In this document: positions 1-64,000 of the stretch, in pieces
How positions within the stretch are numbered: position 1 is the first letter of the stretch
How the letters are laid out: every line of letters starts with the position of its first letter
NCBI GenBank assembly: GCA_047495785.1
Contig: JBLDXI010000036.1
Location: 248,001-312,000 of the forward strand
Source: Lepidodermella squamata
Lineage: Eukaryota > Animalia > Gastrotricha
Reading direction: 5' to 3'
Length of the DNA: 64,000 nucleotides
Translations under genes and position numbers: made by a program
The notes under the pieces: model-generated
The model's database searches: none
The model's input: only the letters and a program-made list of their open reading frames with translations
Told to the model about the DNA's origin: nothing

Positions 1-28
1 TAGCAATCATTCGCTTTAATATTCACAG

Positions 29-2748
29 CCGTCACTGCTGTGTTCTTCGCCGAGTGGCTTCGTTTGCCGAGACTCCTGCCCGCCCCCGATGACATTGGTA
101 GTTCACTTGAAGTTGACTCTACAAAATTATCTACTACATATTCAGGTTTCGATATTCAACTCCCAAAAAAGCGCTGCTGAAAACAACGCTTATTGCCTAG
201 ACGAATTGGTTTGAATCCTAATCATCTGCTTCCATTTGCCATGATATCATCTTTCAAACCCGACAATAGAAACCCCATAAAATCTGCGTCGATCAAACCT
301 CGTACAAATTTGTGAAATGCATTCCGGTATCTAATTACACATGGTGCCCTACCGGAATTATAACGGGAGCAACCTTCAACAACTCGATCGAGTGCGCAAA
401 TGGTAAGCATTGATCATCGCTTGATTTAATTTTAATATTAGAAAATTGATATACAGCACCATCAACCATGTATCCTCATCGCCGATGCTTCGAACCTTTG
501 GGGTTGACATTTCCAGGATGTAAACAAGCCCCACAGCAGTGTGATGGCAACAATGTAAGATTTTCCTTGGTAGTTTCCATATTTTCCTAAATTTCCTTTC
601 CTTCAAGACGCTGAGTCCAACTGTCTATATTACTAAAGCGGAATGCGAGGCAGGGGTAAGATTTTCAGACTTCCTTTTGGGAACATTTCCCTGGTTCCTT
701 TAATTATGCCGTTATAGCGAATTCGAGTATGTTATGATGGAACGAATGGTGGCAGCTGTCTTGAAACTTGCCCTACTGGGCCCGGGAAATATGATGTAAG
801 ATAGATATTATGAAAAAATCAGACGGAAATACGTAAATTCACATTACAGCTTGGCCTCGTAGGATCCCCCGACTCTCTGTCTAAATCTTTTGATAGCTGC
901 CGAACTTTCATGGAGGTAACATTTCTATCTTGAAAATAATTTCATGTCATTTGGCGTTGTGTATCCTTACTAGGGCAAACACGTCAATTGCGTCAACAGT
1001 GTGACAAAATTTGCTGTTGTTTGCATGCCACAATCGATGAATTGCCCAGCTAATACGGTAAAGTCAATTGTAATAGGTTTAGATATGCATCTAGAAAGGT
1101 ATTATTGCAGACATCGTGGGCCAATGGTCAGCTCTACGACAACTTGAACCAGTGCCTGATAAACAAGTAAGATACATTTATCCTTAGAAGTTAGAAATAA
1201 GTTGCTAGTTGCTACTTTCCCTAACCAAAAGCCGAACAACAGGGGGGCCCCTTATATTTTCTATCCTCGCCCCTGAGAGATGCAAGAGGGAACCCTTACC
1301 TCCTATATCCCCCTTTCGGTAAAATTCCCATCTTCTACACCGGGGAAAATGCTGTTTGCTACCTCTTTGTAGCTGGGTCTAGTAGGATCACCTTATTAGC
1401 TAGACTTTTCCCAGCCAACGTTTTAATAGCGGGAGGGAGCAGGGTGCGATCTTCGATCCCCGAGCTCCCAGGGATGGAAAAAACTTTATTGCTGTATTTG
1501 CCAAAATGACGAGTCATTTGGGCTTATAACCGAGCGAAGCGAGAAAATTTTGGAAAATTTCCACTAAAACACGTCCCAGAACCTCCCAAAATTAACAAAA
1601 CAGTAGGATAAATTCTCATTTTGTTGTTTGGCCCCTCCGAGGGGGGATGATCCCCCCATTCCCCCCCCCCCCCCTCCCTCCTGAAAGTCGCACACTGGGA
1701 GGGAGACTCTTGTGCTTTTCCAGAGAACTCTACTTCCCAAAGCAGTAATTTTCGCTGATTTTCAGACCGTCCCTGGAAAATGACGAGAAATTAAAATTTC
1801 GCATTTATCTGCATGTTTTTCTGTTTTTTCTGGCCTCCGCTGCAAATGAAGTTTTCATTAAAAATAGATGAGCACAGCGTGGTCGAATTATCTAGAAACC
1901 GATGAAAAATTGATAGGTCGGAAAATCTATCCCCTCCGGCGCCTTATGGGAAGATGTTGAGTCATCTTGGCGATCTCTCTGGATCTCTAACCGTAAATGA
2001 TCTTTTAGCGAGACTTTGACCGCCCAATGTCATTCGACGAGATGGGGTTTTAGGTCTAGATGACACCCTAACCTATCCTGACTCTTCTTCTTTCTGATCT
2101 TCTCTCTGATCTTCTTCTTTCTTCATCTTTCGAGACTCAGTCTTCGTAGATGATCCCATAAGGCGCAGGAGGGGGCTGAAAGAAGAGGCCTGCAAATAAG
2201 CTAATTTCCGCGGTCGGATCGCTCCAATACTCTATCCACTTTTTTGTTCTGAATTCTACAGCTTCTACCGATGTGAAGCGACTGGCGGCTCCGCTATCTG
2301 CCGGCCAAGTGGCTGTTCGGCCGGTGAAACTCGCTTCCCGCCTAACACTTTGTTCCCGAGCCAGACAAGCTGCCAGACCGCCATTAAACAGTTCACCGCC
2401 TTACCTAAAGGAGGTACGGCTTTGAATAAAGCCGCTGCCATGAATGTTTGCACCGCTGACGCTGGCCGCATAGCAATGCCGAAAACATCTGACGACCTGG
2501 CATCAGTCAAGCGAGTCGCTGTAAACAGTGGCGTGTCACAAGTGTGGATTGGCATGGTTCAGCATGCAGGCGTACGGACGTGGCAGGACGGATCGCCGTA
2601 CATATATAATTCAATTGATTGGATTCCCCGCGATGGCGAATGCGTTACAATGTTCAGTTTGTTCGGCGACTACAAGTTCACACTCGAATACTGCACTACC
2701 GTAATTTCCAGTGCTGTTGCTATATGCGAGAAGTTCATTATTGTCTGA
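29..2748 (+). CDS. Cys-repeat stalk + C-type lectin-like protein, subfamily A (gene 1, 5' part outside window; spliced)
   Basis: GT-AG micro-exons read PSLLCSSPSGFVCRDSCPPPMTL / KPHKICVDQTSYKFVKCIP / APSTMYPHRRCFEP / RIRVCYDGTNGGSC / GKHVNCVNS / TSWANGQLYDNLNQC. Terminal exon 2262-2748 has CTLD hallmarks (C..GRIAMPKT, WIGM, WQDGS, CV, ICE). Confidence 0.85.
1440..1697. mobile_element. hAT-type MITE (family copy 1)
   Basis: Termini CAGGGTGCGA...TCGCACACTG, 8-bp TSD GGAGGGAG on both sides; closely similar copy in opposite orientation at 9937-10184. Confidence 0.85.
1931..2175. repeat. MITE-like inverted repeat in last intron of gene 1
   Basis: cccctccggcgccttatggga ... tcccataaggcgcaggaggggg inverted termini; no clear TSD. 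Confidence 0.5.
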
Positions 2749-3168
2749 AGATGAAGCTGAAGATGAGCGTCGCTGTTACAATATTTGACAATATTTACAT
2801 TTCCAATCATGAAATTTTCTGCTGATACTACCTTTTATTAGTTTGAGTCTGATGCCGAATCTTCATGAGTAGCTTTGCCGCTGTACAGTAAATACAGCTT
2901 TTTCTTGTTCATTTAAAGATAGCATAAGCCGAATGCCTTTAAAATTAGCAGCGTTCCAATAGAAAAAGCGAAAATGCTGCTCAAGTTTATGTGCAGTGTG
3001 CAGTAAAACAGTGAAAAATGAATGAGAATGAGCGATATTTTCGTGTTTGAAATCGCGTGTCTCGTGACGTATTTGCGGCCATTTAAAATAGCCACGCGAT
3101 CACCTGCATTTTGAAACTGAATAAAAAGGATTTTTTTTCGTTCATTTCATTTATTCCATCTGCGGAAA

Positions 3169-5218
3169 ATGTACGAATTACTGCGAGTTATTCTAAGCTT
3201 CACATTAGCTGGTGCAGCTTTTTCAGCTGACTATAGACGCTGCTTCTCCCGACTGAACGATAGCTTCACCGGATGTAAAACGGCATGCTCCATTCTCGAC
3301 GAAGTCCAGGCAAGTTATCATGCTATTTAGTGATCAGTGATTCCGCAACAGCGGTCGAATTTTCAGCTTGGCTTGGCCCTGCCTTCACTAGCCAGTTGCC
3401 TGGATGGGGTATAGATTTTAAATAGCCTTCAATAAAAGAAAAAATAAAATCATTTTAACAGTCGGCTCGAAGCTGCTTCAACTACAAAACAATCAACATG
3501 CGATGTATCCCTCGAAATTTAGGCTGTTCCAAGGCCGATGAAGTTATGGTATGAGAAGCTTTGTCCTCGTTCCTTTTCATCTGTTGATTTGGTTTGCTTT
3601 TTAGACAGCTGAGTTCATTGGCCTCAACTTCGAAGCCCAGTATAAACTATGCAGATCGACGATTGGAAACTTTTTAGTAGCTTGTTTTACTTTTCGAAAT
3701 CAGGCAAATCTCCTGGAATTTCTGATTAGAATAGCAAAGCCACGCTGTGCAGCAATAACGGTCAGCTGACTTGCATCCCGACTAACGGCCCGTGTCCAGT
3801 CGGAGGGGTGAGTTCGAGCTGCCCAAGCCTGTACTGAATAAATTTTAAAATTTTTGTAAAAAAATTCGAGTTCGTTTGAAATTCAGACGACAAAGGACAG
3901 AGGCAGCAATTTCTAAAACTGAAATACATATACTCAATCAATATTAATATTCTCACTTCTTACACAAATATTGAAAAGGCACTGACACTACTCACTTGGG
4001 CCATTCCTATGAGAATCATTTTTTTCAGAATGTGGTTGGACCTTGGTCGACAACACGCGAATGTTTGGCGCAAGCAAATCGTACGTTTCCGCATCTAAAC
4101 TTTTTCTGTGAAGCTCGAGAAAATATTCCTATTCTATTCCTATTCCCTTGAATTCTCTACAATGCTCACTAAATGGAATTTTTTCTCCTCTTATACTCTA
4201 ATTTTCCCCGGAATATCTTCCAGTCAGACGCAACGATGCCGATTTTCTGCCGCACTATCGATGCTTCATGCAGAGCGATCGCTTCTTCGTCGGTTGTCAG
4301 TCCTCGCCCTGCAATTCGACTAACATGACTCAAGTAAGGATTCGAAAAATATTTGTTGAACAAATTTTATTTTTTTTTCCAAATTTTCAGGCCTACAGCC
4401 TTGGCACTTACATCGACAAAGCTCACTGCCTAAATGGCGTTAGTTCGATTTTTTATTTATTCCTTTCCTTAGTTCTACCTACTCCACAGCCAGCAGCGAC
4501 TTGCTCTTCATCGAACGGACTGGTCTGCCGTAATAACTGTCCTTCACCGATGACAATGGTAAGAACTTTGAATAAGTATGACAATTCTGGAAAAAATGCC
4601 AATAATCAGGTCTCAGCATTTAAATCGAAAACCGACTTTGCAAGCAACTACGCTGACTGCCTCCAAACCCTGTAACAAAATCTATCTTTCAGTTTTCAAT
4701 CAAGTTTCTTCATTTGTTTGTTCCAATTTTCCAGCTGCATTCGATGCGAAGCTGCTGATGGGTCTGTAAACTGCCGAGCTAGCAGCGGTCACTGCCAGGC
4801 CAATGAAACCCGTTTCCCGCCCTCTGCAGTCTATCCGAGTTTACAAAACTGCGAAAGCGCAACAAAGCAGTTTTTCCTAATGAATGGCGTTAATGTTCCA
4901 TTGAACAAAACAGATGCTGCAAAGCGATGCATCAACAGCAATGGTCGATTGGCTATGCCGAAAACGGATGCCGAGTTTGACGTGGCAAGGAACCGTACTG
5001 GATCCTCCTCAACATGGATAGGCATGTCGCAATCAGCTGACGGCACGCTGACGTGGGACGATGGTTCACCGTACACGTACAAGGATGAGGAATGGGCGTT
5101 TCGCGTCGTTCAGAATAAATGCGTAGCTTTCACGTTTGTTGGACCCGAAGGCTTCAAGTACTTTGCCATGCCTTGTGCCGATTATGCCATAGCATGGATG
5201 TGCGAGACTTATTCTTAA
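3169..5218 (+). CDS. Cys-repeat stalk + CTLD protein, subfamily A, short-stalk form (gene 2; spliced)
   Basis: ATG 3169, signal peptide MYELLRVILSFTLAGAAFSA, then DYRRCFSRLND. Micro-exons are homologous to paralogs; terminal CTLD exon 4735-5218 ends WMCETYS*. Confidence 0.88.
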
Positions 5219-6363
5219 CGCAACAATCCTTTACGAGGCAAGGTCTTCATGCCAAAATCAAACAATCGGCTCTTCATTTATTAACATATATATGTTCTGC
5301 CATAACTTAATTCAAAGTATGCAGTACTGATGTTGAAGTAAATAAATCTCAGTTATGTACGAATGTATTGCCAGTTCTTGTTTCGAATTCCGAGGCCAGC
5401 TCCTCTGCTCAATTTGTGTTGAGTGTTATTGAACAAGAGAAAGCTCATAACATTCTGCATCGCTCCTATTTGTACCGTTCTGGAATCTGTGTTGGGGCAA
5501 ATTGTGACACAGGCTCTCAAAGTCCTTTAAGCCTTGATTTTTTAAGGAATTTTTATGATGCAGCTTCAACATTTATAGCGTAGGCTCTACTGCCTTTTTT
5601 TACCAGGGATCTACTACGGGCGCCTGGATGTAGTGAGGGCTACAATTCGTGCATTTCTTGTGAAAAAATTAGGAATTTTAAATGCTAAATTCGAATAATT
5701 TTGGCAGTATTGTAATGGCAAGAGTGTACAGTCTCTTATTATTTGTCTTCGGAAAATTCGAAGAATTTATAAAATAGCCTGAATATGAAACTATCAACCC
5801 TCTCTGAAGCAAATTTATATCAAAAGAAGACATTTCAGTTTCTCTCCCATTCCCATTCCCTCAACTCAAAATGTTTCCCCAATTAACCAATCATGTTAAA
5901 TCTTGATTATTTTTATGAAGTTCGATTTAATGAAGGTCGGGGACCTTATATCAGGTTTTCGACCCTAACTCATGTTTCAGCTTCAAGCTTCAATATGGTT
6001 CAGGCTTTGTTTGAACATCTGCGTAAATGGCCACTGGGAAATTGTTGTGAATTTAGCTTTAGCCATGGCAAATTGGAAATATCACCAGAAAAATCGTATA
6101 TATATATCCTCGAGAGGGATTTTTATGACTTTGATGACTTTCTGAGGTTGAGATGACGTCAAATGAAAAGCATCGACTACAGCATCTCTAAAGCAACCGA
6201 AGTAATTAAATAAAGTCTCCATGACATCGCACTGTATGGGCGAAACGAATGGATATCATGAGACATTTTATTCCTGTTTCATCACGCTTATATATCACAT
6301 TTTCTCACTTCTCACAATCTAGCTGTTCTTTCACTCTTAATGCGTACGACTCGTTAAGGGGGT

Positions 6364-9300
6364 TTACAGAATGTCTCCAAGAAATTGTCGCTGACAAAGT
6401 GTCTTCGCTTGAGCCCAACAGCTGGCTGTAGTCAGATTCCCGCTAGCCGTGAGTTGGACGCCTGAAAAACTCGAATAGACGAATTCAATTGCTGTACTTC
6501 CAGAGCTTACATTGGCCCCCACTTGGCTCGCCGGCATTCCAGCGTCCAGTTGGAATATCGCCTTCTACATTTATCCACGCGTAGGAACTAGCGTCACTCG
6601 ATAAACGGCGACCAGCTATCCACAACGGGCCGTTGTACCCACCGTTTTCGTCAATTGCCTGCAACGCTGCGTCGTACGAAGCTTTATCCTTCAGAATAGC
6701 CAATTTCTTGTGATCATTAGCCTCGCAGTAGGTCAGAGCTACGTCCCAGGTCATGGTGGAGCTGATAACAGCGTAGTATCCCTATTCCGCCATAAAATCT
6801 CAACGATTCGAAGCAACTTCTAAAAAATTACGTCCGTCGTTTCGCAAAGAATGCCGAGATTTGAGTTGCATGGATTGGCGTTGAAGCCTTCGCGAGCTTC
6901 GAAGTAATTTAATGTCAAACCTATGACTAAAGTCTTGCATAAATTGTTGCTTGACAGGCTATCAACTCACATTCTCCATCACCTGGCTGGTCGGGCTCGA
7001 AGCCGGCTGGAATGCCCCTCCATTCCACTGGTGAATCGTTTATCCACGTGAAGGGCGAAGCGAAACCAATGAATGTAGGCTCGGTGATCAGTGCTTTCGC
7101 TGCGTCGAAATCAGCTTGGGTTCGGAGGATAGCGGGCCGGTGCCACTTGCTGAAGCAATAATTGATCCCGCCAAAGAAAGTTCCCGAATCCGGGGACAGG
7201 TTGTACTTGGCTATTGGGAAGGCACTGAGAAGCTTTTTCGTGGTTAATCATCAAATTACCTATTTCACAGCTGTCGCCCATCCAGCCTCCGGCGCAGCTG
7301 CATCGACCCGCGTCGAAGCACTTGCCCGGCTCGGGGTTAACGCACTTCGCGTCGCACGGTGCTGATAGAGATTTCAAATTCGAATATTAGTTGGATGACT
7401 AGCTCTTCAACTTACCAACCGATCGCTCGCAAATCATTTTCGCCTTCGAAGTCACTACATCGGTTTTCAGCTCGCCATCGGACGTCAGTTTCACCCCTTG
7501 ACCGAATAATCAATGTTCAGACTCTTTACATTCGAATACTCGCGATTAATTTGGTCTAAAAACGTACCGGCGTTTTGTTTCAAGGCCGATGGTTCACCAG
7601 ATTTCCAGGTGATTCCACTGCTATTCGAGATCCCATCACCATTTACCCATACAAAATTTGCCGGCTGGGAACGGATCGCTCCGATAGCGGCTAACTGCAG
7701 CCCTCCCGAGCCAGCGTTCATCTTACTTATCGCATCGCTGTAGGAGTCGAAATCGTCCAGCAAAGGAGAGTACATCCATTTTGGTGAGCATCTGCTTTTC
7801 GCTTCTTGCAAGGTGATAGCTTCATCAACGGAGTATCGACGAACCCTTTCCTGAAAATGGAATCGACGCTATTTCAGAAGACCTCCGAAGTTTCGGAAAT
7901 TAAAGGACTCACCTGATCGTCCTGGCATAGGTAGAAAGAGAAAGTCGTGTTATTGCAGTCTACATCGCGAAACCCATTTTCCGAGGCATTGTTCGAGTTC
8001 GAAAACAGAGCAACGCCTATAGTAGGAAACCGATGAGGAGAAGCTGTGATCTATAACTGAAACTTACAATCCCCAGCCCCGCTCGGATATCCAGGCGACC
8101 ATGAACCTCGCGCAAGCCAGTCGACATTCGTTGAGTGGCGATCTTCCCACGTGAAGCTAGCCATTGCCCCGAGCCACGCTTCACTGAACCCGCCGTCAGC
8201 TATTATCTTCTTCACCGCATTCACATCGCTGCGGGTTTTGAGAACCGCTGGGCGATCGCCGTTTGCCTGGCAATATTTCGAATAGCTGCTGAAATCAGTT
8301 GGAGCAGCTGATGGCATGTAAAACTTGGCTGTTTGAGGATAATTTCTCTATCAGAACGATTTCAGCCCAAGTAAGAGGCTTTACCTAAGCTGCAATTAGC
8401 GCCGTAGTAGCCGTCGATACAGTTACATACATTTCCTGAGCTGCAAGTTGCCGTTGGTGGGCACGGTGGATTGCAAGCGACTAATTCAATGGAAAATTGA
8501 ATAAGAGATAGAAAATATCGGGAACTTTCAAGTAAAGTAAAGTAAAGTAAACTTTGTGCGATTTTGGACCTAGAGCTGCCAGGAACGAACAACAATTTAT
8601 TGGCGAAAACGAATAGTGGTTTCAGCCCTTAATTAATTAATAAGAAAATCTTACTTATTTCACACAAATTGCCAGTGTGAGTAGCTGGGCATTTGCAGGT
8701 CCCAGCCGTCTTGTTGAATGTGCCTCCATTCAGACACGGGGATTGTTCCTAATAATATAAAGGAACACGTTAAATTTTCCATTTTCCCCAAAGATAGAGA
8801 CTTCACCTTGCTCAGATCGGCCAGGCAGTTAGCGTAATTTTCCGCGAACCTCGTGGAATTATTGAACAGCTTTACCTAAGTGAGCAGTATCCGAATATTA
8901 CCAGTCGGGAAACTTGAAAAAAATAATACCAAGTTTGCTCCTTTAGGGCAGAAGTTGTAGCAAGTGACGTTACCAGAACTGTCGCATTGAACAGCTTGCT
9001 GTTAAGAAATCGAGAGTCATATTGAATTGCCAGGCAATTTATTTAAAAAGCTCACCCCTGTCTCGCAGTTCTCCTTGAAGCGATAGGTCAGAAACGAATA
9101 TGCAGCTGTTTCGTTCGAGGCGCACTTCGTTGAATCGAGTCGGCAGCCTACAAAAGAACGCGTGTCTTTGTTGAAGCAGCGAACTTGCGGCTTGTAATCA
9201 TCCGGAACTTGCACTGAAAAACGGAGCAAAGCGCCAAGGCTTTTCTTGGCGGAATAAAGACGGAGCTAACTCATCCCGTTCAGGCAAGGTTGTAAGCTAT

Positions 9301-10880
9301 TGAAGCCTGGTTGTGACAACTGTGAAAAAATTTAGGCAAATCAGAGGCAAACAGACGGCGAATGTCATCATACGGTGGTATTAGCCGGGCAGTTTACTGA
9401 CGAGGGAATGCAGGTTACGATGATTCCACTGCCAGACGAGCAACGCGTGAAGGCTTGGTTCTGCGTGGATATTAAGAGTCTGACGTAGGATTTTCATAGA
9501 AAAATAGGATCACTTACTGCAAAATTATCAATCACCTGTTGGCACAGCGCCAAATTCTGCTTTATATAAACCGAGGCATAATTGAATCGTTTTATCTGCG
9601 AACGAAAATACTTCAAATTAATGGCGAATTCGAATTTTAACCCGTTAGCGCCCAGACCTAGTTTCCTGAGGCACCTAACTATAAAACTTTCTACAAATAG
9701 AGTTTAAAGGCAAATTAGAGCAACAAAATTTGAAATTTTTGTTTGACCGACCTGATTCTTAAGGTTCATAGGTTCTTTCCACAATTCTGAATTTTGGGGA
9801 AATTCTAATTATAACTTTTCAAATACTAATGATCTTCAAAAGTATTGAAAAGTTTATTTTTTAGTTTCAGTTTGAAGAGGTTGAACCGAGAGTTGAGTTG
9901 AACCTGCGAGTCGGATCAAAGTTTGAGCTTTGTGCACAGTGTGCGACTTTCAGGGGGGGATGGGGGGGATCATCCCCCCCAGCTCGGCCGGGCCAGACAG
10001 CAAAATGAGAATTTATCCCACTGTTTTGTTAATCTTGGAAGGTTCTGGGGCGTGTTTTAGTGGAAAATCTCCAAAATTTTCTCGCTTCGCTCGGTTATTA
10101 GCCGAAATGACTCGTTATTTTGGCAAAAAAAGCAAACAAAATTTTTCCATCCCCGGGAGCTCAGGGATCGAAGATCGTACCCTGTTTGTGCATTGGAAGT
10201 CTAGAAATCATCATCTCCAAGCGGGGCAAATTCACTCGGGTTACGAGGCTACGGGAATTATCGGATCCCCCACCTCGAGATTCGAGGTTTCTCAGCAGGA
10301 AAATTTGAAAAACCACCGAGGGACCTTTTGTACAGATAAATTTGAGACTGAAAATGCAATCAATAAATTCCCAAACTCCAAACGTGATGCTACTTTTTAT
10401 TTTGTTATTCATCTTAAAATTTAGTGTTAGGGGGGTTAAAAACTATTATTTTAAATGCCCCTAAGGTGGCCTTTACTTACCTCAATTTCCTCGGCGGGAA
10501 GAGGAATAATTCCTGGCCGGCAGATAGGAGTCAGGGCTTTGTACTTGTAAGCCAATCTTGCAGTCTAGGAAGGCATTATTTCAGGTGGAGAAAATGTAGG
10601 ATAGCAAATAATTTACCCCTTGCATGCACAATTGATAGCTCGCAAACCTGGCGTTCCCGATCTAGATAAGTACTACAGATTTAACGCAGCCTTTCTGGTG
10701 GACTGAATCTCGTACCTTGGTTTCCATCGTTATACTACAGCCGGCTGTTAGCCTTCGGCAATCCACGAAGTTGCTGTCGAATTGGGAGAAACATCGAATG
10801 AAATCCTGGCCGGCTGCAACATCAAAGGAAAGGGCGACAATAAGAACCACAATCAATTCAACAGTGTTTAGAGAAGCCAT
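6364..10880 (-). CDS. Cys-repeat stalk + EGF/multi-CTLD secreted protein, subfamily B (gene 3; spliced)
   Basis: Signal peptide MASLNTVELIVVLIVALSFDVAAG, RCFSQF stalk, EGF-like exons (PCLNGG..CKCP..HTGNLC; CNCIDGYYGANC; CSCAGGWMGDSC) and four CTLDs (approx. 8330-7915, 7850-7415, 7210-6835, 6780-6364) with WLG/WIAG and WxxGEPS motifs; stop TAA at 6364-6366. Confidence 0.8.
9937..10184. mobile_element. hAT-type MITE (family copy 2)
   Basis: CAGTGTGCGA...TCGTACCCTG termini, 8-bp TSD TTTGTGCA; homologous to 1440-1697. Confidence 0.85.
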
Positions 10881-11070
10881 ATCATTATTTATATATGGAG
10901 AAATAAATTTTGCGAATGAACGCGTAAAAAAACATGAACTGGCTCGTGCCGAAAAGTCGCGTGTGAAATTATTTTGTAAGCCGAATTGTAAACAGCTTAA
11001 CTGGCTCGAACTGAATGGTTCAAATTTCACATAATATCGCCGTGAATGAATAAATGACGCATCCGCTTGC

Positions 11071-11849
11071 CATAGATAAATAAAAAAGAGAGATCTGACA
11101 CGCTAGTACATTTATGTGTGCCGAAATGATTCATCAAGAGTTTTTGCTTTTTGGTCGCGTGACCTGAAAATCACTTGTCAACATCACTATAAAAAATACG
11201 GCATAATCAACGCAATTGACAAGTGATTTCGGGAGGCTGCTTAACCTCAATTTATCTCAAAACAAACCCCCTTCGATTTTCTCGAAAAAAATAGGGCATG
11301 TAGATCTCACCTTCAACTCAACGCTTGTCTAATCGGAATTTCAGGCCAGGGATTGGTTGTTGGTAGAAAAATTCTGAAAGAAGCACGTTTCCGCGCAGTG
11401 ATTATTATTGCTTTTACTAGCTTTGTGCAAAAAATCGCGTGATGAATCACGGCGTCATCTGCAATAATTATAATTCACGCCACCAAAAAAACTTGCAATC
11501 AGCCCAGCGCCATTAAATTGATTGCTGAAATGTGGAAGGTTTGAAAAATTCTAGAAAAATAACGGAAGGCCGGCCGCAAATTCGGAAAAAATGTAGATAT
11601 GGCTCGAGTTTGATACTTCAAAATAAAATTAGTTCAAAAAAAATCGAAGGGGGTGTGTTTTGAGATAAATTGAGGTGAAGAAGCCACCCGAAATCACTTT
11701 TCAATTGCGTTGATTATGCCGTATTTTTTATAGTGATGTTGACAAGTGATTTTCAGGTCACGCGACCAAAAAGCAAAAACTCTTGATGAATCATTTCGGC
11801 ACACATAAATGTACTAGCGTGTCAGATCTCTCTTTTTTATTTATCTATG
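11071..11849. mobile_element. Non-autonomous long-TIR DNA transposon, P-superfamily-like
   Basis: About 210-bp near-perfect inverted arms beginning CATAGATAAATAAA; 8-bp TSD CCGCTTGC (11063-11070 and 11850-11857). A CANRG terminus with an 8-bp TSD fits P-like elements (hAT not excluded). Confidence 0.85.
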
Positions 11850-12014
11850 CCGCTTGCCCAGGTTGGTTGGCAAAGTTTCTCAGGAACATTCTATTTTCCA
11901 TTCTATTTTCGTATTCTGATAATCTGCGGTAAGGGGCATACATATTGAGCGGAATTCATTTCTTCACAGCGCTATCATTTCTAGTTAGTAAGTAGTTTAG
12001 CTTTCCAAGTTTAC

Positions 12015-13635
12015 ATTCATTAGTTATAGACTTCAAGAGCGAACGTCGTGCCGATACGGTTGAAACGCTGAAAATGACAAGCGACACCTTGATCAACTTC
12101 TCAAACCAAATATCCTTGCCGTAGCCATGCTCAAGAGTGGCACGATTTCCCCCAAACCATACTCGCCACATGTGCAGTTCCCGCAAATGTGTCTAACAGT
12201 AGGCCGCAAGCTGTAATGGCGCTGCTGACGCCATTTCGAAATCACGAGTTCATCCATGCGTGTCAAAGCATAGAAATCGAGAAATTTCCGCGCGTAGAAC
12301 AACCAGCGCTTACTCTCATCTTCCGTTTTATCAAGTTCCGAATGAGCAACCTTTAGTTCAGGGCATCGATCGCCAGTTGACACAATATCGATTGCGATCG
12401 ATCGATTTTCGATTTTTTGTAAAATCGATTTTTCTATCAGTTCACGTGTTTCCTCCAACAACTTGTCTGTTGTTTAGAAAATGATGAATTTTGGATTTGT
12501 TAGCAGCTAAGATTTTGCTGGCAACCATATCGCCATTGCAAGAAACTTCTTCAGGATCCATGAAAAATTATTTCCCATCTCCTAATCGAATCTGAATTTC
12601 GATTTTTTACGATTCGATCCACCTGGCTGAATCCATCATAACACAACGGTCAAACAGTACAGCCAATTCGTCACGCGGTCGAGGTAGCAAAAATCTCAAA
12701 GCTGCTGTGACGAGGATGGATCCATCGATTTTCGAAACTGAAGTTTGATCGAGAATAGGTTGTGAAATTGTCCGGAAAAATGTGTCAAAGGCAGGGTTTT
12801 TAATCATGGAAAAAATTGAAGCCATTCAATTTGTATTGAAAATTGCATGGTCAATTTCCTCAATGTATTCCATGAACATATAATTGCTTATCAAATTATA
12901 ATTTTGAGCCTCTCCAGCGCTGTTTAGAAGTCTGAAAACGTGCGTCGAATTTTCGTCGAATGCCTTCAATTTTCCGCGGTTTTCCATTATAAATTTTCCA
13001 GTATAAATCGACTGGAAAATATGCAGACAGTTGATTTGGTTTTAACCAATTGATAATTTGAGGTCGACGGAGGGCTAACGAGAGGTGAAAGGTACCAATG
13101 ACGCCGCGCAGGCGATCGCCGAATCCGCCACAAACTTCGCCATCAATGCATCGATATTCAATGATCTGTGGAAACTCCAAAAAAATATTGTTATAAAATT
13201 ACTCACCAGTAAAATTCGAAAAGGTTATGGCATGTCTTATCAATTTCACACAAGCAACAATGGTACAGGACTCGAATTCCTTAAATATTTGGTTACCTTG
13301 GACTGTGAAGATTGAGGAGTTTCATCCAAAGATTGCCGAATTTCCGCTATTTCCTGCTTTATGATTTCTGCCATAATATCCGCTTGCTTGCTCCTCAATT
13401 CCAGGTCTGTCAGGTAGTCTGAAATCGAAGATGAATCATCAAAGCCACCAGACGCATTGCTGAACAATTTTTCGGCCGAGAAATCATCGGTTTTAGAATA
13501 TTCAACGAACTTTGAAAAAGTGAAGTGAAGCTTTGAAAAATTGTAGACTGAAACAATTGCGATAACTGCTGTGATTGCAAGTGAGTAGTGAAAAATGCGT
13601 GAAGAATTTGAACTAGGTTTGATATATTCCTCCAT
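12015..13635 (-). pseudogene. Fucosyltransferase-like pseudogene (paralog of 51661-53296)
   Basis: Colinear homology (CGGFGDRLRG, SKIDGSILVTAALR, FLDFYALTRMDELVIS, HGYGKDI) and the same intron position, but split over several frames with stops (e.g. WIES* vs WDNSYK; IRLGDGK*). Confidence 0.85.
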
Positions 13636-13790
13636 AATTTGTATCGTAGATCGTAGATCCAGAAATATGTTTTTTACAAGAAGTTCTGCCTGTCATGTTT
13701 ATTTACTCAGCCGTAATTTTAAAAAGGCTTTGATCTACAAGAATCCCAAGGTAAAATACTCTGAAAAATTCATCTGAAAATTGCTCGTTA

Positions 13791-13927
13791 TCAGTGTGCT
13801 AAGTACGATTCGGAGGCTCAGGTGTTTTCTACTTGTTTTCTAAGACCCTGCCGAAGAAACTGTCCCCCCTGAGGCTTTATCAGACCTCTGGTTGTAGTCC
13901 GACAGCACCCCTGTACTTCCCAACATG
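13791..13927. repeat. Degenerate hAT-type MITE related to 42986-43136
   Basis: Shares cagtgtgc.aagta...aggtgttttctacttgttttcta...gccgaagaaac with 42986-43136. Confidence 0.55.
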
Positions 13928-13963
13928 GAACAATTTCCAAGTTCTTATTCGTTAATTCAAGAG

Positions 13964-14480
13964 CGACTTCAAGAGCGAACGTCGTGTCTATGCCATTGAA
14001 ACGCTAAAAATTGCAAGAGACAGGTTGCCCAACATTCTCAAACCGAATATCTTTGCCGTAGCCATGCACAAGTGGCACAATTCCCCCAAACCATTCTCGC
14101 CAAATGTACAGTTTTCACAAATGTGTCTCACATTAGAGCGCAAGCGTAAAAGTCGAGAAAGTCGGTTCGTAAAACAACTAATTTTGATGGATCCATTTAT
14201 TTTCGAAACTCGAAGTTCGATCCAGAGTCGGCTGCTACAATTTTCCGGAAAAATACCTTACAGTCAGGGTTTTTCAACATTGCGAAAATATGAACCATTG
14301 AACATTGAATTGTTGAAAGCTGGACGATCGATTTGATCAACGTCCTGCACACAAAGCTGACGTTATTGATCAGGTTGTAAATTTCAGCCTCTCCGTACCG
14401 CTGTTCAGCAATCTGAAAATTTGCATTGAATTTTTGTATAGTTATCATCGATTTCCGCCGATTTCAAATGGACTGGGAAA
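13964..14480 (-). pseudogene. Third, internally deleted relic of the fucosyltransferase-like gene
   Basis: Minus strand reads ..SKINGS.. joined almost directly to VRHICENCTFGENGLG..HGYGKDIRFENVG, i.e. the 3' end of the same gene with a large internal deletion; the 5' side abuts the hAT element at 14512. Confidence 0.7.
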
Positions 14481-14511
14481 TATTCAGATTGCCGATATTG
14501 GTTGGACCAAC

Positions 14512-15570
14512 CAGGGTGCGAAGTACAGGGGTGCTGGGGTGTCGCGACACCCCAGCTCGGTCCGGCGGGAGAAAATTTCGAAAATTAGTTGGAGTTGTAA
14601 GTTGTAAAAAGTAGTTTGCTTCCATTGTGAGGACAATGGATGCTGCGTTTTTACGCAATTTCCGGCTATTCCTGACACTTAATCTTCAAAAATCTCGCAG
14701 CAAAAGCTCGCTGCGCTCGCATTCGGGTTTAAGGTTGTATTGGGGATTTTTCAACGGTGGCTAAATCAAGGTTCGACTATCGACCCTAATAGTAATTGGT
14801 AATTTTTATAGAAACCATATGTTTTGGACCAGTGCTCCGCATTATCTCATTTATCTCATTGCCTTGCCGTTTTTATGAGATTTCCGACCCTCCTACACTA
14901 TTTCTTGCTCCACTCGAATGTATGGCCGAAATTACTGGCAATTTTGAGATATGCAGCACTTTATTCTCAATCCTGTCAGTTCCAGCACTGCTTATTAGCG
15001 TCTTGAGTTGATTGTTGATTATTGAGTTTTATTAATTTTGTTGATTTCGAGCTTGTAAGATAGTAGATAATTCCGTGGGTTGCCAGCCGCCAAAATGGCC
15101 GGCAGTAAAAAAGTTTGCGGAGCACTGTTTCAAAAATCCAGCATTGCTACTGGATCTGGCGCAATCCATGACTAAGACCATTGTTGCGTCTAACCGGCAT
15201 TTCGATTATGACGTTCCCAAAAGCTGCAAATTTAACATTTTTCTTAGTTTCGCGAATTTGAGACGTGGCGTAAATAAAGGGCCCTTATTTTAGCCAAATA
15301 AGAATGTGACAATGGGAAAGAAACGCAGCGGACGAAAATTAAAGTTAAGTCTGTAAAAATAGTCATTTTTAGGAGGGTTTGACACCCTTTTTTGCCGAAA
15401 AAATCGTAAAATTTCTCGCTTCGCTCGTTTCATCGGTTAAAATTACAGTTAATTTTCCCCCATGTCGAGTGAATAATATCGATTTCGCGAGCGAGCGTAG
15501 CGGGCGAGCGCAATTTTTGTGGATCTTAACATAGGAACACACCAGCTCGAAAATCCTACTTCGCACACTG
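14512..15570. mobile_element. Non-autonomous hAT element (about 1.06 kb)
   Basis: TIRs CAGGGTGCGAAGTA...TACTTCGCACACTG, perfect 8-bp TSD GGACCAAC; no transposase ORF. Confidence 0.85.
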
Positions 15571-16109
15571 GGACCAACTGATGAGCAGAGGACGAAGAAG
15601 GGCTAGCGATGGGTAAAAGGTACCTATGAAGCCGAGGCAGTTCAAAGTCATTCGGGTAGTCCGAGTTCGATGATGAAACATCAAAACCATCGCAGAAGAT
15701 TTGCTGAACATTTTTTCGGCCAGTTTATCGACAGCTTTCAAAAAGAAAAAATGTAATGAAACTCGTTTTCGTTCGAATAATTCCACGTGCAGACTGAAAA
15801 TAGCGCAATGGTCGAAAATAACGCATTGCTTCTACGCCTTATTTATTGCTGTTTCGGGCATTTCAACGCTAATCAAAATAATTCAGGCTCTTAAGATGAA
15901 AGATGTAATTTAAATTCATTGATGTCAAACACGCTGCAAACTATAAATAGAGCCGCAATTTCCATTAGAGTAGGTAATGGCTATAAATATTATTTCGATG
16001 AAAAAGATCGAAGAATGCCACGATGTAACTTCGTAATGTCGTGAAGCAGCAGCACATTTCTGAATCGATCAATGAATCAATCGTCATCAGAATTATACGA
16101 AGGCACGGA

Positions 16110-19100
16110 TTAGTAGTAAGTCTCGCACAAGACATGATTTGCAGAGGCGTAGCAAGTCGTAGTAACTAAGAGACGGCCTGAACGATAGCCCGAAATACCA
16201 ACACATTCATCAAGCTGTGTGCGTAAAATCCAATCTTGAGCCTTGTAAGTGTACACAGTTCCATCGTTCCACACGAGAGTATTGTCTGCTAATTGGGACA
16301 TGCCTATCCAACACGCAGAAACAGGCTCGGCCGGTATGAGCTCCCTGGCTTGCGCAAATTCAGCATCCGTCTTGGGCATTCCTAGCCGGCTGGTTTCGTT
16401 GCTGCATTGACTAGCGGCGTCTGATCCTTGAATGAGGTCATCTTCGCCTTTCGTGACAATGAACAACTTCTTGGTAACGTTTTGGCAGCTTTGAACACTC
16501 GAGTACACAGCGGAGAGTGGGAAGCGAGATTCGGTAGCTGAGCAGTTGCCGCTGCTTGATCGGCAGGTTACCGATCCATCACCCGATTCGCATCTTATGA
16601 GCCTAAAATAAAAATAGAAATATATTTGATTTCAACCATCCTATTAAAATCGATAGCATTCATTTTTTCAGGACTTGGGAAATGAAGCGGTCCGTTTACG
16701 ACAGTGAAATTTTCAATTTTGTGTTTCCGCAAAAATCTGACTTTTGTCAAACCGCGAAAACCTCGACTATGCGAAAAATAATACGTTTACAGTAACATCC
16801 CAATTTTTGATATCCCAATTTCGATTCCTCCTTAAGTGATCTTGAAAGTGGCATTGAAATCTCCGGATTTCCAAAAATTCGCCAAACCCCACCCTTCCGC
16901 TGACCACAACGGTCGAATTCCGATGGCAAAGAAAGGATTGTGTGGGCTTCGCGAGCTGGCTTACTTTTCTGCTTTACAAGCATTAAAATTGTCATATTTA
17001 GTTTCACCGCCGTCTGCCGCCACCTGTCATACATATTAATGTCACACATACTCTTAGATGAGAAAAAATTGCATACCGTGTTATTTGGGCATGGCTGCGA
17101 TTGCGGGATGCAAACAGCGTAGAGCTTCGTCGTGCTATCAACGCATTTGATGTACTTTTCCTGTCGACGTAAGGATATACAAATTTAGTATGATTTATCT
17201 TTGACATATCAACATCCTACATCATTCAATAAGGATATGCAGCCAATCAGAGAAGAGGAAGTAGGAGCGTTCGGGGATCCAACAGGTCCACCCTAGCAAA
17301 ATAAGGCTTAAAAATTTCGCAAGCTCGAGCTTTATTCTTACGTCATATTTCCCGCTTCCTGTTGGGCAAATATCATCGCATGTACCACCTGTTGTTGCAT
17401 CATAGCAAATGCGCATTTGCTGAAATATATTAGCAATATTAGAAGAAATATATTCAAAAAATATGCCTACTCCGAAAACGCAGCTTTTGTAAGTGGGATA
17501 TATAATCGGGCTCAGCGTCTGAAACGCGATGAAAAATTATCAATTTAGATGTTATGCCATAGTGATTTCTCACTTCAGTCCCGTTGCAAGCTTTTGCGGG
17601 TGTTATGCAATCTACAAGGGGTTCAGCCGGATCGGAACGGTAACAGCGACGATACGGATACATATCAGGTGGTGCTAATTTGTAGATTTGAAAAAAAATC
17701 ATCGAAAGTTAATGTAAATTTGCCTTCTCTAGTTGGTTCGTAAAATTGACCCACTTGAAAACAATGATGGAACTCACCCGACGTGCAATCTGTAATGGAT
17801 TCGAAGGTAGCTCCTGCGATAGTCCTGTTAGGACACGCGGTGTTATTCGAAGCCGGTATGCATTTCACGAAGGCAAAGGAGGCTTCATCCACGCAGAGTG
17901 TGTGAGGTTTCTGGAGATGACAAAAGGCTGAACGATTTTAACTTCTGGCCTAACGATCTTTTCTTACCAGTGATGCGAGGCAATCGGCGTAGTTGCTCGC
18001 AAAGTCGGTTTTCGCGTTGAATGTTGATACCTGAGTGAGTAGTACATCAGAGATACTTTCAAACCTATTTCAGGGGTTAACATACGACTGTCATTGGGGA
18101 AGGGCAGGTGTTGCGGCAAACCATGCCATCTGCCGAGGAGCAAACCGCAGCCGGCTGTTGATCATTGAAATGAATCACTTCGTTAGCATCACCCAAAACA
18201 AACTAACGCCGTTAATGCAGTGAGCTTTGTCCATGTAGGTGTCAGAGCTGTAGGACTTTGAAAACAATGAGCTGTTCGAAACAATTTGATTATTTATTTG
18301 TAATTGCCTACCTGAGTCATGTTGGTCGAATTGCAAGGCTTCGGTTGGCAGCCGAGAAAGGATCGGTCACTTTGAAGGAAGCATCGATTGTGCGGCTGGA
18401 AATCAGCGTCGTTGCGTTTGACTGTGAAGTGAGAAAACGAGTGGATATGAACATTTCAAACCAGCTGCTTCGCACAACTTACTATTAGCTTGAGCCATGC
18501 AAGCAGACATAGTAGGCCAAGAGCGAACAACATTCTGTAATGTAAGAATAGGGTCACAATTTGACTCCATAACAAATACAAAGACATCGATAATGAAATC
18601 ATGTTTAGCACACGATGACGCTATATAGTACATGAAAATTTTACAGGGTGGCCAGAACACGCCGCAGTGGGGCGAATGGCGAATTCGATGCGCTTCGATT
18701 CAATTCGATTCAAGACATTTTAAGAAATGTCAATGATTCTTTTTCTAACGCAATTCTTAAACTCCTCATTAAACTGATACGCATCGAATTCGCCCCACTG
18801 CGGCGCGTTCTGGCCATCCTGTAGCAATGCCTTTGATTTGATTTGATTTCTTCAGTAAATCAAGGGTTAATAAACAGAATATTCAACAGAAAAAGCCTAA
18901 GGAAACAGAAATTTGCGATAACTTGTACTCACCCCGTTGTTAGGGCATGGCCCATTGGCGGGAATGCAGGTTTGCTGGCCATTACTATTACAGAGCGTTG
19001 CTTTTGTTTTCTGTCAAAATGAAAAATAATATTTCAGTGCAATTAAGGCAGCGATAGAAAATTTATCTACCAAAAAATTGTTAATAGTTGCTCTGCAATT

Positions 19101-19565
19101 CTTGTATTGCGCTTCGAAATTGAAGCCAAGAAATTCAGCGATCTAAAATTACAAAGATAACATTTTAAATTCACGAAAACGTGTATTTCCGTACCATAAC
19201 TTCATCAGTCTTGGAACAGCCCAGATTTCGAGGGATACATCTCATATTGATCGTTTTGTAGTTGAAACAGCTTCGGGCGGCCTGAAATAAGGCGATAATT
19301 TGAAATCGAGATTCACGTTGAGAAAGGTCTCACTCCATCCAAACAACTGGCAGACGTTGGCAAAGCGAGGCCGAGCTGGAACATTTCGAACCATTATCCA
19401 AGGTTGAATAGATAGAAAAATTACCTGGGCTTCATCGAGAAAAGAACAGGCAGTTTTACAGCCCATAAAGTTATCATTGAGCCTTGAGAAACATCGCCTG
19501 TAGTCGGCTGAAACGACTACCACAGCTAGGCCAAGTAGTAAAATTAACTGCAAATTAACAGCCAT
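16110..19565 (-). CDS. Cys-repeat stalk + CTLD protein, subfamily A (gene 4; spliced, appears intact)
   Basis: MAVNLQLILLLGLAVVVVSADYRRCFSRLND start, full set of stalk micro-exons, terminal exon LIRCESGDGSVTC...RLGMPKT...WIGM...WNDG...VLCETYY*. Confidence 0.88.
18644..18821. mobile_element. Tc1/mariner-type MITE in intron of gene 4
   Basis: TA-flanked; inverted termini CAGGGTGGCCAGAACACGCCGCAGTGGGGCGAA / TTCGCCCCACTGCGGCGCGTTCTGGCCATCCTG. Confidence 0.8.
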
Positions 19566-19671
19566 CCAGTGAAGGTGTAAAAGAGTTTAAAATAGTTAGG
19601 CCAATAAAACTAGAGAGTATGAGAATAAAGTTATATTTTACGAGCTTTTAAATAACGCCTTGATTTTTCAA

Positions 19672-19704
19672 GATCGCGTGGATTCATTAAATTTGTCGTA
19701 AACA
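19672..19704 (-). promoter_or_regulatory. Conserved upstream module TGTTTAC-N16/17-CACGCGATC (also at 3070-3101, 24884-24915, 29164-29196, 42655-42687)
   Basis: The same two motifs at fixed spacing lie about 70-120 bp upstream of the ATG in five subfamily A genes, while the intervening bases diverge. Confidence 0.65.
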
Positions 19705-22700
19705 GGATGTTCAACGCGCGACTGGAAATTCTCACCGCCGATTCATAATTTCGAAGCGCGAAGCGTAGTCTAGGTCTTTTAATAAAACTGATAATATGTA
19801 GCTTAAAACGATACCAGAGTCCATTTTTACGGTGCCGAAAGAAGGGCATAAATAAAGCTGAATAAAACTGACTGATTTTATAGGTTAATTATTCGGTCAT
19901 TTATTCGTTTTCGATTTTGTCACGAAATCAGTTTTAAGTTATGAAGGAGAAATCTCGATCACAATAGCGCTTGTGCTAGTAATTAATCTCGCACATAACG
20001 TCGCTGGCGTAATCGTCACAAGGAACCGTGGCGAAGAAGCGGCCCGGGTCACCGTAATCACGACTTCTGATGTAAACACAGCGATGGTCGAAGTAGTGGT
20101 AAAGCCAGTCTTGCGCCTTGTAAGTGTACGCCGTTCCATCGTACCACGTGTAAGTATTGTTCGCATTATAAGTCATGCCCACTCACGACTCACGGAAGGA
20201 GAGTCAGCCGGGCTATGTTGTTCGGCTTGCGTGAATTCAGCATCTGTTTTCGGCATTGCCATCCGGCTGTTCTCGTTGATACACGGCTGGGCAGCCGCTT
20301 GCCCTTGAATAGATGATTTCGATGCAAGGAAAAACTTCTAAACAGCATTTTAGCACTTGGGCGCGTCCAAGTAAACGGCGGACGGCGGGAAGCGAGTTTC
20401 GTTGGCTGAGCAGTTCCCGCTGCTTGATCGGCAGCTTACGGATCCACCGGCTGCTTCGCATCTTATTACGCTAGAAAAGAAATAAACAAATCAAGGAATG
20501 ATACATAAATTGCTTTAAATTTTAGAAAAATTCGTTCAAATTAATTTCACGGTTTGAAAGTAAATTAGGAAAATTCTTTGAAAATTAACATTAAATTCGA
20601 GAAAATTCGAAAAATTTCAGAAGCTCTCAGAAACTTTGTAGTAACAAGGAGATGAATAAGGACTTTCCTATAGCCATAGCTATAGGAATACCAACCCTGC
20701 CTTGTAAATATTGAAATTATCGTAAAGGGTGAAACCGTTTTGCCATGCCATCTGTTGTAGATATAAAAATCGGAAAATTCGAATATCGAAAATAGTTGTA
20801 GCTCACTGTGTTGGCTGAGCAAGACACTGATCGTGTAACGCAAACGGCATATAAATTACTCTTGCTATAAACGCATTTGATGTGTTGTTTGACCTGTAAT
20901 TTTGATGATTTAGCCGACTTTCATTCAGCGATAAATTTTTACCCTAATCAAAGATAAGCACGCATCGATGGAATTCGAGAGATGAGCAGTGTAGCCTCCC
21001 ACATGCCCGAGCTATAGCATTGAAGATGTTGAAGGCACTGTGTCAAATTGAGAATGTCAATCTTACGTCGAATTTGCCGTAAACTGCTTCGAGAATATAC
21101 CACCCAATGTCACTTTGACCCATATCGGTCATCGACTTCATTTTCCCATAACTGGGTTTCCTTGCCTGGGCCACTCTGGACTTCGTACTTCGCACACTGC
21201 TGCAGTTATCTTACCGCCAATCTCACGATCAACAATAGACCATGTTATCAAAGTATATTTTATTGGGAAGCCGAACGTTTCGATTAGTTTGAACACTCAT
21301 AATTCATCCAGAATCGCAAATACGCAATGAATAAAGCACAAATAGAGCTTCATAATGTTGGAACTAGTAATAAGTCTCGCGCATGACGTCGCTAGCGTAA
21401 TCGTCACAAGGAGGATAGCCATAGGCACATGAACACCTACCCTGATGCCTTGCAAATATTGAAATCATCGTAAAGGGTGAAACCGTTTTGCCATGCCGTC
21501 TGTTTTTAATGAAAAAATTCGAAAAATTCGAAGAATTTCGAAAAAAATGTCGCCATACCGTGTTAGCTGGGCAAGACACTGATCGTGGAACGCACACGGC
21601 GTATAAATTACTCGTGCTATAAACGCACTTTATATGTTTGACCTGCACTTTTGATCATACTTTAGCCGACCTGGATTCATCGAAAAATTCTTACCTGAAT
21701 TAAAGATAAGCAGGCATTGATGGAACTCGAGAGTGGAGCAGTGTAGCCTCCTACAGGCCCGAGCTAGCATTAAAGCGCTTGAAGGCAACGTCAAAAATTG
21801 AGAATATCAATCTTACGTCGAATTTGCCGTAACCCTTATCGCAAGTTTCACGGCAGATGCCCCCAGTTGTACTGTCAGAGCACAAGCGAATGACCTATCG
21901 AAGCATAATTTGTCAACGGAAATTCCTTGGAAAAATAGGCCTCACCCCTTGCTCGCAGTTTGCTTTGGTAGAGAAAATAATCGGGCTGAGAGTCTAAACA
22001 CATTTGAATTTACGAGACATTGGCTCATCAAACCCATCTTACCTCAGTACCATTGCATGTTGCCGGCGATTTTTTGCAGCCTCTGAACGAAGGGACGGAC
22101 CAGTCGAAGCAGCGTTGATGTGGATACTTCTCAGGTGGGGCTAAATTGCGAATAAGGGAAAAACCAAACTCCATAAAATTCCCAGTAGCTATAACTCACC
22201 AGAAGTGCACTCGTAAAGGGTGTTGAACGTAGGTCCTGTGATAGTCCCATTTGGACATGGGACGTTGTTCGGTACAGATACGCATGCTGCAAGGGCGAAC
22301 GTAGTTTGATCCACGCAGAGTTTGTGAGGCTTCTGATCAGTTTCAAAAAAATTAAAAAAGCATGGCTGAGGTACTTCGACTTAGGACCCACTAGCGTTAG
22401 AAGGCAATCAGCGTAGTTGCCCGCAAAGTCTGGTTTCGAGTTGAATGTTGATACCTAGGAGAGATTTTCTAAAGGTGGAGTTCGTTTCAATGTCCCAATT
22501 CCCACCAGTGTCATTGGAGAAGGGCAGTTATTGCGGCAAACCATACCATTCGGAGAGGAGCAAATCGCTGCGGGCTGTGAGATTTAAAAAATTGAGAGAT
22601 AGATAGCTGAAGCGGCAAATCAAACTAACGCCATTAATACAGTGAGCTTTGTCGATATAAGTGCCAAGGCTGTAGGACTTCACAAATATTGACTTAACAC

Positions 22701-22964
22701 AACAACCAGATTGACAGAACAACCGGTATTTTCGGTGAGGTTTATACCTGAGTCATAGAAGTCGAATTGCAAGGTTTAGATTGGCAGCCGACGAATGACC
22801 GGTCGCTTTGAAGGAAGCATCGATAGTGAGGCAGAAAATCAGCGTCATTACGTTTAACTGTCACGAAAATGTAAAAAAATACGTAAAATAAAATCCAGGA
22901 GTAACAATCTCAAAAGTGTACTCTGGACCTCGGAAGGAAAAATAACCGGTCCTTCGCCAGGCTC

Positions 22965-23384
22965 CAGTGACTTTGATTTGATTTGATTTGATTTGATTTA
23001 TTCAGTAAGCCAAATCACAGGTCTTTGTAAATCAATCATTTCAAATGAAATCCCCAAAAATCGATAGTAAATCAAATCATCAGGCCCGTTTAAATCAAAT
23101 CAAATCAAATCTTTCACATAGGGAAACATGAGTATCATGGTAAATTTCTGGGGATTTTTTCAAATTTCAAGCATGGTTTTGACAGAATGAGTATGAAAGA
23201 GCATAAATAGCTCAAGGCAAATGTGAGTTCTCATGTTTAGTAACAGGGGGAATTCCGAGAGTTCTGATTTTTATAAATTAGCAGTAAATCAAGTTGGCTA
23301 AATTTGAATCAAATCAAATCATCCTGAAATTTTCTAAATCAAATCATTAAAAATGGCCTAAATCAAATCAAATCAAAGTCTCTG
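22965..23384. mobile_element. MITE with (GATTT)n/(AAATC)n subterminal arrays
   Basis: CAGTGACTTTGATTTGATTT... and ...AAATCAAATCAAAGTCTCTG inverted termini; related fragment near 18830. Confidence 0.65.
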
Positions 23385-23645
23385 CTTCGCCTAGTTCACA
23401 TCCCACTAAACTTACGGTTCGCCTGTGCCAGGCAGGAAGAAGTTGTCGACCATGAGCCAACCACATTCTGAAAAAATATAAAGAATAAATAAAAATTATA
23501 AATGTATTTAATTTTGTCTCGGGGGAAATAGTTTACCAAATTATTGAATTCTGTACCAAAAATCATCCACCGAATTATTCCAATGAAATCCCAAATTTTC
23601 TGACCCAGCTCTCAACCCTAACCTAACCCTAACCCTGACCAGTTA

Positions 23646-23747
23646 CCGTAAATTCCGAAACAAAAGCCCAGGCGCCAGGCGGCGCTCTTTGTCGGCACTT
23701 TGATGTTCTTTGTAGTGCCGCCTGGGCTTGTATTTGAATATTTACAG
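23646..23747. mobile_element. Short TA-flanked CCGTA-type palindromic MITE
   Basis: ta|ccgtaaattccgaaacaaaagcccaggcg ... cgcctgggcttgtatttgaatatttacag|ta. Confidence 0.6.
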
Positions 23748-25975
23748 TAAATAAAGAATTTAATAACTAGGTATTGAATCAAAAGTATTTGGGTACCAGC
23801 GTAAGATTTCTTTGAGTGTAACTGAACCGATGCTCTGAAAGAGTTTAAATGGAATACAGAAAGTTCTATATCTCTCTCGACTGAGACTAACGAAAATGAA
23901 AACATGTTAAACCACCTGTACGAGACCACAAGGTCGTGAGAGGTTGAGGGAAGAAAAACCCCGACAATTCACAAGGGTTACCCTATGTTCAGAAAAATTC
24001 TGGGCTGAAAATGCCAACACATACTCTCATCTCGAGGATCCTACTTCATCCACTTATCGTCTATATTTCTATCAAAAAAGTTGCTGAGGACTCGCGAGTC
24101 TTCGATTAGAATCTGAAAATGCGTTGATACTAACCCCGCCGTTCGGGCATGTTCCACTGACAGGAATGCAAGTTTGCTGGCCGTTGTTATCGCAAAGCGT
24201 AGCTTGAATATTCTGTAAAAATTGTTAATATTGGAATTTCAGCTTTTATGTTTGAAATAAACCTACCAAGAATGTATTAATGGTCGCTCTGCATACTTTA
24301 TATTGCGTTTCAAAATTGAGGCCCAGAAATTCAGCAGTCTAAGTGAAAATAGATAAATAAAAGTCATGGGTAAGAAATCAGCCACGAACCATAACTTCAT
24401 CAGTCTTCGAGCAGCCAAGATTTCGCGGTATACATCGCAAGTTGATAGTTTTGAAGTTGAAACAGCTTCGTGCTCCCTAAAATGGGCAATTCAAAAATAG
24501 GCAAATCAATTCGCATCAAAATAAATGTCTCCAGGCATTCACCCCCTCCAAGCAACTAGCCGAAGATGGCAAAGCGAGTCCGAGCTGAAACATTTGCGAA
24601 CATTTTCCAAATAAAAATAGAGAGAATTATTCATTCTTCATCCTTACCTGGACTTCATCGAGAAGAGAACAGGAAGCTTTACAACCCTCAAAGCTATCAT
24701 TGAGCCTTGAAAAACAGCGCCTGTAGTCAACAGAAACGGCTGACCCAGCTAGGCCAAGAGTCAAAATGAGGCGCAGAAGAGTAGACATCCGGTTATTGAT
24801 GTTGTAAAATTTGACTAAATAATGAATTGCTATAATATTGAATGGGTTTATTGATTCACGATGTGTCTCAATCGAATACACTAGATCGCGTGGCGGATGT
24901 AAAACAGCGTAAACAACTCGCAGACGGCTGGGGACGTTTACGCTATTTTTGGATTCTTTTGTCGGGCGCGCGTACAAAAATTCAATAATCAAAAATGAAA
25001 CTTACTGAAAGTGTCAAAAACTAGTTTGAGACATTTAGCGGTTTTTTTTAGAATGTTTTAGCGGTTTTTATATCTGATGATATTTATGAAATACATATAG
25101 GTGATAGGTGACATCCATTAAATAGAAGGTTCTCATAAACTCTGAAGCCAATATTATTATTGCTTCGAATTGACATATTATGCTGATGGCAATAATTTGT
25201 GTGTGTGTGATCATCCATTTTTTGTGTGGCTTTTTACGTGAAAAATGACCTCCTGAAACGACGGCCCAGTAGACATGGTTGTTATGTTCCCTGAGGAAAA
25301 TTTGAAACCCGGTTTCCAAATTATTGTATAGAACATAGAACGATGAGTAGGCTAAGAGTTTCAATAGTCTTGCGATAAATCGAGAACCCTATATCACAGT
25401 GCGCGTAGTACGGGGTAAATGGGCGGTATCGTACCCCGCACCAGTTCGCATGGCCAAGGGAGGCCAAGGGAACCCGAAAAACATTTGATCACAGCTTTGG
25501 GCCCGAAAATACCCCTGGGGCTCCTACTTCGCGCACTGCTCGTGGGTTTCCAAGACCGCTGCTACTCAACTTGCCTTCCTTCCCCCCGTTATGAGCAATT
25601 GAACACTCGCAGCCCCGTGAAATGTCTATTTCGGAAAATCTGAGACTGCTGGGACCGGACTGTCGGGCCACTTTAACGTGGAGTTTCGATCTGATTGAGT
25701 GGTGAACAACTAATTTTCATGATGCAGAGTTTATTCACTATCGCAACATTTGATAATCGAACTGTCACAAGCATCTAATTGGAAATAAAGAACAGAAGTA
25801 ACTAACATCCAACATCCAACATCTGATTTCAATAGGAAGAAGTATCGGGGAAATAAAGCCTCAACGTATAACTAATCCCACAGCAGAATTTAGTTCAGCT
25901 TCAAAATAAATTAACAGTCAAAAGCGATAAATAAGGGTGAAGTTTCATTCTTAAGACTTTTCCAGTTTGGGTGAA

Positions 25976-28900
25976 CTAGTAAGACGTCTCGCACATGACG
26001 GCGCTTGCAAAATTGTCACAGGCAGTACTAGTCAGAGAGTGTTTGCCGTTTTCGTAATCGTATATCTCCAGGAAGACACAGCCTTCGCTCGTCGGACCAT
26101 GCCAGTCTGCTGCCTTGTAAGAGTAAACTGAACCGTCGTCCCACAGATACGTCCCATTTGCTGATCGAGTCAGGCCAACCCAAGCCTCATACAGTCCCTG
26201 GGCCTTAGCTGCCTGCTTGGCCAGCTCCATTTCTGCGTCCGTTTTCATCATTGCAAGACGGGCGCCTTGGTTGATGCACACTTGAACAGCTCCAGCATAC
26301 TCCCAGCTGTTAGCAAATAAAAACAAATTTCTTACAGTTACGGGCATAATTTTCTTTTCTGACCTATAACCCCAAATTGCTGGTCTAAATGCAAATTCAA
26401 TATTGTGAAAAGAGATTATTTCAGTGTTATACAGCTACAGCCATATTTTACTCCCGCCACAGCAATCCGAAGTAAGCAATACCCCCCGTTGATTAACTTA
26501 TGTGAATAAGAAAAGCTTACTTGACGCTTTCTCCGTCGTCGGTTTCCGAGTGGAAGAAATAATGCTTTACTGGGGCTTGGCAACTCAGCAAACTCGGGTA
26601 CTCATAATCTGCCGGGTAGCGAGTTTCACTGGCTGAACAGTTTCCGGCGCTGCTTAAACGGCAGTTGACAGTTTTATCAGCCGTTTCGCATCGGTAGTAA
26701 CTGAAGAATAACAAGAAAAATCATGACGCCAAGAAATTAAGCGCGCTCGAAATGCCTTGTAAACTAACTTTGACGTTCTGCAAGTTTTGAAATTGGCATA
26801 TTTGGTTACACCGCCATCCAACGCAACCTGTAGTGATAGATTGAAGCGTAATAACTTCGAGGTGATCACTTGAGAAAACGTTGCTTACAGTTGTATTCGG
26901 GCACGACAGAGATTGTGGAACGCAAACGGCATATAATTTAGTCGAGCTGTCAACACACTTGATGTAACTGTCCTGAAAAATCATAATCAATTCGATTCAA
27001 CTTCAATTTGAAGTTAATACCCCCAGCGTGTTTCGGCATATCGCGTAGCCTATGTAAACGGGAAAGTTCGCCACGATCCCGACCTGAAATTGCAATAGAC
27101 CGAGAAATCCTGTTGTATTGCTTTTCAAGTGTAACCTTCATGTTACCTCATACTTCGGGCAAACATCGAGACAAATGCCGCCGGTTGTTGCATCAAAGCA
27201 ATAGCGTACGGGCTGAAATTATAAAATATAATGATAACTGGTCTGCACAGCTGCTGCAAATGTTACGTCTAGCTCGCATCTCTGTTTAGTAAGATACACC
27301 ACTGGGCTTGCTGTAAAATTCTTGAGAAAAGCTTAATGATAGAAAAGTATCACGAGTTTCAATGCGCCAGTCTCACTGTATTGCATGTAGTCGGAGCTTC
27401 CTCGCACTCCAGATTATATTTATAAGTGTCCTGAGGGAAGCAGCGTCGATACGGATACATTTCAGGCGGGGCTGTTTGTTTGTTGGAAAAGACGTCAAAC
27501 TGACCAATTGACTGAAGTTAGAACTCACCAGTCGTGCAATCGTTTAGCGTATCGAAAGTTGCTCCTTCGATCGTTGCATTTGGGCACGTTGCGTTGTTCG
27601 AAGCAGGAATGCATTTCACGAGATCGAACGTGGTTTGATCCACGCAGAGTTTGTGAGGTTTCTAAGAATATCCGAAAATCAGAATAAGTAAACACAGGCT
27701 CGACTCACCAGAGCCGTGAGGCAGTCAGCGTAGTTGCTCGCAAAGTCCAGTTTCGAGTTGAATGTTGAAGCCTCAGTGGATGGTACATAGTTGTAGATAT
27801 TTTTCCCAAAAATCGAGAGTGCATTATTCAAATACATACCACTGTCATAGGTGAAGGGCAGCTATTGCGGCAAACCGAACCGTTCGACGATGAGCAAAGT
27901 GCAGCTGGCTGTGAATTATGAACAACAACTAACGTAATTTCAAAAATCAACGAATTCAACTTAAACTAACGCCGTTAATGCAGTGAGCTTTGTCCATATA
28001 AGTGTCAGGGCTGTATGTCTTCAAAAATATTGTGCAATTTCAAATTGATTTATTCGCGATTTTCCGTGGCTTACCTGAGTCGAGCTCGAATCGCAGGGCT
28101 TCGATTGGCAGCCGAGAAATGATAGATCACTTTGGAGGAAGCATCGGTTGTGCGGCAAGAAATCAGCGTCATTCCGTTTGACTGATGAGGGAATTTAGTT
28201 GAATTTGATCACTTCGAATTACATCCAGCTGTGATGGGTTTCGATCAACTTACTATTAGCCTGGGCCATGCAAGCAGAGGTTTTCGACCATGGGCCAACC
28301 GCAGTCTATAATGTAGAAATAAGGAATTAGACTCATTTGTTAAGAATTGTTAAGAATTTCCCATTCGATTCTGGTCTTTGAGCCTTGCTAACTTGTACTC
28401 ACCCCGTTGTTTGGGCATGGCCCATTGACAGGAATGCAAGTTTGCTGACCGTTGCTGTTGCAAAGCGTTGCTTTAGTATTCTGTCAACAATTATGAAAGG
28501 AAACCAGTGCGAGATCGAAAATTCGAGAGAAAATAAACGTACCAAAAAATTGCTTATAGTTGCTCTACAATTTTTGTATTGCGCCTCGAAATTGAAACCA
28601 AGAAATTCAGCGATCTAAATCATAAATAGAAAGTTGAATCTAAATGTACTGAAAATGTATTAGCGTACCATAACTTCATCAGTCTTTGAGCAACCAAGGT
28701 TTCGAGGGATACATCGCATGTTGATGGTTTTGAAGTTGAAACAGCTGCGGGCGGCCTTAAATGGGGCAATAATTTGAAATCGAAATTTGATCAAACTGAG
28801 AAAAGTCTCACTCCATCTAAACAACTAGCAGACGTTGGCAAAGCGAGGCCGAGCTGGAACAAATAAAGCTTTTGAACAAATGAATGAATAATTTAATAAT

Positions 28901-29054
28901 TTAACTCAACCTGGACTTCGTCGAGAAAAGAACAGGCAGTTTTACAACCCATAAAGTTATCATTGAGCCTTGAGAAACAACGCCTGTAGTCGGCTGAAAC
29001 GGCTACCCCAGCAGCTAGGCCAAATAATAAAATGAATTGCAGAATCGTAGCCAT
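25976..29054 (-). CDS. Cys-repeat stalk + CTLD protein, subfamily A (gene 6; spliced, extra intron in CTLD)
   Basis: MATILQFILLFGLAAGVAVSADYRRCFSRLND start, full stalk; CTLD split by a GT-AG intron (approx. 26309-26520), ending VMCETSY*. Confidence 0.85.
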
Positions 29055-29815
29055 CTAGTCAAGTTTATAAAAGATTATTAACAAAAATTGGCCACTATAA
29101 ATTTGAGAGAATAAGAATGAAATTCTAGTTTGAGAGCCTCTAAATAACGCCTTGAATTTGCAAGATCGCGTGGATTCAACACATTTTTTGTAAACAAGCT
29201 GTTGAACACGCGATTGATAATGCTCATCGCCCATTCATAATTTCAAATTTAGATGGGTTTTTTAGATTAAAATATTCGAAAAGTGACCTCATGCCTCTAG
29301 AAAATTCTAAAATTTGGTTCCGGAAAAAGGACGACCCTTCATCTTTGATGTGAGCTTAGGAGTATTTTCGAGTATCTCTCAGACTCAACAATTTCTCGCT
29401 GTAAGACGCTGTGAAATGCAGTCAATGTATTCCGCTGTATATTTTACTGTAAATTTTATGTTGACTAACACCCTTTCACAATCGCTCTTTTATTGGTACC
29501 TTCCATTCGAATTTTCGAAGTTTCCTCCGCTAACATAGTCAGGAAATTCGGCTGGCACAGATCTGTTAAGCCGTGTAAAGCTCAGATGCATTTCTATTGT
29601 CCGGAAACTTGGCTTGTCTGTTAAAACGGAATAATTTGCCTGATAAAAGTTTGCAGACGCTTAAATTTCAGCTTCGACAGACTGTTAAGCTGGATAGCAT
29701 GCCTTATTGTTCATTACAGCAGCAAGAAACAGCTTTTCCGCTGTATCCGACTAATTCCGAATTACAGAGGCGAAAAATCAGCTTAATACAGCCGGATCCT
29801 CAGCTGCGGAATGTG

Positions 29816-30151
29816 ACGGTACAATTTTTTAATTTTGGGACGAAAAATTCCAAAACAATTACTATGAAATACTATGAATTACATGAGCGAATCAGAATTT
29901 CGCGAAATTTGCGGACTTGTAATATTGGGATTCTGCGAGATAATGCTTTTCTAAAGCTATTTTTTGCCTCTAGATTTTTTGCAGCTATTTTTAGCTCGCT
30001 CAAAGTATTATCAAGCGAATGCAAATTTCGCGAAATTTAAAAAGAATTCTGATTCGCTCAAGCTTTATATCGTTGGATAGAGCAAAAATCAAATAAGATC
30101 ATAGTAATTGTTTTGGAATTTTTCGTCTCAAAATTAAAAAATGTTACTGTC
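29816..30151. repeat. Foldback/MITE-like inverted repeat
   Basis: Arms aattttttaattttgggacgaaaaattccaaaacaattactatga..tgagcgaatcagaatt versus their reverse complement at 30045-30151. Confidence 0.65.
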
Positions 30152-30596
30152 CTGAAAGACTCTTAAAATGGCGATTTTTCGTAAAAGTGACCAACTTTGA
30201 AATTTCTTTAAAAAAGTTAGAGAAAAAACCGTCTCATTAGACGGGGCTCATAGATAGAGGAGCGCTTCTACCGTAACGACGTGTATCTTTGGACAAAACG
30301 TGTTTTCGAACATTAAAAATCAGCCTTTGCTCCTACATTTCTGAAATTTTTACCAAACGTGGGGACGGTGATTCTTGAATTTACTGCTAATTTGTAAAAT
30401 TTTCAGAATTTTACCTGACCTTTGGCAAATTAATATGTGTTCCGGTAACTTTGGACAATTAGAGGGTAGCTTTGGACACTCATTTGCATATGCAATTTCA
30501 TTACAATTTCATTGTGAATTATCTGTTTTTCATGGTTTTTCATTTAATCATAAAATAATTATGAACAGATGGCGCATCATCTGTTTCTCGGAAGTT

Positions 30597-30998
30597 TGTC
30601 ACACTGAAACTTTTAGGAAACTAGTGAGTTCGACTGTGACGTTAAAGGTGTGATGTATCTTCTGTGATACCAGAAGATGAGTAGCCAACAAAAGGTAGCA
30701 AAGACGCTAATTCCAAGAGTTACCACTAAAGGTTTTATTAAACTCATAAACCAAAAGAGCTAATAACTTGTTGTTTCTCACACAATTTCCTCCTGCTTAT
30801 ATACAATACACTTGCGTCATTACCTGCGCATCTTCCTTGCCTCTGACGCACTTTGGTAACACCTTTGACGCACTTTGGTAACAGCTTGACGCACGTAACG
30901 GAAGTTCTGACGCACTTACCGGTACGTTTGTAGGATGCTGATTCACCGCTATGAATCATCGGTGTTAACTTGTTCTCAACCTTTTCAACCTTTTCACA
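30597..30998 (-). repeat. 3' LTR
   Basis: Direct repeat of 38075-38476, no differences seen by eye; preceded on the minus strand by the PPT. Confidence 0.97.
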
Positions 30999-31118
30999 CC
31001 TCCCCTCTAGTTTATACGTGAAACGTAAAATTTACCAGAAGTTAGGTATAAACGGTTTATTTAGAAAAGGTTATGTTATTCACAATATTTACAGCGTTAA
31101 ATGAAGTTTATCAGAGTA

Positions 31119-31823
31119 TTAGTACAGTTGAGGCACTACCGGTGTCGGCATGTACCCAAGACAATCGAGTTCGAGTAGAAGCTGGCGATCGTCGAGGTAG
31201 ATCGCTCGATCTAGTAGTCTGACGCATGGCACTTGTCGAAGACCGCCGTTGTGATGCACGTTGCAGTGCCAATCGTTGGCCATAAGCCTCAGATTGCACT
31301 GTCTAATAGTTGGCCAAAGATTGAGGTCATAGAAGGCCGGTAACTTGACGCGGATGTCCAGGCTACCTAAGTTGACCTCGAATCTCTCCGGCGTGTGCCC
31401 GACCAGGTTGGAGAAGCGTGCGATTGGATAGATTAAATCCACGGTTGCTGGAGTCGGTCGAATGACCCAGGTACGGTGGGTAAGCGTTTGAACAGCTCCC
31501 TCGTCGGCTGCTCCGCTAGGCAGAGTCGCCATCATTCGGAACGCCGACGGAACGCTCTCCATATGCTGACTTCTCCTCAAGGCCATCGGCTCCAATTGGT
31601 CAGACTGCAGCACAACTACTTGCGTTTGCTGAAAGGATGTCTCCAGTCCGCCGACAATGGTGATGGTGCCATCTTGGTGGTGGACGGGAGCAGCAACATT
31701 GGCGGCTTCTAGGCCATATTCGCCGTAGGAACCACCAGATTGTTCCGAACTGCTGCTTGTGGCGTCGGACGACGCCGGACTCTCTCGCATGGGTACTACG
31801 ATTGCCGTCGGCCGGATGCTCAT
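31119..31823 (-). CDS. Retroelement ORF4, unknown function (about 234 aa from first ATG)
   Basis: Uninterrupted sense-strand ORF between env-like ORF3 and the PPT; Ser-rich N-terminus, globular-looking C-terminal half; no motif recognised. Confidence 0.7.
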   Translation of the reverse strand: MSIRPTAIVVPMRESPASSDATSSSSEQSGGSYGEYGLEAANVAAPVHHQDGTITIVGGLETSFQQTQVVVLQSDQLEPMALRRSQHMESVPSAFRMMATLPSGAADEGAVQTLTHRTWVIRPTPATVDLIYPIARFSNLVGHTPERFEVNLGSLDIRVKLPAFYDLNLWPTIRQCNLRLMANDWHCNVHHNGGLRQVPCVRLLDRAIYLDDRQLLLELDCLGYMPTPVVPQLY

Positions 31824-31903
31824 ATGCTTAAACACAAAATTATAAATGATGTAGTTTGCTTAAATAACCTGGCGATCGTCCCAGAGACGTCGCATTTAGC
31901 TGC

Positions 31904-33172
31904 TTATATAGAGCTGCATATGGTATTTGGCTGTTTTCGTCGAAACACCTTTTTGGCGCGCGTCATAGGTTCGTAAATGTTGTCATGGCTTCGGTGTTGC
32001 CTTTCACACCCCATCTGAATATTCGTTAGGCACTTTAGGAGCACAAATATGATAATTGAGCTAAGGATGACCACAACAATGATACTCGCTCCCCACCAAG
32101 TTATCCCGGAATTGGTCATTTCAGGTGTAATTTCAAAAATTTGACACGATTTGACCATGGTGTGTCTAGGCAGCTCAATTTTTGAAGAATTAGGCTGCAT
32201 TAACATGTTTTTCCCGATGATAACAAAGGTCGAGGCGCTAAAACTGCCGTTGGTGATATTGACGTCACCTTCGACTTGTAGCATTTCGTGATTACCGCAT
32301 CCTATTGTGCCTGTCGCCAGAGTAATCAGTGTGGCTGATAGCAATTTGAGTGCAAAGCTTGTATGACTTACGTACGAAACCATTGTCGCTTTTGCTAGCC
32401 AGAAAGTGGTGTTGTTGATCTGTATCCATGGTGGTAGATTATCGCAGAAGTTGGCTGTTGCTTTGCATATGTTGAGTTGACTTGTTTCGTTCGTCGGATG
32501 CATCCAGTTGACCATAGTTCGACTCGTATATGCTTCCCAGGGGCATATCATTGTTTCATGTTTTCGATGGCACTTGTTGAGATTGGCATTGAGTATCTGA
32601 AACTGTCCGTCTTCACAATCTATAGCTGTGTAAAGATTTGTAAAGAGTAAAAATGGAGAGATGACACAATAATCATCTTCCTTAAAGTAGAGAGGAAAAA
32701 TATCCAAAATTTTACACGATTTTATCAGAGGGCTGTGACTTGGCGTAACAGTCTCCGATCGAATATGGCCATAATCTAAAGGAAACTTATTTGAGTTAAG
32801 CCAATCACTTACCCGCTGTGCCGTGTTATTGGATCGCTCTCGTTTTCGGCGCTTGAGAACCAAGGACCATTCTGGTTCCGAAGGCCATGATAGCGATTCA
32901 TGCTGCCTTCTGCGCCTGGCGTGTGCCGGTGTAGGACGTGCCATAGTCGTTGTCCTTGCGCTTGTCGTTGTTGTCCTTGTCGTAGTCACTGCGGTCGTTC
33001 TCCTTCTTCGAGTTGTCCATGGACTTGTCGCAGTTGTTTCGGAATTGTCTCGCGAGAATGTTATCGTTCGGCCTGGTCGAGTTATCACCAGTGTAGATAG
33101 CCATAAGTTGATTTCGTCGGTTGCCCCAGTAACTTCCACCATCGTTGCCATCAATACCAAAATCATCGTCAT
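31904..33172 (-). CDS. Retroelement ORF3, envelope-like type I membrane glycoprotein (422 aa)
   Basis: N-terminal hydrophobic signal, Thr-rich mucin-like tract, polybasic furin-like sites (RRRR, KRRKRER), Cys-containing ectodomain with many N-x-S/T sequons, TM helix WWGASIIVVVILSSIIIFVLL and a short tail; occupies the env position after pol. Confidence 0.8.
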   Translation of the reverse strand: MTMILVLMATMVEVTGATDEINLWLSTLVITRPGRTITFSRDNSETTATSPWTTRRRRTTAVTTTRTTTTSARTTTMARPTPAHARRRRQHESLSWPSEPEWSLVLKRRKRERSNNTAQRVSDWLNSNKFPLDYGHIRSETVTPSHSPLIKSCKILDIFPLYFKEDDYCVISPFLLFTNLYTAIDCEDGQFQILNANLNKCHRKHETMICPWEAYTSRTMVNWMHPTNETSQLNICKATANFCDNLPPWIQINNTTFWLAKATMVSYVSHTSFALKLLSATLITLATGTIGCGNHEMLQVEGDVNITNGSFSASTFVIIGKNMLMQPNSSKIELPRHTMVKSCQIFEITPEMTNSGITWWGASIIVVVILSSIIIFVLLKCLTNIQMGCERQHRSHDNIYEPMTRAKKVFRRKQPNTICSSI

Positions 33173-33204
33173 TTTTCCATACCTAGAAAACTCGAATAAT
33201 TAAT

Positions 33205-36200
33205 TTATGGCAATAGTTTACCTTTCATGGTCCTATCTAATCGTTCCCTAGTCGGAATTGACGGTTGTCTGGGATTTCGATAAGACCTAAATGGTGCCAT
33301 AGGATCCTTTTGTTCGAGTTGTTCAGGTTCTTCGAATTGTCGATCCAAATCGTCTTGCTCCAAATTTGCTGGTTCTGGGTCCAGTTCTGGTTCGTGAACG
33401 ACAACCAGTGGTGGCTGAGGTGGTACTGGTAGTACTGCAGGAGTTGGAACTAACGGTAGAGGCCTTGCCGGTATCACCGGTGACAAAGGGTCAATTGGCC
33501 TAGGAGCTCCAACTTCCTCAGCTGGCGATGTGTCGAATCGTTCTTGGTCCCAGAGAGATGCCAGCGTGTTGCTTCGCAAATTATAGGAATGGATCGGCGA
33601 ACTCGGTTGAGTCCTTTTCGTAGCAGATTTGGCCATTTTCGCAGATTCTGCTGTCTTTCCAGTTGCATTGTTTGGATCGTGCTGCGTCGCGTCGCTTTCA
33701 TCGTCGGTTTCGGCCGTTTGGTTTGCCATAGCCAGTTTGTCGACATTGCCATAGAAGGGTTTGAGCCGATTCCGATGAACTATTTTCGGTTTCTGCTTGC
33801 CATTAAGCAGTTGAATCTCGTAGTTGACTCCGATTCGTTGAAGAACGGTGTAAGGACCACGATATGGCGACCAGAATTTGCGTGGAGTTTTGGAAGCAGT
33901 TGGCATTTGTGGACAGTGAAGCCAGACTAGCATTCCTTCCTCAAATGGCTCTGCATTGCCTGCGTTTTTGTCGTAGATGGCCTTTTGTCGAGCTCTTGCG
34001 AGCTTCATTCGGTCATTCACGAGTTTGAACGCAGCTCGGAGATTACGATGTATCTTACATGCGTAATCATCGGTGCTTACAGGTTTGCCATTTTCGGGTT
34101 CCAGCAGATCACCAGGGATCCTAACTCTCCGTCCTGTAGCTAGGAACATAGGTTGCATATGATGGCTCGATTGGGTTGACGTGTTGAAAGCGAAGATTGC
34201 CGGAGCCAGCATATCGACCCATTTTCCGCTCGTTTTGTTGTTGAAAGAGTTGGCGATCATCGCCGCGATGACGGCCATGAATCTCTCGCATCCCCCATTG
34301 GCCATAGCGTGATAGGGAGAGATCCTAAGTTGCTTGATTTGCAGTAGTCGTTCCACTTCGCTTGCCAGCTTGCCAGATAGTTGCTTGCCGTTGTCAGAGA
34401 GAATTGCTCGAGGAAAGCCATGCAGGTAGCAAAATTCCAGCATTTTGTCTACAACTTTCTCAGCTGTGATAGTTCGTAAGGGCCAAGCCGCGAAGAATTT
34501 GCTGAAATGGTCCCCCATCACTAAGACAAATCGGTGCCCGTCGCAACTTTCGACTGGCCCCAAGATGTCCCACATGTAGATGTCTCCAAAGTAGTTGCTG
34601 ACAATTGGATGTAATTCGGCTACCGGATTCTTAATGGGACCTTTGCGCTGTTGGCAGGGAATACACTCCCTGACGTAGTCGGCGACAGTTGTTTCCATAT
34701 CCGGCCAAAAGAATCGCTCTTTGACGCGAGCTAATGTCCGGTCGAAACCCAAATGTCCGCCAACCTCGTCATGTAGGTGCTGAAGAGCCGTTTTGCGCAA
34801 GGTGATCGGTAGAGCGAATTGCTTCAATTCTCTGCTTGGATGGTTAGGATATCGGATTAGAAGTCCATTTTCCAAAGCGAATCTCCTGTCGAGTTGTTGA
34901 TTCGAAGCCAGTTTGCCGACAACGTCCTTGATCCATGGGTCGGCTTGTTGTTCGATCTTGAGTTGTTCCAGACTGATTCTTGGTTGGAGATTGATATTGA
35001 TCGCAGGACCCAGTCCTCGTTTTACTGGCGGTGCAGAGCGATCAGGTTTCCGGCTTAGAGCATCAGCATTGAGATGTTGTTTCCCAGGCTTATATTCAAT
35101 CTTGATGTTGTAATTGCTGAGAAGAAGAGCCCATCTGCTGATTCGCCCTCCGACATCCCTAAACTTGTTCATGTGTACAAGAGGATTGTGATCGACAACT
35201 ATAGTAACCTGACCTAAATCGGGTGAGTCGTTGATCATGGCATGTTGTTCTCGCGTCCTTATATAGGACTTGAAGAAAGATCGAAGCGAAGTTACTATGC
35301 CTAAAGCTTCGCGCTCTGTCGTGCTCATATTTCGCTCGGCCTTAGTTAGCGTTCTACTAGCGTATGCGACAGGGTGTTCCTCGCCGTTAGTAACTTGGCT
35401 TAGAACTGCCCCGATGCTGTGATCTGAGCTATCGCAGTGTATTCTAAAGGGTTTGCTAAAATCAGGGTAACTTAGGACAGGATATGTGGTGAGTTTAAGC
35501 TTCAAGAGATTGAAAGCCTTCTCAGCTTGATCCGTCCATACATAGTTTTGGGCTGATTTTCGCATGAGCGCAACTAGGGGTTCTGTTATTTCTGCGTAAG
35601 CATTAATGTACTTGCGATAATAGTTACAGATCCCCATAAAAGAGCGAAGTTCATGTATATCTTTAGGCCTATCATAATCTAGGATAGCAGCTACTTTCGT
35701 GCGCGAGGGAGAAACGCCTTGACTATTTACTCTAAAGCCTAAGAACTCAATCTCAGACTTGGCTAAGTGGCATTTAGAGCCGTTGAATTTTAGCTTAGCT
35801 ACGCGAAAGCGAGAAAATATTTCCCGTAAAAGTTCGAGATGTTCCTCGAAAGTTGTCGAGAAACAGGCTATATCATCCGCGTAAGTGACCACTTTATTAG
35901 TAGCGATTAAATCGCCTAAAGTGTCGTGCATAACTCTGCCCCATACTGCGGAAGAGTTAGTGCCCCCCATTATCACTCGTTGCCATTTCCAACAGCCTAA
36001 TGCTCCCCCGAGATCAAAGGACGTGAGATCTTGGGAGTTCGGGGTCAAACTTATGGACCAAAAGGCTTGTCCAACATCCATATTACTTATGAAACGGAAT
36101 GGCTTGCCTTGGTTACCTAGGCTATCTACACAGTCATCTAGACGATTTCCTGCATAGAGTTCTTTTTTCGAGTGATTATTTAATATGCGCGCGTCTAAAA

Positions 36201-37083
36201 CTAGCCTAATGTGCTTTTTATCAGCCTTAGGGATAATTTGGATGCCATTACGATGTTGCGATTTCGAAGGAGCAATGATTCCTGCTTTGTACAGTTCCTC
36301 AAGCTCCTTCTTTAGAAGAAGTTTTTCTACGTGCGAAAATCTACGCATAGGTTGCTTTATAGTTACCCCATCTGTTACGATAGAGTGTGCAAACTTGTCG
36401 TAGTTGCCTACATCGTATCTGTGGCGCATGAAAATGTCGCTAAATTCGTTAACTAGAGCTTTTAGTTTAAAACGCTGTTCTTCCGTAAGGCTAGGTTCGC
36501 TTAAGTCGACTTCGGGTTCCCATGGTTCTAGTTTAATGGAAGAGGGCCTCTTTGGAGCCGATTGCTCCTTCAGAGGAATATCTACGTAAGGATGTAGTGC
36601 GGCATGTTGACCTATGTTCAGGAGAACTGAGTCAGCTTTGCCATTTAAAAGTGAAATTTTGGAGCCATCCTTAAGAACTAGTTGCTTATTTTCCCAGTTA
36701 ATAGTTGAGGCATAATTATCTAAGAAGTCTGCCCCTATCAAGGCTGGCACGCACAGCCGATCTATAGCTAGAAATTCGTGCTGAAATGTGAGTTTTCCCA
36801 GTTTTCCTTGAAGACCTATAGATCCCCTGACCTTCAGGTTTGCACCGTCTGGTCCTATGGCTGAAGCCACCTTAAAAGCACTATTCTTGGGAACTAGAGA
36901 TGAACTAATGCAACTTTTAGCTGCCCCTGTATCTATCAAAGCTCTAATGGGTTTGTCCTTAATAACTATTTTAGCCATGAGTCCCTTGATCCCATTAATG
37001 CTAGGTATAAGGTTTGGGAATCTCGGGGAGATAGAGTACAGGCTTGCCTTATCCCCATTTAGGCTTGCCCGTCCTCGTTTCCC
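33205..37083 (-). CDS. pol: Pol polyprotein (protease, RT, RNase H, integrase), entered by -1 frameshift
   Basis: LIDTGA protease, YADD RT, CDSSD..GAVL RNase H, H-x5-H..CIPC zinc finger, D..SDNG..ER integrase core, GPY motif. The reading frame stays open from the GGGAAAC site to the annotated ATG at 36978. Confidence 0.96.
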   Translation of the reverse strand, partial: GKRGRASLNGDKASLYSISPRFPNLIPSINGIKGLMAKIVIKDKPIRALIDTGAAKSCISSSLVPKNSAFKVASAIGPDGANLKVRGSIGLQGKLGKLTFQHEFLAIDRLCVPALIGADFLDNYASTINWENKQLVLKDGSKISLLNGKADSVLLNIGQHAALHPYVDIPLKEQSAPKRPSSIKLEPWEPEVDLSEPSLTEEQRFKLKALVNEFSDIFMRHRYDVGNYDKFAHSIVTDGVTIKQPMRRFSHVEKLLLKKELEELYKAGIIAPSKSQHRNGIQIIPKADKKHIRLVLDARILNNHSKKELYAGNRLDDCVDSLGNQGKPFRFISNMDVGQAFWSISLTPNSQDLTSFDLGGALGCWKWQRVIMGGTNSSAVWGRVMHDTLGDLIATNKVVTYADDIACFSTTFEEHLELLREIFSRFRVAKLKFNGSKCHLAKSEIEFLGFRVNSQGVSPSRTKVAAILDYDRPKDIHELRSFMGICNYYRKYINAYAEITEPLVALMRKSAQNYVWTDQAEKAFNLLKLKLTTYPVLSYPDFSKPFRIHCDSSDHSIGAVLSQVTNGEEHPVAYASRTLTKAERNMSTTEREALGIVTSLRSFFKSYIRTREQHAMINDSPDLGQVTIVVDHNPLVHMNKFRDVGGRISRWALLLSNYNIKIEYKPGKQHLNADALSRKPDRSAPPVKRGLGPAININLQPRISLEQLKIEQQADPWIKDVVGKLASNQQLDRRFALENGLLIRYPNHPSRELKQFALPITLRKTALQHLHDEVGGHLGFDRTLARVKERFFWPDMETTVADYVRECIPCQQRKGPIKNPVAELHPIVSNYFGDIYMWDILGPVESCDGHRFVLVMGDHFSKFFAAWPLRTITAEKVVDKMLEFCYLHGFPRAILSDNGKQLSGKLASEVERLLQIKQLRISPYHAMANGGCERFMAVIAAMIANSFNNKTSGKWVDMLAPAIFAFNTSTQSSHHMQPMFLATGRRVRIPGDLLEPENGKPVSTDDYACKIHRNLRAAFKLVNDRMKLARARQKAIYDKNAGNAEPFEEGMLVWLHCPQMPTASKTPRKFWSPYRGPYTVLQRIGVNYEIQLLNGKQKPKIVHRNRLKPFYGNVDKLAMANQTAETDDESDATQHDPNNATGKTAESAKMAKSATKRTQPSSPIHSYNLRSNTLASLWDQERFDTSPAEEVGAPRPIDPLSPVIPARPLPLVPTPAVLPVPPQPPLVVVHEPELDPEPANLEQDDLDRQFEEPEQLEQKDPMAPFRSYRNPRQPSIPTRERLDRTMKGKLLP

Positions 37084-38012
37084 TGATTGGCAGGTGAACT
37101 AGGTGGTCTAAAAGATCTACGGTTCCCCCAGTTCCTATTTCCTAATCCCCTCCCCCCTGAAAACCTAGGTGGGCGTCGACATTCGCTTTTCCTATGGCCT
37201 GGAAGGTTACAGTTCCAACAGGTGATCGGTCGGCGAGCCGCATGAGGTTCTTCGAACCGCATTTGGCCCACTTTATCAGTCAACTGTTTTATCGCCTCGT
37301 TTTGTGCCTTCGTTGTCTCAGATTGAGAAACTAGGGCGTTTATAAGGCGACTGGCGTGATCGGTCAGATCCGATTCGCCTGGATTCTGTAGAGCGTTAAT
37401 AATAGTATTTCCTAGATTGCTTAGCCTATCGGCGCGTTCTGCCTTTTCTGCGCGCGTGGTGATTGCCTCAATATCAGCAGGGTCACCCTCCTTATAGACT
37501 GCTACCCTTAACTCTGGTCTAAGGCCTAATGCATACCTGTTCAGCAACTTGCCGTCGAAGATCGATTTGAGCGCTACCGTGCCATCCTCGTAGCCAGCTT
37601 GATAAAGAAGCCGTTTGAGAGCTGTTAAATACTCCCGAACAGATTCTCCAGATTGCTGCGATCGTGCCATGAAAGCCATCTCGCTGAGCGCCTTGTCGGG
37701 TTGAAGATTGGCACCTTGCTCAAGGATAGTCCTCACTTGAGACAGTTTGGTGCTGGTGGGCGCATTCGGTGATTCTTGCCATACTTCCAGAAGGCGACCG
37801 GTAAGGTACAGCGGTAACACGGCTATAACCTTGCGTCTTGCCTGTAAGGCTAATGACTCGGTACCGTCCAGATTGCTGTCAGGGTCCTCGTCTTTGGCTC
37901 CGCATGCACGGGCCAGAGCTGAGAACTGCTGCCAGCTTTCGTGGAATTTCTCGTAATTGGTACCAGAAATTTTCGGGAACGCGTTAAGCGATCGTTGAAT
38001 TTCGAAAGCCAT
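37059..38012 (-). CDS. gag: Gag with CCHC zinc knuckle
   Basis: Q..GESVREY major-homology-like segment; CWNCNLPGHRKSEC knuckle; lies upstream of pol. Confidence 0.93.
   Translation of the reverse strand: MAFEIQRSLNAFPKISGTNYEKFHESWQQFSALARACGAKDEDPDSNLDGTESLALQARRKVIAVLPLYLTGRLLEVWQESPNAPTSTKLSQVRTILEQGANLQPDKALSEMAFMARSQQSGESVREYLTALKRLLYQAGYEDGTVALKSIFDGKLLNRYALGLRPELRVAVYKEGDPADIEAITTRAEKAERADRLSNLGNTIINALQNPGESDLTDHASRLINALVSQSETTKAQNEAIKQLTDKVGQMRFEEPHAARRPITCWNCNLPGHRKSECRRPPRFSGGRGLGNRNWGNRRSFRPPSSPANQGNEDGQA
37077..37083 (-). promoter_or_regulatory. -1 ribosomal frameshift slippery site G GGA AAC
   Basis: XXXYYYZ heptamer in the gag frame just before the gag stop; the -1 frame continues into pol; a possible downstream stem (ggggata...tatctcccc). 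Confidence 0.8.
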
Positions 38013-38074
38013 TCGAGAGAATTAATTTTAGAAGAGTTTTAAGAAAACTAAGCTCACAGTGGCCAACAATTTTA

Positions 38075-38476
38075 TGTCACACTGAAACTTTTAGGAAACT
38101 AGTGAGTTCGACTGTGACGTTAAAGGTGTGATGTATCTTCTGTGATACCAGAAGATGAGTAGCCAACAAAAGGTAGCAAAGACGCTAATTCCAAGAGTTA
38201 CCACTAAAGGTTTTATTAAACTCATAAACCAAAAGAGCTAATAACTTGTTGTTTCTCACACAATTTCCTCCTGCTTATATACAATACACTTGCGTCATTA
38301 CCTGCGCATCTTCCTTGCCTCTGACGCACTTTGGTAACACCTTTGACGCACTTTGGTAACAGCTTGACGCACGTAACGGAAGTTCTGACGCACTTACCGG
38401 TACGTTTGTAGGATGCTGATTCACCGCTATGAATCATCGGTGTTAACTTGTTCTCAACCTTTTCAACCTTTTCACA
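38075..38476 (-). repeat. 5' LTR with TGACGCA repeats, TATATAA and AATAAA
   Basis: Direct repeat of 30597-30998; on the minus strand four TGCGTCA motifs precede TATATAAGCAG (approx. 38271-38281) and AATAAA (approx. 38212-38217). Confidence 0.97.
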
Positions 38477-39920
38477 AGTTCAATAAAAATACGTTTCCGC
38501 GCAGCAGCATACTTAAACCATCCAAAAGTGTCCAAAATTACCCCAATTTTCACCTGTTTTTCAGGTGAATGCCCTGCTAAAACGCGTCGACGGATTGTAA
38601 TTTTTTCTTCGATTATAGGAAGAGTAAAGATAGGAGAATACTTATGCCAACTTTTATTGAAAACTGTTCGATTTTTAGAAAGATAGAAGGGGGGTCCCAA
38701 AACGGCTCCCAAAGTCTAACTACTTTTTCTGAAATTCGATTTCAGCTCCAATCGTCTTGATTTTTATGTCAAACGAAAGCTGAAGAGACGGAGAATTTTA
38801 TGCAAACACCCCCATGATTTAAACGTTCAACCCTGAAAAGCTAAACACCTGCAAAGTTGAAAGTGTCCAAAGTTACCGTGTCCACAATCACCACACGTTA
38901 CGGTAGTTTCCTGTAAATTTGTGGGAAATGAAACATTTTCTCTGGGAATTTTAGAAAATAATTAAAAATCGGAAAAATTACAATGGGCGGATAGGGCGAT
39001 GAGTGAATAAAAATGAAGGTCGCGTGCCCACTTTTTCATGTGTTGGTGTGAATTTATTTACTATAGGAAGATCGCTAGTTTCCGATCTTTATAGAGTTGT
39101 CTATGCCGAGGGTAATATTTTTGTCACATTGCGTAATGTAAAAAGGCATGATTTAAGGCGGAAATTTGCTAAGAATACCTAAGAAAAGTAGGCTGAAAGA
39201 CCCAATATTATTGCTCCTTGAAAACTGTTTCAGCCATGTCAAGCCTAATTGCCCTAGGCAGCCATTACCGAATATTCACATCTAGCGCTAATATTCATGA
39301 AAATAAACGGTTTTAAATGGGCCCAGGGGTGATATCCTCAGTTTTCTACCTCTATCTCCGACCACTTAATTGTGTTAGAAAAGTGAAAAGTGGTAGATTA
39401 GAAGTGTCAGCGACACTGCACTAATCGCTACCTAGCCGTCCGCCTGAAAACACCTAAACAAGCGACCCTAACAGTGTTCATTCGGCCCTTCCATTAAACG
39501 AATGGAGTCCACGAATGTCTCAAGATGAATCCATTTTTTTTCTTTAAAATATGAGAGCTATCAGCTTATTCATTCAGAACCAAATTCCAGGTTCCCATGA
39601 CGCGGAGTTTTATTCATAATCGCATCAAATCTAAGTAATAGACTATAGACAGTATCAGTCATTTTTTGATGAACAGAACCGAAACGAAAAACATATGGGT
39701 ATTGACCTTGGGGTTTTCCCCACTGAAGCAAATCGATAAAGAAGAAAGTCACAACTGATTTAATTAATTATTACAAGCTCGCGCTGTTAAGCTGTTAGCT
39801 TGTAATATAATGAAGACGTTTCGCATGAAAAATCATCACGTGGAATATTCGTCAGAGATTTGTCGTTTTTAACGTAGGTAATCATATTTAGGCAGAAAGA
39901 GACAGCGGTCGTTCGTCGAA

Positions 39921-42535
39921 TCATGCCAATCGACAAGTTTGAAAATCGTCATATTTAGTTACACCGCCATCCAACGCAACCTGTAGTCAACAATTGAAGC
40001 ACAAATACTTCGAGGTGATAGTTTCAGAAAAAGTTGCTTACGGTAGTATTCGGACATGGCAGCACTTGTGGGACGCAAACGGCATATGATTTAGTCGTGG
40101 TGTCGACGCACTTGATGTGGCGGTCCTATTAAATGATAGCCGTCAAGAGTACTCGAAACGTCAATATAATTTTTTTACCCCCATAATATTACGGCAAATC
40201 GAGAAAGTTATCCCAATGTTATTGTAATCTGCGATCCCAACCTAAAATCGCTGTGCGCAAGAAATAATTGCTCAATAATATCAAAGTTCATACTTACGTC
40301 ATACTTGCCGATTCCTGTTTCGCAAACATCTTGACAGATACCACCGGTTGTAGCATCATAGCAAAAGCGCATGGGCTGAAATGGCTTAGTTAAAAGAAAC
40401 GTGTTCGAAAATTATGAACCATTATTACCCCACGATCGCAGCTCTCCTTGGTGAGATACAAAATTGGGCTGGGCGTATAAAGCTTGTCGAAAGCAATGAA
40501 TGAGTAATCATTAATCATCGTGATTTTATATACAAAATTCTCACATTAGTCGCATTGCACGTTGTCGGAGCTTTTTCGCAAGTGGCAAACTCAAGAGGAG
40601 TCTGCCGGAAGCAGCGGCGATACGGATACATTTCGGACGAGGCTGAATTGAGGAAAAGATAATAACTCATAACATACGGTAGTTGAAACTCACCAGAATT
40701 GCACTCGTTGAAGGTGTTGAACGTGGCTCCTTCGATTGTTCCATTAGGACACGAGGCGTTGTTCGAAACGGGCAAACATTTCACGAGGGCGAACGTGGTT
40801 TCATCGACGCACAGTTTGTGAGGTTTCTAACAAGTTGAAAGAAGTAAGATTGCTGAGCTAGTTTCGAGCTAATCGACCAACCAATGCAGCTGCGAGACAA
40901 TCAGCGTAGTTATTAGCAAATTCCGGTTTCGAGTTGAATGTTGACGCCTGAGGAAGTAGTACACCACAACATTATAGATTCTAAATTGCATTAGGGTATT
41001 ATTGAGGAACATACGACTGTCATTGAGGAGGGGCAGCTACCGCCGCAAACCGAGCCATTAGTCGAAGAGCAAAGCGCGGCCGGCTGTTGAATTTCAAAGA
41101 AAAATTAATTTGAATTTCTTTAATAAAAGATCCAACTCCGATAATGCAGTGAGCTTTGTCCATGTAGGTCAGAGGGCTGTAGGACTGGATAGAAAATATT
41201 TCAGCTTCATGAAATAATTCGATTAATGACTGGGTATTCTATACCTGAGTCATGTTGGTCGAATTACAGGGCTTGGATTGGCAGCCGACAAAGGACCGGT
41301 CGCTTTGAAGGAAGCATCGATTATGCGGCAGGAAATCAGCGTCATTGCGTTTGACTGATAGGGAAAACGAGATGAATTTATTAATTTCCCATTTTCGCGT
41401 CAAACCAGCTGTGGCAGGTTTTTACTCAAGCTCAACTCACTGTTAGCCGCGGCCATGCAGGCAGAAGTTGTCGACCATGAGCCAACCGCAGTCTGTAAAA
41501 CAAAGGATTTAGTTCCTGAGTTGACTCATCTGAAAATCTCATGAAATGAATACCCAGTTCAGCTCAATTAAATAGTGATTTTGATCATTGAATACAATTG
41601 AAATGAAAATTCGGATTTTTCTTGAAATCTAGAAAATTTTTAAATTCATTGAATTCTTCAAATTCTCGGCTGAAATTATCTGAAATTTTTGCTGAATTGT
41701 TTTTGAAGCTCTGAATTCTAAAAAAAATTGAAATTAAAAAATTAATACATTTTAATTTTAAAATATGTATAGTAAAATTTAAATTATAACACCATCGCTA
41801 TGAGCCAAAAATCGAAGAATTTTAAATTTTGCCGAAAAAGTCTGTTATCAAAGAGCCTGAAAAATTGATTCGAGGCCATGAATTTCGATCAGTCGTACTT
41901 ACCCCGTTGTTTGGGCATGGCCCATTGACAGGAATGCAAGTTTTCTGGCCGTTGCTGCTACAAAGCGTTGCTTTAGTATTCTGTCAAAAATCATGCATAT
42001 GAATCGAAGTAGCGGCAGAAAATAAACCCACCAAAAAAGTATTAATAGTTGCTCTACAATTCATGAATTGCGCCTCGAAATTGAAACCAAGAAATTCAGC
42101 GGTCTAAATGATAAACGTAAAATTAAAATTCATATTCATAGTTCATCTGCGTACCAGAATTTCATCGGTCTTGGAACAGCCAAGGTTTCGAGGGATGCAT
42201 CGCATGTTGATGGTTTTGAAGTTGAAACAGCTGCGGGCGGCCTTAAATGGGGCAATAATTTGAAATTGAATTTGATTAATATTAAGAAAGGCTCACTCCA
42301 TCCAAACAACTAGCAGACGTTGGCAAAGCGAGTCCGAGCTGGAACAATTCGAGTTTAAAAAATGTCGTGAATAAATCGATTAATTAATCCTCACTTGGAC
42401 TTCGTCGAGAAAAGAACAGGAAGTTTTACAGCCCATAAAAGTATCATTGAGCCTTGAGAAGCAGCGCTTGTAGTCGGCTGAATAGGCCACTCCAGCCAGG
42501 CCAAGTATCAAAATCAAGCGCAGAGTTGTAGACAT
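39921..42535 (-). CDS. Subfamily A gene 7: stalk-only (CTLD deleted) protein or young pseudogene
   Basis: MSTTLRLILILGLAGVAYSADYKRCFSRLND start, full stalk; the last stalk exon VALDGGVTKYDDFQTCR runs into LA* and is followed by CTLD debris (attggcatg = IGM; tgcgaaacg = CET). Confidence 0.7.
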
Positions 42536-42985
42536 TGTCGAAGTCGAAAAAAATTAAGGTAAAAATAATGCTTGAATAATCTTGAAAATAAATAATGAAT
42601 TTTTATTATGAGTGCTATAAAATAATGCTCTATTTGTGAAATAAAAAGTTTATAGATCGCGTGTATTCTGATAATTCACCGTAAACAAGAAGAGCACACG
42701 ATGACCATGCTCTACGCCCATTGATAATTTAATTTGAGGGCGTTTTTCACCTTAATAATAGTGGAAATAAAAATCTAACAAAAATCCAATAACATCTTTA
42801 ATTTCGGCTCATATTACGAACTTGATAATAAATAGTATAACAACGAACCCAAAAAAATCACCTGTAGTACAGCCCGCATGATCAGATTCATTGGCATTTG
42901 ACATTTCTTTGCCTTGGTGGGAAGTGTGAGGTTGTTTAAGTTCGAGCGCTGACACTCAGTATCACTGGCATTACCCAATTTACAA

Positions 42986-43136
42986 CAGTGTGCGAAGTAG
43001 GATCCGGGAGCTGAGGTGTTTTCTACTTGTTTTCTAGGACACAGCCGAAGAAACCAAAGGGTCCTCCTGTGGTTTTTTCGCCTTCCTCTGGTTGGAGTCC
43101 CGGAGCTGGGGTTTCGCGACTGTACTTCGCACCCTG
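42986..43136. mobile_element. hAT-type MITE
   Basis: CAGTGTGCGAAGTA...TACTTCGCACCCTG; near-TSD atttacaa/aattacaa; same TIR as 14512-15570. Confidence 0.75.
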
Positions 43137-43609
43137 AATTACAAAATTATTGAAATGGGCCAAGTTATTTCCAATCATTTCCCATGACCAAAGAAGTGAC
43201 GTGGTTTTCTAATGAAGAGGCATTTATTTTTATGTTGCTCTTGCAGTTACAACAAGATCGGAGGCTGGTTTGAGCTTCGGAGTATGCGACATCCAACGGG
43301 CGGAGTCGTCCTGCTGAGCCCGATGAGCTCGGCGAAGAAGGCAGCTCTATTCGAAGACGTACTTGGTTATAGAACCTAGCCTAGTAAGCTCGGGCGGGAT
43401 AAAATCACGGCAGAAGTCCTACACTGTTTTGATTTCTACTGATCCTGTCAGCCGAGGCAAAGTTTTCAGTTCGATTATTGAAGTTGATATTACTTCATCT
43501 TGGAAAATAATTTGTTGTGTGTAATAACACAATAAGACCACAGACGGACCAGGCAACGGATTCATCATGTAGCCAAAATGGGACCAACTTAACCAACCAC
43601 CGTCACCAC

Positions 43610-44464
43610 CTAGGCCCAGAATCCGCACCTTGGGAACCACACTATCCCGATCCTTAAAAATTTTCCCAAATTTTGAGCAGTGGCAACTAGGATTTCGTTA
43701 GAAATCCCAGTTACCACTCGACCCGTCTTGAAATTGCAATTTCTTTCGAAATCACAATTTCCCATGAGGATGTTCGTTTCAGCCCGCCGAAGGCGCAGGC
43801 GCAGAGGGCATTCCCTCGAGTTCGCGGCATGCTTGCCACCGCAATTGCAGCAGCTCACAGCACGAAAACAAGTCGTCACGTTATGTTGCCGACTACATCT
43901 GAAACATCTTTCCTCAGCAGAACAGCTTCGCGCCATGTGGCCGTATCGTTAGCATCGAAAGCATTGAATAACTTCAGGGGTCTTAACGACGAACCATCGG
44001 AAACGCAGCAGAAAAGGTTTCGCAGTCAGTCCATTCTTAACAGCTCGTTCAGCCAAGTCGTAGTCAGTTAGTTCGAACATTAGCTGGTTGCCTCGAAGGC
44101 GGGTAACAGTCTTTGCCAGTTTGTCGCCAAAGACAGCCGTAATGTGGGTCGCCGTGACGGCATTCGCATCGAAATTGGTCAGAACGATTCGGTATTTAGC
44201 CGGTCGTTGCGGAATGACTTTGGCCCCGTCCAATGCCAACTTTTGACAGAGCTGAGCAGATTTATCGGTCGAAACGAGACTAATTTCCAGCATGTCAGCC
44301 GTCTGCTTGCAGCCCTTGAAGTCGACGTCCGGTGCCGCAGCCATTCTTGACCACAGTTGTTTCTGATCGTACTTTGGGTCAATCTTAACCAGCATTTGGC
44401 TCAGAAACCACGCCGATCGGGCCACAAGTAGGCCCCTACAGCGCCACTGCAATCGGGGGATCAC
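43610..44464 (-). pseudogene. Decayed non-LTR retrotransposon (LINE) ORF1 with triple zinc knuckle
   Basis: QCFRC*RYGHMARSC...RCFRCSRQHNVTTC...CCNCGGKHAANSRECP pattern typical of I/Jockey/R1-type ORF1; in-frame TAA; no RT ORF2 found. Confidence 0.75.
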
Positions 44465-45169
44465 AGACTGGCCTGAAACATAATGTTATCAGACGTTATC
44501 AAGCTTTCGCCCTGCCAAATTTACTGTCCTTAACCATATATTTTTGAATTTTCGACGTCCGTTGCGTGTTAAAGTGTGTTTGCAAAAAAGAAAGTCAGGC
44601 CTTAACCGTCTAAGTGGGCACCCTCATACATTTCTTACAGAAAAATAAAGAGCTAAAATGCTACTTGTTCGATAGAAAAATAAAGCAAAAATCTTAATCA
44701 TGCTCACATGGTTCCGAATCCAGCGTTAAAATAAAAGTTGCAGATAGGCTGAAAATATCAATCAAACACTAAAACCTGACCGTATCATCCGAGTCGTCCT
44801 TAGCACATTCAACCTGGCGCCAGCGGACTTTTTAGGGTCGTCGCTGGATGCTCTGAAAGCAGATCATCCAGGGCCGGCATCCAAGGATTGTAGCCTAGAC
44901 TGGTCAACGATCTCGTAACCGAATCCAGAGCGGCTTTCTTAAGACCCCGCCCAAGCATCGCGAAACGGAGTGCAAGGGTACGGCAGTAGATAGATCCAGT
45001 TCAATAAATTTAAAATTTGTCAGATCCACGCCGAGTGGGCTTGCCTAAGGCCCCCGCCCCAACATCACGAAACGGAGTGCTGGGGTACGGGCTTGAGCAG
45101 ATCTGACCGGGAAAGAGAAACCTCAGAAAATTTAATATTCAATCGCAGATATTTGAAGTAATGGTTAGG

Positions 45170-45270
45170 CACGGGATCGCGCATTTTCGGCGATGTTGAA
45201 GCATCACAACCGACGTAATGGTTAGGCGGCTGTGATGCTTCAAAATCGCCGAAAATGCGCGATCCCGTGC
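45170..45270. repeat. About 43-bp-arm hairpin
   Basis: cacgggatcgcgcattttcggcgatgttgaagcatcacaaccg / cggctgtgatgcttcaaaatcgccgaaaatgcgcgatcccgtg. Confidence 0.75.
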
Positions 45271-45776
45271 TTTTTGGGCTGTTTTCCCGAGGCCAACTTT
45301 CTTGGGTTTTTCTTGGGTTCATCCTTCGTGTTTTCCATTTTCCCATTCCAAACCTACCCAACTGAAACTAACTTTTCCCGGTCTACCGATGAACTCTTTT
45401 TGAGACCGATACCGCACCTTTTACGGGAACGGATCGTTTTCAAATGGTTTTGAACTTCTACTTTTCTCGCAGGGAGCGCTGGTATCCAGAAACGACCTAA
45501 CAATAATCTCAAGTAAGAGATTACATGAAAGCATATAAAGATTAGAATGATATGATTCTATTCTCTATACATTAAAGCTATATTTCAGGACAGAGTAGCT
45601 TATTCAATTACTCTAAAGTTGGGCATAATCAGACTCCATCTACCGCCAAAAATTAGCTCGCAGGTAAAAAAAATCGGATTAATGCTCCCGAGTTTCCTCT
45701 TTATTCACATAATATCTTCACCCGACTCTCACAGCTTCTGCAGTGGATCCTGCAGAATATTGCATCATCAACTACT

Positions 45777-46141
45777 TTAAAGTTTGATGTAGGTTGAATC
45801 TATTGGTTCCGGTTCAGCTTCCAGATATCCAAGTGGCCAACATCCATCTGACATCCTACAAATCTTATTTTTGCGTGATACGAACGCACTGCACAAGGGG
45901 TTTTTGCGGCAAATGTCGGCGCATTGATCAAGGGTTGCAGCCAGAGTAGGAGAAGTTCCCACCCAATAACCACTCAAATGTCCATCCCAGCAATACTGCT
46001 TCGTATACTTGAATCCTGCGGGATCTGAAGAAAATGATACTAGTCAGTTTTGTAAAGTCGACTTCAAACCACCGCTGTAAACTTGCCCTTAGCTGCAGCT
46101 AGCCCGATAACCATACCGAAGACGAGAACTGACTTGAACAT
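45777..46141 (-). CDS. Small secreted PAN/Apple-domain protein (2 exons, about 100 aa)
   Basis: MFKSVLVFGMVIGLAAAK signal exon joined through a phase-1 GC-AG intron to DPAGFKYTKQYCWDG...TLDQCADICRKNPLCSAFV...KICRM..., the PAN C-x3-C-x5-C-x-AF..C pattern. Confidence 0.7.
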
Positions 46142-47777
46142 TGTGAATGAAACTTGATGAATGAGAATAAAACGAAGTTGGTTTTAAAAATTAGAATGAA
46201 CAACTGACTGAGATGTGAAGGGGTAGCGCCGACTTTCCGATAAGCCGCGCCGTCGCAGCTGAAACATACTTAAACTACCGCTACCAGGCACGCAAACGAA
46301 TTCAATAGAAAATTGTCGCCCGACAGAGCCTTACGTTTACTCGTATTTGTTTGCCATTTTACGTGAGGCTGGTATTGGTTTCGGGCAGTACGGTAATGAG
46401 TAATAGTTAAAGGGCTCCGGCGGGAGAAAATTAAGAGAAATTTTCTATTAATTTTCGACTCGGCGCTAGCGTGCCCGGTTGCGGTAGCTCACGTAATCTA
46501 TGTATTGTGTTGATTTTTCAGCTGCGACGATGCGGCATATCGGTGCTACCCCTTCACATCTCAGTCAGTTGTTCGTTAAAATTGTTAAAACCACCTTCGT
46601 TTTATTCTCAGTCATCAAGTTTCATTCACAATTTTTGAGTAAAAGTAGGAAAAAAGGATAGCAAGGATAACAGGGATAACAAAAAACGACATGAGGGGAT
46701 CCCTACCAACGAATCCGCAAGGTGCTTTCACTCAAAGACCAAAAGGGGACCTTTATGACTTTTATCCTAACCAGTTAGGCTGTCCTACTTCGCTCTGTAC
46801 CAAGCGGTACTTCGCTCTCTGTTTCCGATATAACGTAGCAAAGCGCCCCAGTTGAACAGGATTTAAGATGATCTAAGGAATTGTAAGTCTCACTATCTTG
46901 AGCTTGGTGTCATTCGATAACCCGTTGTTTGAATATGCGAAATTCCAGTCCCGCAGCATCCAATAAAACGGCGGGATATAAAGCCGCACCTATAAAGCAC
47001 CCGTCCAGCAGTCCAACCCGCATCAACCCGCAACCCACCTCTCTCCCCATCCCGCAGTTTCACAAAATTTGCACGCCGAAGTGCCGCCTTAGTGCCGTTC
47101 CCAGCGGTTACTAACAAGTCGTCGAGCAGCAATTCCGACATTCCGTACTTGTCAAATTGGCAAACAATTTGTTGATCGCGAAAAAACGGGGGAAAATCGC
47201 CCGCCGTGTCTACTCGAACTCGGGATCTGCAGCAGATTTCAGGCAGCCACAGTACCACTGCACCGCGATCGCCGCGATAATATTGAGGCTAAGGCGAATC
47301 TTTCTAACGCGCATTTGTTGTGTTTATGGCTGTTCGAAAATTGGTGCCGCCTTAGACTGTAACGTAGACAACTGCTGCATTGTTGTCTATGGGTGCCCCA
47401 TTTCCCTCATGGCTAAACTTGTGAAGCTTAATAGAAGAGCGGCGCTAACGAGCTGTTCGCCCAAAAATACATTGATGAGTGACTTTTTCATTGAAAAAAC
47501 AGCAATAAAATTAAGCATGGATGCTCTCTGCTCTTCCATTCCTGAAACCGGGTCTAGTCTGTTGATTGGGCCTGGCCCTAATCCCTAATCATATACTTTT
47601 TTACTAGGGAAAATCTTATAATTTTTCGTTAGCACTATCCTTCAAAATTATAATGAATTAAGACGGAGAATTAAATTATTAATTGTCGAACGCACTCATT
47701 TTTTTTGCTAGTCACTGGGAAGTCCGTGCCCGGGCAATATGAATTATGATTTGTCTCGCTGCCAATTTCTCAATCAT

Positions 47778-47848
47778 CACTGAGATGAGAAATTCTTCAA
47801 TTTATTGAATCGTCACTGAGATGAGAAATTCTTCAATTTATTGAATCA
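47778..47848. repeat. Two-unit tandem duplication (about 37 bp)
   Basis: tcactgagatgagaaattcttcaatttattgaatc occurs twice. Confidence 0.8.
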
Positions 47849-49141
47849 GCCGCTCTGACGTCATCGCTAAGCTATAGATGAGCGCCCTTTATCATCCATT
47901 TAGCAGTTTAGTCATAATACGATGTACATGTAAGCAAATGGCTGAATGTTGACGTAGAGACCGAATATCAACAAGAAGGAGATTCATGCTTTCATCACGG
48001 GCAAATGGCTGCTAAACTCAGAGGATCTTCTAGTACCTTGCAGAATATCTAGCTTAGGCCGTAAGCAGCCTCGGTCGGATTGATGAAAGGATTAAATAAA
48101 ATTATTGAATGTCGCGGCTGTTGAAAATTGTTATACACAGTAGACCTAACCAAGTGTTCAAATCAGAATTTCTGATCTTTAAGCGAGTTCTTCCAGATTA
48201 TTTAGGATTTTCTATTCCCTCAGCGTAGCGTTGTAACTTCGGACACGCACAAACTTCGGACGCGTCTCCGAAGCAGTTTGTGAACGTAACATTATTGTCA
48301 GTTCAGGCTAGTAAAACTAAGAAAATTGGGAAAATGACATGCTGATCCTATCAAGCAAATATAGGGAACAGACCAATTTTTCATTCCAGTTTGTAGCGCA
48401 AGTATTTGTTTATACCAATACCAAAAATGGGCAATAAAGTTTCTGGTAAAAGTTCTTTAGGCGAAATCGTTGAAGGCTAAACGACTGAAGAATCTTTCAA
48501 ACTCTATTGTTTGAAGCTTCTTTTGGTTTATTTTGTCTGAACAAAGTAGTTCGATGAGCTTTATCATATAGCTTCATAGCTCGAGCCTCGAGCTCTCTCA
48601 AGGTCCCGACTTGGAACCTGATTCAAGCTGGTAACCATCGATATACGTATGTAATGCTTTTTTAACGTTTGGCATTGATAGAGTAACTGTTTTATACAAC
48701 CTTGAAAATGTATTTCCCAATGGGGAACTTTTTCCGAATATTCTAGCAGGCAGAGCACAGCATAACGCTAACCGCCAACGATTCACGTTGTATAACTAGG
48801 TCCAAACTTCGGCGCCCAGCTACGTCTTATGGCCAAGCCAAGATTTAAAATTGGAATTCAGCCAAAAAACCCGTTCCCGCATGGCTAATCCAGGTCGGAA
48901 TTCCCTAAAAGGCTGTTTCTTCATTGATTCCAGATATTGGCCATAGTTTATTGTACATGTCTGAGTTGTTCTTTTATGGATAAAAATATATTTTCGTAGT
49001 AGCTCTCAAAACATGTTTTCACACGTTCAAACGTGTGCCAATAAGGTTCAAACGCGCGTTATCAAGTTCGAAAAAAATCAAGTCATTCAAAAACTTGCCA
49101 GTTCTTATTTTCAAGTTATTGTTTAACGTTTCATTTTCTCA

Positions 49142-51169
49142 ATGGCTTCTCATTATTTCGCAGTTCTGCTAATAACGATTCTTCACTTCGATTCTACGCA
49201 TTGCAAGCAGTTGAACTGGGTTCGATGCTTCTCGCAATTCAGCAATCGATTTACCAACTGCGTCCCAGTCGCCACTGGTTGTGATCCTCTTCGTGAATTT
49301 CCAGTAATATCCAGCTTAATTTTAACCTCTAACCCGAAAATTTGAATTATTTTTACCAATAGTGGGGTGCGACATGGCGCTTATCCGACTATTGCAATCG
49401 CGGGGTAAGATGATCTTCGATCTCTAAAAAAAAATCAAATAATTATTGTTCCAAATCACAGAATGGCAGGATGTGCTACAAATACGAATCTCTAACCCCA
49501 TTTTGCGTACCTGGAAACGTCGGCTGTAACAACCAGGGTGAAATGAACGTGAGATTCGATTTGTTTCAGTTCAAAAGACGTTACAGATTTTCCCTCTCTG
49601 TTTTGCCAGCTGTTTTGGTATGACAGTACCAAGCCAGCGTTGAATTTGAGATTCAACCTCAACGAGTGCGAGAAGGTCAAAGCAAAATTCGAGGTATGGC
49701 AGTCGCTTAAATTTGGAACCTTCATTCAGGTTTTGCTTTTCAGACCCTGCGTTTCAGGCGTTGTACTTTCAACGGCGGGATTACAACTTGCGTCCCCGAC
49801 CCTTACACATGCCCAGAAAATTTGGTAAGATAATACCCTAGCAAGAAAAATGAGGTTTTCGTAATGTTAATTTAATTTCACAGGTCACCGAACCGCCTGT
49901 CTATTCGAATCTCACGTTGTGCACAGCTGAAGAGGGTGAGGTCGAAATTTATTAAAAATGGGACGGCTAGGGATAAATTACTGAAAAATTTCCCAAGACT
50001 CTGGAAAATTCAATTTTTTACATTTTTACATTTCCCGATTTTACCGAAACGTTAACAAATTTTACTGATTTTTTTTTTCATTTTTCAGTAACTGTCCCAA
50101 TCAGCGAGACGCCTCACATTCGTTGCTTCGATTTAACTACTGCCAAATTCACTGATTGCCAACCTGTCAGCTCTGGATGCGATGCTGAGACTGAAACGCA
50201 AAAATATTCGACCAATGTTTACATCAATCTTGAAAAGTGCCTCATCGGGGTGAGCGATGTTCTATGGGAAAGACTTACCTTTGCAACAATCAATCTCTGC
50301 CAATTTAGAACGCCGTTCAATGCTTGGATTCATCTCAAGCAAAGTCTTGCCATGCCATTTGCCCATCAGATCAAACACAGGTAAAACCAACTAAGCGTAG
50401 AGCCGATTCTACTTTAATTTGTCTTGTTTCAATTCCAGCAAGCGATTTACTCGGACAACGAGAGTTTTCAGGACAACCATGGAGCTTGTATGACTGCTAT
50501 AACCCCAGTTGTGAGTTTCCGATATTGATTTGATTCGAAGTTTAGAAATGATTATAATTAAATCGAAAATTTTGAAGAATTTTGAAGTTTTCGGTAGCCA
50601 ATTTCAATTGTGGAACTTTTAGTTCTTCAATGATATTTATTTTTCCTTTCTCATTCCAGGTACCTACCGTTCGATGCGTTAGTACTAGCGACGGCACGGT
50701 GACATGTCGATCGAGCTCTGATGGCTGTCAAACTGGCAGCGAGATACGCTTCCCAGCCAACGTTACATTTAATAGCGAAGAAACCTGCGCGAATGCTCGG
50801 AAGAAATATTTCGCGGTATTCAAGCCAACGTTCGGCGTAAAGATCCTACGTTCCGAAGCGGACAGTATGTGCCAGCAGCGGGATGCCAAATTAGCGAAGT
50901 TTGAAGATGCAATGGAACTAGCGAAGGTCGGTTACGGAAGCATCATAAAGAATATCGATACAGCCTGGATTGGCCTGGCCCCGGATTCCGGTGTGCTGAA
51001 GTGGTGGGACGGATCTGTGTTTCAGCCAGGCCTGTACACCACAGGATCTAACTTGAACAGCGATTCGTGTGCTCAAGTTCTCTACCTGGGCTTAGCTGGT
51101 TTTGGGTTTCAGCCGGTTGCATGTGACGCTTCGCTTACTTCTGGCATCTGCGAAACGTACATTCCGTAA
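49142..51169 (+). CDS. Cys-repeat stalk + single CTLD protein, subfamily B (gene 8; spliced)
   Basis: MASHYFAVLLITILHFDSTHC signal, WVRCFSQFSNRFTNC stalk homologous to gene 3; terminal exon 50660-51169 with AWIGL, WWDGS, GICETYIP*. Confidence 0.85.
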
Positions 51170-51660
51170 ACCGGAAAATAACATTTGCGTGAGATGGAGA
51201 GCAGGCTATGTGATTGAATTCACGTTTTTTGGAATTAAAGCTGTCGAAATTGCACCGATTAATAAAGGGGTTCCTTTTCGATCCTTTTTGATCCTTATTG
51301 TCGGTTTTTCTTCTATTTACACGCTTGCATTTGCTTAAAAAAAATTGTCAGTTGTTAATGAGTTCAGCATCTATTTACCAAGGATTTTTTAGCTATGCCA
51401 TACGGTAGCCGGCGAGTGCTAGCAATTTCATGCGAAACCAACCGGATAGATATGCGGTAGAAACATGGAGGGAAAATACCCGTTTTTTTGTGTATATTTT
51501 CCGAGATATTCGCCCAATCGGCTGTAAAACACGCATTTTTAGCTAAAGATCAACAAATTAACGAATGACCGCTGAGTAAATAATATTTTTTCGAGAACTG
51601 GATTTTTGCGCACATATCGTCAAGAAAAAACAACAGCACACTACTAATATTTTTGACAAT

Positions 51661-53296
51661 ATGGGTGAATATTTCAAATTCAGGTTAAATTCTAAACAAT
51701 CGCATATTTACTACTACCTGCTTACTGCTGTAGTGCTCGCCATTGTTTCTGTCTACACGTGGCATACTTCGAATAAAATCAATGTTGCCACATATTCGGA
51801 GAGCTTTTGGAGTTCGCAAGACTGGAGCAATATCTCAGCCGAAATGCTATTCAGCAAGGCTTCCGAGGGTTTTGATGATTCATCGACTGTTTCGGACTAT
51901 CTGCATGACCTTGAATTGCGGAACAAACAGGCTGACATTCTGGTCGAGGTGATTCAACACGACTTTATAGCGAAAATTCGACAATCCATGGACGGAAGCA
52001 CGCAATCAGTACCCTCAAAGGCAAGAACTATTGGGAAGAATGAACAGTTATAAAAAATTGAGCTAAATTTGAACATTTCGAAGAGTTTGAGCTAGAAATC
52101 GGAGCCAGATAGGGATTTCCTGGAAATATTTTGATTTTATTTTAAATATATTTCCCTTACAGATTTTTGAGTATCGATGCATCACTGGGCTGAATTGTGG
52201 CGGATTCGCCGATCGGCTACGAGGCGTCTTATCATCCTTATACTTTTCATTAGCCCTCAATCGACCTCTAATCATCAACTGGTCGAAGCAAAACCGGCTC
52301 TCCGAATATTTTCCAGTCGATTTATACGAGAAATTTGAAAAAATCGACGAAAATTCTACTACGGAATTTTTCAGATATTTCGACACTAAAGGCGAGGTGC
52401 AAATTTACACCGATATGAGGGATGCTACATTTAAGGAAAATATCGAAAACATGACTCATGCGACTTTTAATACTAATTCAATGGTTCCAATTTTGATGAT
52501 GTTGGAAAATCCTGAATTTCACAGTTTTCTTCGGAGAATTATCTTACCTATTCTCGATCGAACTTCAGCTTCCAAAGTCGACGGATCCATCTTAATCACA
52601 GCAGCATTGAGGATTTTGTTACCTCACCCGCGTGATGAATTGACGGAACTAATTGGACGATGTGTTATGGTGGATTCGGAAAAATGGGATAATTCTTACA
52701 AAATCGGCGTTCAAATTCGATTGGGTGATGATGATGAATTCTTCATGGATCCTGAAGAAGTTTCTTGTTACGGCGATATGGTTGCCAGCCAAATTTTAGC
52801 AGCGATGGAGTCGAAATTTATAATTTTCCTAACATCAGACAAATTATTGACGGAAAATCGCGAACTAATAGAGAAATCGATTTTTCAAAAAATCGATAAT
52901 CGATCAATCGGAATCGATATTGTGTCAACGAGCGATCGATGCCCTGAACTCGAAGCCCACCATTCTCAATATGATACGCCGAAAAATGAGAGTCAAAACT
53001 GGCTGTTCTACGCGCGGACATTTCTCGATTTCTACGTTCTGACACGCATGGATGAACTCGTGATTTCGCGCAGTGGTTACAGCGAAATGGCGTCGTTTTA
53101 CAGCCTGCGACCTACTTTACGATACATTTGTAGAAAATGTAAATTCGCCATAAGAGGCTTGGGTGAAATCTTGCCTCTTCAGCATGGCTACGGCAAGGAT
53201 ATTCGGTTGGAGAATGTTGAGCAGGGTGCCACTTGTCACTTCCAGCATTTTAACCGAATCGGCACAACTTTCGCATTTGAAGTCTACGACGATTAA
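51661..53296 (+). CDS. Type II membrane fucosyltransferase-like glycosyltransferase (exons 51661-52020, 52163-53296)
   Basis: Signal-anchor YYYLLTAVVLAIVSVYTW, stem, then CGGFADRLRG, IGVQIRLGD (motif I), IFLTSD (motif II), DFYVLTRMDELVISRSGYS (motif III) of the alpha-2/alpha-6/O-fucosyltransferase GT-B clan; the spliced frame is open. Confidence 0.8.
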
Positions 53297-53573
53297 TACA
53301 TTCAAGTTGAATGAATCATACATTTGATGAAATAAAAATACCCACGCATTTTTCGGATACTTCTGCGGCTAAATTCTCTAAAATTCTGTACTATATATCA
53401 CCTCGCACAACTAAATAATTTTACGCAACATCAGCATATTTTATTATAATTAATCTCCAGAATCTAGCTAATTCGTGCAATGTGTCAACTGAACAGCGAT
53501 TGCATTCTCAAAATGGATCATAGAGCAGCAGCACAAGCTCGAGTAGTCAGCGTTTAATCAGAGCTTTTCCCAG

Positions 53574-56500
53574 TCACCCAGGAATATAAGTCTCGCATGT
53601 CGCATAGATATAAGAATAGAAGCACGAATCGGTGAAGAACTTGTACTGACCAGCGGCAGCGTCGCGATATAACCTAACACAATTCCATGCGCCGTGATAC
53701 GACCAATCATCCGCGTTGAATGTGTAGGCCGACCCGTCTTCCCACGTCAGATTTCCACTGTCAGACTGAATGAGGCCAACCCAGGAATTAGGCGTTCCCT
53801 TGTCTGCGTTAACCTTCCTGGCTTGCGTTAACTGGTCGCTAGTTTTCGGCATCGCAATGCGGCCATTGTCGTTTCTGCACTGGACCAAAGCCTGAGACTT
53901 CAGCATTGATAAGAAGCCCGTAGCCGGTGTTATAAAAAATGTTTTGATAGCGTTCTGGCAGCTCGGTAGGCTTGGGAATATGGTCAAAGGTGGGAAACGG
54001 CTTTCGGTGACCAAGCAGCCCCAGTGCTAGTCGATCGGCAGGTTGGCGAGCCATTGGCGTCCTCACATCGGTGGTAACTGAGGAACAAAATTATACAGTT
54101 TTTCAGTGCTCGAAGTACAGAGGGAAATGGGGGGTATATCGCATTCACAAGGCCAAGGTGGAAAGCCTAGAAAAAGCAACACATTTTATGACAAATTTGG
54201 GCCAGAAAATAAGTTCGAAAATCCCACTTCACGCAATGAGCTCTTATTTACTTTTTCGATCTTTGAGCTTCTATGGAATTTTTCTACACCGATTTTATTT
54301 GGACTCAATGATCCCCGCTTTGATTTTTTGGGTTTACTCTCCTTGACCTCTCGAGTTCTGAAATCGTTTCAAATCTGCGAGATTTCATTTTACTTTTGTT
54401 GAAAAGACAGAATAGTAAGCCGTTGCTCTTTCGTAACCTTGGAGGGTATATTGTTTAAAATGACTTACTTCTGATTACAAATGTCGAAGTTGTCGAACAG
54501 CTGACCATCAGCCCAGGAAATCTGTAATAATGAAAAATCTTTGGCTAGTGAACGTTTATGAAATAAATCAAGGCAACCGTGTTAGCTGGGCAGTTCTCTG
54601 ATTGAGGGTAGCACACCACGACTGATTTTGTTGCACTGTTGACGCATTTGATGTGTTTACCCTAATACGAGAAACGAACGGACGTAGAACCAAAAAGCCG
54701 TAGCTAAATGTTTTATCTGAATCAACGATTTGCACGCTTCGAAAGAATCAAAGAGAGAGTCTGGAGTTCCAACCCGATTGAGCTGATAAACAAATGGTTA
54801 AACAATACTCGTTTATATGAGATGGTATCATTCTTACATCGTATTTCCCAGCTCCTGTAGGACAAGTTTCACGACAGTTGCCACCGGTTATTGCATCATA
54901 GCACAGTCGAATAAACTATCTCGCTAATGATTTGGTACATGGAGAAATTAGAGAGCGTAGTCTTACCCCTGCCTCGCACTCCGCTTTGGTAGTGTAAACT
55001 TAGAGTTAGACCTAGAGTCTGCAAAGTACGAAAAATGTGTTGCTATACGTACCCCTGCCAAGCCAAAAGATCTTACATTACTCCCATCGCATTGTTGCGG
55101 GACTGGTTTGCAGCCAGGGAATGTCAGCCCTGTCGATTCGAAGCAGCGGCGATATGGATACATGTCCGGAGGTGCTGGGAATCGCATTATTGCAAGAAAA
55201 TTATCAGTCCAGGCAGAAATTGATCAAAATATACCCGATGTGCACTCTTTCAATGTATTGAATGTGGCACCCGCGATAGTGCCGTTCGGGCAGGTTGAAC
55301 CATTCGAAACGGGGATGCAACTTATGAAGGTGAACGAGGTTCGATCCACGCAGAGCTGGTGAGGTTTCTATCAAGATTTTAAGGAGTTTCGGGACATTTC
55401 ATGTCAATTATAATGTTTTACTACCAGTGTTAGGAGGCAATCGGCGTAATTGCTAGTAAAGTCTGGTTTTGAGCTGAAGGTTGAATCCTAAATTTTTCAT
55501 AATTGAAAAATCCAAAAATCCGAAATTCAATCGAACCGACCACTGTCATCGGAGCTGGGCAAGAGTTGCGGCATATCAAGCCATTCGGCGTGGAGCAAAG
55601 CCCTGCCGGCTGATAAAATCGAAGTTCAAAATGAAATAAATGAAGGTAAAATTACGCCGTTAATGCAGTGAGCTTTGTCGATGTAAGTGCCGAGGCTGTA
55701 GGACTGAAATTTAATTATTTATACAAAAATTGATATTCACATCTTCTAAGTATTACCAGTGTCATGCTGGTCGAATCGCAGGCTGTTGATCGGCAGCCAA
55801 GAAATGACCGGTCACTTTGAAGGAAGCATCGGTAATGCGGCAGAAAATCGCCATCGTTGCGTTTTACTGAAACGAATGTAAAATACAAATTAAAACTAAA
55901 CGATTTCGCTTCATCGCAGTTTCCAATTTTTTATGAGTGAAACTAGAAATTTTGGAAATTTTACAAACTAACGATTTTCCTGTGCCATGCATGAGATCGT
56001 CGTGGACCAAGAGCCCACTACAACCTGCAAGAGAAATACATAAGATTATCAAATTTGCTTAAAAAAAATAGCAAAATTCTTCTAAAATTGCTAAATTTCG
56101 CCCAAAAAGTGGTTTTAGGATTGTTAAAAAGATAAAACATGAAGGAAACATCCGAAAGTTGAAGGGATTTATCAATAATCAATAATGAATTATGGCTTGT
56201 GGGATTTTTTCGCTAAAAGACGTAGTACAAAGTACTTACACCGATATTCGGGCAAGAGCCATTGATTGGGATGCAGGTTCGATCGCCATTTTTGTCGCAA
56301 AGCCTCGCTTGAACATTCTGCTCGCATATAAATCATGAAGATGAAAGTTTCACAAACTTTTAGCTCACCAACAAATTTTTGATTGCAAACCTGCAAAGGT
56401 TATACTGCGTTTCAAAGCTATTGCCCAGGTATTCGGCAGTCTGATCAAATTGAATAAATAACTAACATTGTTAGCAGTGCTTAATAACTGACCATGACTT

Positions 56501-56877
56501 CCTCCGCCGAGGAACAGCCCAAATTGCGGGGGATACAGCGCATGTTGATGGTTTTGTAGTTGAAGCAGCTCCGAGCAGCCTGAATTAACACTGAATTCGC
56601 TTCGAATATAGATTCAAAATCCCAAAATCTCACCCCTTCCAAGCAACTCGGCTGAGACGGCAAAGCCAGACCGAGCTGATTAAAAATTAGTGCTTGTTGG
56701 TAGGAATAAAATGTGATGAGTTGAAAATTTCCTTGCCTGAACTTCGTCGAGGAAAGAACAGGACGCTTTACAGCCGTTGAAGGTATCATTGATCCGGGAG
56801 AAGCATCGCTTATAGCCGGCAGAGTAGACCGAACAAGCAAAGCCCAGTAGAAAACCAATGAGAGTAAATTTAGACAT
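53574..56877 (-). CDS. Subfamily A gene 9; 1-bp deletion at the start of the CTLD exon (pseudogene, truncated allele or assembly error)
   Basis: MSKFTLIGFLLGFACSVYSAGYKRCFSRIND start, full stalk; C4 run at 54019-54022 where paralog gene 10 has C5, shifting the frame before an otherwise intact CTLD. Confidence 0.75.
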
Positions 56878-57412
56878 GTTATTGTTTTTAGATATAACGA
56901 TACTCGATTCAAACAAAAAAATAAATGAATGACTGGTTTTGAGATTGCGAGCTGTTGCTGCTAAAAAAAATTGTTTGCGTCTAATCACACTGCTTCAGGT
57001 CGTACGACATTAAAAAATGACGCAAATAAATTAAGAACACGCTCTTATTTTTATACGAAATCGTCCGCTATTGAGTTCACGCCCCATTTTCCGACAGCCT
57101 ACCTCGTGGCGAGATAAAGGTGGCGTAGTATAGGAATTCACACATAAAGGCCTGACTTTGAACGGCTGTAGTTGTGGCGCAACAATTTTCATTCTCATTC
57201 TCCACAGCCAACTCTGATTAGTTAAATAATAATTTTATTGGAAAAATTCTTATTTAATCACAGAGTAAATAAGATTCACATAAGATTAGAACCGGGTGAT
57301 GGCCAGAAGAATTAGACAATAACTAGGCCGTTAAATACTTTGGACCTATCTAACAGTTTCTGATGACTTGAAGTTTACTATTTATCGATTTACGACATGA
57401 GCCGTGAAATGT

Positions 57413-57941
57413 TCAAACGGCAGCGAACGTCTCGCACGATGCCCAAAAATATTTATAGTCGCAAGGAACAGATTCATACGCGAACGTTTTGACCGAATTA
57501 ATGAAAGTGAACCTCATAACGAAACAAGAATCCTGATTCTTCGGGTAGCCATCACCCCATTCACTGGCGACGAAGGTGTAAAGAGTTCCATCATTCCACA
57601 TTGCGGGTCAGGCGTCAGGCCTATCCATGACACCCCTGTATAAGATATACTGCCGTTGTTGATCAGAACGACTTGCAAAAATTGGTCGCTGGTTTCCGGC
57701 ATTGCCAGTCGCCCTTTTCTCCCGATGCAACCCGCCACACCTGCAGACTTTGTGAGGCGTTCTGCGTTAGTGAAATTGCTTGTTTTAGGATACAGGAAAA
57801 AATGTTTCTCAACACGCTGCCAGTAAATGTCAGAGGCAAAAGTGACATCGGTTGGGAAGCGAGTTTCATTTGCCAGGCAGCTGCCGTCATTATTGAAGCG
57901 GCAAGTAACTGATCCATCCGACGCTTCACATCTGTAGAATA
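57413..57941 (-). pseudogene. Orphan CTLD terminal exon with frameshift
   Basis: FYRCEASDGSVTC...GRLAMPET...SWIGL then a frameshift near 57600 to WNDG...SCETFAAV*; no stalk exons between it and the gene 10 stop; acceptor AG missing at the homologous position. Confidence 0.8.
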
Positions 57942-58161
57942 AGGACACTATATTTTCGCCTTGCAATTTATCAAAAATTATGAAAAAACTCGGTTATTTC
58001 TTCGCGCAGCAAGGACATGGTAGGAATTTTGACAAGTTCATAATAAGGACTTGAAATAGGGATTTTTTTTTATATAATTTTAAAATAATTTCTGATTTTT
58101 TGTGAATTACCGTAAAGTATGCATATATAAATGAGGTAAAAAATAAAGAGCAGAAAATTGA

Positions 58162-58232
58162 CGCATTGGCGGGGATTCGAACCCTAGTCTCTAGAGTTAC
58201 AGGTAGGATTCTTACCACTTTACTATCAATGC
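58162..58232 (-). pseudogene. tRNA-like relic (tRNA-Gly-like pseudogene or SINE head)
   Basis: GCATTG...AGTGGTAAGAAT...GGGTTCGAATCCC.GCCAATGC with A/B boxes and acceptor stem, but the anticodon stem cannot pair. Confidence 0.6.
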
Positions 58233-58924
58233 TTAGATGAAAACTAATGCTCACATCGCCTAATCATCTCATTTCTCTGTTGGACTTGTACTTTTTTTAA
58301 CTGAACTATTTTCAGCGCCTAAAAACTGGCATTTGGGGCCGATGTGCCGCGGCTTTTTAGGAACGAAATGCTCAATTCCAATCTGAAGGCACCAGCAGAG
58401 TATTCTTTCTTCAGGAGGCGGTCAGCAGCGCATTTTTGCATCAATTTAGATGTGACAGGTGATAAGTAAATAAGTCACCCTTTGTTATGTCATCATTCAC
58501 GTTAAAAAAGCGTAAACAAAAACTGAGATTGTCAAATGTCAAAGTTGTACCTTGCTTGAAAACGTTGTAACTTTACCTGGTCAATGCTCAAAGCTCAATG
58601 CTGGTTTTTGGCTTGTAAATTAGCGCCAGGTGAAGGGGTTTCATTTGGTGTCATCAGATTTACCGGATTTAAAAACCCTGCTTTTTTAGAATTTCTTTTA
58701 AAAAAGAGCGTTGGGAGTTGTCGAAATTGTACCGCTTCCCGTTATGTACGTAAAACAAGATATAAGCCAGATCTAATTTATTTGCAGAAAATAATACCTC
58801 AACTTTGGTAAGTGTGGCAATGAAACAGCAATTTAAATATCATAACGCATCATGGAAGTTAGATAAATAGAACAGCAGATGCATATGCACGATCAGTCGG
58901 CGCTCGAGTAGCAGAGCGTTTTTT

Positions 58925-61900
58925 CTATCCGGGCAGATACGTTTCGCAAGTAGCATAGTATTGAAGATAGCAATAGTCAGTTGCAAACACAAATTTACCG
59001 TAGAAATTGTCGTAGAGGAACACGATACAATCACTTAAGCCGCGCCAAGACCAATCATTTGCGTTGTATGTATAAACAGAACCGTCGTCCCATGTCAGAG
59101 TTCCATTCAACTGAACCATGCCAATCCAAGATTTATAAGTCGTTTTCGCCTTGGTAACGTTGCTGGCTTTCGATAACTCACCGCTAGTTTTCGGCATTGC
59201 AATGCGGCTATTTTCGTTTGCGCAATAGGCCACAGCTTGAGTTTTATTCAATGAGCCCCAACTGTTAAGCTGTGTGACGAAAAATGTTTTAACAACGACT
59301 TGGCAACTCGGTTCGCTTGGGAATAAAGTGGCAGGTGGGAAACGGCTTTCGGTAACCAAACAACCCCCGGCGCTAGTCGATCGGCAAGTAGGCGAACCAT
59401 TTGCAGCTTCACAGCGGTGGTAGCTGAGAAGCAAAACATTTTACAAAAATCAAGAGAGAATGAGCTTCACGTATTTAATAATTACTAACCCCCTCGTGCA
59501 ATGCACTGCCTCGCTAATAAACCTCGGAAATTGACCTAAACAGCCCCACCTTCATTGCCCTTCCTTGAATAGTAGTAACCTGGGCAAATAGGCTGCCTAG
59601 ATTAGAGGAACCGGAACCTAATTCCGGAATTTTCTAGTTGCCTGAAATCGCTTTTAGGATAGGGGGAAATGCTTTCTGCCATCAATTTTGGGACTTTCAC
59701 CATCAAATTTGGGCTTTTACCAACGAAACCAATGTTGCAATCAATTTAGGTACTTTCGCCAACAAAATGGCTTTTCTCACCAACAAATCCGAAACTACCC
59801 GCTGATTTAGACCAAAGTTGTTCAAAACATAGCCAAGTGGCGTTCCATCGTTAGCGCAGAGGAATAAGAGCCTGCCCATGTCAGTTTTAAGGTAATTTAC
59901 TATAAGGTAAGAAGTAAATTAAATTAAGAAAACATTTCATTTTTAAAATTGACTTAACTACAACTTTTACTTCAAAACTGACATGAAAAATCCCAAATCC
60001 GACTTAACCGTCCGCGCCAACGATTTGGCACGCTATTTGGCAGTCTTTCGGACAACTTTGGGCTAAATCAGCGGGTATTTTCGGATTTGTTGGCGAGAAA
60101 AGCCATTTTGTTGGCGAAAGTACCTAAATTGATGGCAACATTGGTTTCGTTGGTAAAAGCCCAAATTTGATGGTGAAATTTGAATTTTCCGGTTTGATGG
60201 TAAAAGTCCCGAAATTGATGGTAGGAAAATTTACACCCTTTAGGATATCTCTTGGGTATCAAGATTGGCCACAATGAATATAAGAAACATCCCTATTAAA
60301 TTCAACGTGACAAACTCTATAAGACAGAGTGTTCGACTCAGCACTCATGCTTCGTCTAGATACAATTCCTACAATTATTTAAAATGGCTGTTGACATATT
60401 TCGACTTTGGTTCAGCTACAGCGAACTCGGTTCCTCTAAAACAGAGAGCGAAGGATAAGGAAAATCGACTTTTGGTCTTTGACTGGGTTCACCTTGCGAA
60501 CCTCTTGAACTGGTAGGGATGATCCCTACCATCCCTAGCGGTACTCAGACTATCGGTCTGTCATTTTTTCCTGGTCTTAGCAAGACCAGACCTTTTTGCC
60601 CTAGAGTAAGACCAAGACCCAGACAGAAATTGTAGCCAGGTCTTAAACCCAAGACCAAAGACCAAAGACCATAAGACCATTATAGTCCATTTATGGATTT
60701 ATTAGCTTGCGGGCAAACAAAAATGCGAGCCAGGGGCCAGCTTAGCACCACACATAGAGTTAGTTTTAGTTTTAGCTTTCTAGCTCTATGGCACCACATG
60801 AACACCGGCTTGGGTAAACAACGCTCTCGCCTCACTACTAACATGCATCTAGATTCTGTAGGCGCCCTCTCTAATCCCGCTGTTTGCAATCTTATTTGAA
60901 ATTATTTGAAATTATTATGTATTTAATTGAATTGAACTGAATTGAAATTATTTGAAATCTTATTTGAATTATAAATAATTCAAGATCTTCAGAGGAATCA
61001 CTCCTGAAAATTAAAATTAAAAAAGTAATCACTGGAGAAACTCGTAAACAGTGTTGACTTTTGTGTTCGGATTGTCATATTGGACGGCAGATATATAAAT
61101 TATTTTGGCATTTTTTTATGTTTGGCGATGACGATCAAATTACAGAAAATCAAGACCACAAGACCCAGACAGGCCGAAATTTCCTCTCTGGTCTTGAGCA
61201 GACCGAAGACCGAAATTTTAGCCGGCCTTGGTCTGGTCTTAGTCTTACTGCAAAGGCCAGGCCGATAGTCTGGCGGTACTTCGCTCTCTAAAAGATTTTC
61301 GCTGCCCTAGCACGCATGCTAACCACATTAACTATCACCAGGAGGTCTGCTGGAAATTTGGCAATCGCGCAGCCACCCGATCTTATGAGATGAGATGGCC
61401 TTTAGTGTTTAGTGCTTCCCTTTTCTAATTCCGCGCTTCGTAGCCCTGTCTTTTGAATAAAAGCCAACATGTTGGAAGTTTGAGGCTATAACTTTGCATA
61501 AACCAGTACCGTAGAGCGGTACAATTTTGAACAAGTACAAAGTTGAACATTTTTTCAAAAGTACAATTTTGAACGAACGTTTGCATTGAAAATTTCGTTA
61601 ATGTTCAAAATTGTACTTCACACTCACGAAAGTACAATTTTGAACACTTTCATTTTTTTCAATGCAAACGTTCGTTCAAAATTGTACTTTTGAAAAAATG
61701 TTCAAAGTTGTACCCTGTTCAAAATTGTACCGCTCTACGGTATTTCAGCTCGCGACCAAACGACTGAATTTTAAGGCATAATTTCCCGATTTTACGAAAA
61801 TGTGTAATTTGACATATATTACAAATCGCATTATTGGTCACTATTGGAATGGCGGCAAGTGAAAATCGCTTACTTGACATTACAAGAGTCAAAGTTGTCG

Positions 61901-64000
61901 TACAGTTGATTATTGTTCCATGGGATCTGTAAAAAAAGACGAATCGTTCGGTACAATATGGTCAGCAACATTGAAAAGTAAGCAAGCCTACCGTGTTAGC
62001 TGGGCAGTTCACTGATTGCGGATAACACACGATAGCGGATTTCGTCGCATTGCTGACGCATTTTATGTGTTTGCCCTAATAGGATACAATTCTGCCGTTG
62101 AGCGAAAATTTCGAAGGTGAAATTCCGAACCTGAATCAACGCTCGGCACGTATCGAACGAATCCACGAGTGAATCAGGCGATAGAACTCGACCGAGCTGA
62201 TTGAAAATTATTAAAAATGGCTCGAATTTGAAATAGTATCTTACATCATATTTTCCAGTGCCATTTAGACAGGTTTCGCGACAGGTGCCGCCAGTTGTTG
62301 CGTCATAGCACAGTCGAATAAGCTATATTAAGTTCATAAAGGAATCCGAGCGGTAAAAGTAAGCGTAGACTCACCCCTGCCTCACATTCCGCTTTGGTGG
62401 GGTAAATCGTAGGACTTAAAGTCTGTAATGTATTATAGATTGGTCAAAGTAAGCCAACTGCCCCAAATAAACTCACGTTACTGCCGTCGCATGGCTGCGG
62501 GGCTTGCTTGCAACCTGGGAATGTCAGCCCTGTTGATTCGAAGCAGCGACGATGAGGATACATTGCCGGGGGTGCTGAGAGTTACATTTCACATTTCATT
62601 GGAATGACAAATCCACTGGTCAAACTTTACCTGAAGTGCACTCAATCAGAGAGTTGAAGGTAGTACCCGCGATGCTACCGGCCGGGCAAGATGTACCATC
62701 CGAAACGAGAATGCATTTCATAAATGTGTATGCGGTTTGATCAACGCAGAGTTGGTGAGGTTTCTATCGAAATTTAAAGGCGTTAACTCATATTTTAGTA
62801 AGCAGTTTATTTCAAACCAGCGTTACGAGGCAATCGGCGTAGTTGCTAGCAAAGTCGGTTTTCGAACTGAAAGTCGAAACCTATCGCAACAGAAATCAGT
62901 AGCCGGATTAACAAAGTTCAGAACCTACCACTGTCATTGGGCTAGGGCAGTTATTCCGGCAAACGAAACCATTCGACGAGGAGCAAACAGCTGCCGGCTG
63001 TGACCATTGAAAACGTATTCTACATAGAGAAGAATCAGCGCAGTTTTAAACTTACGCCAACAATGCAGTGAGCTTTGTCGATGTATGTTCCAACGCTATA
63101 TGACTGAAATTAAATCATAAAAAATTAATGCCATATATTTTGTCTTGAAAGAATTACTGTATTTGTTCCTATAACAGCCCGGGCTGCTAAAATTTCAACC
63201 TCGAAATTTTGAGAATTGTAAAAAATAGTTGGTGAATCGTTCATTTGTGATGTTATCGAACCGACTTGGCCCCTCAACAGGGATGGGCTAATAGATCAAA
63301 TACGGTACCTGTGTCATATTGGTCGCAATGCAAGGCGTTGATCGACAGCCGAGAAAAGACCGGTCGCTTTGAAGGAAACAGCGATTGTGCGGCAGAAAAT
63401 CGGCGTCATTGCGTTTAACTAAATCAAATGTAATTTTTGAATTTATCAAAAGCCTCAATTTCTTTCAATGTCCAACTTACGATTTTCTTGAGCCATACAA
63501 GAGAGTGTTGTCGACCAATAGCCTACCACATTCTACGAAGAAAATACATACACATTTGATGTTGATAATTTGATAAGAACGAATTTCCTAAAAATAAATG
63601 AAGTGATAAGCCATATTAAGTATTAATTTCGGTTCTATGAATTAATTGCGGTACTTACTCCGCCATTTGGGCAGGAGCCATTGACCGGGATGCAGGTTCG
63701 CTGACCTTTGTCGCAAAGCGTTGCTTGAACATTCTACATGGCAAACTTACCAGTTTTACTCCACAACTTTCAAGGAAATGCTCACCATGAAATTTTTGAT
63801 TGCTGACCTACACAGCTTGTACTGCGTTTCAAAGTTGGTGCCCAGGTATTCAGCATTCTGAGCATAGGAAGAATAAATTACTGAAATTACTGAATTTTTT
63901 AAACCTAACCATAACTTCATCGGCCGATGAACAGCCCAAGTTGCGGGGAATACAACGCATGTTGATTGTTTTGTAGTTGAAGCAGCTTCGAGCCGACTGA
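58925..64000 (-). CDS. Cys-repeat stalk + CTLD protein, subfamily A (gene 10, 5' part outside window)
   Basis: Stalk micro-exons from 63997 to about 61873; intact terminal exon YHRCEAANGSPTC...RIAMPKT...WIGM...WDDGS...TCETYLPG*. Confidence 0.87.
59679..60221. repeat. Foldback element in last intron of gene 10
   Basis: Long arms (caccatcaaatttgggcttttaccaacgaaaccaatgttgc..ccgctgatttag) matched by the reverse complement at 60040-60221, with pairing continuing inwards. Confidence 0.8.
60546..61272. mobile_element. Non-autonomous hAT element with AAGACC subterminal repeats
   Basis: TIR CAGACTATCGG / CCGATAGTCTG, perfect 8-bp TSD GCGGTACT. Confidence 0.85.
61509..61740. mobile_element. TA-flanked palindromic MITE (CCGTA terminus, Tc1/mariner-pogo-like)
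   Basis: ta|CCGTAGAGCGGTACAATTTTGAAC ... GTTCAAAATTGTACCGCTCTACGG|ta; near-perfect palindrome with internal gtacaattttgaac repeats. Confidence 0.85.

What the first reader, a model, noticed from the sequence alone, without database searches (positions are those of the whole stretch)
30597..38476. Young, intact four-ORF retrovirus-like Ty3/gypsy element (gag, pol, env-like, plus an extra ORF4)
Seen: LTRs identical by eye, intact TSD and PPT, open gag and pol, and two further long sense ORFs between integrase and the 3' LTR. Known: Ty3/gypsy elements normally have gag-pol, and errantivirus-like ones add a single env. Inferred: a recently active, possibly infectious endogenous retrovirus-like lineage with a captured two-gene accessory cassette.
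Basis: partly seen in the sequence, partly recalled or inferred. Interest (0 to 1): 0.9.

Follow-up and report, generated by a model that had tools for sequence, protein, structure and literature searches.

The report
Young four-gene gypsy-like retroelement
A freshly inserted, fully intact Ty3/gypsy retrovirus-like element sits between lectin genes of an unidentified animal and carries, besides gag and pol, a membrane-glycoprotein gene and a fourth gene that match no known envelope or accessory protein family.

Summary
On the minus strand at 30597-38476 lies a 7880-bp LTR retroelement. It has two 402-bp LTRs that are 100% identical, TG..CA ends, a 4-bp target duplication (AGTT) and a polypurine tract. 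Four non-overlapping sense ORFs are open, and no gene is broken. Gag has a CCHC knuckle. Pol (PR-RT-RNaseH-IN) lies in the -1 frame behind a G GGA AAC heptamer, and its best solved-structure match is yeast Ty3.

The lineage is poorly sampled: the nearest database Pol is 35% identical overall and about 39% in RT-RNaseH.

ORF3 (422 aa) has envelope-like topology: a signal-like N-terminus, a mucin-like stretch, basic cleavage motifs, nine ectodomain cysteines, seven sequons, a C-terminal anchor. It matches no F-, gB-, Gc- or retroviral Env family and has no hydrophobic peptide after a cleavage motif. Its only relative is one unnamed cluster that shares seven of those cysteines.

ORF4 (238 aa) is an orphan, but stop depletion and codon periodicity show it is coding.

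"Env" and "captured cassette" therefore remain inference. Verdict: a new variant of a known kind, of moderate interest.

The parts
30593..30596 (.). Target-site duplication, left copy (AGTT)
   Evidence: the same 4 bases directly flank both ends of the element.
30597..30998 (-). 3' LTR (402 bp, TG..CA ends)
   Evidence: 100% identical to 38075-38476, and the match ends exactly at both boundaries.
30999..31008 (-). Polypurine tract abutting the 3' LTR
   Evidence: AGAGGGGAGG lies immediately 5' of the LTR on the sense strand.
31119..31835 (-). ORF4, 238 aa (first ATG at 31823). A soluble orphan protein: no membrane segment, no sequon, 4 Cys in the C-terminal 60 aa, GC 55%.
   Evidence: coding tests. 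No homologue.
31900..31910 (-). TATA-like 11-mer identical to the LTR's TATA box. It overlaps the ORF3 stop, about 80 nt upstream of the ORF4 ATG. Candidate internal promoter (idea only).
   Evidence: in the whole 64-kb window this 11-mer occurs only here and in the two LTRs. The local alignment score is not above the shuffle range.
31904..33172 (-). ORF3, 422 aa, a predicted type-I membrane glycoprotein: signal-like N-terminus, S/T-rich stretch (aa 36-80), three R-x-K/R-R motifs (aa 55, 86, 108), 9 ectodomain Cys, 7 N-x-S/T sequons, anchor at aa 355-388, and a tail of about 34 aa.
   Evidence: The only relative is the P0121 cluster.
33205..37098 (-). pol reading frame. It is open from 37098, its ATG is at 36978, and it gives 1257 aa from the ATG. 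Domains: PR 36703-36975, RT 35728-36234, RNase H 35110-35538, IN zinc domain 34642-34809, IN core 34309-34572, IN C-terminal SH3/GPY module 33757-33930, then a proline-rich tail of about 180 aa.
   Evidence: Pfam; frame open upstream of the ATG; Ty3 Gag-Pol 7q5b, E 2.3e-71. DTG, YADD, HHCC and D,D35E motifs were read directly in the translation.
37059..37098 (-). gag/pol overlap. pol is in the -1 frame relative to gag, and a canonical slippery heptamer, G GGA AAC, lies in the gag frame at 37077-37083.
   Evidence: The downstream hairpin is only weakly supported (z = -1.6).
37059..38012 (-). gag, 317 aa, with one CCHC zinc knuckle (aa 263-279)
   Evidence: Its relatives occur in gag-pol proteins of the P0009 cluster and of the sponge Ephydatia.
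38048..38065 (-). Candidate primer-binding site: a TGG-initiated stretch 9 nt after the 5' LTR
   Evidence: It could not be matched to a tRNA because the window holds none.
38075..38476 (-). 5' LTR. U3 holds four copies of GTGCGTCA spaced 21-22 nt apart. The TATA box starts at 38281 and AATAAA at 38217.
38477..38480 (.). Target-site duplication, right copy (AGTT)

Best explanation
This is an autonomous Ty3/gypsy (Metaviridae-type) LTR retroelement from a deep, so far unsampled lineage. It integrated very recently into the spacer between two members of a tandem C-type-lectin gene array in an unidentified animal.

Shown by the sequence: complete LTR-PBS-gag-pol-ORF3-ORF4-PPT-LTR anatomy with every catalytic motif intact, pol in the -1 frame behind a canonical slippery heptamer, and two further ORFs that are genuinely coding.

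Inferred from established knowledge of LTR retroelements: transcription starts at the TATA box in the 5' LTR and ends after the AATAAA in the 3' LTR. Gag is translated directly, and Gag-Pol arises by -1 ribosomal frameshifting. Reverse transcription is primed at the PBS and the PPT. Integrase makes the 4-bp duplication.

Inferred, less firmly: ORF3 is a furin-processed, heavily glycosylated type-I membrane protein with a previously undescribed cysteine-rich ectodomain fold. It is made from a subgenomic message and fills the envelope-like slot, mediating exit or cell-to-cell passage. ORF4 is a soluble accessory protein, possibly transcribed from its own TATA-like element.

My estimates for the separate claims: intact young Ty3/gypsy element 0.97; ORF3 a real membrane glycoprotein gene 0.85; ORF4 a real gene 0.75; ORF3 acting as an envelope or fusogen 0.35.
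For: Anatomy:
- The LTRs are identical over 402 bp, with a TSD and TG..CA ends.
- The PPT, TATA box and AATAAA are present.

Gag and Pol:
- Pfam finds PR, RT, RNase H and IN in that order, plus a CCHC Gag.
- The best solved-structure match is Ty3 Gag-Pol (E 2.3e-71), ahead of retroviral and caulimoviral polymerases.
- pol is in the -1 frame with a G GGA AAC heptamer in the 40-nt overlap.
- The nearest Pol is 35% identical overall and about 39% over RT-RNaseH among 115 comparable hits.

ORF3:
- It has an anchor helix, 7 sequons, 9 ectodomain Cys and 3 basic cleavage motifs.
- Seven of those Cys align with Cys in all four members of the only related cluster. The library E-value is 4.2e-4 and the pairwise E-value is 2e-10.

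Coding status of ORF3 and ORF4:
- Both have 0 in-frame stops, against 6-37 in each of their other frames.
- Codon-position periodicity was reached by 0 of 2000 shuffles.
- ORF4's open run was reached by 1 of 5000 shuffles.
- ORF4's codon usage correlates with pol's only in frame.

Host context: C-type-lectin ORFs and 6-fold repeated exon blocks. The spacing across the element (about 13.2 kb) equals a normal unit plus the element, and no conserved block is interrupted.
Against: - ORF3 has no homology to Baculo_F or paramyxovirus F, herpes gB, phlebovirus Gc or retroviral Env, even at E up to 10. It also does not match the F-domain-bearing insect protein P0112.
- No hydrophobic stretch follows any basic motif, and the only hydrophobic 19-mer is the anchor.
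- The structured ectodomain is only about 230 aa, shorter than known F or gB ectodomains.
- The P0121 relatives have no strong membrane segment.
- Single-sequence AlphaFold models are uninformative: pLDDT is 39.7 for ORF3 and 32.1 for ORF4.
- No second copy was available, so selection on ORF3 and ORF4 is untested.
- The PBS-like TGG sits 9 nt from the LTR, which is further than usual.
- The frameshift hairpin is weak.
- The ORF4 promoter idea rests on an 11-mer whose alignment score lies within the shuffle range.
Confidence: 0.6

Rival explanations
1. The element is a strictly intracellular retrotransposon, and ORF3 and ORF4 are accessory genes unrelated to envelope function. They might serve membrane targeting of assembly, host-factor binding or evasion of silencing, like the varied non-env ORF3s of bdelloid rotifer elements.
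For: ORF3 matches no envelope family and lacks a fusion-peptide-like segment. Rodriguez et al. 2017 (PMC5408684) show that membrane segments, sequons and cleavage motifs had misled earlier 'env' calls, and that ORF3 can safely be called env only when a viral source is traceable. ORF4 has no membrane feature at all.
Against: The full set of features, signal-like start, mucin-like region, basic motifs, disulphide-rich ectodomain, single C-terminal anchor and short tail, is what viral glycoproteins look like. The gene also sits in the env slot directly after pol.
Confidence: 0.3
2. ORF3 and/or ORF4 are recent passengers: pieces of host or foreign genes picked up by template switching in this copy or a small subfamily. 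They would not yet be decayed only because the insertion is so young.
For: ORF4 is the most GC-rich part of the element, with GC 55% and GC3 60% against 44-51% for the other genes. A 15-nt near-identical direct repeat brackets most of ORF4, with about 0.1 expected by chance. With identical LTRs, decay has had no time to act, so intactness alone says little about function.
Against: No donor gene was found in the window or in the protein databases. ORF4's codon usage correlates with pol's in frame. The layout is compact and non-overlapping, with gaps of 32 and 68 nt. Gag is also 51% GC, so the compositional contrast is modest.
Confidence: 0.12
3. ORF4, or both extra ORFs, are chance open frames in a long 3' untranslated region.
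For: Neither ORF has a database relative of any weight, and both structure models are disordered.
Against: ORF4's open run was reached by 1 of 5000 local shuffles. Codon-position periodicity was reached by 0 of 2000 shuffles for both ORFs. Both have 0 in-frame stops against 6-37 in each of the other five frames. Seven ORF3 cysteines are conserved in a distant relative.
Confidence: 0.03

Closest known systems
Env-carrying Ty3/gypsy elements of metazoans ('errantiviruses' in the sense of Chary & Hayashi 2026, PMC13524379; Drosophila gypsy, ZAM and Idefix are the classic cases)
   Same: LTR-gag-pol-third-ORF layout. The third ORF is a signal-plus-anchor glycoprotein placed after pol. Copies are intact and young. 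A Ty3/gypsy pol.
   Different: Their Env is recognisably F-type, with a conserved furin site followed by a hydrophobic fusion peptide, or gB-type. ORF3 here is neither by sequence and lacks the peptide. The passages of that survey read or term-searched here mention no fourth ORF. This Pol is no closer than about 39% in RT-RNaseH to anything retrieved.
Bdelloid rotifer LTR retrotransposons Vesta, Juno and TelKA (Rodriguez, Kenefick & Arkhipova 2017, PMC5408684)
   Same: Gypsy-like elements with TG..CA LTRs, near-identical LTR pairs and a gag-pol frameshift. They carry a surprising variety of extra ORFs, including short cysteine-containing transmembrane ORF3s of unknown origin.
   Different: Those lineages carry a dUTPase between PR and RT, which is absent here. 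Their extra ORFs are GDSL esterase, DEDDy exonuclease or paramyxovirus-like F, and none of these matches ORF3 or ORF4.
Yeast Ty3 (solved Gag-Pol/intasome 7q5b and RT 4ol8)
   Same: It is the best solved-structure match across RT-RNaseH-IN, with the same domain order and a GPY-type integrase C-terminus.
   Different: From my own knowledge: Ty3 has only gag and pol, uses a +1 frameshift, makes 5-bp duplications and targets tRNA genes. Here the frameshift is -1, the duplication is 4 bp, and there are two extra genes.
Complex retroviruses with accessory genes downstream of env, some driven by an internal promoter (spumaviruses). A functional analogy only.
   Same: The gene order is gag-pol-env-accessory. 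There is a possible second TATA element at the env/accessory junction.
   Different: This element is not a member. Pol matches Ty3 far better than foamy-virus polymerases. The internal promoter is an idea only and is not shown.
Plant LTR retrotransposons with additional ORFs (review PMC7264820, seen only as a search hit)
   Same: Extra ORFs of unknown function lie between pol and the 3' LTR.
   Different: The host kingdom differs, and no sequence relationship was found. I did not read that paper beyond its abstract.

Membership tests
Ty3/gypsy (Metaviridae-type) LTR retrotransposons | Direct LTRs with TG..CA termini and a 4-6 bp target-site duplication | tested here: met
   402-bp identical LTRs, TG..CA ends, 4-bp AGTT duplication.
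Ty3/gypsy (Metaviridae-type) LTR retrotransposons | pol domain order PR-RT-RNaseH-IN, with Pol nearest to Ty3/gypsy polymerases | tested here: met
   (Pfam domain order). (Ty3 Gag-Pol E 2.3e-71; retroviral RTs 1e-33 or weaker). (all hits are gypsy-type).
Ty3/gypsy (Metaviridae-type) LTR retrotransposons | Gag with a nucleocapsid zinc knuckle | tested here: met
   a CCHC knuckle at aa 263-279. The Retrotrans_gag match is weak (E 0.0023, below the curated cut-off).
Ty3/gypsy (Metaviridae-type) LTR retrotransposons | A PBS complementary to the 3' end of a host tRNA next to the 5' LTR, and a PPT next to the 3' LTR | tested here: inconclusive
   The PPT is present. A TGG-initiated stretch lies 9 nt after the LTR, but the window holds no tRNA gene to compare it with.
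Errantivirus-type elements with F-type Env | The third ORF is homologous to baculovirus or paramyxovirus F | tested here: not met
   No Pfam hit to any F family at E up to 10. No PDB hit. No similarity to the F-domain-bearing P0112.
Errantivirus-type elements with F-type Env | A conserved furin site followed directly by a hydrophobic fusion peptide | tested here: not met
   three R-x-K/R-R motifs exist, but the only hydrophobic 19-mer is the C-terminal anchor. The residues after each motif are polar.
Errantivirus-type elements with gB-type Env | The third ORF is homologous to herpesvirus gB, with a five-domain ectodomain | tested here: not met
   No gB hit in Pfam or PDB. At 422 aa, ORF3 is about half the length I expect of gB, from my own knowledge of gB.
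Errantivirus-type elements (any Env) | The third ORF has a signal peptide and a C-terminal membrane anchor flanking an ectodomain | tested here: met
   a hydrophobic N-terminus, and an anchor at aa 355-388 predicted as a confident helix.
Chromoviruses | A chromodomain C-terminal to the integrase | tested here: not met
   no chromodomain. The 180-aa tail is proline-rich and has no match.
Troyka | 3-bp duplications and CG..CG termini (PMC12440569) | tested here: not met
   a 4-bp duplication and TG..CA termini. Definition taken.
Rotifer Vesta/Juno/TelKA lineages | A dUTPase domain between PR and RT | tested here: not met
   no dUTPase hit in pol. Definition taken.
Named Metaviridae clades (Mag, Cer, CsRn1, Mdg, Gmr1 and others) | Placement in an RT phylogeny with named reference elements | not tested
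   The reference sequences are virus-like elements of animals and were not fetched. Among the proteins the searches returned, none is closer than about 39% in RT-RNaseH, and the nearest named ones are from the sponge Ephydatia.

The most novel reading that the evidence does not exclude
This is a 'complex' metavirus: a deep Ty3/gypsy lineage whose envelope slot holds a new class of small, cysteine-rich glycoprotein (not F, gB, Gc or retroviral Env) and which also carries a separately transcribed accessory gene. That would be a gene plan otherwise known only from complex vertebrate retroviruses. If the host proves to belong to a phylum where env-carrying gypsy elements have not been found (the nearest named Pol relatives are from sponges), it would also extend their known range.
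Probability: 0.15. Interest if true: 0.8.

Novelty: new variant of a known kind. Interest (0 to 1): 0.5.

Why it matters
Retroviruses are thought to have arisen when gypsy-like elements acquired envelope genes. The recent metazoan survey (PMC13524379) found only two envelope types, F and gB, and argued that they were acquired anciently. An intact, just-inserted element whose post-pol genes belong to neither type suggests one of two things. Either there is a third, unrecognised source of envelope-like genes, or membrane glycoproteins in the env slot can serve another purpose. It also carries a fourth gene with good coding signatures. It is a clean natural example for asking how retroelements gain accessory genes. 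The insertion lies about 1.3 kb upstream of a lectin gene in a tandem immune-type gene array, so it may also affect expression of its neighbours.

Tried and rejected
Searches that found nothing:
- Word-indexed protein searches with ORF3 and ORF4 found nothing. That tool only sees proteins 0.55-1.75 times the query length.
- The one full HMMER scan went to ORF3 and gave a single marginal hit. ORF4 therefore never had a sensitive scan.
- Pfam at E up to 10, NCBIfam, PHROGs and PDB sequence searches gave only noise for both ORFs. The New_glue hit reflects threonine-rich composition. A profile of ORF3 plus its four relatives also found nothing.
- The relative P0121 itself has no Pfam or PDB match.
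- Exact look-up shows none of the four proteins is in the collection. Cluster look-up of the best hits gave no organism names.
- The window contains no other copy, solo LTR or fragment, and no paralogue of ORF3 or ORF4.
- The four proteins show no similarity to one another.

Structure:
I did not send them to fold search, because matches to such models are meaningless.

Weak signals:
- The frameshift-stimulating structure is only weakly supported.
- The TATA-like 11-mer before ORF4 is unique to that spot and the LTRs, but its alignment score lies within the shuffle range.

Rejected readings:
- ORF4 as a broken-off end of env. ORF3 already ends with an anchor, a tail and a stop.
- Troyka, chromovirus and the rotifer lineages (see the membership tests).

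For a base count only, the two host flanks were pooled; nothing was saved.

Full report
THE OBSERVATION. A direct repeat of 402 bp (30597-30998 and 38075-38476) is 100% identical, and the match stops abruptly at both ends. The repeat begins TG and ends CA. The four bases AGTT flank the element on both sides, at 30593-30596 and 38477-38480.

On the sense strand the 5' LTR holds four copies of an 8-mer (GTGCGTCA) spaced 21-22 nt apart. It also holds a TATA box starting at 38281 and an AATAAA starting at 38217. A purine run, AGAGGGGAGG, abuts the 3' LTR. A TGG-initiated stretch lies 9 nt inside the 5' LTR. It could not be matched to a tRNA, because ARAGORN and Rfam find no RNA gene in the window.

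Four non-overlapping sense ORFs fill the interior:
- gag, 38012-37059
- pol, 36978-33205
- ORF3, 33172-31904
- ORF4, 31835-31119

None of the four genes is broken. I count 0 stops, 0 unprogrammed frameshifts and no recognisable insertion or deletion.

GAG AND POL. Gag carries one CCHC knuckle. Pol carries protease, RT, RNase H, the integrase zinc domain, the integrase core and a C-terminal SH3/GPY module, in that order. The DTG, YADD, HHCC and D,D35E motifs can all be read in the translation. There is no chromodomain and no dUTPase. The last 180 residues or so are proline-rich and match nothing.

The pol frame is open for 40 codons upstream of its ATG and overlaps the end of gag by 40 nt in the -1 frame. 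Within the overlap the gag frame reads G GGA AAC, a canonical -1 slippery heptamer. The predicted downstream hairpin is not distinguishable from shuffled sequence (z = -1.6).

Among solved structures the best match by far is yeast Ty3 Gag-Pol (7q5b, E 2.3e-71, spanning RT to IN), followed by Ty3 RT. Foamy-virus, caulimovirus and gammaretrovirus polymerases score 1e-33 or weaker. The element is therefore a Ty3/gypsy retroelement.

HOW WELL SAMPLED IS THE LINEAGE? The best Pol hits among 5.8 billion clusters are 35% identical. Over the RT-RNaseH stretch the nearest of 115 comparable hits is about 39% identical, and all hits are roughly equidistant. The nearest named ones come from the freshwater sponge Ephydatia muelleri. 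Trichuris, amphibian and fish gypsy-like proteins lie a little further away. Gag has relatives in the same unnamed clusters and in Ephydatia.

None of the element's four proteins is in the collection as an exact sequence, and cluster look-ups gave no organism names. So the host genome is evidently not in these databases, and the element is a long branch. I did not place it among named Metaviridae clades. The reference sequences are virus-like elements of animals, and I did not fetch them.

ORF3. The protein begins with a hydrophobic, signal-like stretch. An S/T-rich, mucin-like region follows at residues 36-80. There are three R-x-K/R-R motifs, at residues 55, 86 and 108. The ectodomain has nine cysteines and seven N-x-S/T sequons. 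A single strong hydrophobic segment at 355-388 is the only part AlphaFold predicts with confidence, as a helix. A tail of about 34 residues follows. That is the topology of a viral type-I glycoprotein, in the position where env sits.

Homology gives no support for the env reading, however.
- The word-indexed search found nothing.
- Pfam at E up to 10 gives only compositional noise, with no F, gB, Gc or retroviral Env family.
- PDB gives noise.
- ORF3 does not match the one insect Pol-plus-Baculo_F protein that the Pol search returned.
- No hydrophobic peptide follows any basic motif. The survey of metazoan env-carrying gypsy elements describes a furin site followed by a fusion peptide as highly conserved in F-type Env (PMC13524379).

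The full HMMER scan of 1.84 billion representatives returned one protein, P0121 (393 aa, E 4.2e-4). The pairwise alignment has E 2e-10 over residues 153-295. Seven of ORF3's nine ectodomain cysteines align with cysteines in all four members of that cluster. I take this as true but remote homology, defining an uncharacterised disulphide-rich domain. P0121 itself has no Pfam or PDB match and no strong membrane segment. A 29-nt internal repeat encodes a short K-S-C-x-I motif at both edges of this core.

ORF4. This ORF has no membrane segment, no sequon and four cysteines in its last 60 residues. It is the most GC-rich part of the element: GC 55% and GC3 60%, against 44-51% for the other genes. 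Nothing matches it in any library, and its single-sequence model is uninformative.

It is nevertheless coding, on four counts:
- It has 0 in-frame stops, against 6-12 in each of the other five frames.
- Its open run was reached by 1 of 5000 shuffles of its own region.
- Its codon-position periodicity was reached by 0 of 2000 shuffles.
- Its codon usage correlates with pol's only in frame.

Two small observations bear on how ORF4 is expressed or how it arrived. First, the 11-mer that forms the LTR's TATA box recurs exactly once more in the 64-kb window. It overlaps the ORF3 stop, about 80 nt before the ORF4 ATG. Second, a 15-nt near-identical direct repeat brackets most of ORF4. Neither is statistically compelling, and I record both as ideas.

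Upstream of ORF3 there is an acceptor-like pyrimidine-AG site and a three-codon upstream ORF whose stop overlaps the ORF3 ATG.

CONTEXT. The window is a tandem array of paralogous multi-exon genes with C-type-lectin domains (Pfam hits in three ORFs). Exon-sized blocks recur six times at spacings of 4.4-7.5 kb. The spacing across the element is about 13.2 kb, which is one normal unit plus the element. No conserved block is interrupted. The element lies in the spacer, in the same orientation as the genes, roughly 1.3 kb upstream of one paralogue and 1.5 kb downstream of the next. The lectin domains and short introns point to an animal host, which I could not identify.

AGE. Zero differences in 402 bp means the insertion is very recent on an evolutionary scale. 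I cannot give a date without the host's mutation rate. This is inference.

WHAT IT MOST LIKELY IS. It is an autonomous, just-integrated Ty3/gypsy element of an unsampled deep lineage, with the usual life cycle: LTR transcription, Gag and frameshifted Gag-Pol, tRNA- and PPT-primed reverse transcription, and integration with a 4-bp duplication. It carries two additional real genes.

I think it most likely that ORF3 is a processed, glycosylated membrane protein serving an envelope-like role, and that ORF4 is an accessory protein. The envelope role is inferred from topology and position only, and I give it about 0.35. Rodriguez et al. (PMC5408684) caution that such features misled earlier env calls in rotifer elements.

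The rivals are a non-envelope accessory pair (0.3), recent passengers (0.12) and chance ORFs (0.03).

COMPARISON WITH WHAT IS KNOWN. Env-carrying gypsy elements are now known across most animal phyla, with F- or gB-type Env in GAG-POL-ENV or GAG-ENV-POL order. The survey did not find them in sponges or echinoderms (PMC13524379). Extra ORFs in LTR elements are known from rotifers and plants. This element fits the general kind but fails the F- and gB-type tests and adds a fourth gene. I found no described family with this layout in two literature searches. That is weak negative evidence. I rate it a new variant of a known kind.

STEPS LEFT OUT.

Alignment tools printed summary lines that I did not use. 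I noticed no slip. For transparency, pooled the two host flanks for a base count only.

Noticed in passing
window 700-5250 (+), then minus-strand units at about 17300-19750, 21800-24800, 26800-29250, 39900-42550, 54800-56900 and 62200-64000; lectin ORFs at 4718-5218, 50582-51169 and 58925-59434: The whole window is a tandem, partly inverted array of paralogous multi-exon genes ending in a C-type-lectin domain. Exon-sized blocks are 60-89% identical between units. The retroelement sits in one spacer, in the same orientation as the genes.
   Followed up: partly
window 12237-13169 and 52159-53068: A segment of about 0.9 kb is present twice in inverted orientation, 71-82% complementary. The copy at 52 kb carries a 299-aa ORF (52397-53296, +) with no Pfam match. 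It could be another repeat family or another paralogous gene.
   Followed up: no
window 11071-11849; also 59695-60178, 46132-46640, 61535-61713: Foldback structures. The largest has 210-nt arms that are 98% complementary, with a 359-nt loop. The smaller ones are 88-92% complementary. They resemble MITE-like or hairpin repeats.
   Followed up: no
window 38329-38393 (5' LTR) and the same positions in the 3' LTR: Four copies of GTGCGTCA spaced 21-22 nt apart in U3. Two of them lie inside an exact 17-nt tandem unit upstream of the TATA box. They look like repeated factor-binding sites.
   Followed up: partly
window 32129-32157 and 32699-32727: A 29-nt direct repeat (83% identical) inside ORF3. It encodes the same short K-S-C-x-I motif at both edges of the cysteine-rich core, which hints at an internal duplication of a module.
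   Followed up: partly
window 31179-31193 and 31866-31880: A 15-nt direct repeat (14 of 15 bases identical) brackets most of ORF4. About 0.1 such pairs are expected by chance in this 2.3-kb stretch. It could be a trace of how ORF4 was acquired.
   Followed up: no
window 33169-33184: An acceptor-like pyrimidine-AG site and a three-codon upstream ORF whose stop overlaps the ORF3 start codon (ATGA). This arrangement is compatible with a spliced message or with termination-reinitiation.
   Followed up: no
window 31055-31061: An AATAAA lies 60 nt after the ORF4 stop and before the 3' LTR. Together with the TATA-like 11-mer at 31900-31910 it frames ORF4 like a separate transcription unit. The count of AATAAA in the element is what composition predicts, so this may be chance.
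   Followed up: partly

Follow-up and report, generated by a model that had tools for sequence, protein, structure and literature searches.

ORF4, the reading frame behind the env-like gene of a Ty3/gypsy element in the 64-kb stretch of DNA analyzed here (the window), is a genuine, non-chance reading frame of that element, and the element is young, recently inserted, and intact. Our preferred explanation, which we hold tentatively and at slightly less than even confidence, is that ORF4 is a lineage-specific accessory gene of an intact env-carrying Ty3/gypsy element and that it would be expressed from its own subgenomic mRNA, with a splice as the favored route. The first-pass annotation of this DNA had proposed a retroviral-style accessory gene. 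Of that proposal, the genuine frame, its location at the accessory position of complex retroviruses, and its need for a separate mRNA held up, and a matrix-like role for the product did not.

The element and its surroundings

The element is of Ty3/gypsy type, occupies 7,880 bp of the minus strand (window positions 30597-38476), and is single-copy within the 64-kb window. Its two LTRs, 402 bp each, have TG..CA ends, are mutually 100% identical, and are both flanked by the same 4-bp target-site duplication. The gag, pol, env-like, and ORF4 frames have zero stops and, besides the natural gag/pol overlap (40 nt, with pol in the -1 frame), zero frameshifts. Assignment to the Ty3/gypsy (Metaviridae-type) elements is based on the LTR ends with their short target duplication and on the order of the Pfam domains in pol, which is protease, RT, RNase H, and integrase. 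A candidate primer-binding site, initiated by TGG, lies 10 nt past the 5' LTR. The window is without a tRNA gene for comparison, and Rfam and tRNA scans of it gave no match. ORF4 itself is a separate frame on the sense strand. The env-like gene precedes it, and a spacer of 120 nt separates it from the 10-nt polypurine tract, which adjoins the 3' LTR. All features are listed in the table.

Table. Features of the element in window coordinates, in the element's 5' to 3' order.
Feature	Position	Strand	Remark
Target-site duplication, upstream copy (4 bp)	38477..38480	-	same 4 bases at both LTRs
5' LTR, 402 bp	38075..38476	-	100% identical to 3' LTR
TATA 11-mer, LTR copies	30793-30803 and 38271-38281	-	one per LTR
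Poly(A) signal hexamer of 5' LTR	38217	-	within 38075..38476
Leader, LTR to gag ATG	38013..38074	-	candidate primer-binding site and donor-like GTGAG
Donor-like GTGAG of the leader	38057 (first base)	-	between LTR and gag ATG
gag, 317 aa, open	37059..38012	-	weak Pfam matches: zinc knuckle, Retrotrans_gag
pol frame, open	33205..37098	-	first ATG 36978, 1257 aa; Pfam domains
Acceptor-like AG before env-like ORF3	33183 (end)	-	10 nt before the env-like ATG; preceded by a T-rich tract
env-like ORF3, 422 aa, open	31904..33172	-	glycoprotein-type features
Internal TATA 11-mer	31900-31910	-	exact match; overlaps the env-like stop at 31904-31906
env-ORF4 spacer	31824..31899	-	T-rich acceptor-like AG inside
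Acceptor-like AG before ORF4	31827-31828	-	ends a T-rich tract
ORF4, 234 aa plus stop, open	31119..31823	-	GC-rich island; ATG at 31823, stop 31119-31121
Long hairpin	30957..31118	-	ORF4-LTR spacer pairs with polypurine tract and first ~25 nt of U3
Internal poly(A) signal hexamer	31056..31061	-	57 nt past the ORF4 stop
Polypurine tract, 10 nt	30999-31008	-	purine run adjoining the 3' LTR
3' LTR, 402 bp	30597..30998	-	identical to 5' LTR
Target-site duplication, downstream copy (4 bp)	30593..30596	-	same 4 bases as upstream copy

The LTRs have further features of their own. Just upstream of the LTR TATA, the U3 of both copies (38283-38400 and 30805-30922) carries a 7-base motif five times, in both orientations, as well as a 22-bp tandem repeat of 2.5 copies; the heptamers and the repeat look like an enhancer array. 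The LTR-derived leader (R-U5) contains a 44-codon upstream ORF (38092-38225, minus strand), which begins at 38225, precedes the gag AUG, and would sit on every LTR-driven transcript.

Most of the window is taken up by a tandem cluster of C-type lectin genes, which flanks the element. Their introns are ordinary GT..AG ones, and the host is therefore an animal. A diverged direct duplication of about 80% identity, its copies about 13.2 kb apart (27511-28495 and 40676-41995), has one copy on each side. As this flanking duplication belongs to the lectin cluster, the element was inserted between paralogous units. The window also holds a second duplicated host gene family, represented by the paralogous ORFs at 12093-12461 and 52397-53296; these have no Pfam match at E 0.01 and adjoin short first exons that resemble membrane anchors (13246-13635 and 51661-52053).

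Relatives of the element are distant in the collections that we searched. Among 5.8 billion protein clusters, the closest pol is only 35% identical, and the pol matches that carry a name come from molluscs, fishes, and a turtle, all annotated as generic Ty3/gypsy polyproteins. The gag, pol, env-like, and ORF4 proteins of the element found no self-match in the searched protein collections. Given the missing self-matches and a best pol of such low identity, the lineage, and probably the host genome as well, is unsampled in these collections.

The label env, which the first-pass annotation had given to ORF3, has its support in features of the protein. ORF3 has the features of a type-I glycoprotein, namely a signal peptide, a Thr-rich stretch, three basic motifs of cleavage type, seven N-glycosylation sequons, and a C-terminal membrane anchor at about residues 355-385. 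Its sequence, however, matched nothing in Pfam, NCBIfam, PDB sequences, or the word search, with the F-type and gB-type envelope families included. ORF3 may be a third envelope type, or no envelope at all, and we refer to it as env-like throughout.

The ORF4 frame and its product

The 234-aa frame reported behind env by the first-pass annotation was recovered unchanged. It is open for 246 codons from stop to stop. When the 905-nt stretch from env to the LTR was shuffled with dinucleotides preserved, at least 238 open codons were obtained in 1 of 2000 shuffles, with a shuffle mean of 102. The ORF4 DNA has 0 stops in its own frame vs 5-11 in each of the other five. Its GC content is 55-57%, vs 42-50% elsewhere in the element, and this island is confined to the ORF. 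By codon position, GC1/GC2/GC3 is 0.62/0.45/0.60, a coding-like pattern in which GC1 exceeds GC2 and GC3 is raised; the correlation of its codon usage was low with every other gene set and is uninformative. A functionless stretch of 0.9 kb would be unusual here because the element is otherwise complete and young. On selection, the openness of this copy says little, since identical LTRs mean that there was no time for decay; the analysis of ORF4 covers this one copy.

The predicted protein is acidic, with a net charge of -6, and contains 16 Arg and one Lys. That single Lys compares with a mean of 6.2 in base shuffles, of which 14 in 2000 had one Lys or none. The N-terminal half is of low complexity, with residues 1 to ~45 rich in Ser, Ala, Gly, and Glu, and the final ~115 residues are hydrophobic-patterned and include four Cys and several His. 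Neither a signal peptide nor a hydrophobic segment was found in ORF4 (the maximum 19-residue hydropathy is 0.97). The matrix-like product suggested earlier does not fit a protein that starts with Met-Ser, has no Gly after Met, carries this charge and a single Lys, and is devoid of hydrophobic segments.

Homology searches identified ORF4 as an orphan, with no detectable relatives in the databases searched. The whole protein and both of its halves had no Pfam match at E values up to 10, and there was no match in NCBIfam, in PDB sequences, or in a word-index protein search. ORF4 is likewise unlike the element's own gag, pol, and env and the rest of the window, and no ORF4-like sequence occurs in 120 pol relatives of up to 2,100 aa. 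An exhaustive HMMER search of 1.84 billion representative proteins drew one borderline match (P0001, E 1e-3), a bacterial protein of three identical Ig-like repeats. We rejected it as spurious because its score sums one 50-residue match of 38% identity over the repeats. The first-pass annotation had also named structure prediction and Foldseek for the C-terminal part as a check, and this gave no fold match. AlphaFold2 in single-sequence mode yielded unusable models (pLDDT 35.9 for the full length and 35.3 for the C-terminal 130 aa), and the best Foldseek hit against PDB had an E value of 0.34, with TM scores of at most 0.27, which are meaningless. The lack of ORF4 relatives is weak evidence, given an unsampled lineage whose closest pol is so distant; fast-evolving genes of the element's relatives therefore could not have shown up.

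Routes to an ORF4 message

Under standard eukaryotic translation, ribosomes are unlikely to reach ORF4 by scanning from the env message. ORF4 needs an mRNA of its own because it lies behind a 422-codon ORF full of AUGs. We looked for splice, TATA, and poly(A) patterns in their textbook consensus forms, and the signals described below for ORF4 are consensus-level matches only.

The T-rich tract that the first-pass annotation had seen before the ORF4 start is present and ends in an AG 3 nt short of the ATG. The env-like gene has an acceptor-like AG in a corresponding place. Ranked by upstream pyrimidine content among 509 AGs, the ORF4 AG is 26th and the env-like AG 64th. The ORF4 AG has A at -3, which is a rare type, and the host acceptors in the window are pyrimidine-rich CAG. 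This matched placement of AGs before the env-like and ORF4 starts is suggestive of splicing, and we lean, tentatively, toward splice-type over internal-promoter expression for ORF4. In the mechanism that we propose, ORF4 would be translated from a dedicated subgenomic mRNA. This would be a second spliced message, joining the donor-like site of the leader to the AG before the ORF4 ATG, in parallel to the use of the env-like AG; the alternative would be a TATA-driven internal transcript. ORF3-type genes of LTR retrotransposons typically use spliced messages (PMC5408684).

That alternative, in which ORF4 is real but would be driven by an internal promoter at the TATA 11-mer of the env-like gene end, follows the analogy of the foamy viruses, where an internal promoter inside env drives accessory genes (PMC3185757). 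We consider it doubtful, although several observations are in its favor. The minus strand of the 64-kb window does have three exact copies of the 11-mer common to the LTR TATA and the end of env, and the plus strand has none; the internal copy begins 87 nt before the ORF4 start codon. Only one other TATA-type motif occurs on the sense strand of the 7-kb internal region. Downstream of 31895, there is no AUG before the ORF4 start. The single intervening AUG lies so near the TATA that it would not be transcribed, which would make the ORF4 AUG the first one in a TATA-driven transcript. Of the two poly(A) signal hexamers that the internal region has on its sense strand, one lies past the ORF4 stop; with a TATA before it and a hexamer after it, ORF4 is bracketed like a self-contained unit.

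The evidence against an internal promoter begins with the 11-mer itself. The LTR and the internal region have 2 common 11-mers vs 0.78 expected, at least one is found in 46% of shuffles, and the common 11-mer is by itself no more than chance would give. Around the internal TATA, likeness to the LTR ends at the 11-mer, and other common 7-9-mers are at chance level. The five U3 heptamers and the 22-bp repeat, which precede the LTR TATA, are entirely missing upstream of the internal one. The other internal TATA-type motif (35259-35265, minus strand) lies inside pol; it has no obvious downstream ORF, so motifs of this type do occur without one. Finally, use of the internal poly(A) signal by such a unit would shorten the genomic RNA.

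Origin, role, and known systems

As an accessory gene, ORF4 would be a late addition to the element, acquired by capture from another source or newly arisen on a GC-rich insert. Its product would be soluble, acidic, and near lysine-free, with a Ser-rich N-terminal half that is probably disordered and a C-terminal half that would be beta-rich and carry the Cys and His. We propose that it would act in trans, as a host-interaction or regulatory factor and not as a structural protein of the virion.

A late arrival could also have been of no service to the element. On this account, which we judge unlikely, ORF4 is a passenger, newly acquired host or foreign coding DNA that is open by youth. Its composition is indeed foreign to the element: GC3 is 0.60, vs 0.50 in gag, 0.44 in pol, and 0.45 in the env-like gene (0.53 in the host lectin exons), and K/(K+R) is 0.06 vs 0.35-0.53 in gag, pol, and env. 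The identical LTRs left no time for ORF4 to decay, and a poly(A) hexamer comes after it, as in a captured cDNA. That hexamer, however, has no A-run behind it. No donor gene was found among the 1.84 billion proteins or elsewhere in the window, and ORF4 begins and ends cleanly inside the spacer, on the element's strand.

It is very improbable that the region is chiefly an RNA element, with a part in export, packaging, or reverse transcription and an open frame that is secondary. The 702-nt ORF4 RNA does fold with a z score of -3.95 (20 shuffles), but the gag RNA used as a control comes close to it (z -3.19), with the env control at z -1.63. In a scan with 160-nt sliding windows, the ORF4 body had a mean z of -1.6 vs -0.9 for the element (sd 1.3), which is unexceptional, and structure gives no account of a stop-free frame of this length. 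Structure is strong next to ORF4, where the spacer forms a long hairpin with the polypurine tract. No other window of the element folds as strongly (z -4.35, equaled by 0 of 200 shuffles), and an internal loop of the hairpin contains the internal poly(A) hexamer. As modeled, the hairpin might hide that hexamer or contribute to plus-strand priming. Least credible of all is that the frame is open by chance within GC-rich spacer DNA. One could cite for this the absence of homologs, the low structure confidence, and the low-complexity N-terminal half, but the shuffle result and the one open frame out of six make it extremely unlikely.

If ORF4 is conserved and expressed, it would mean that invertebrate retroelements too build "complex" genomes with accessory functions, and it would provide a new orphan protein for studies of host-element conflict. 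Should it turn out to be a passenger, it would document the capture of a gene by an element that is still intact. One copy supports neither claim. A more far-reaching reading, an invertebrate "complex" endogenous retrovirus of Ty3/gypsy type with an independently evolved foamy-type promoter at the env stop, an accessory gene behind env for a lysine-free host-interaction factor of new fold, and an envelope-like protein that is neither F-type nor gB-type, seems to us quite improbable.

Env-carrying Ty3/gypsy elements ("errantiviruses") are widespread in animals and are described with three ORFs and with envelopes of F-type or gB-type (Chary & Hayashi, eLife 2026, PMC13524379). The present element is like them in its LTR-gag-pol-env-LTR layout, its pol domain order, its 4-bp target duplication, and its being a young intact metazoan copy. 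It is unlike them in having a fourth ORF behind env. In the strict sense, the element also departs from the errantiviruses on one tested feature, since its env-like protein has no sequence match to either envelope type. Our search of the open literature turned up no description of an invertebrate Ty3/gypsy element with a fourth ORF behind env.

Family-specific extra ORFs between pol and the 3' LTR have been described in the Juno, Vesta, and TelKA elements of bdelloid rotifers, as ORF3 types (PMC5408684), and in plants, as aORFs (PMC7264820). Some are without known homologs, and they are thought to have been captured and to be read from spliced messages (PMC5408684, PMC7264820). ORF4 is likewise an additional frame between pol and the 3' LTR. 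The rotifer and plant ORFs, however, occupy the ORF3 position, instead of or as env, whereas ORF4 is additional to the env-like ORF3; it also has no Pfam match to their enzymatic types (GDSL esterase/lipase and DEDDy-type exonuclease).

The accessory genes of complex vertebrate retroviruses are listed in PMC2238898. ORF4 is like them in lying between env and the 3' LTR and in needing a separate mRNA, and the TATA-type motif at the 3' end of env is a likeness to the foamy viruses in particular. There is no sequence relationship to those viruses, the element is a Ty3/gypsy element and not one of the Retroviridae, and the analogy is functional only. In kind, the present element is an env-carrying Ty3/gypsy element, a type widespread in animals, with an additional ORF of the sort known from rotifer and plant LTR retrotransposons, and its layout resembles that of the complex vertebrate retroviruses.
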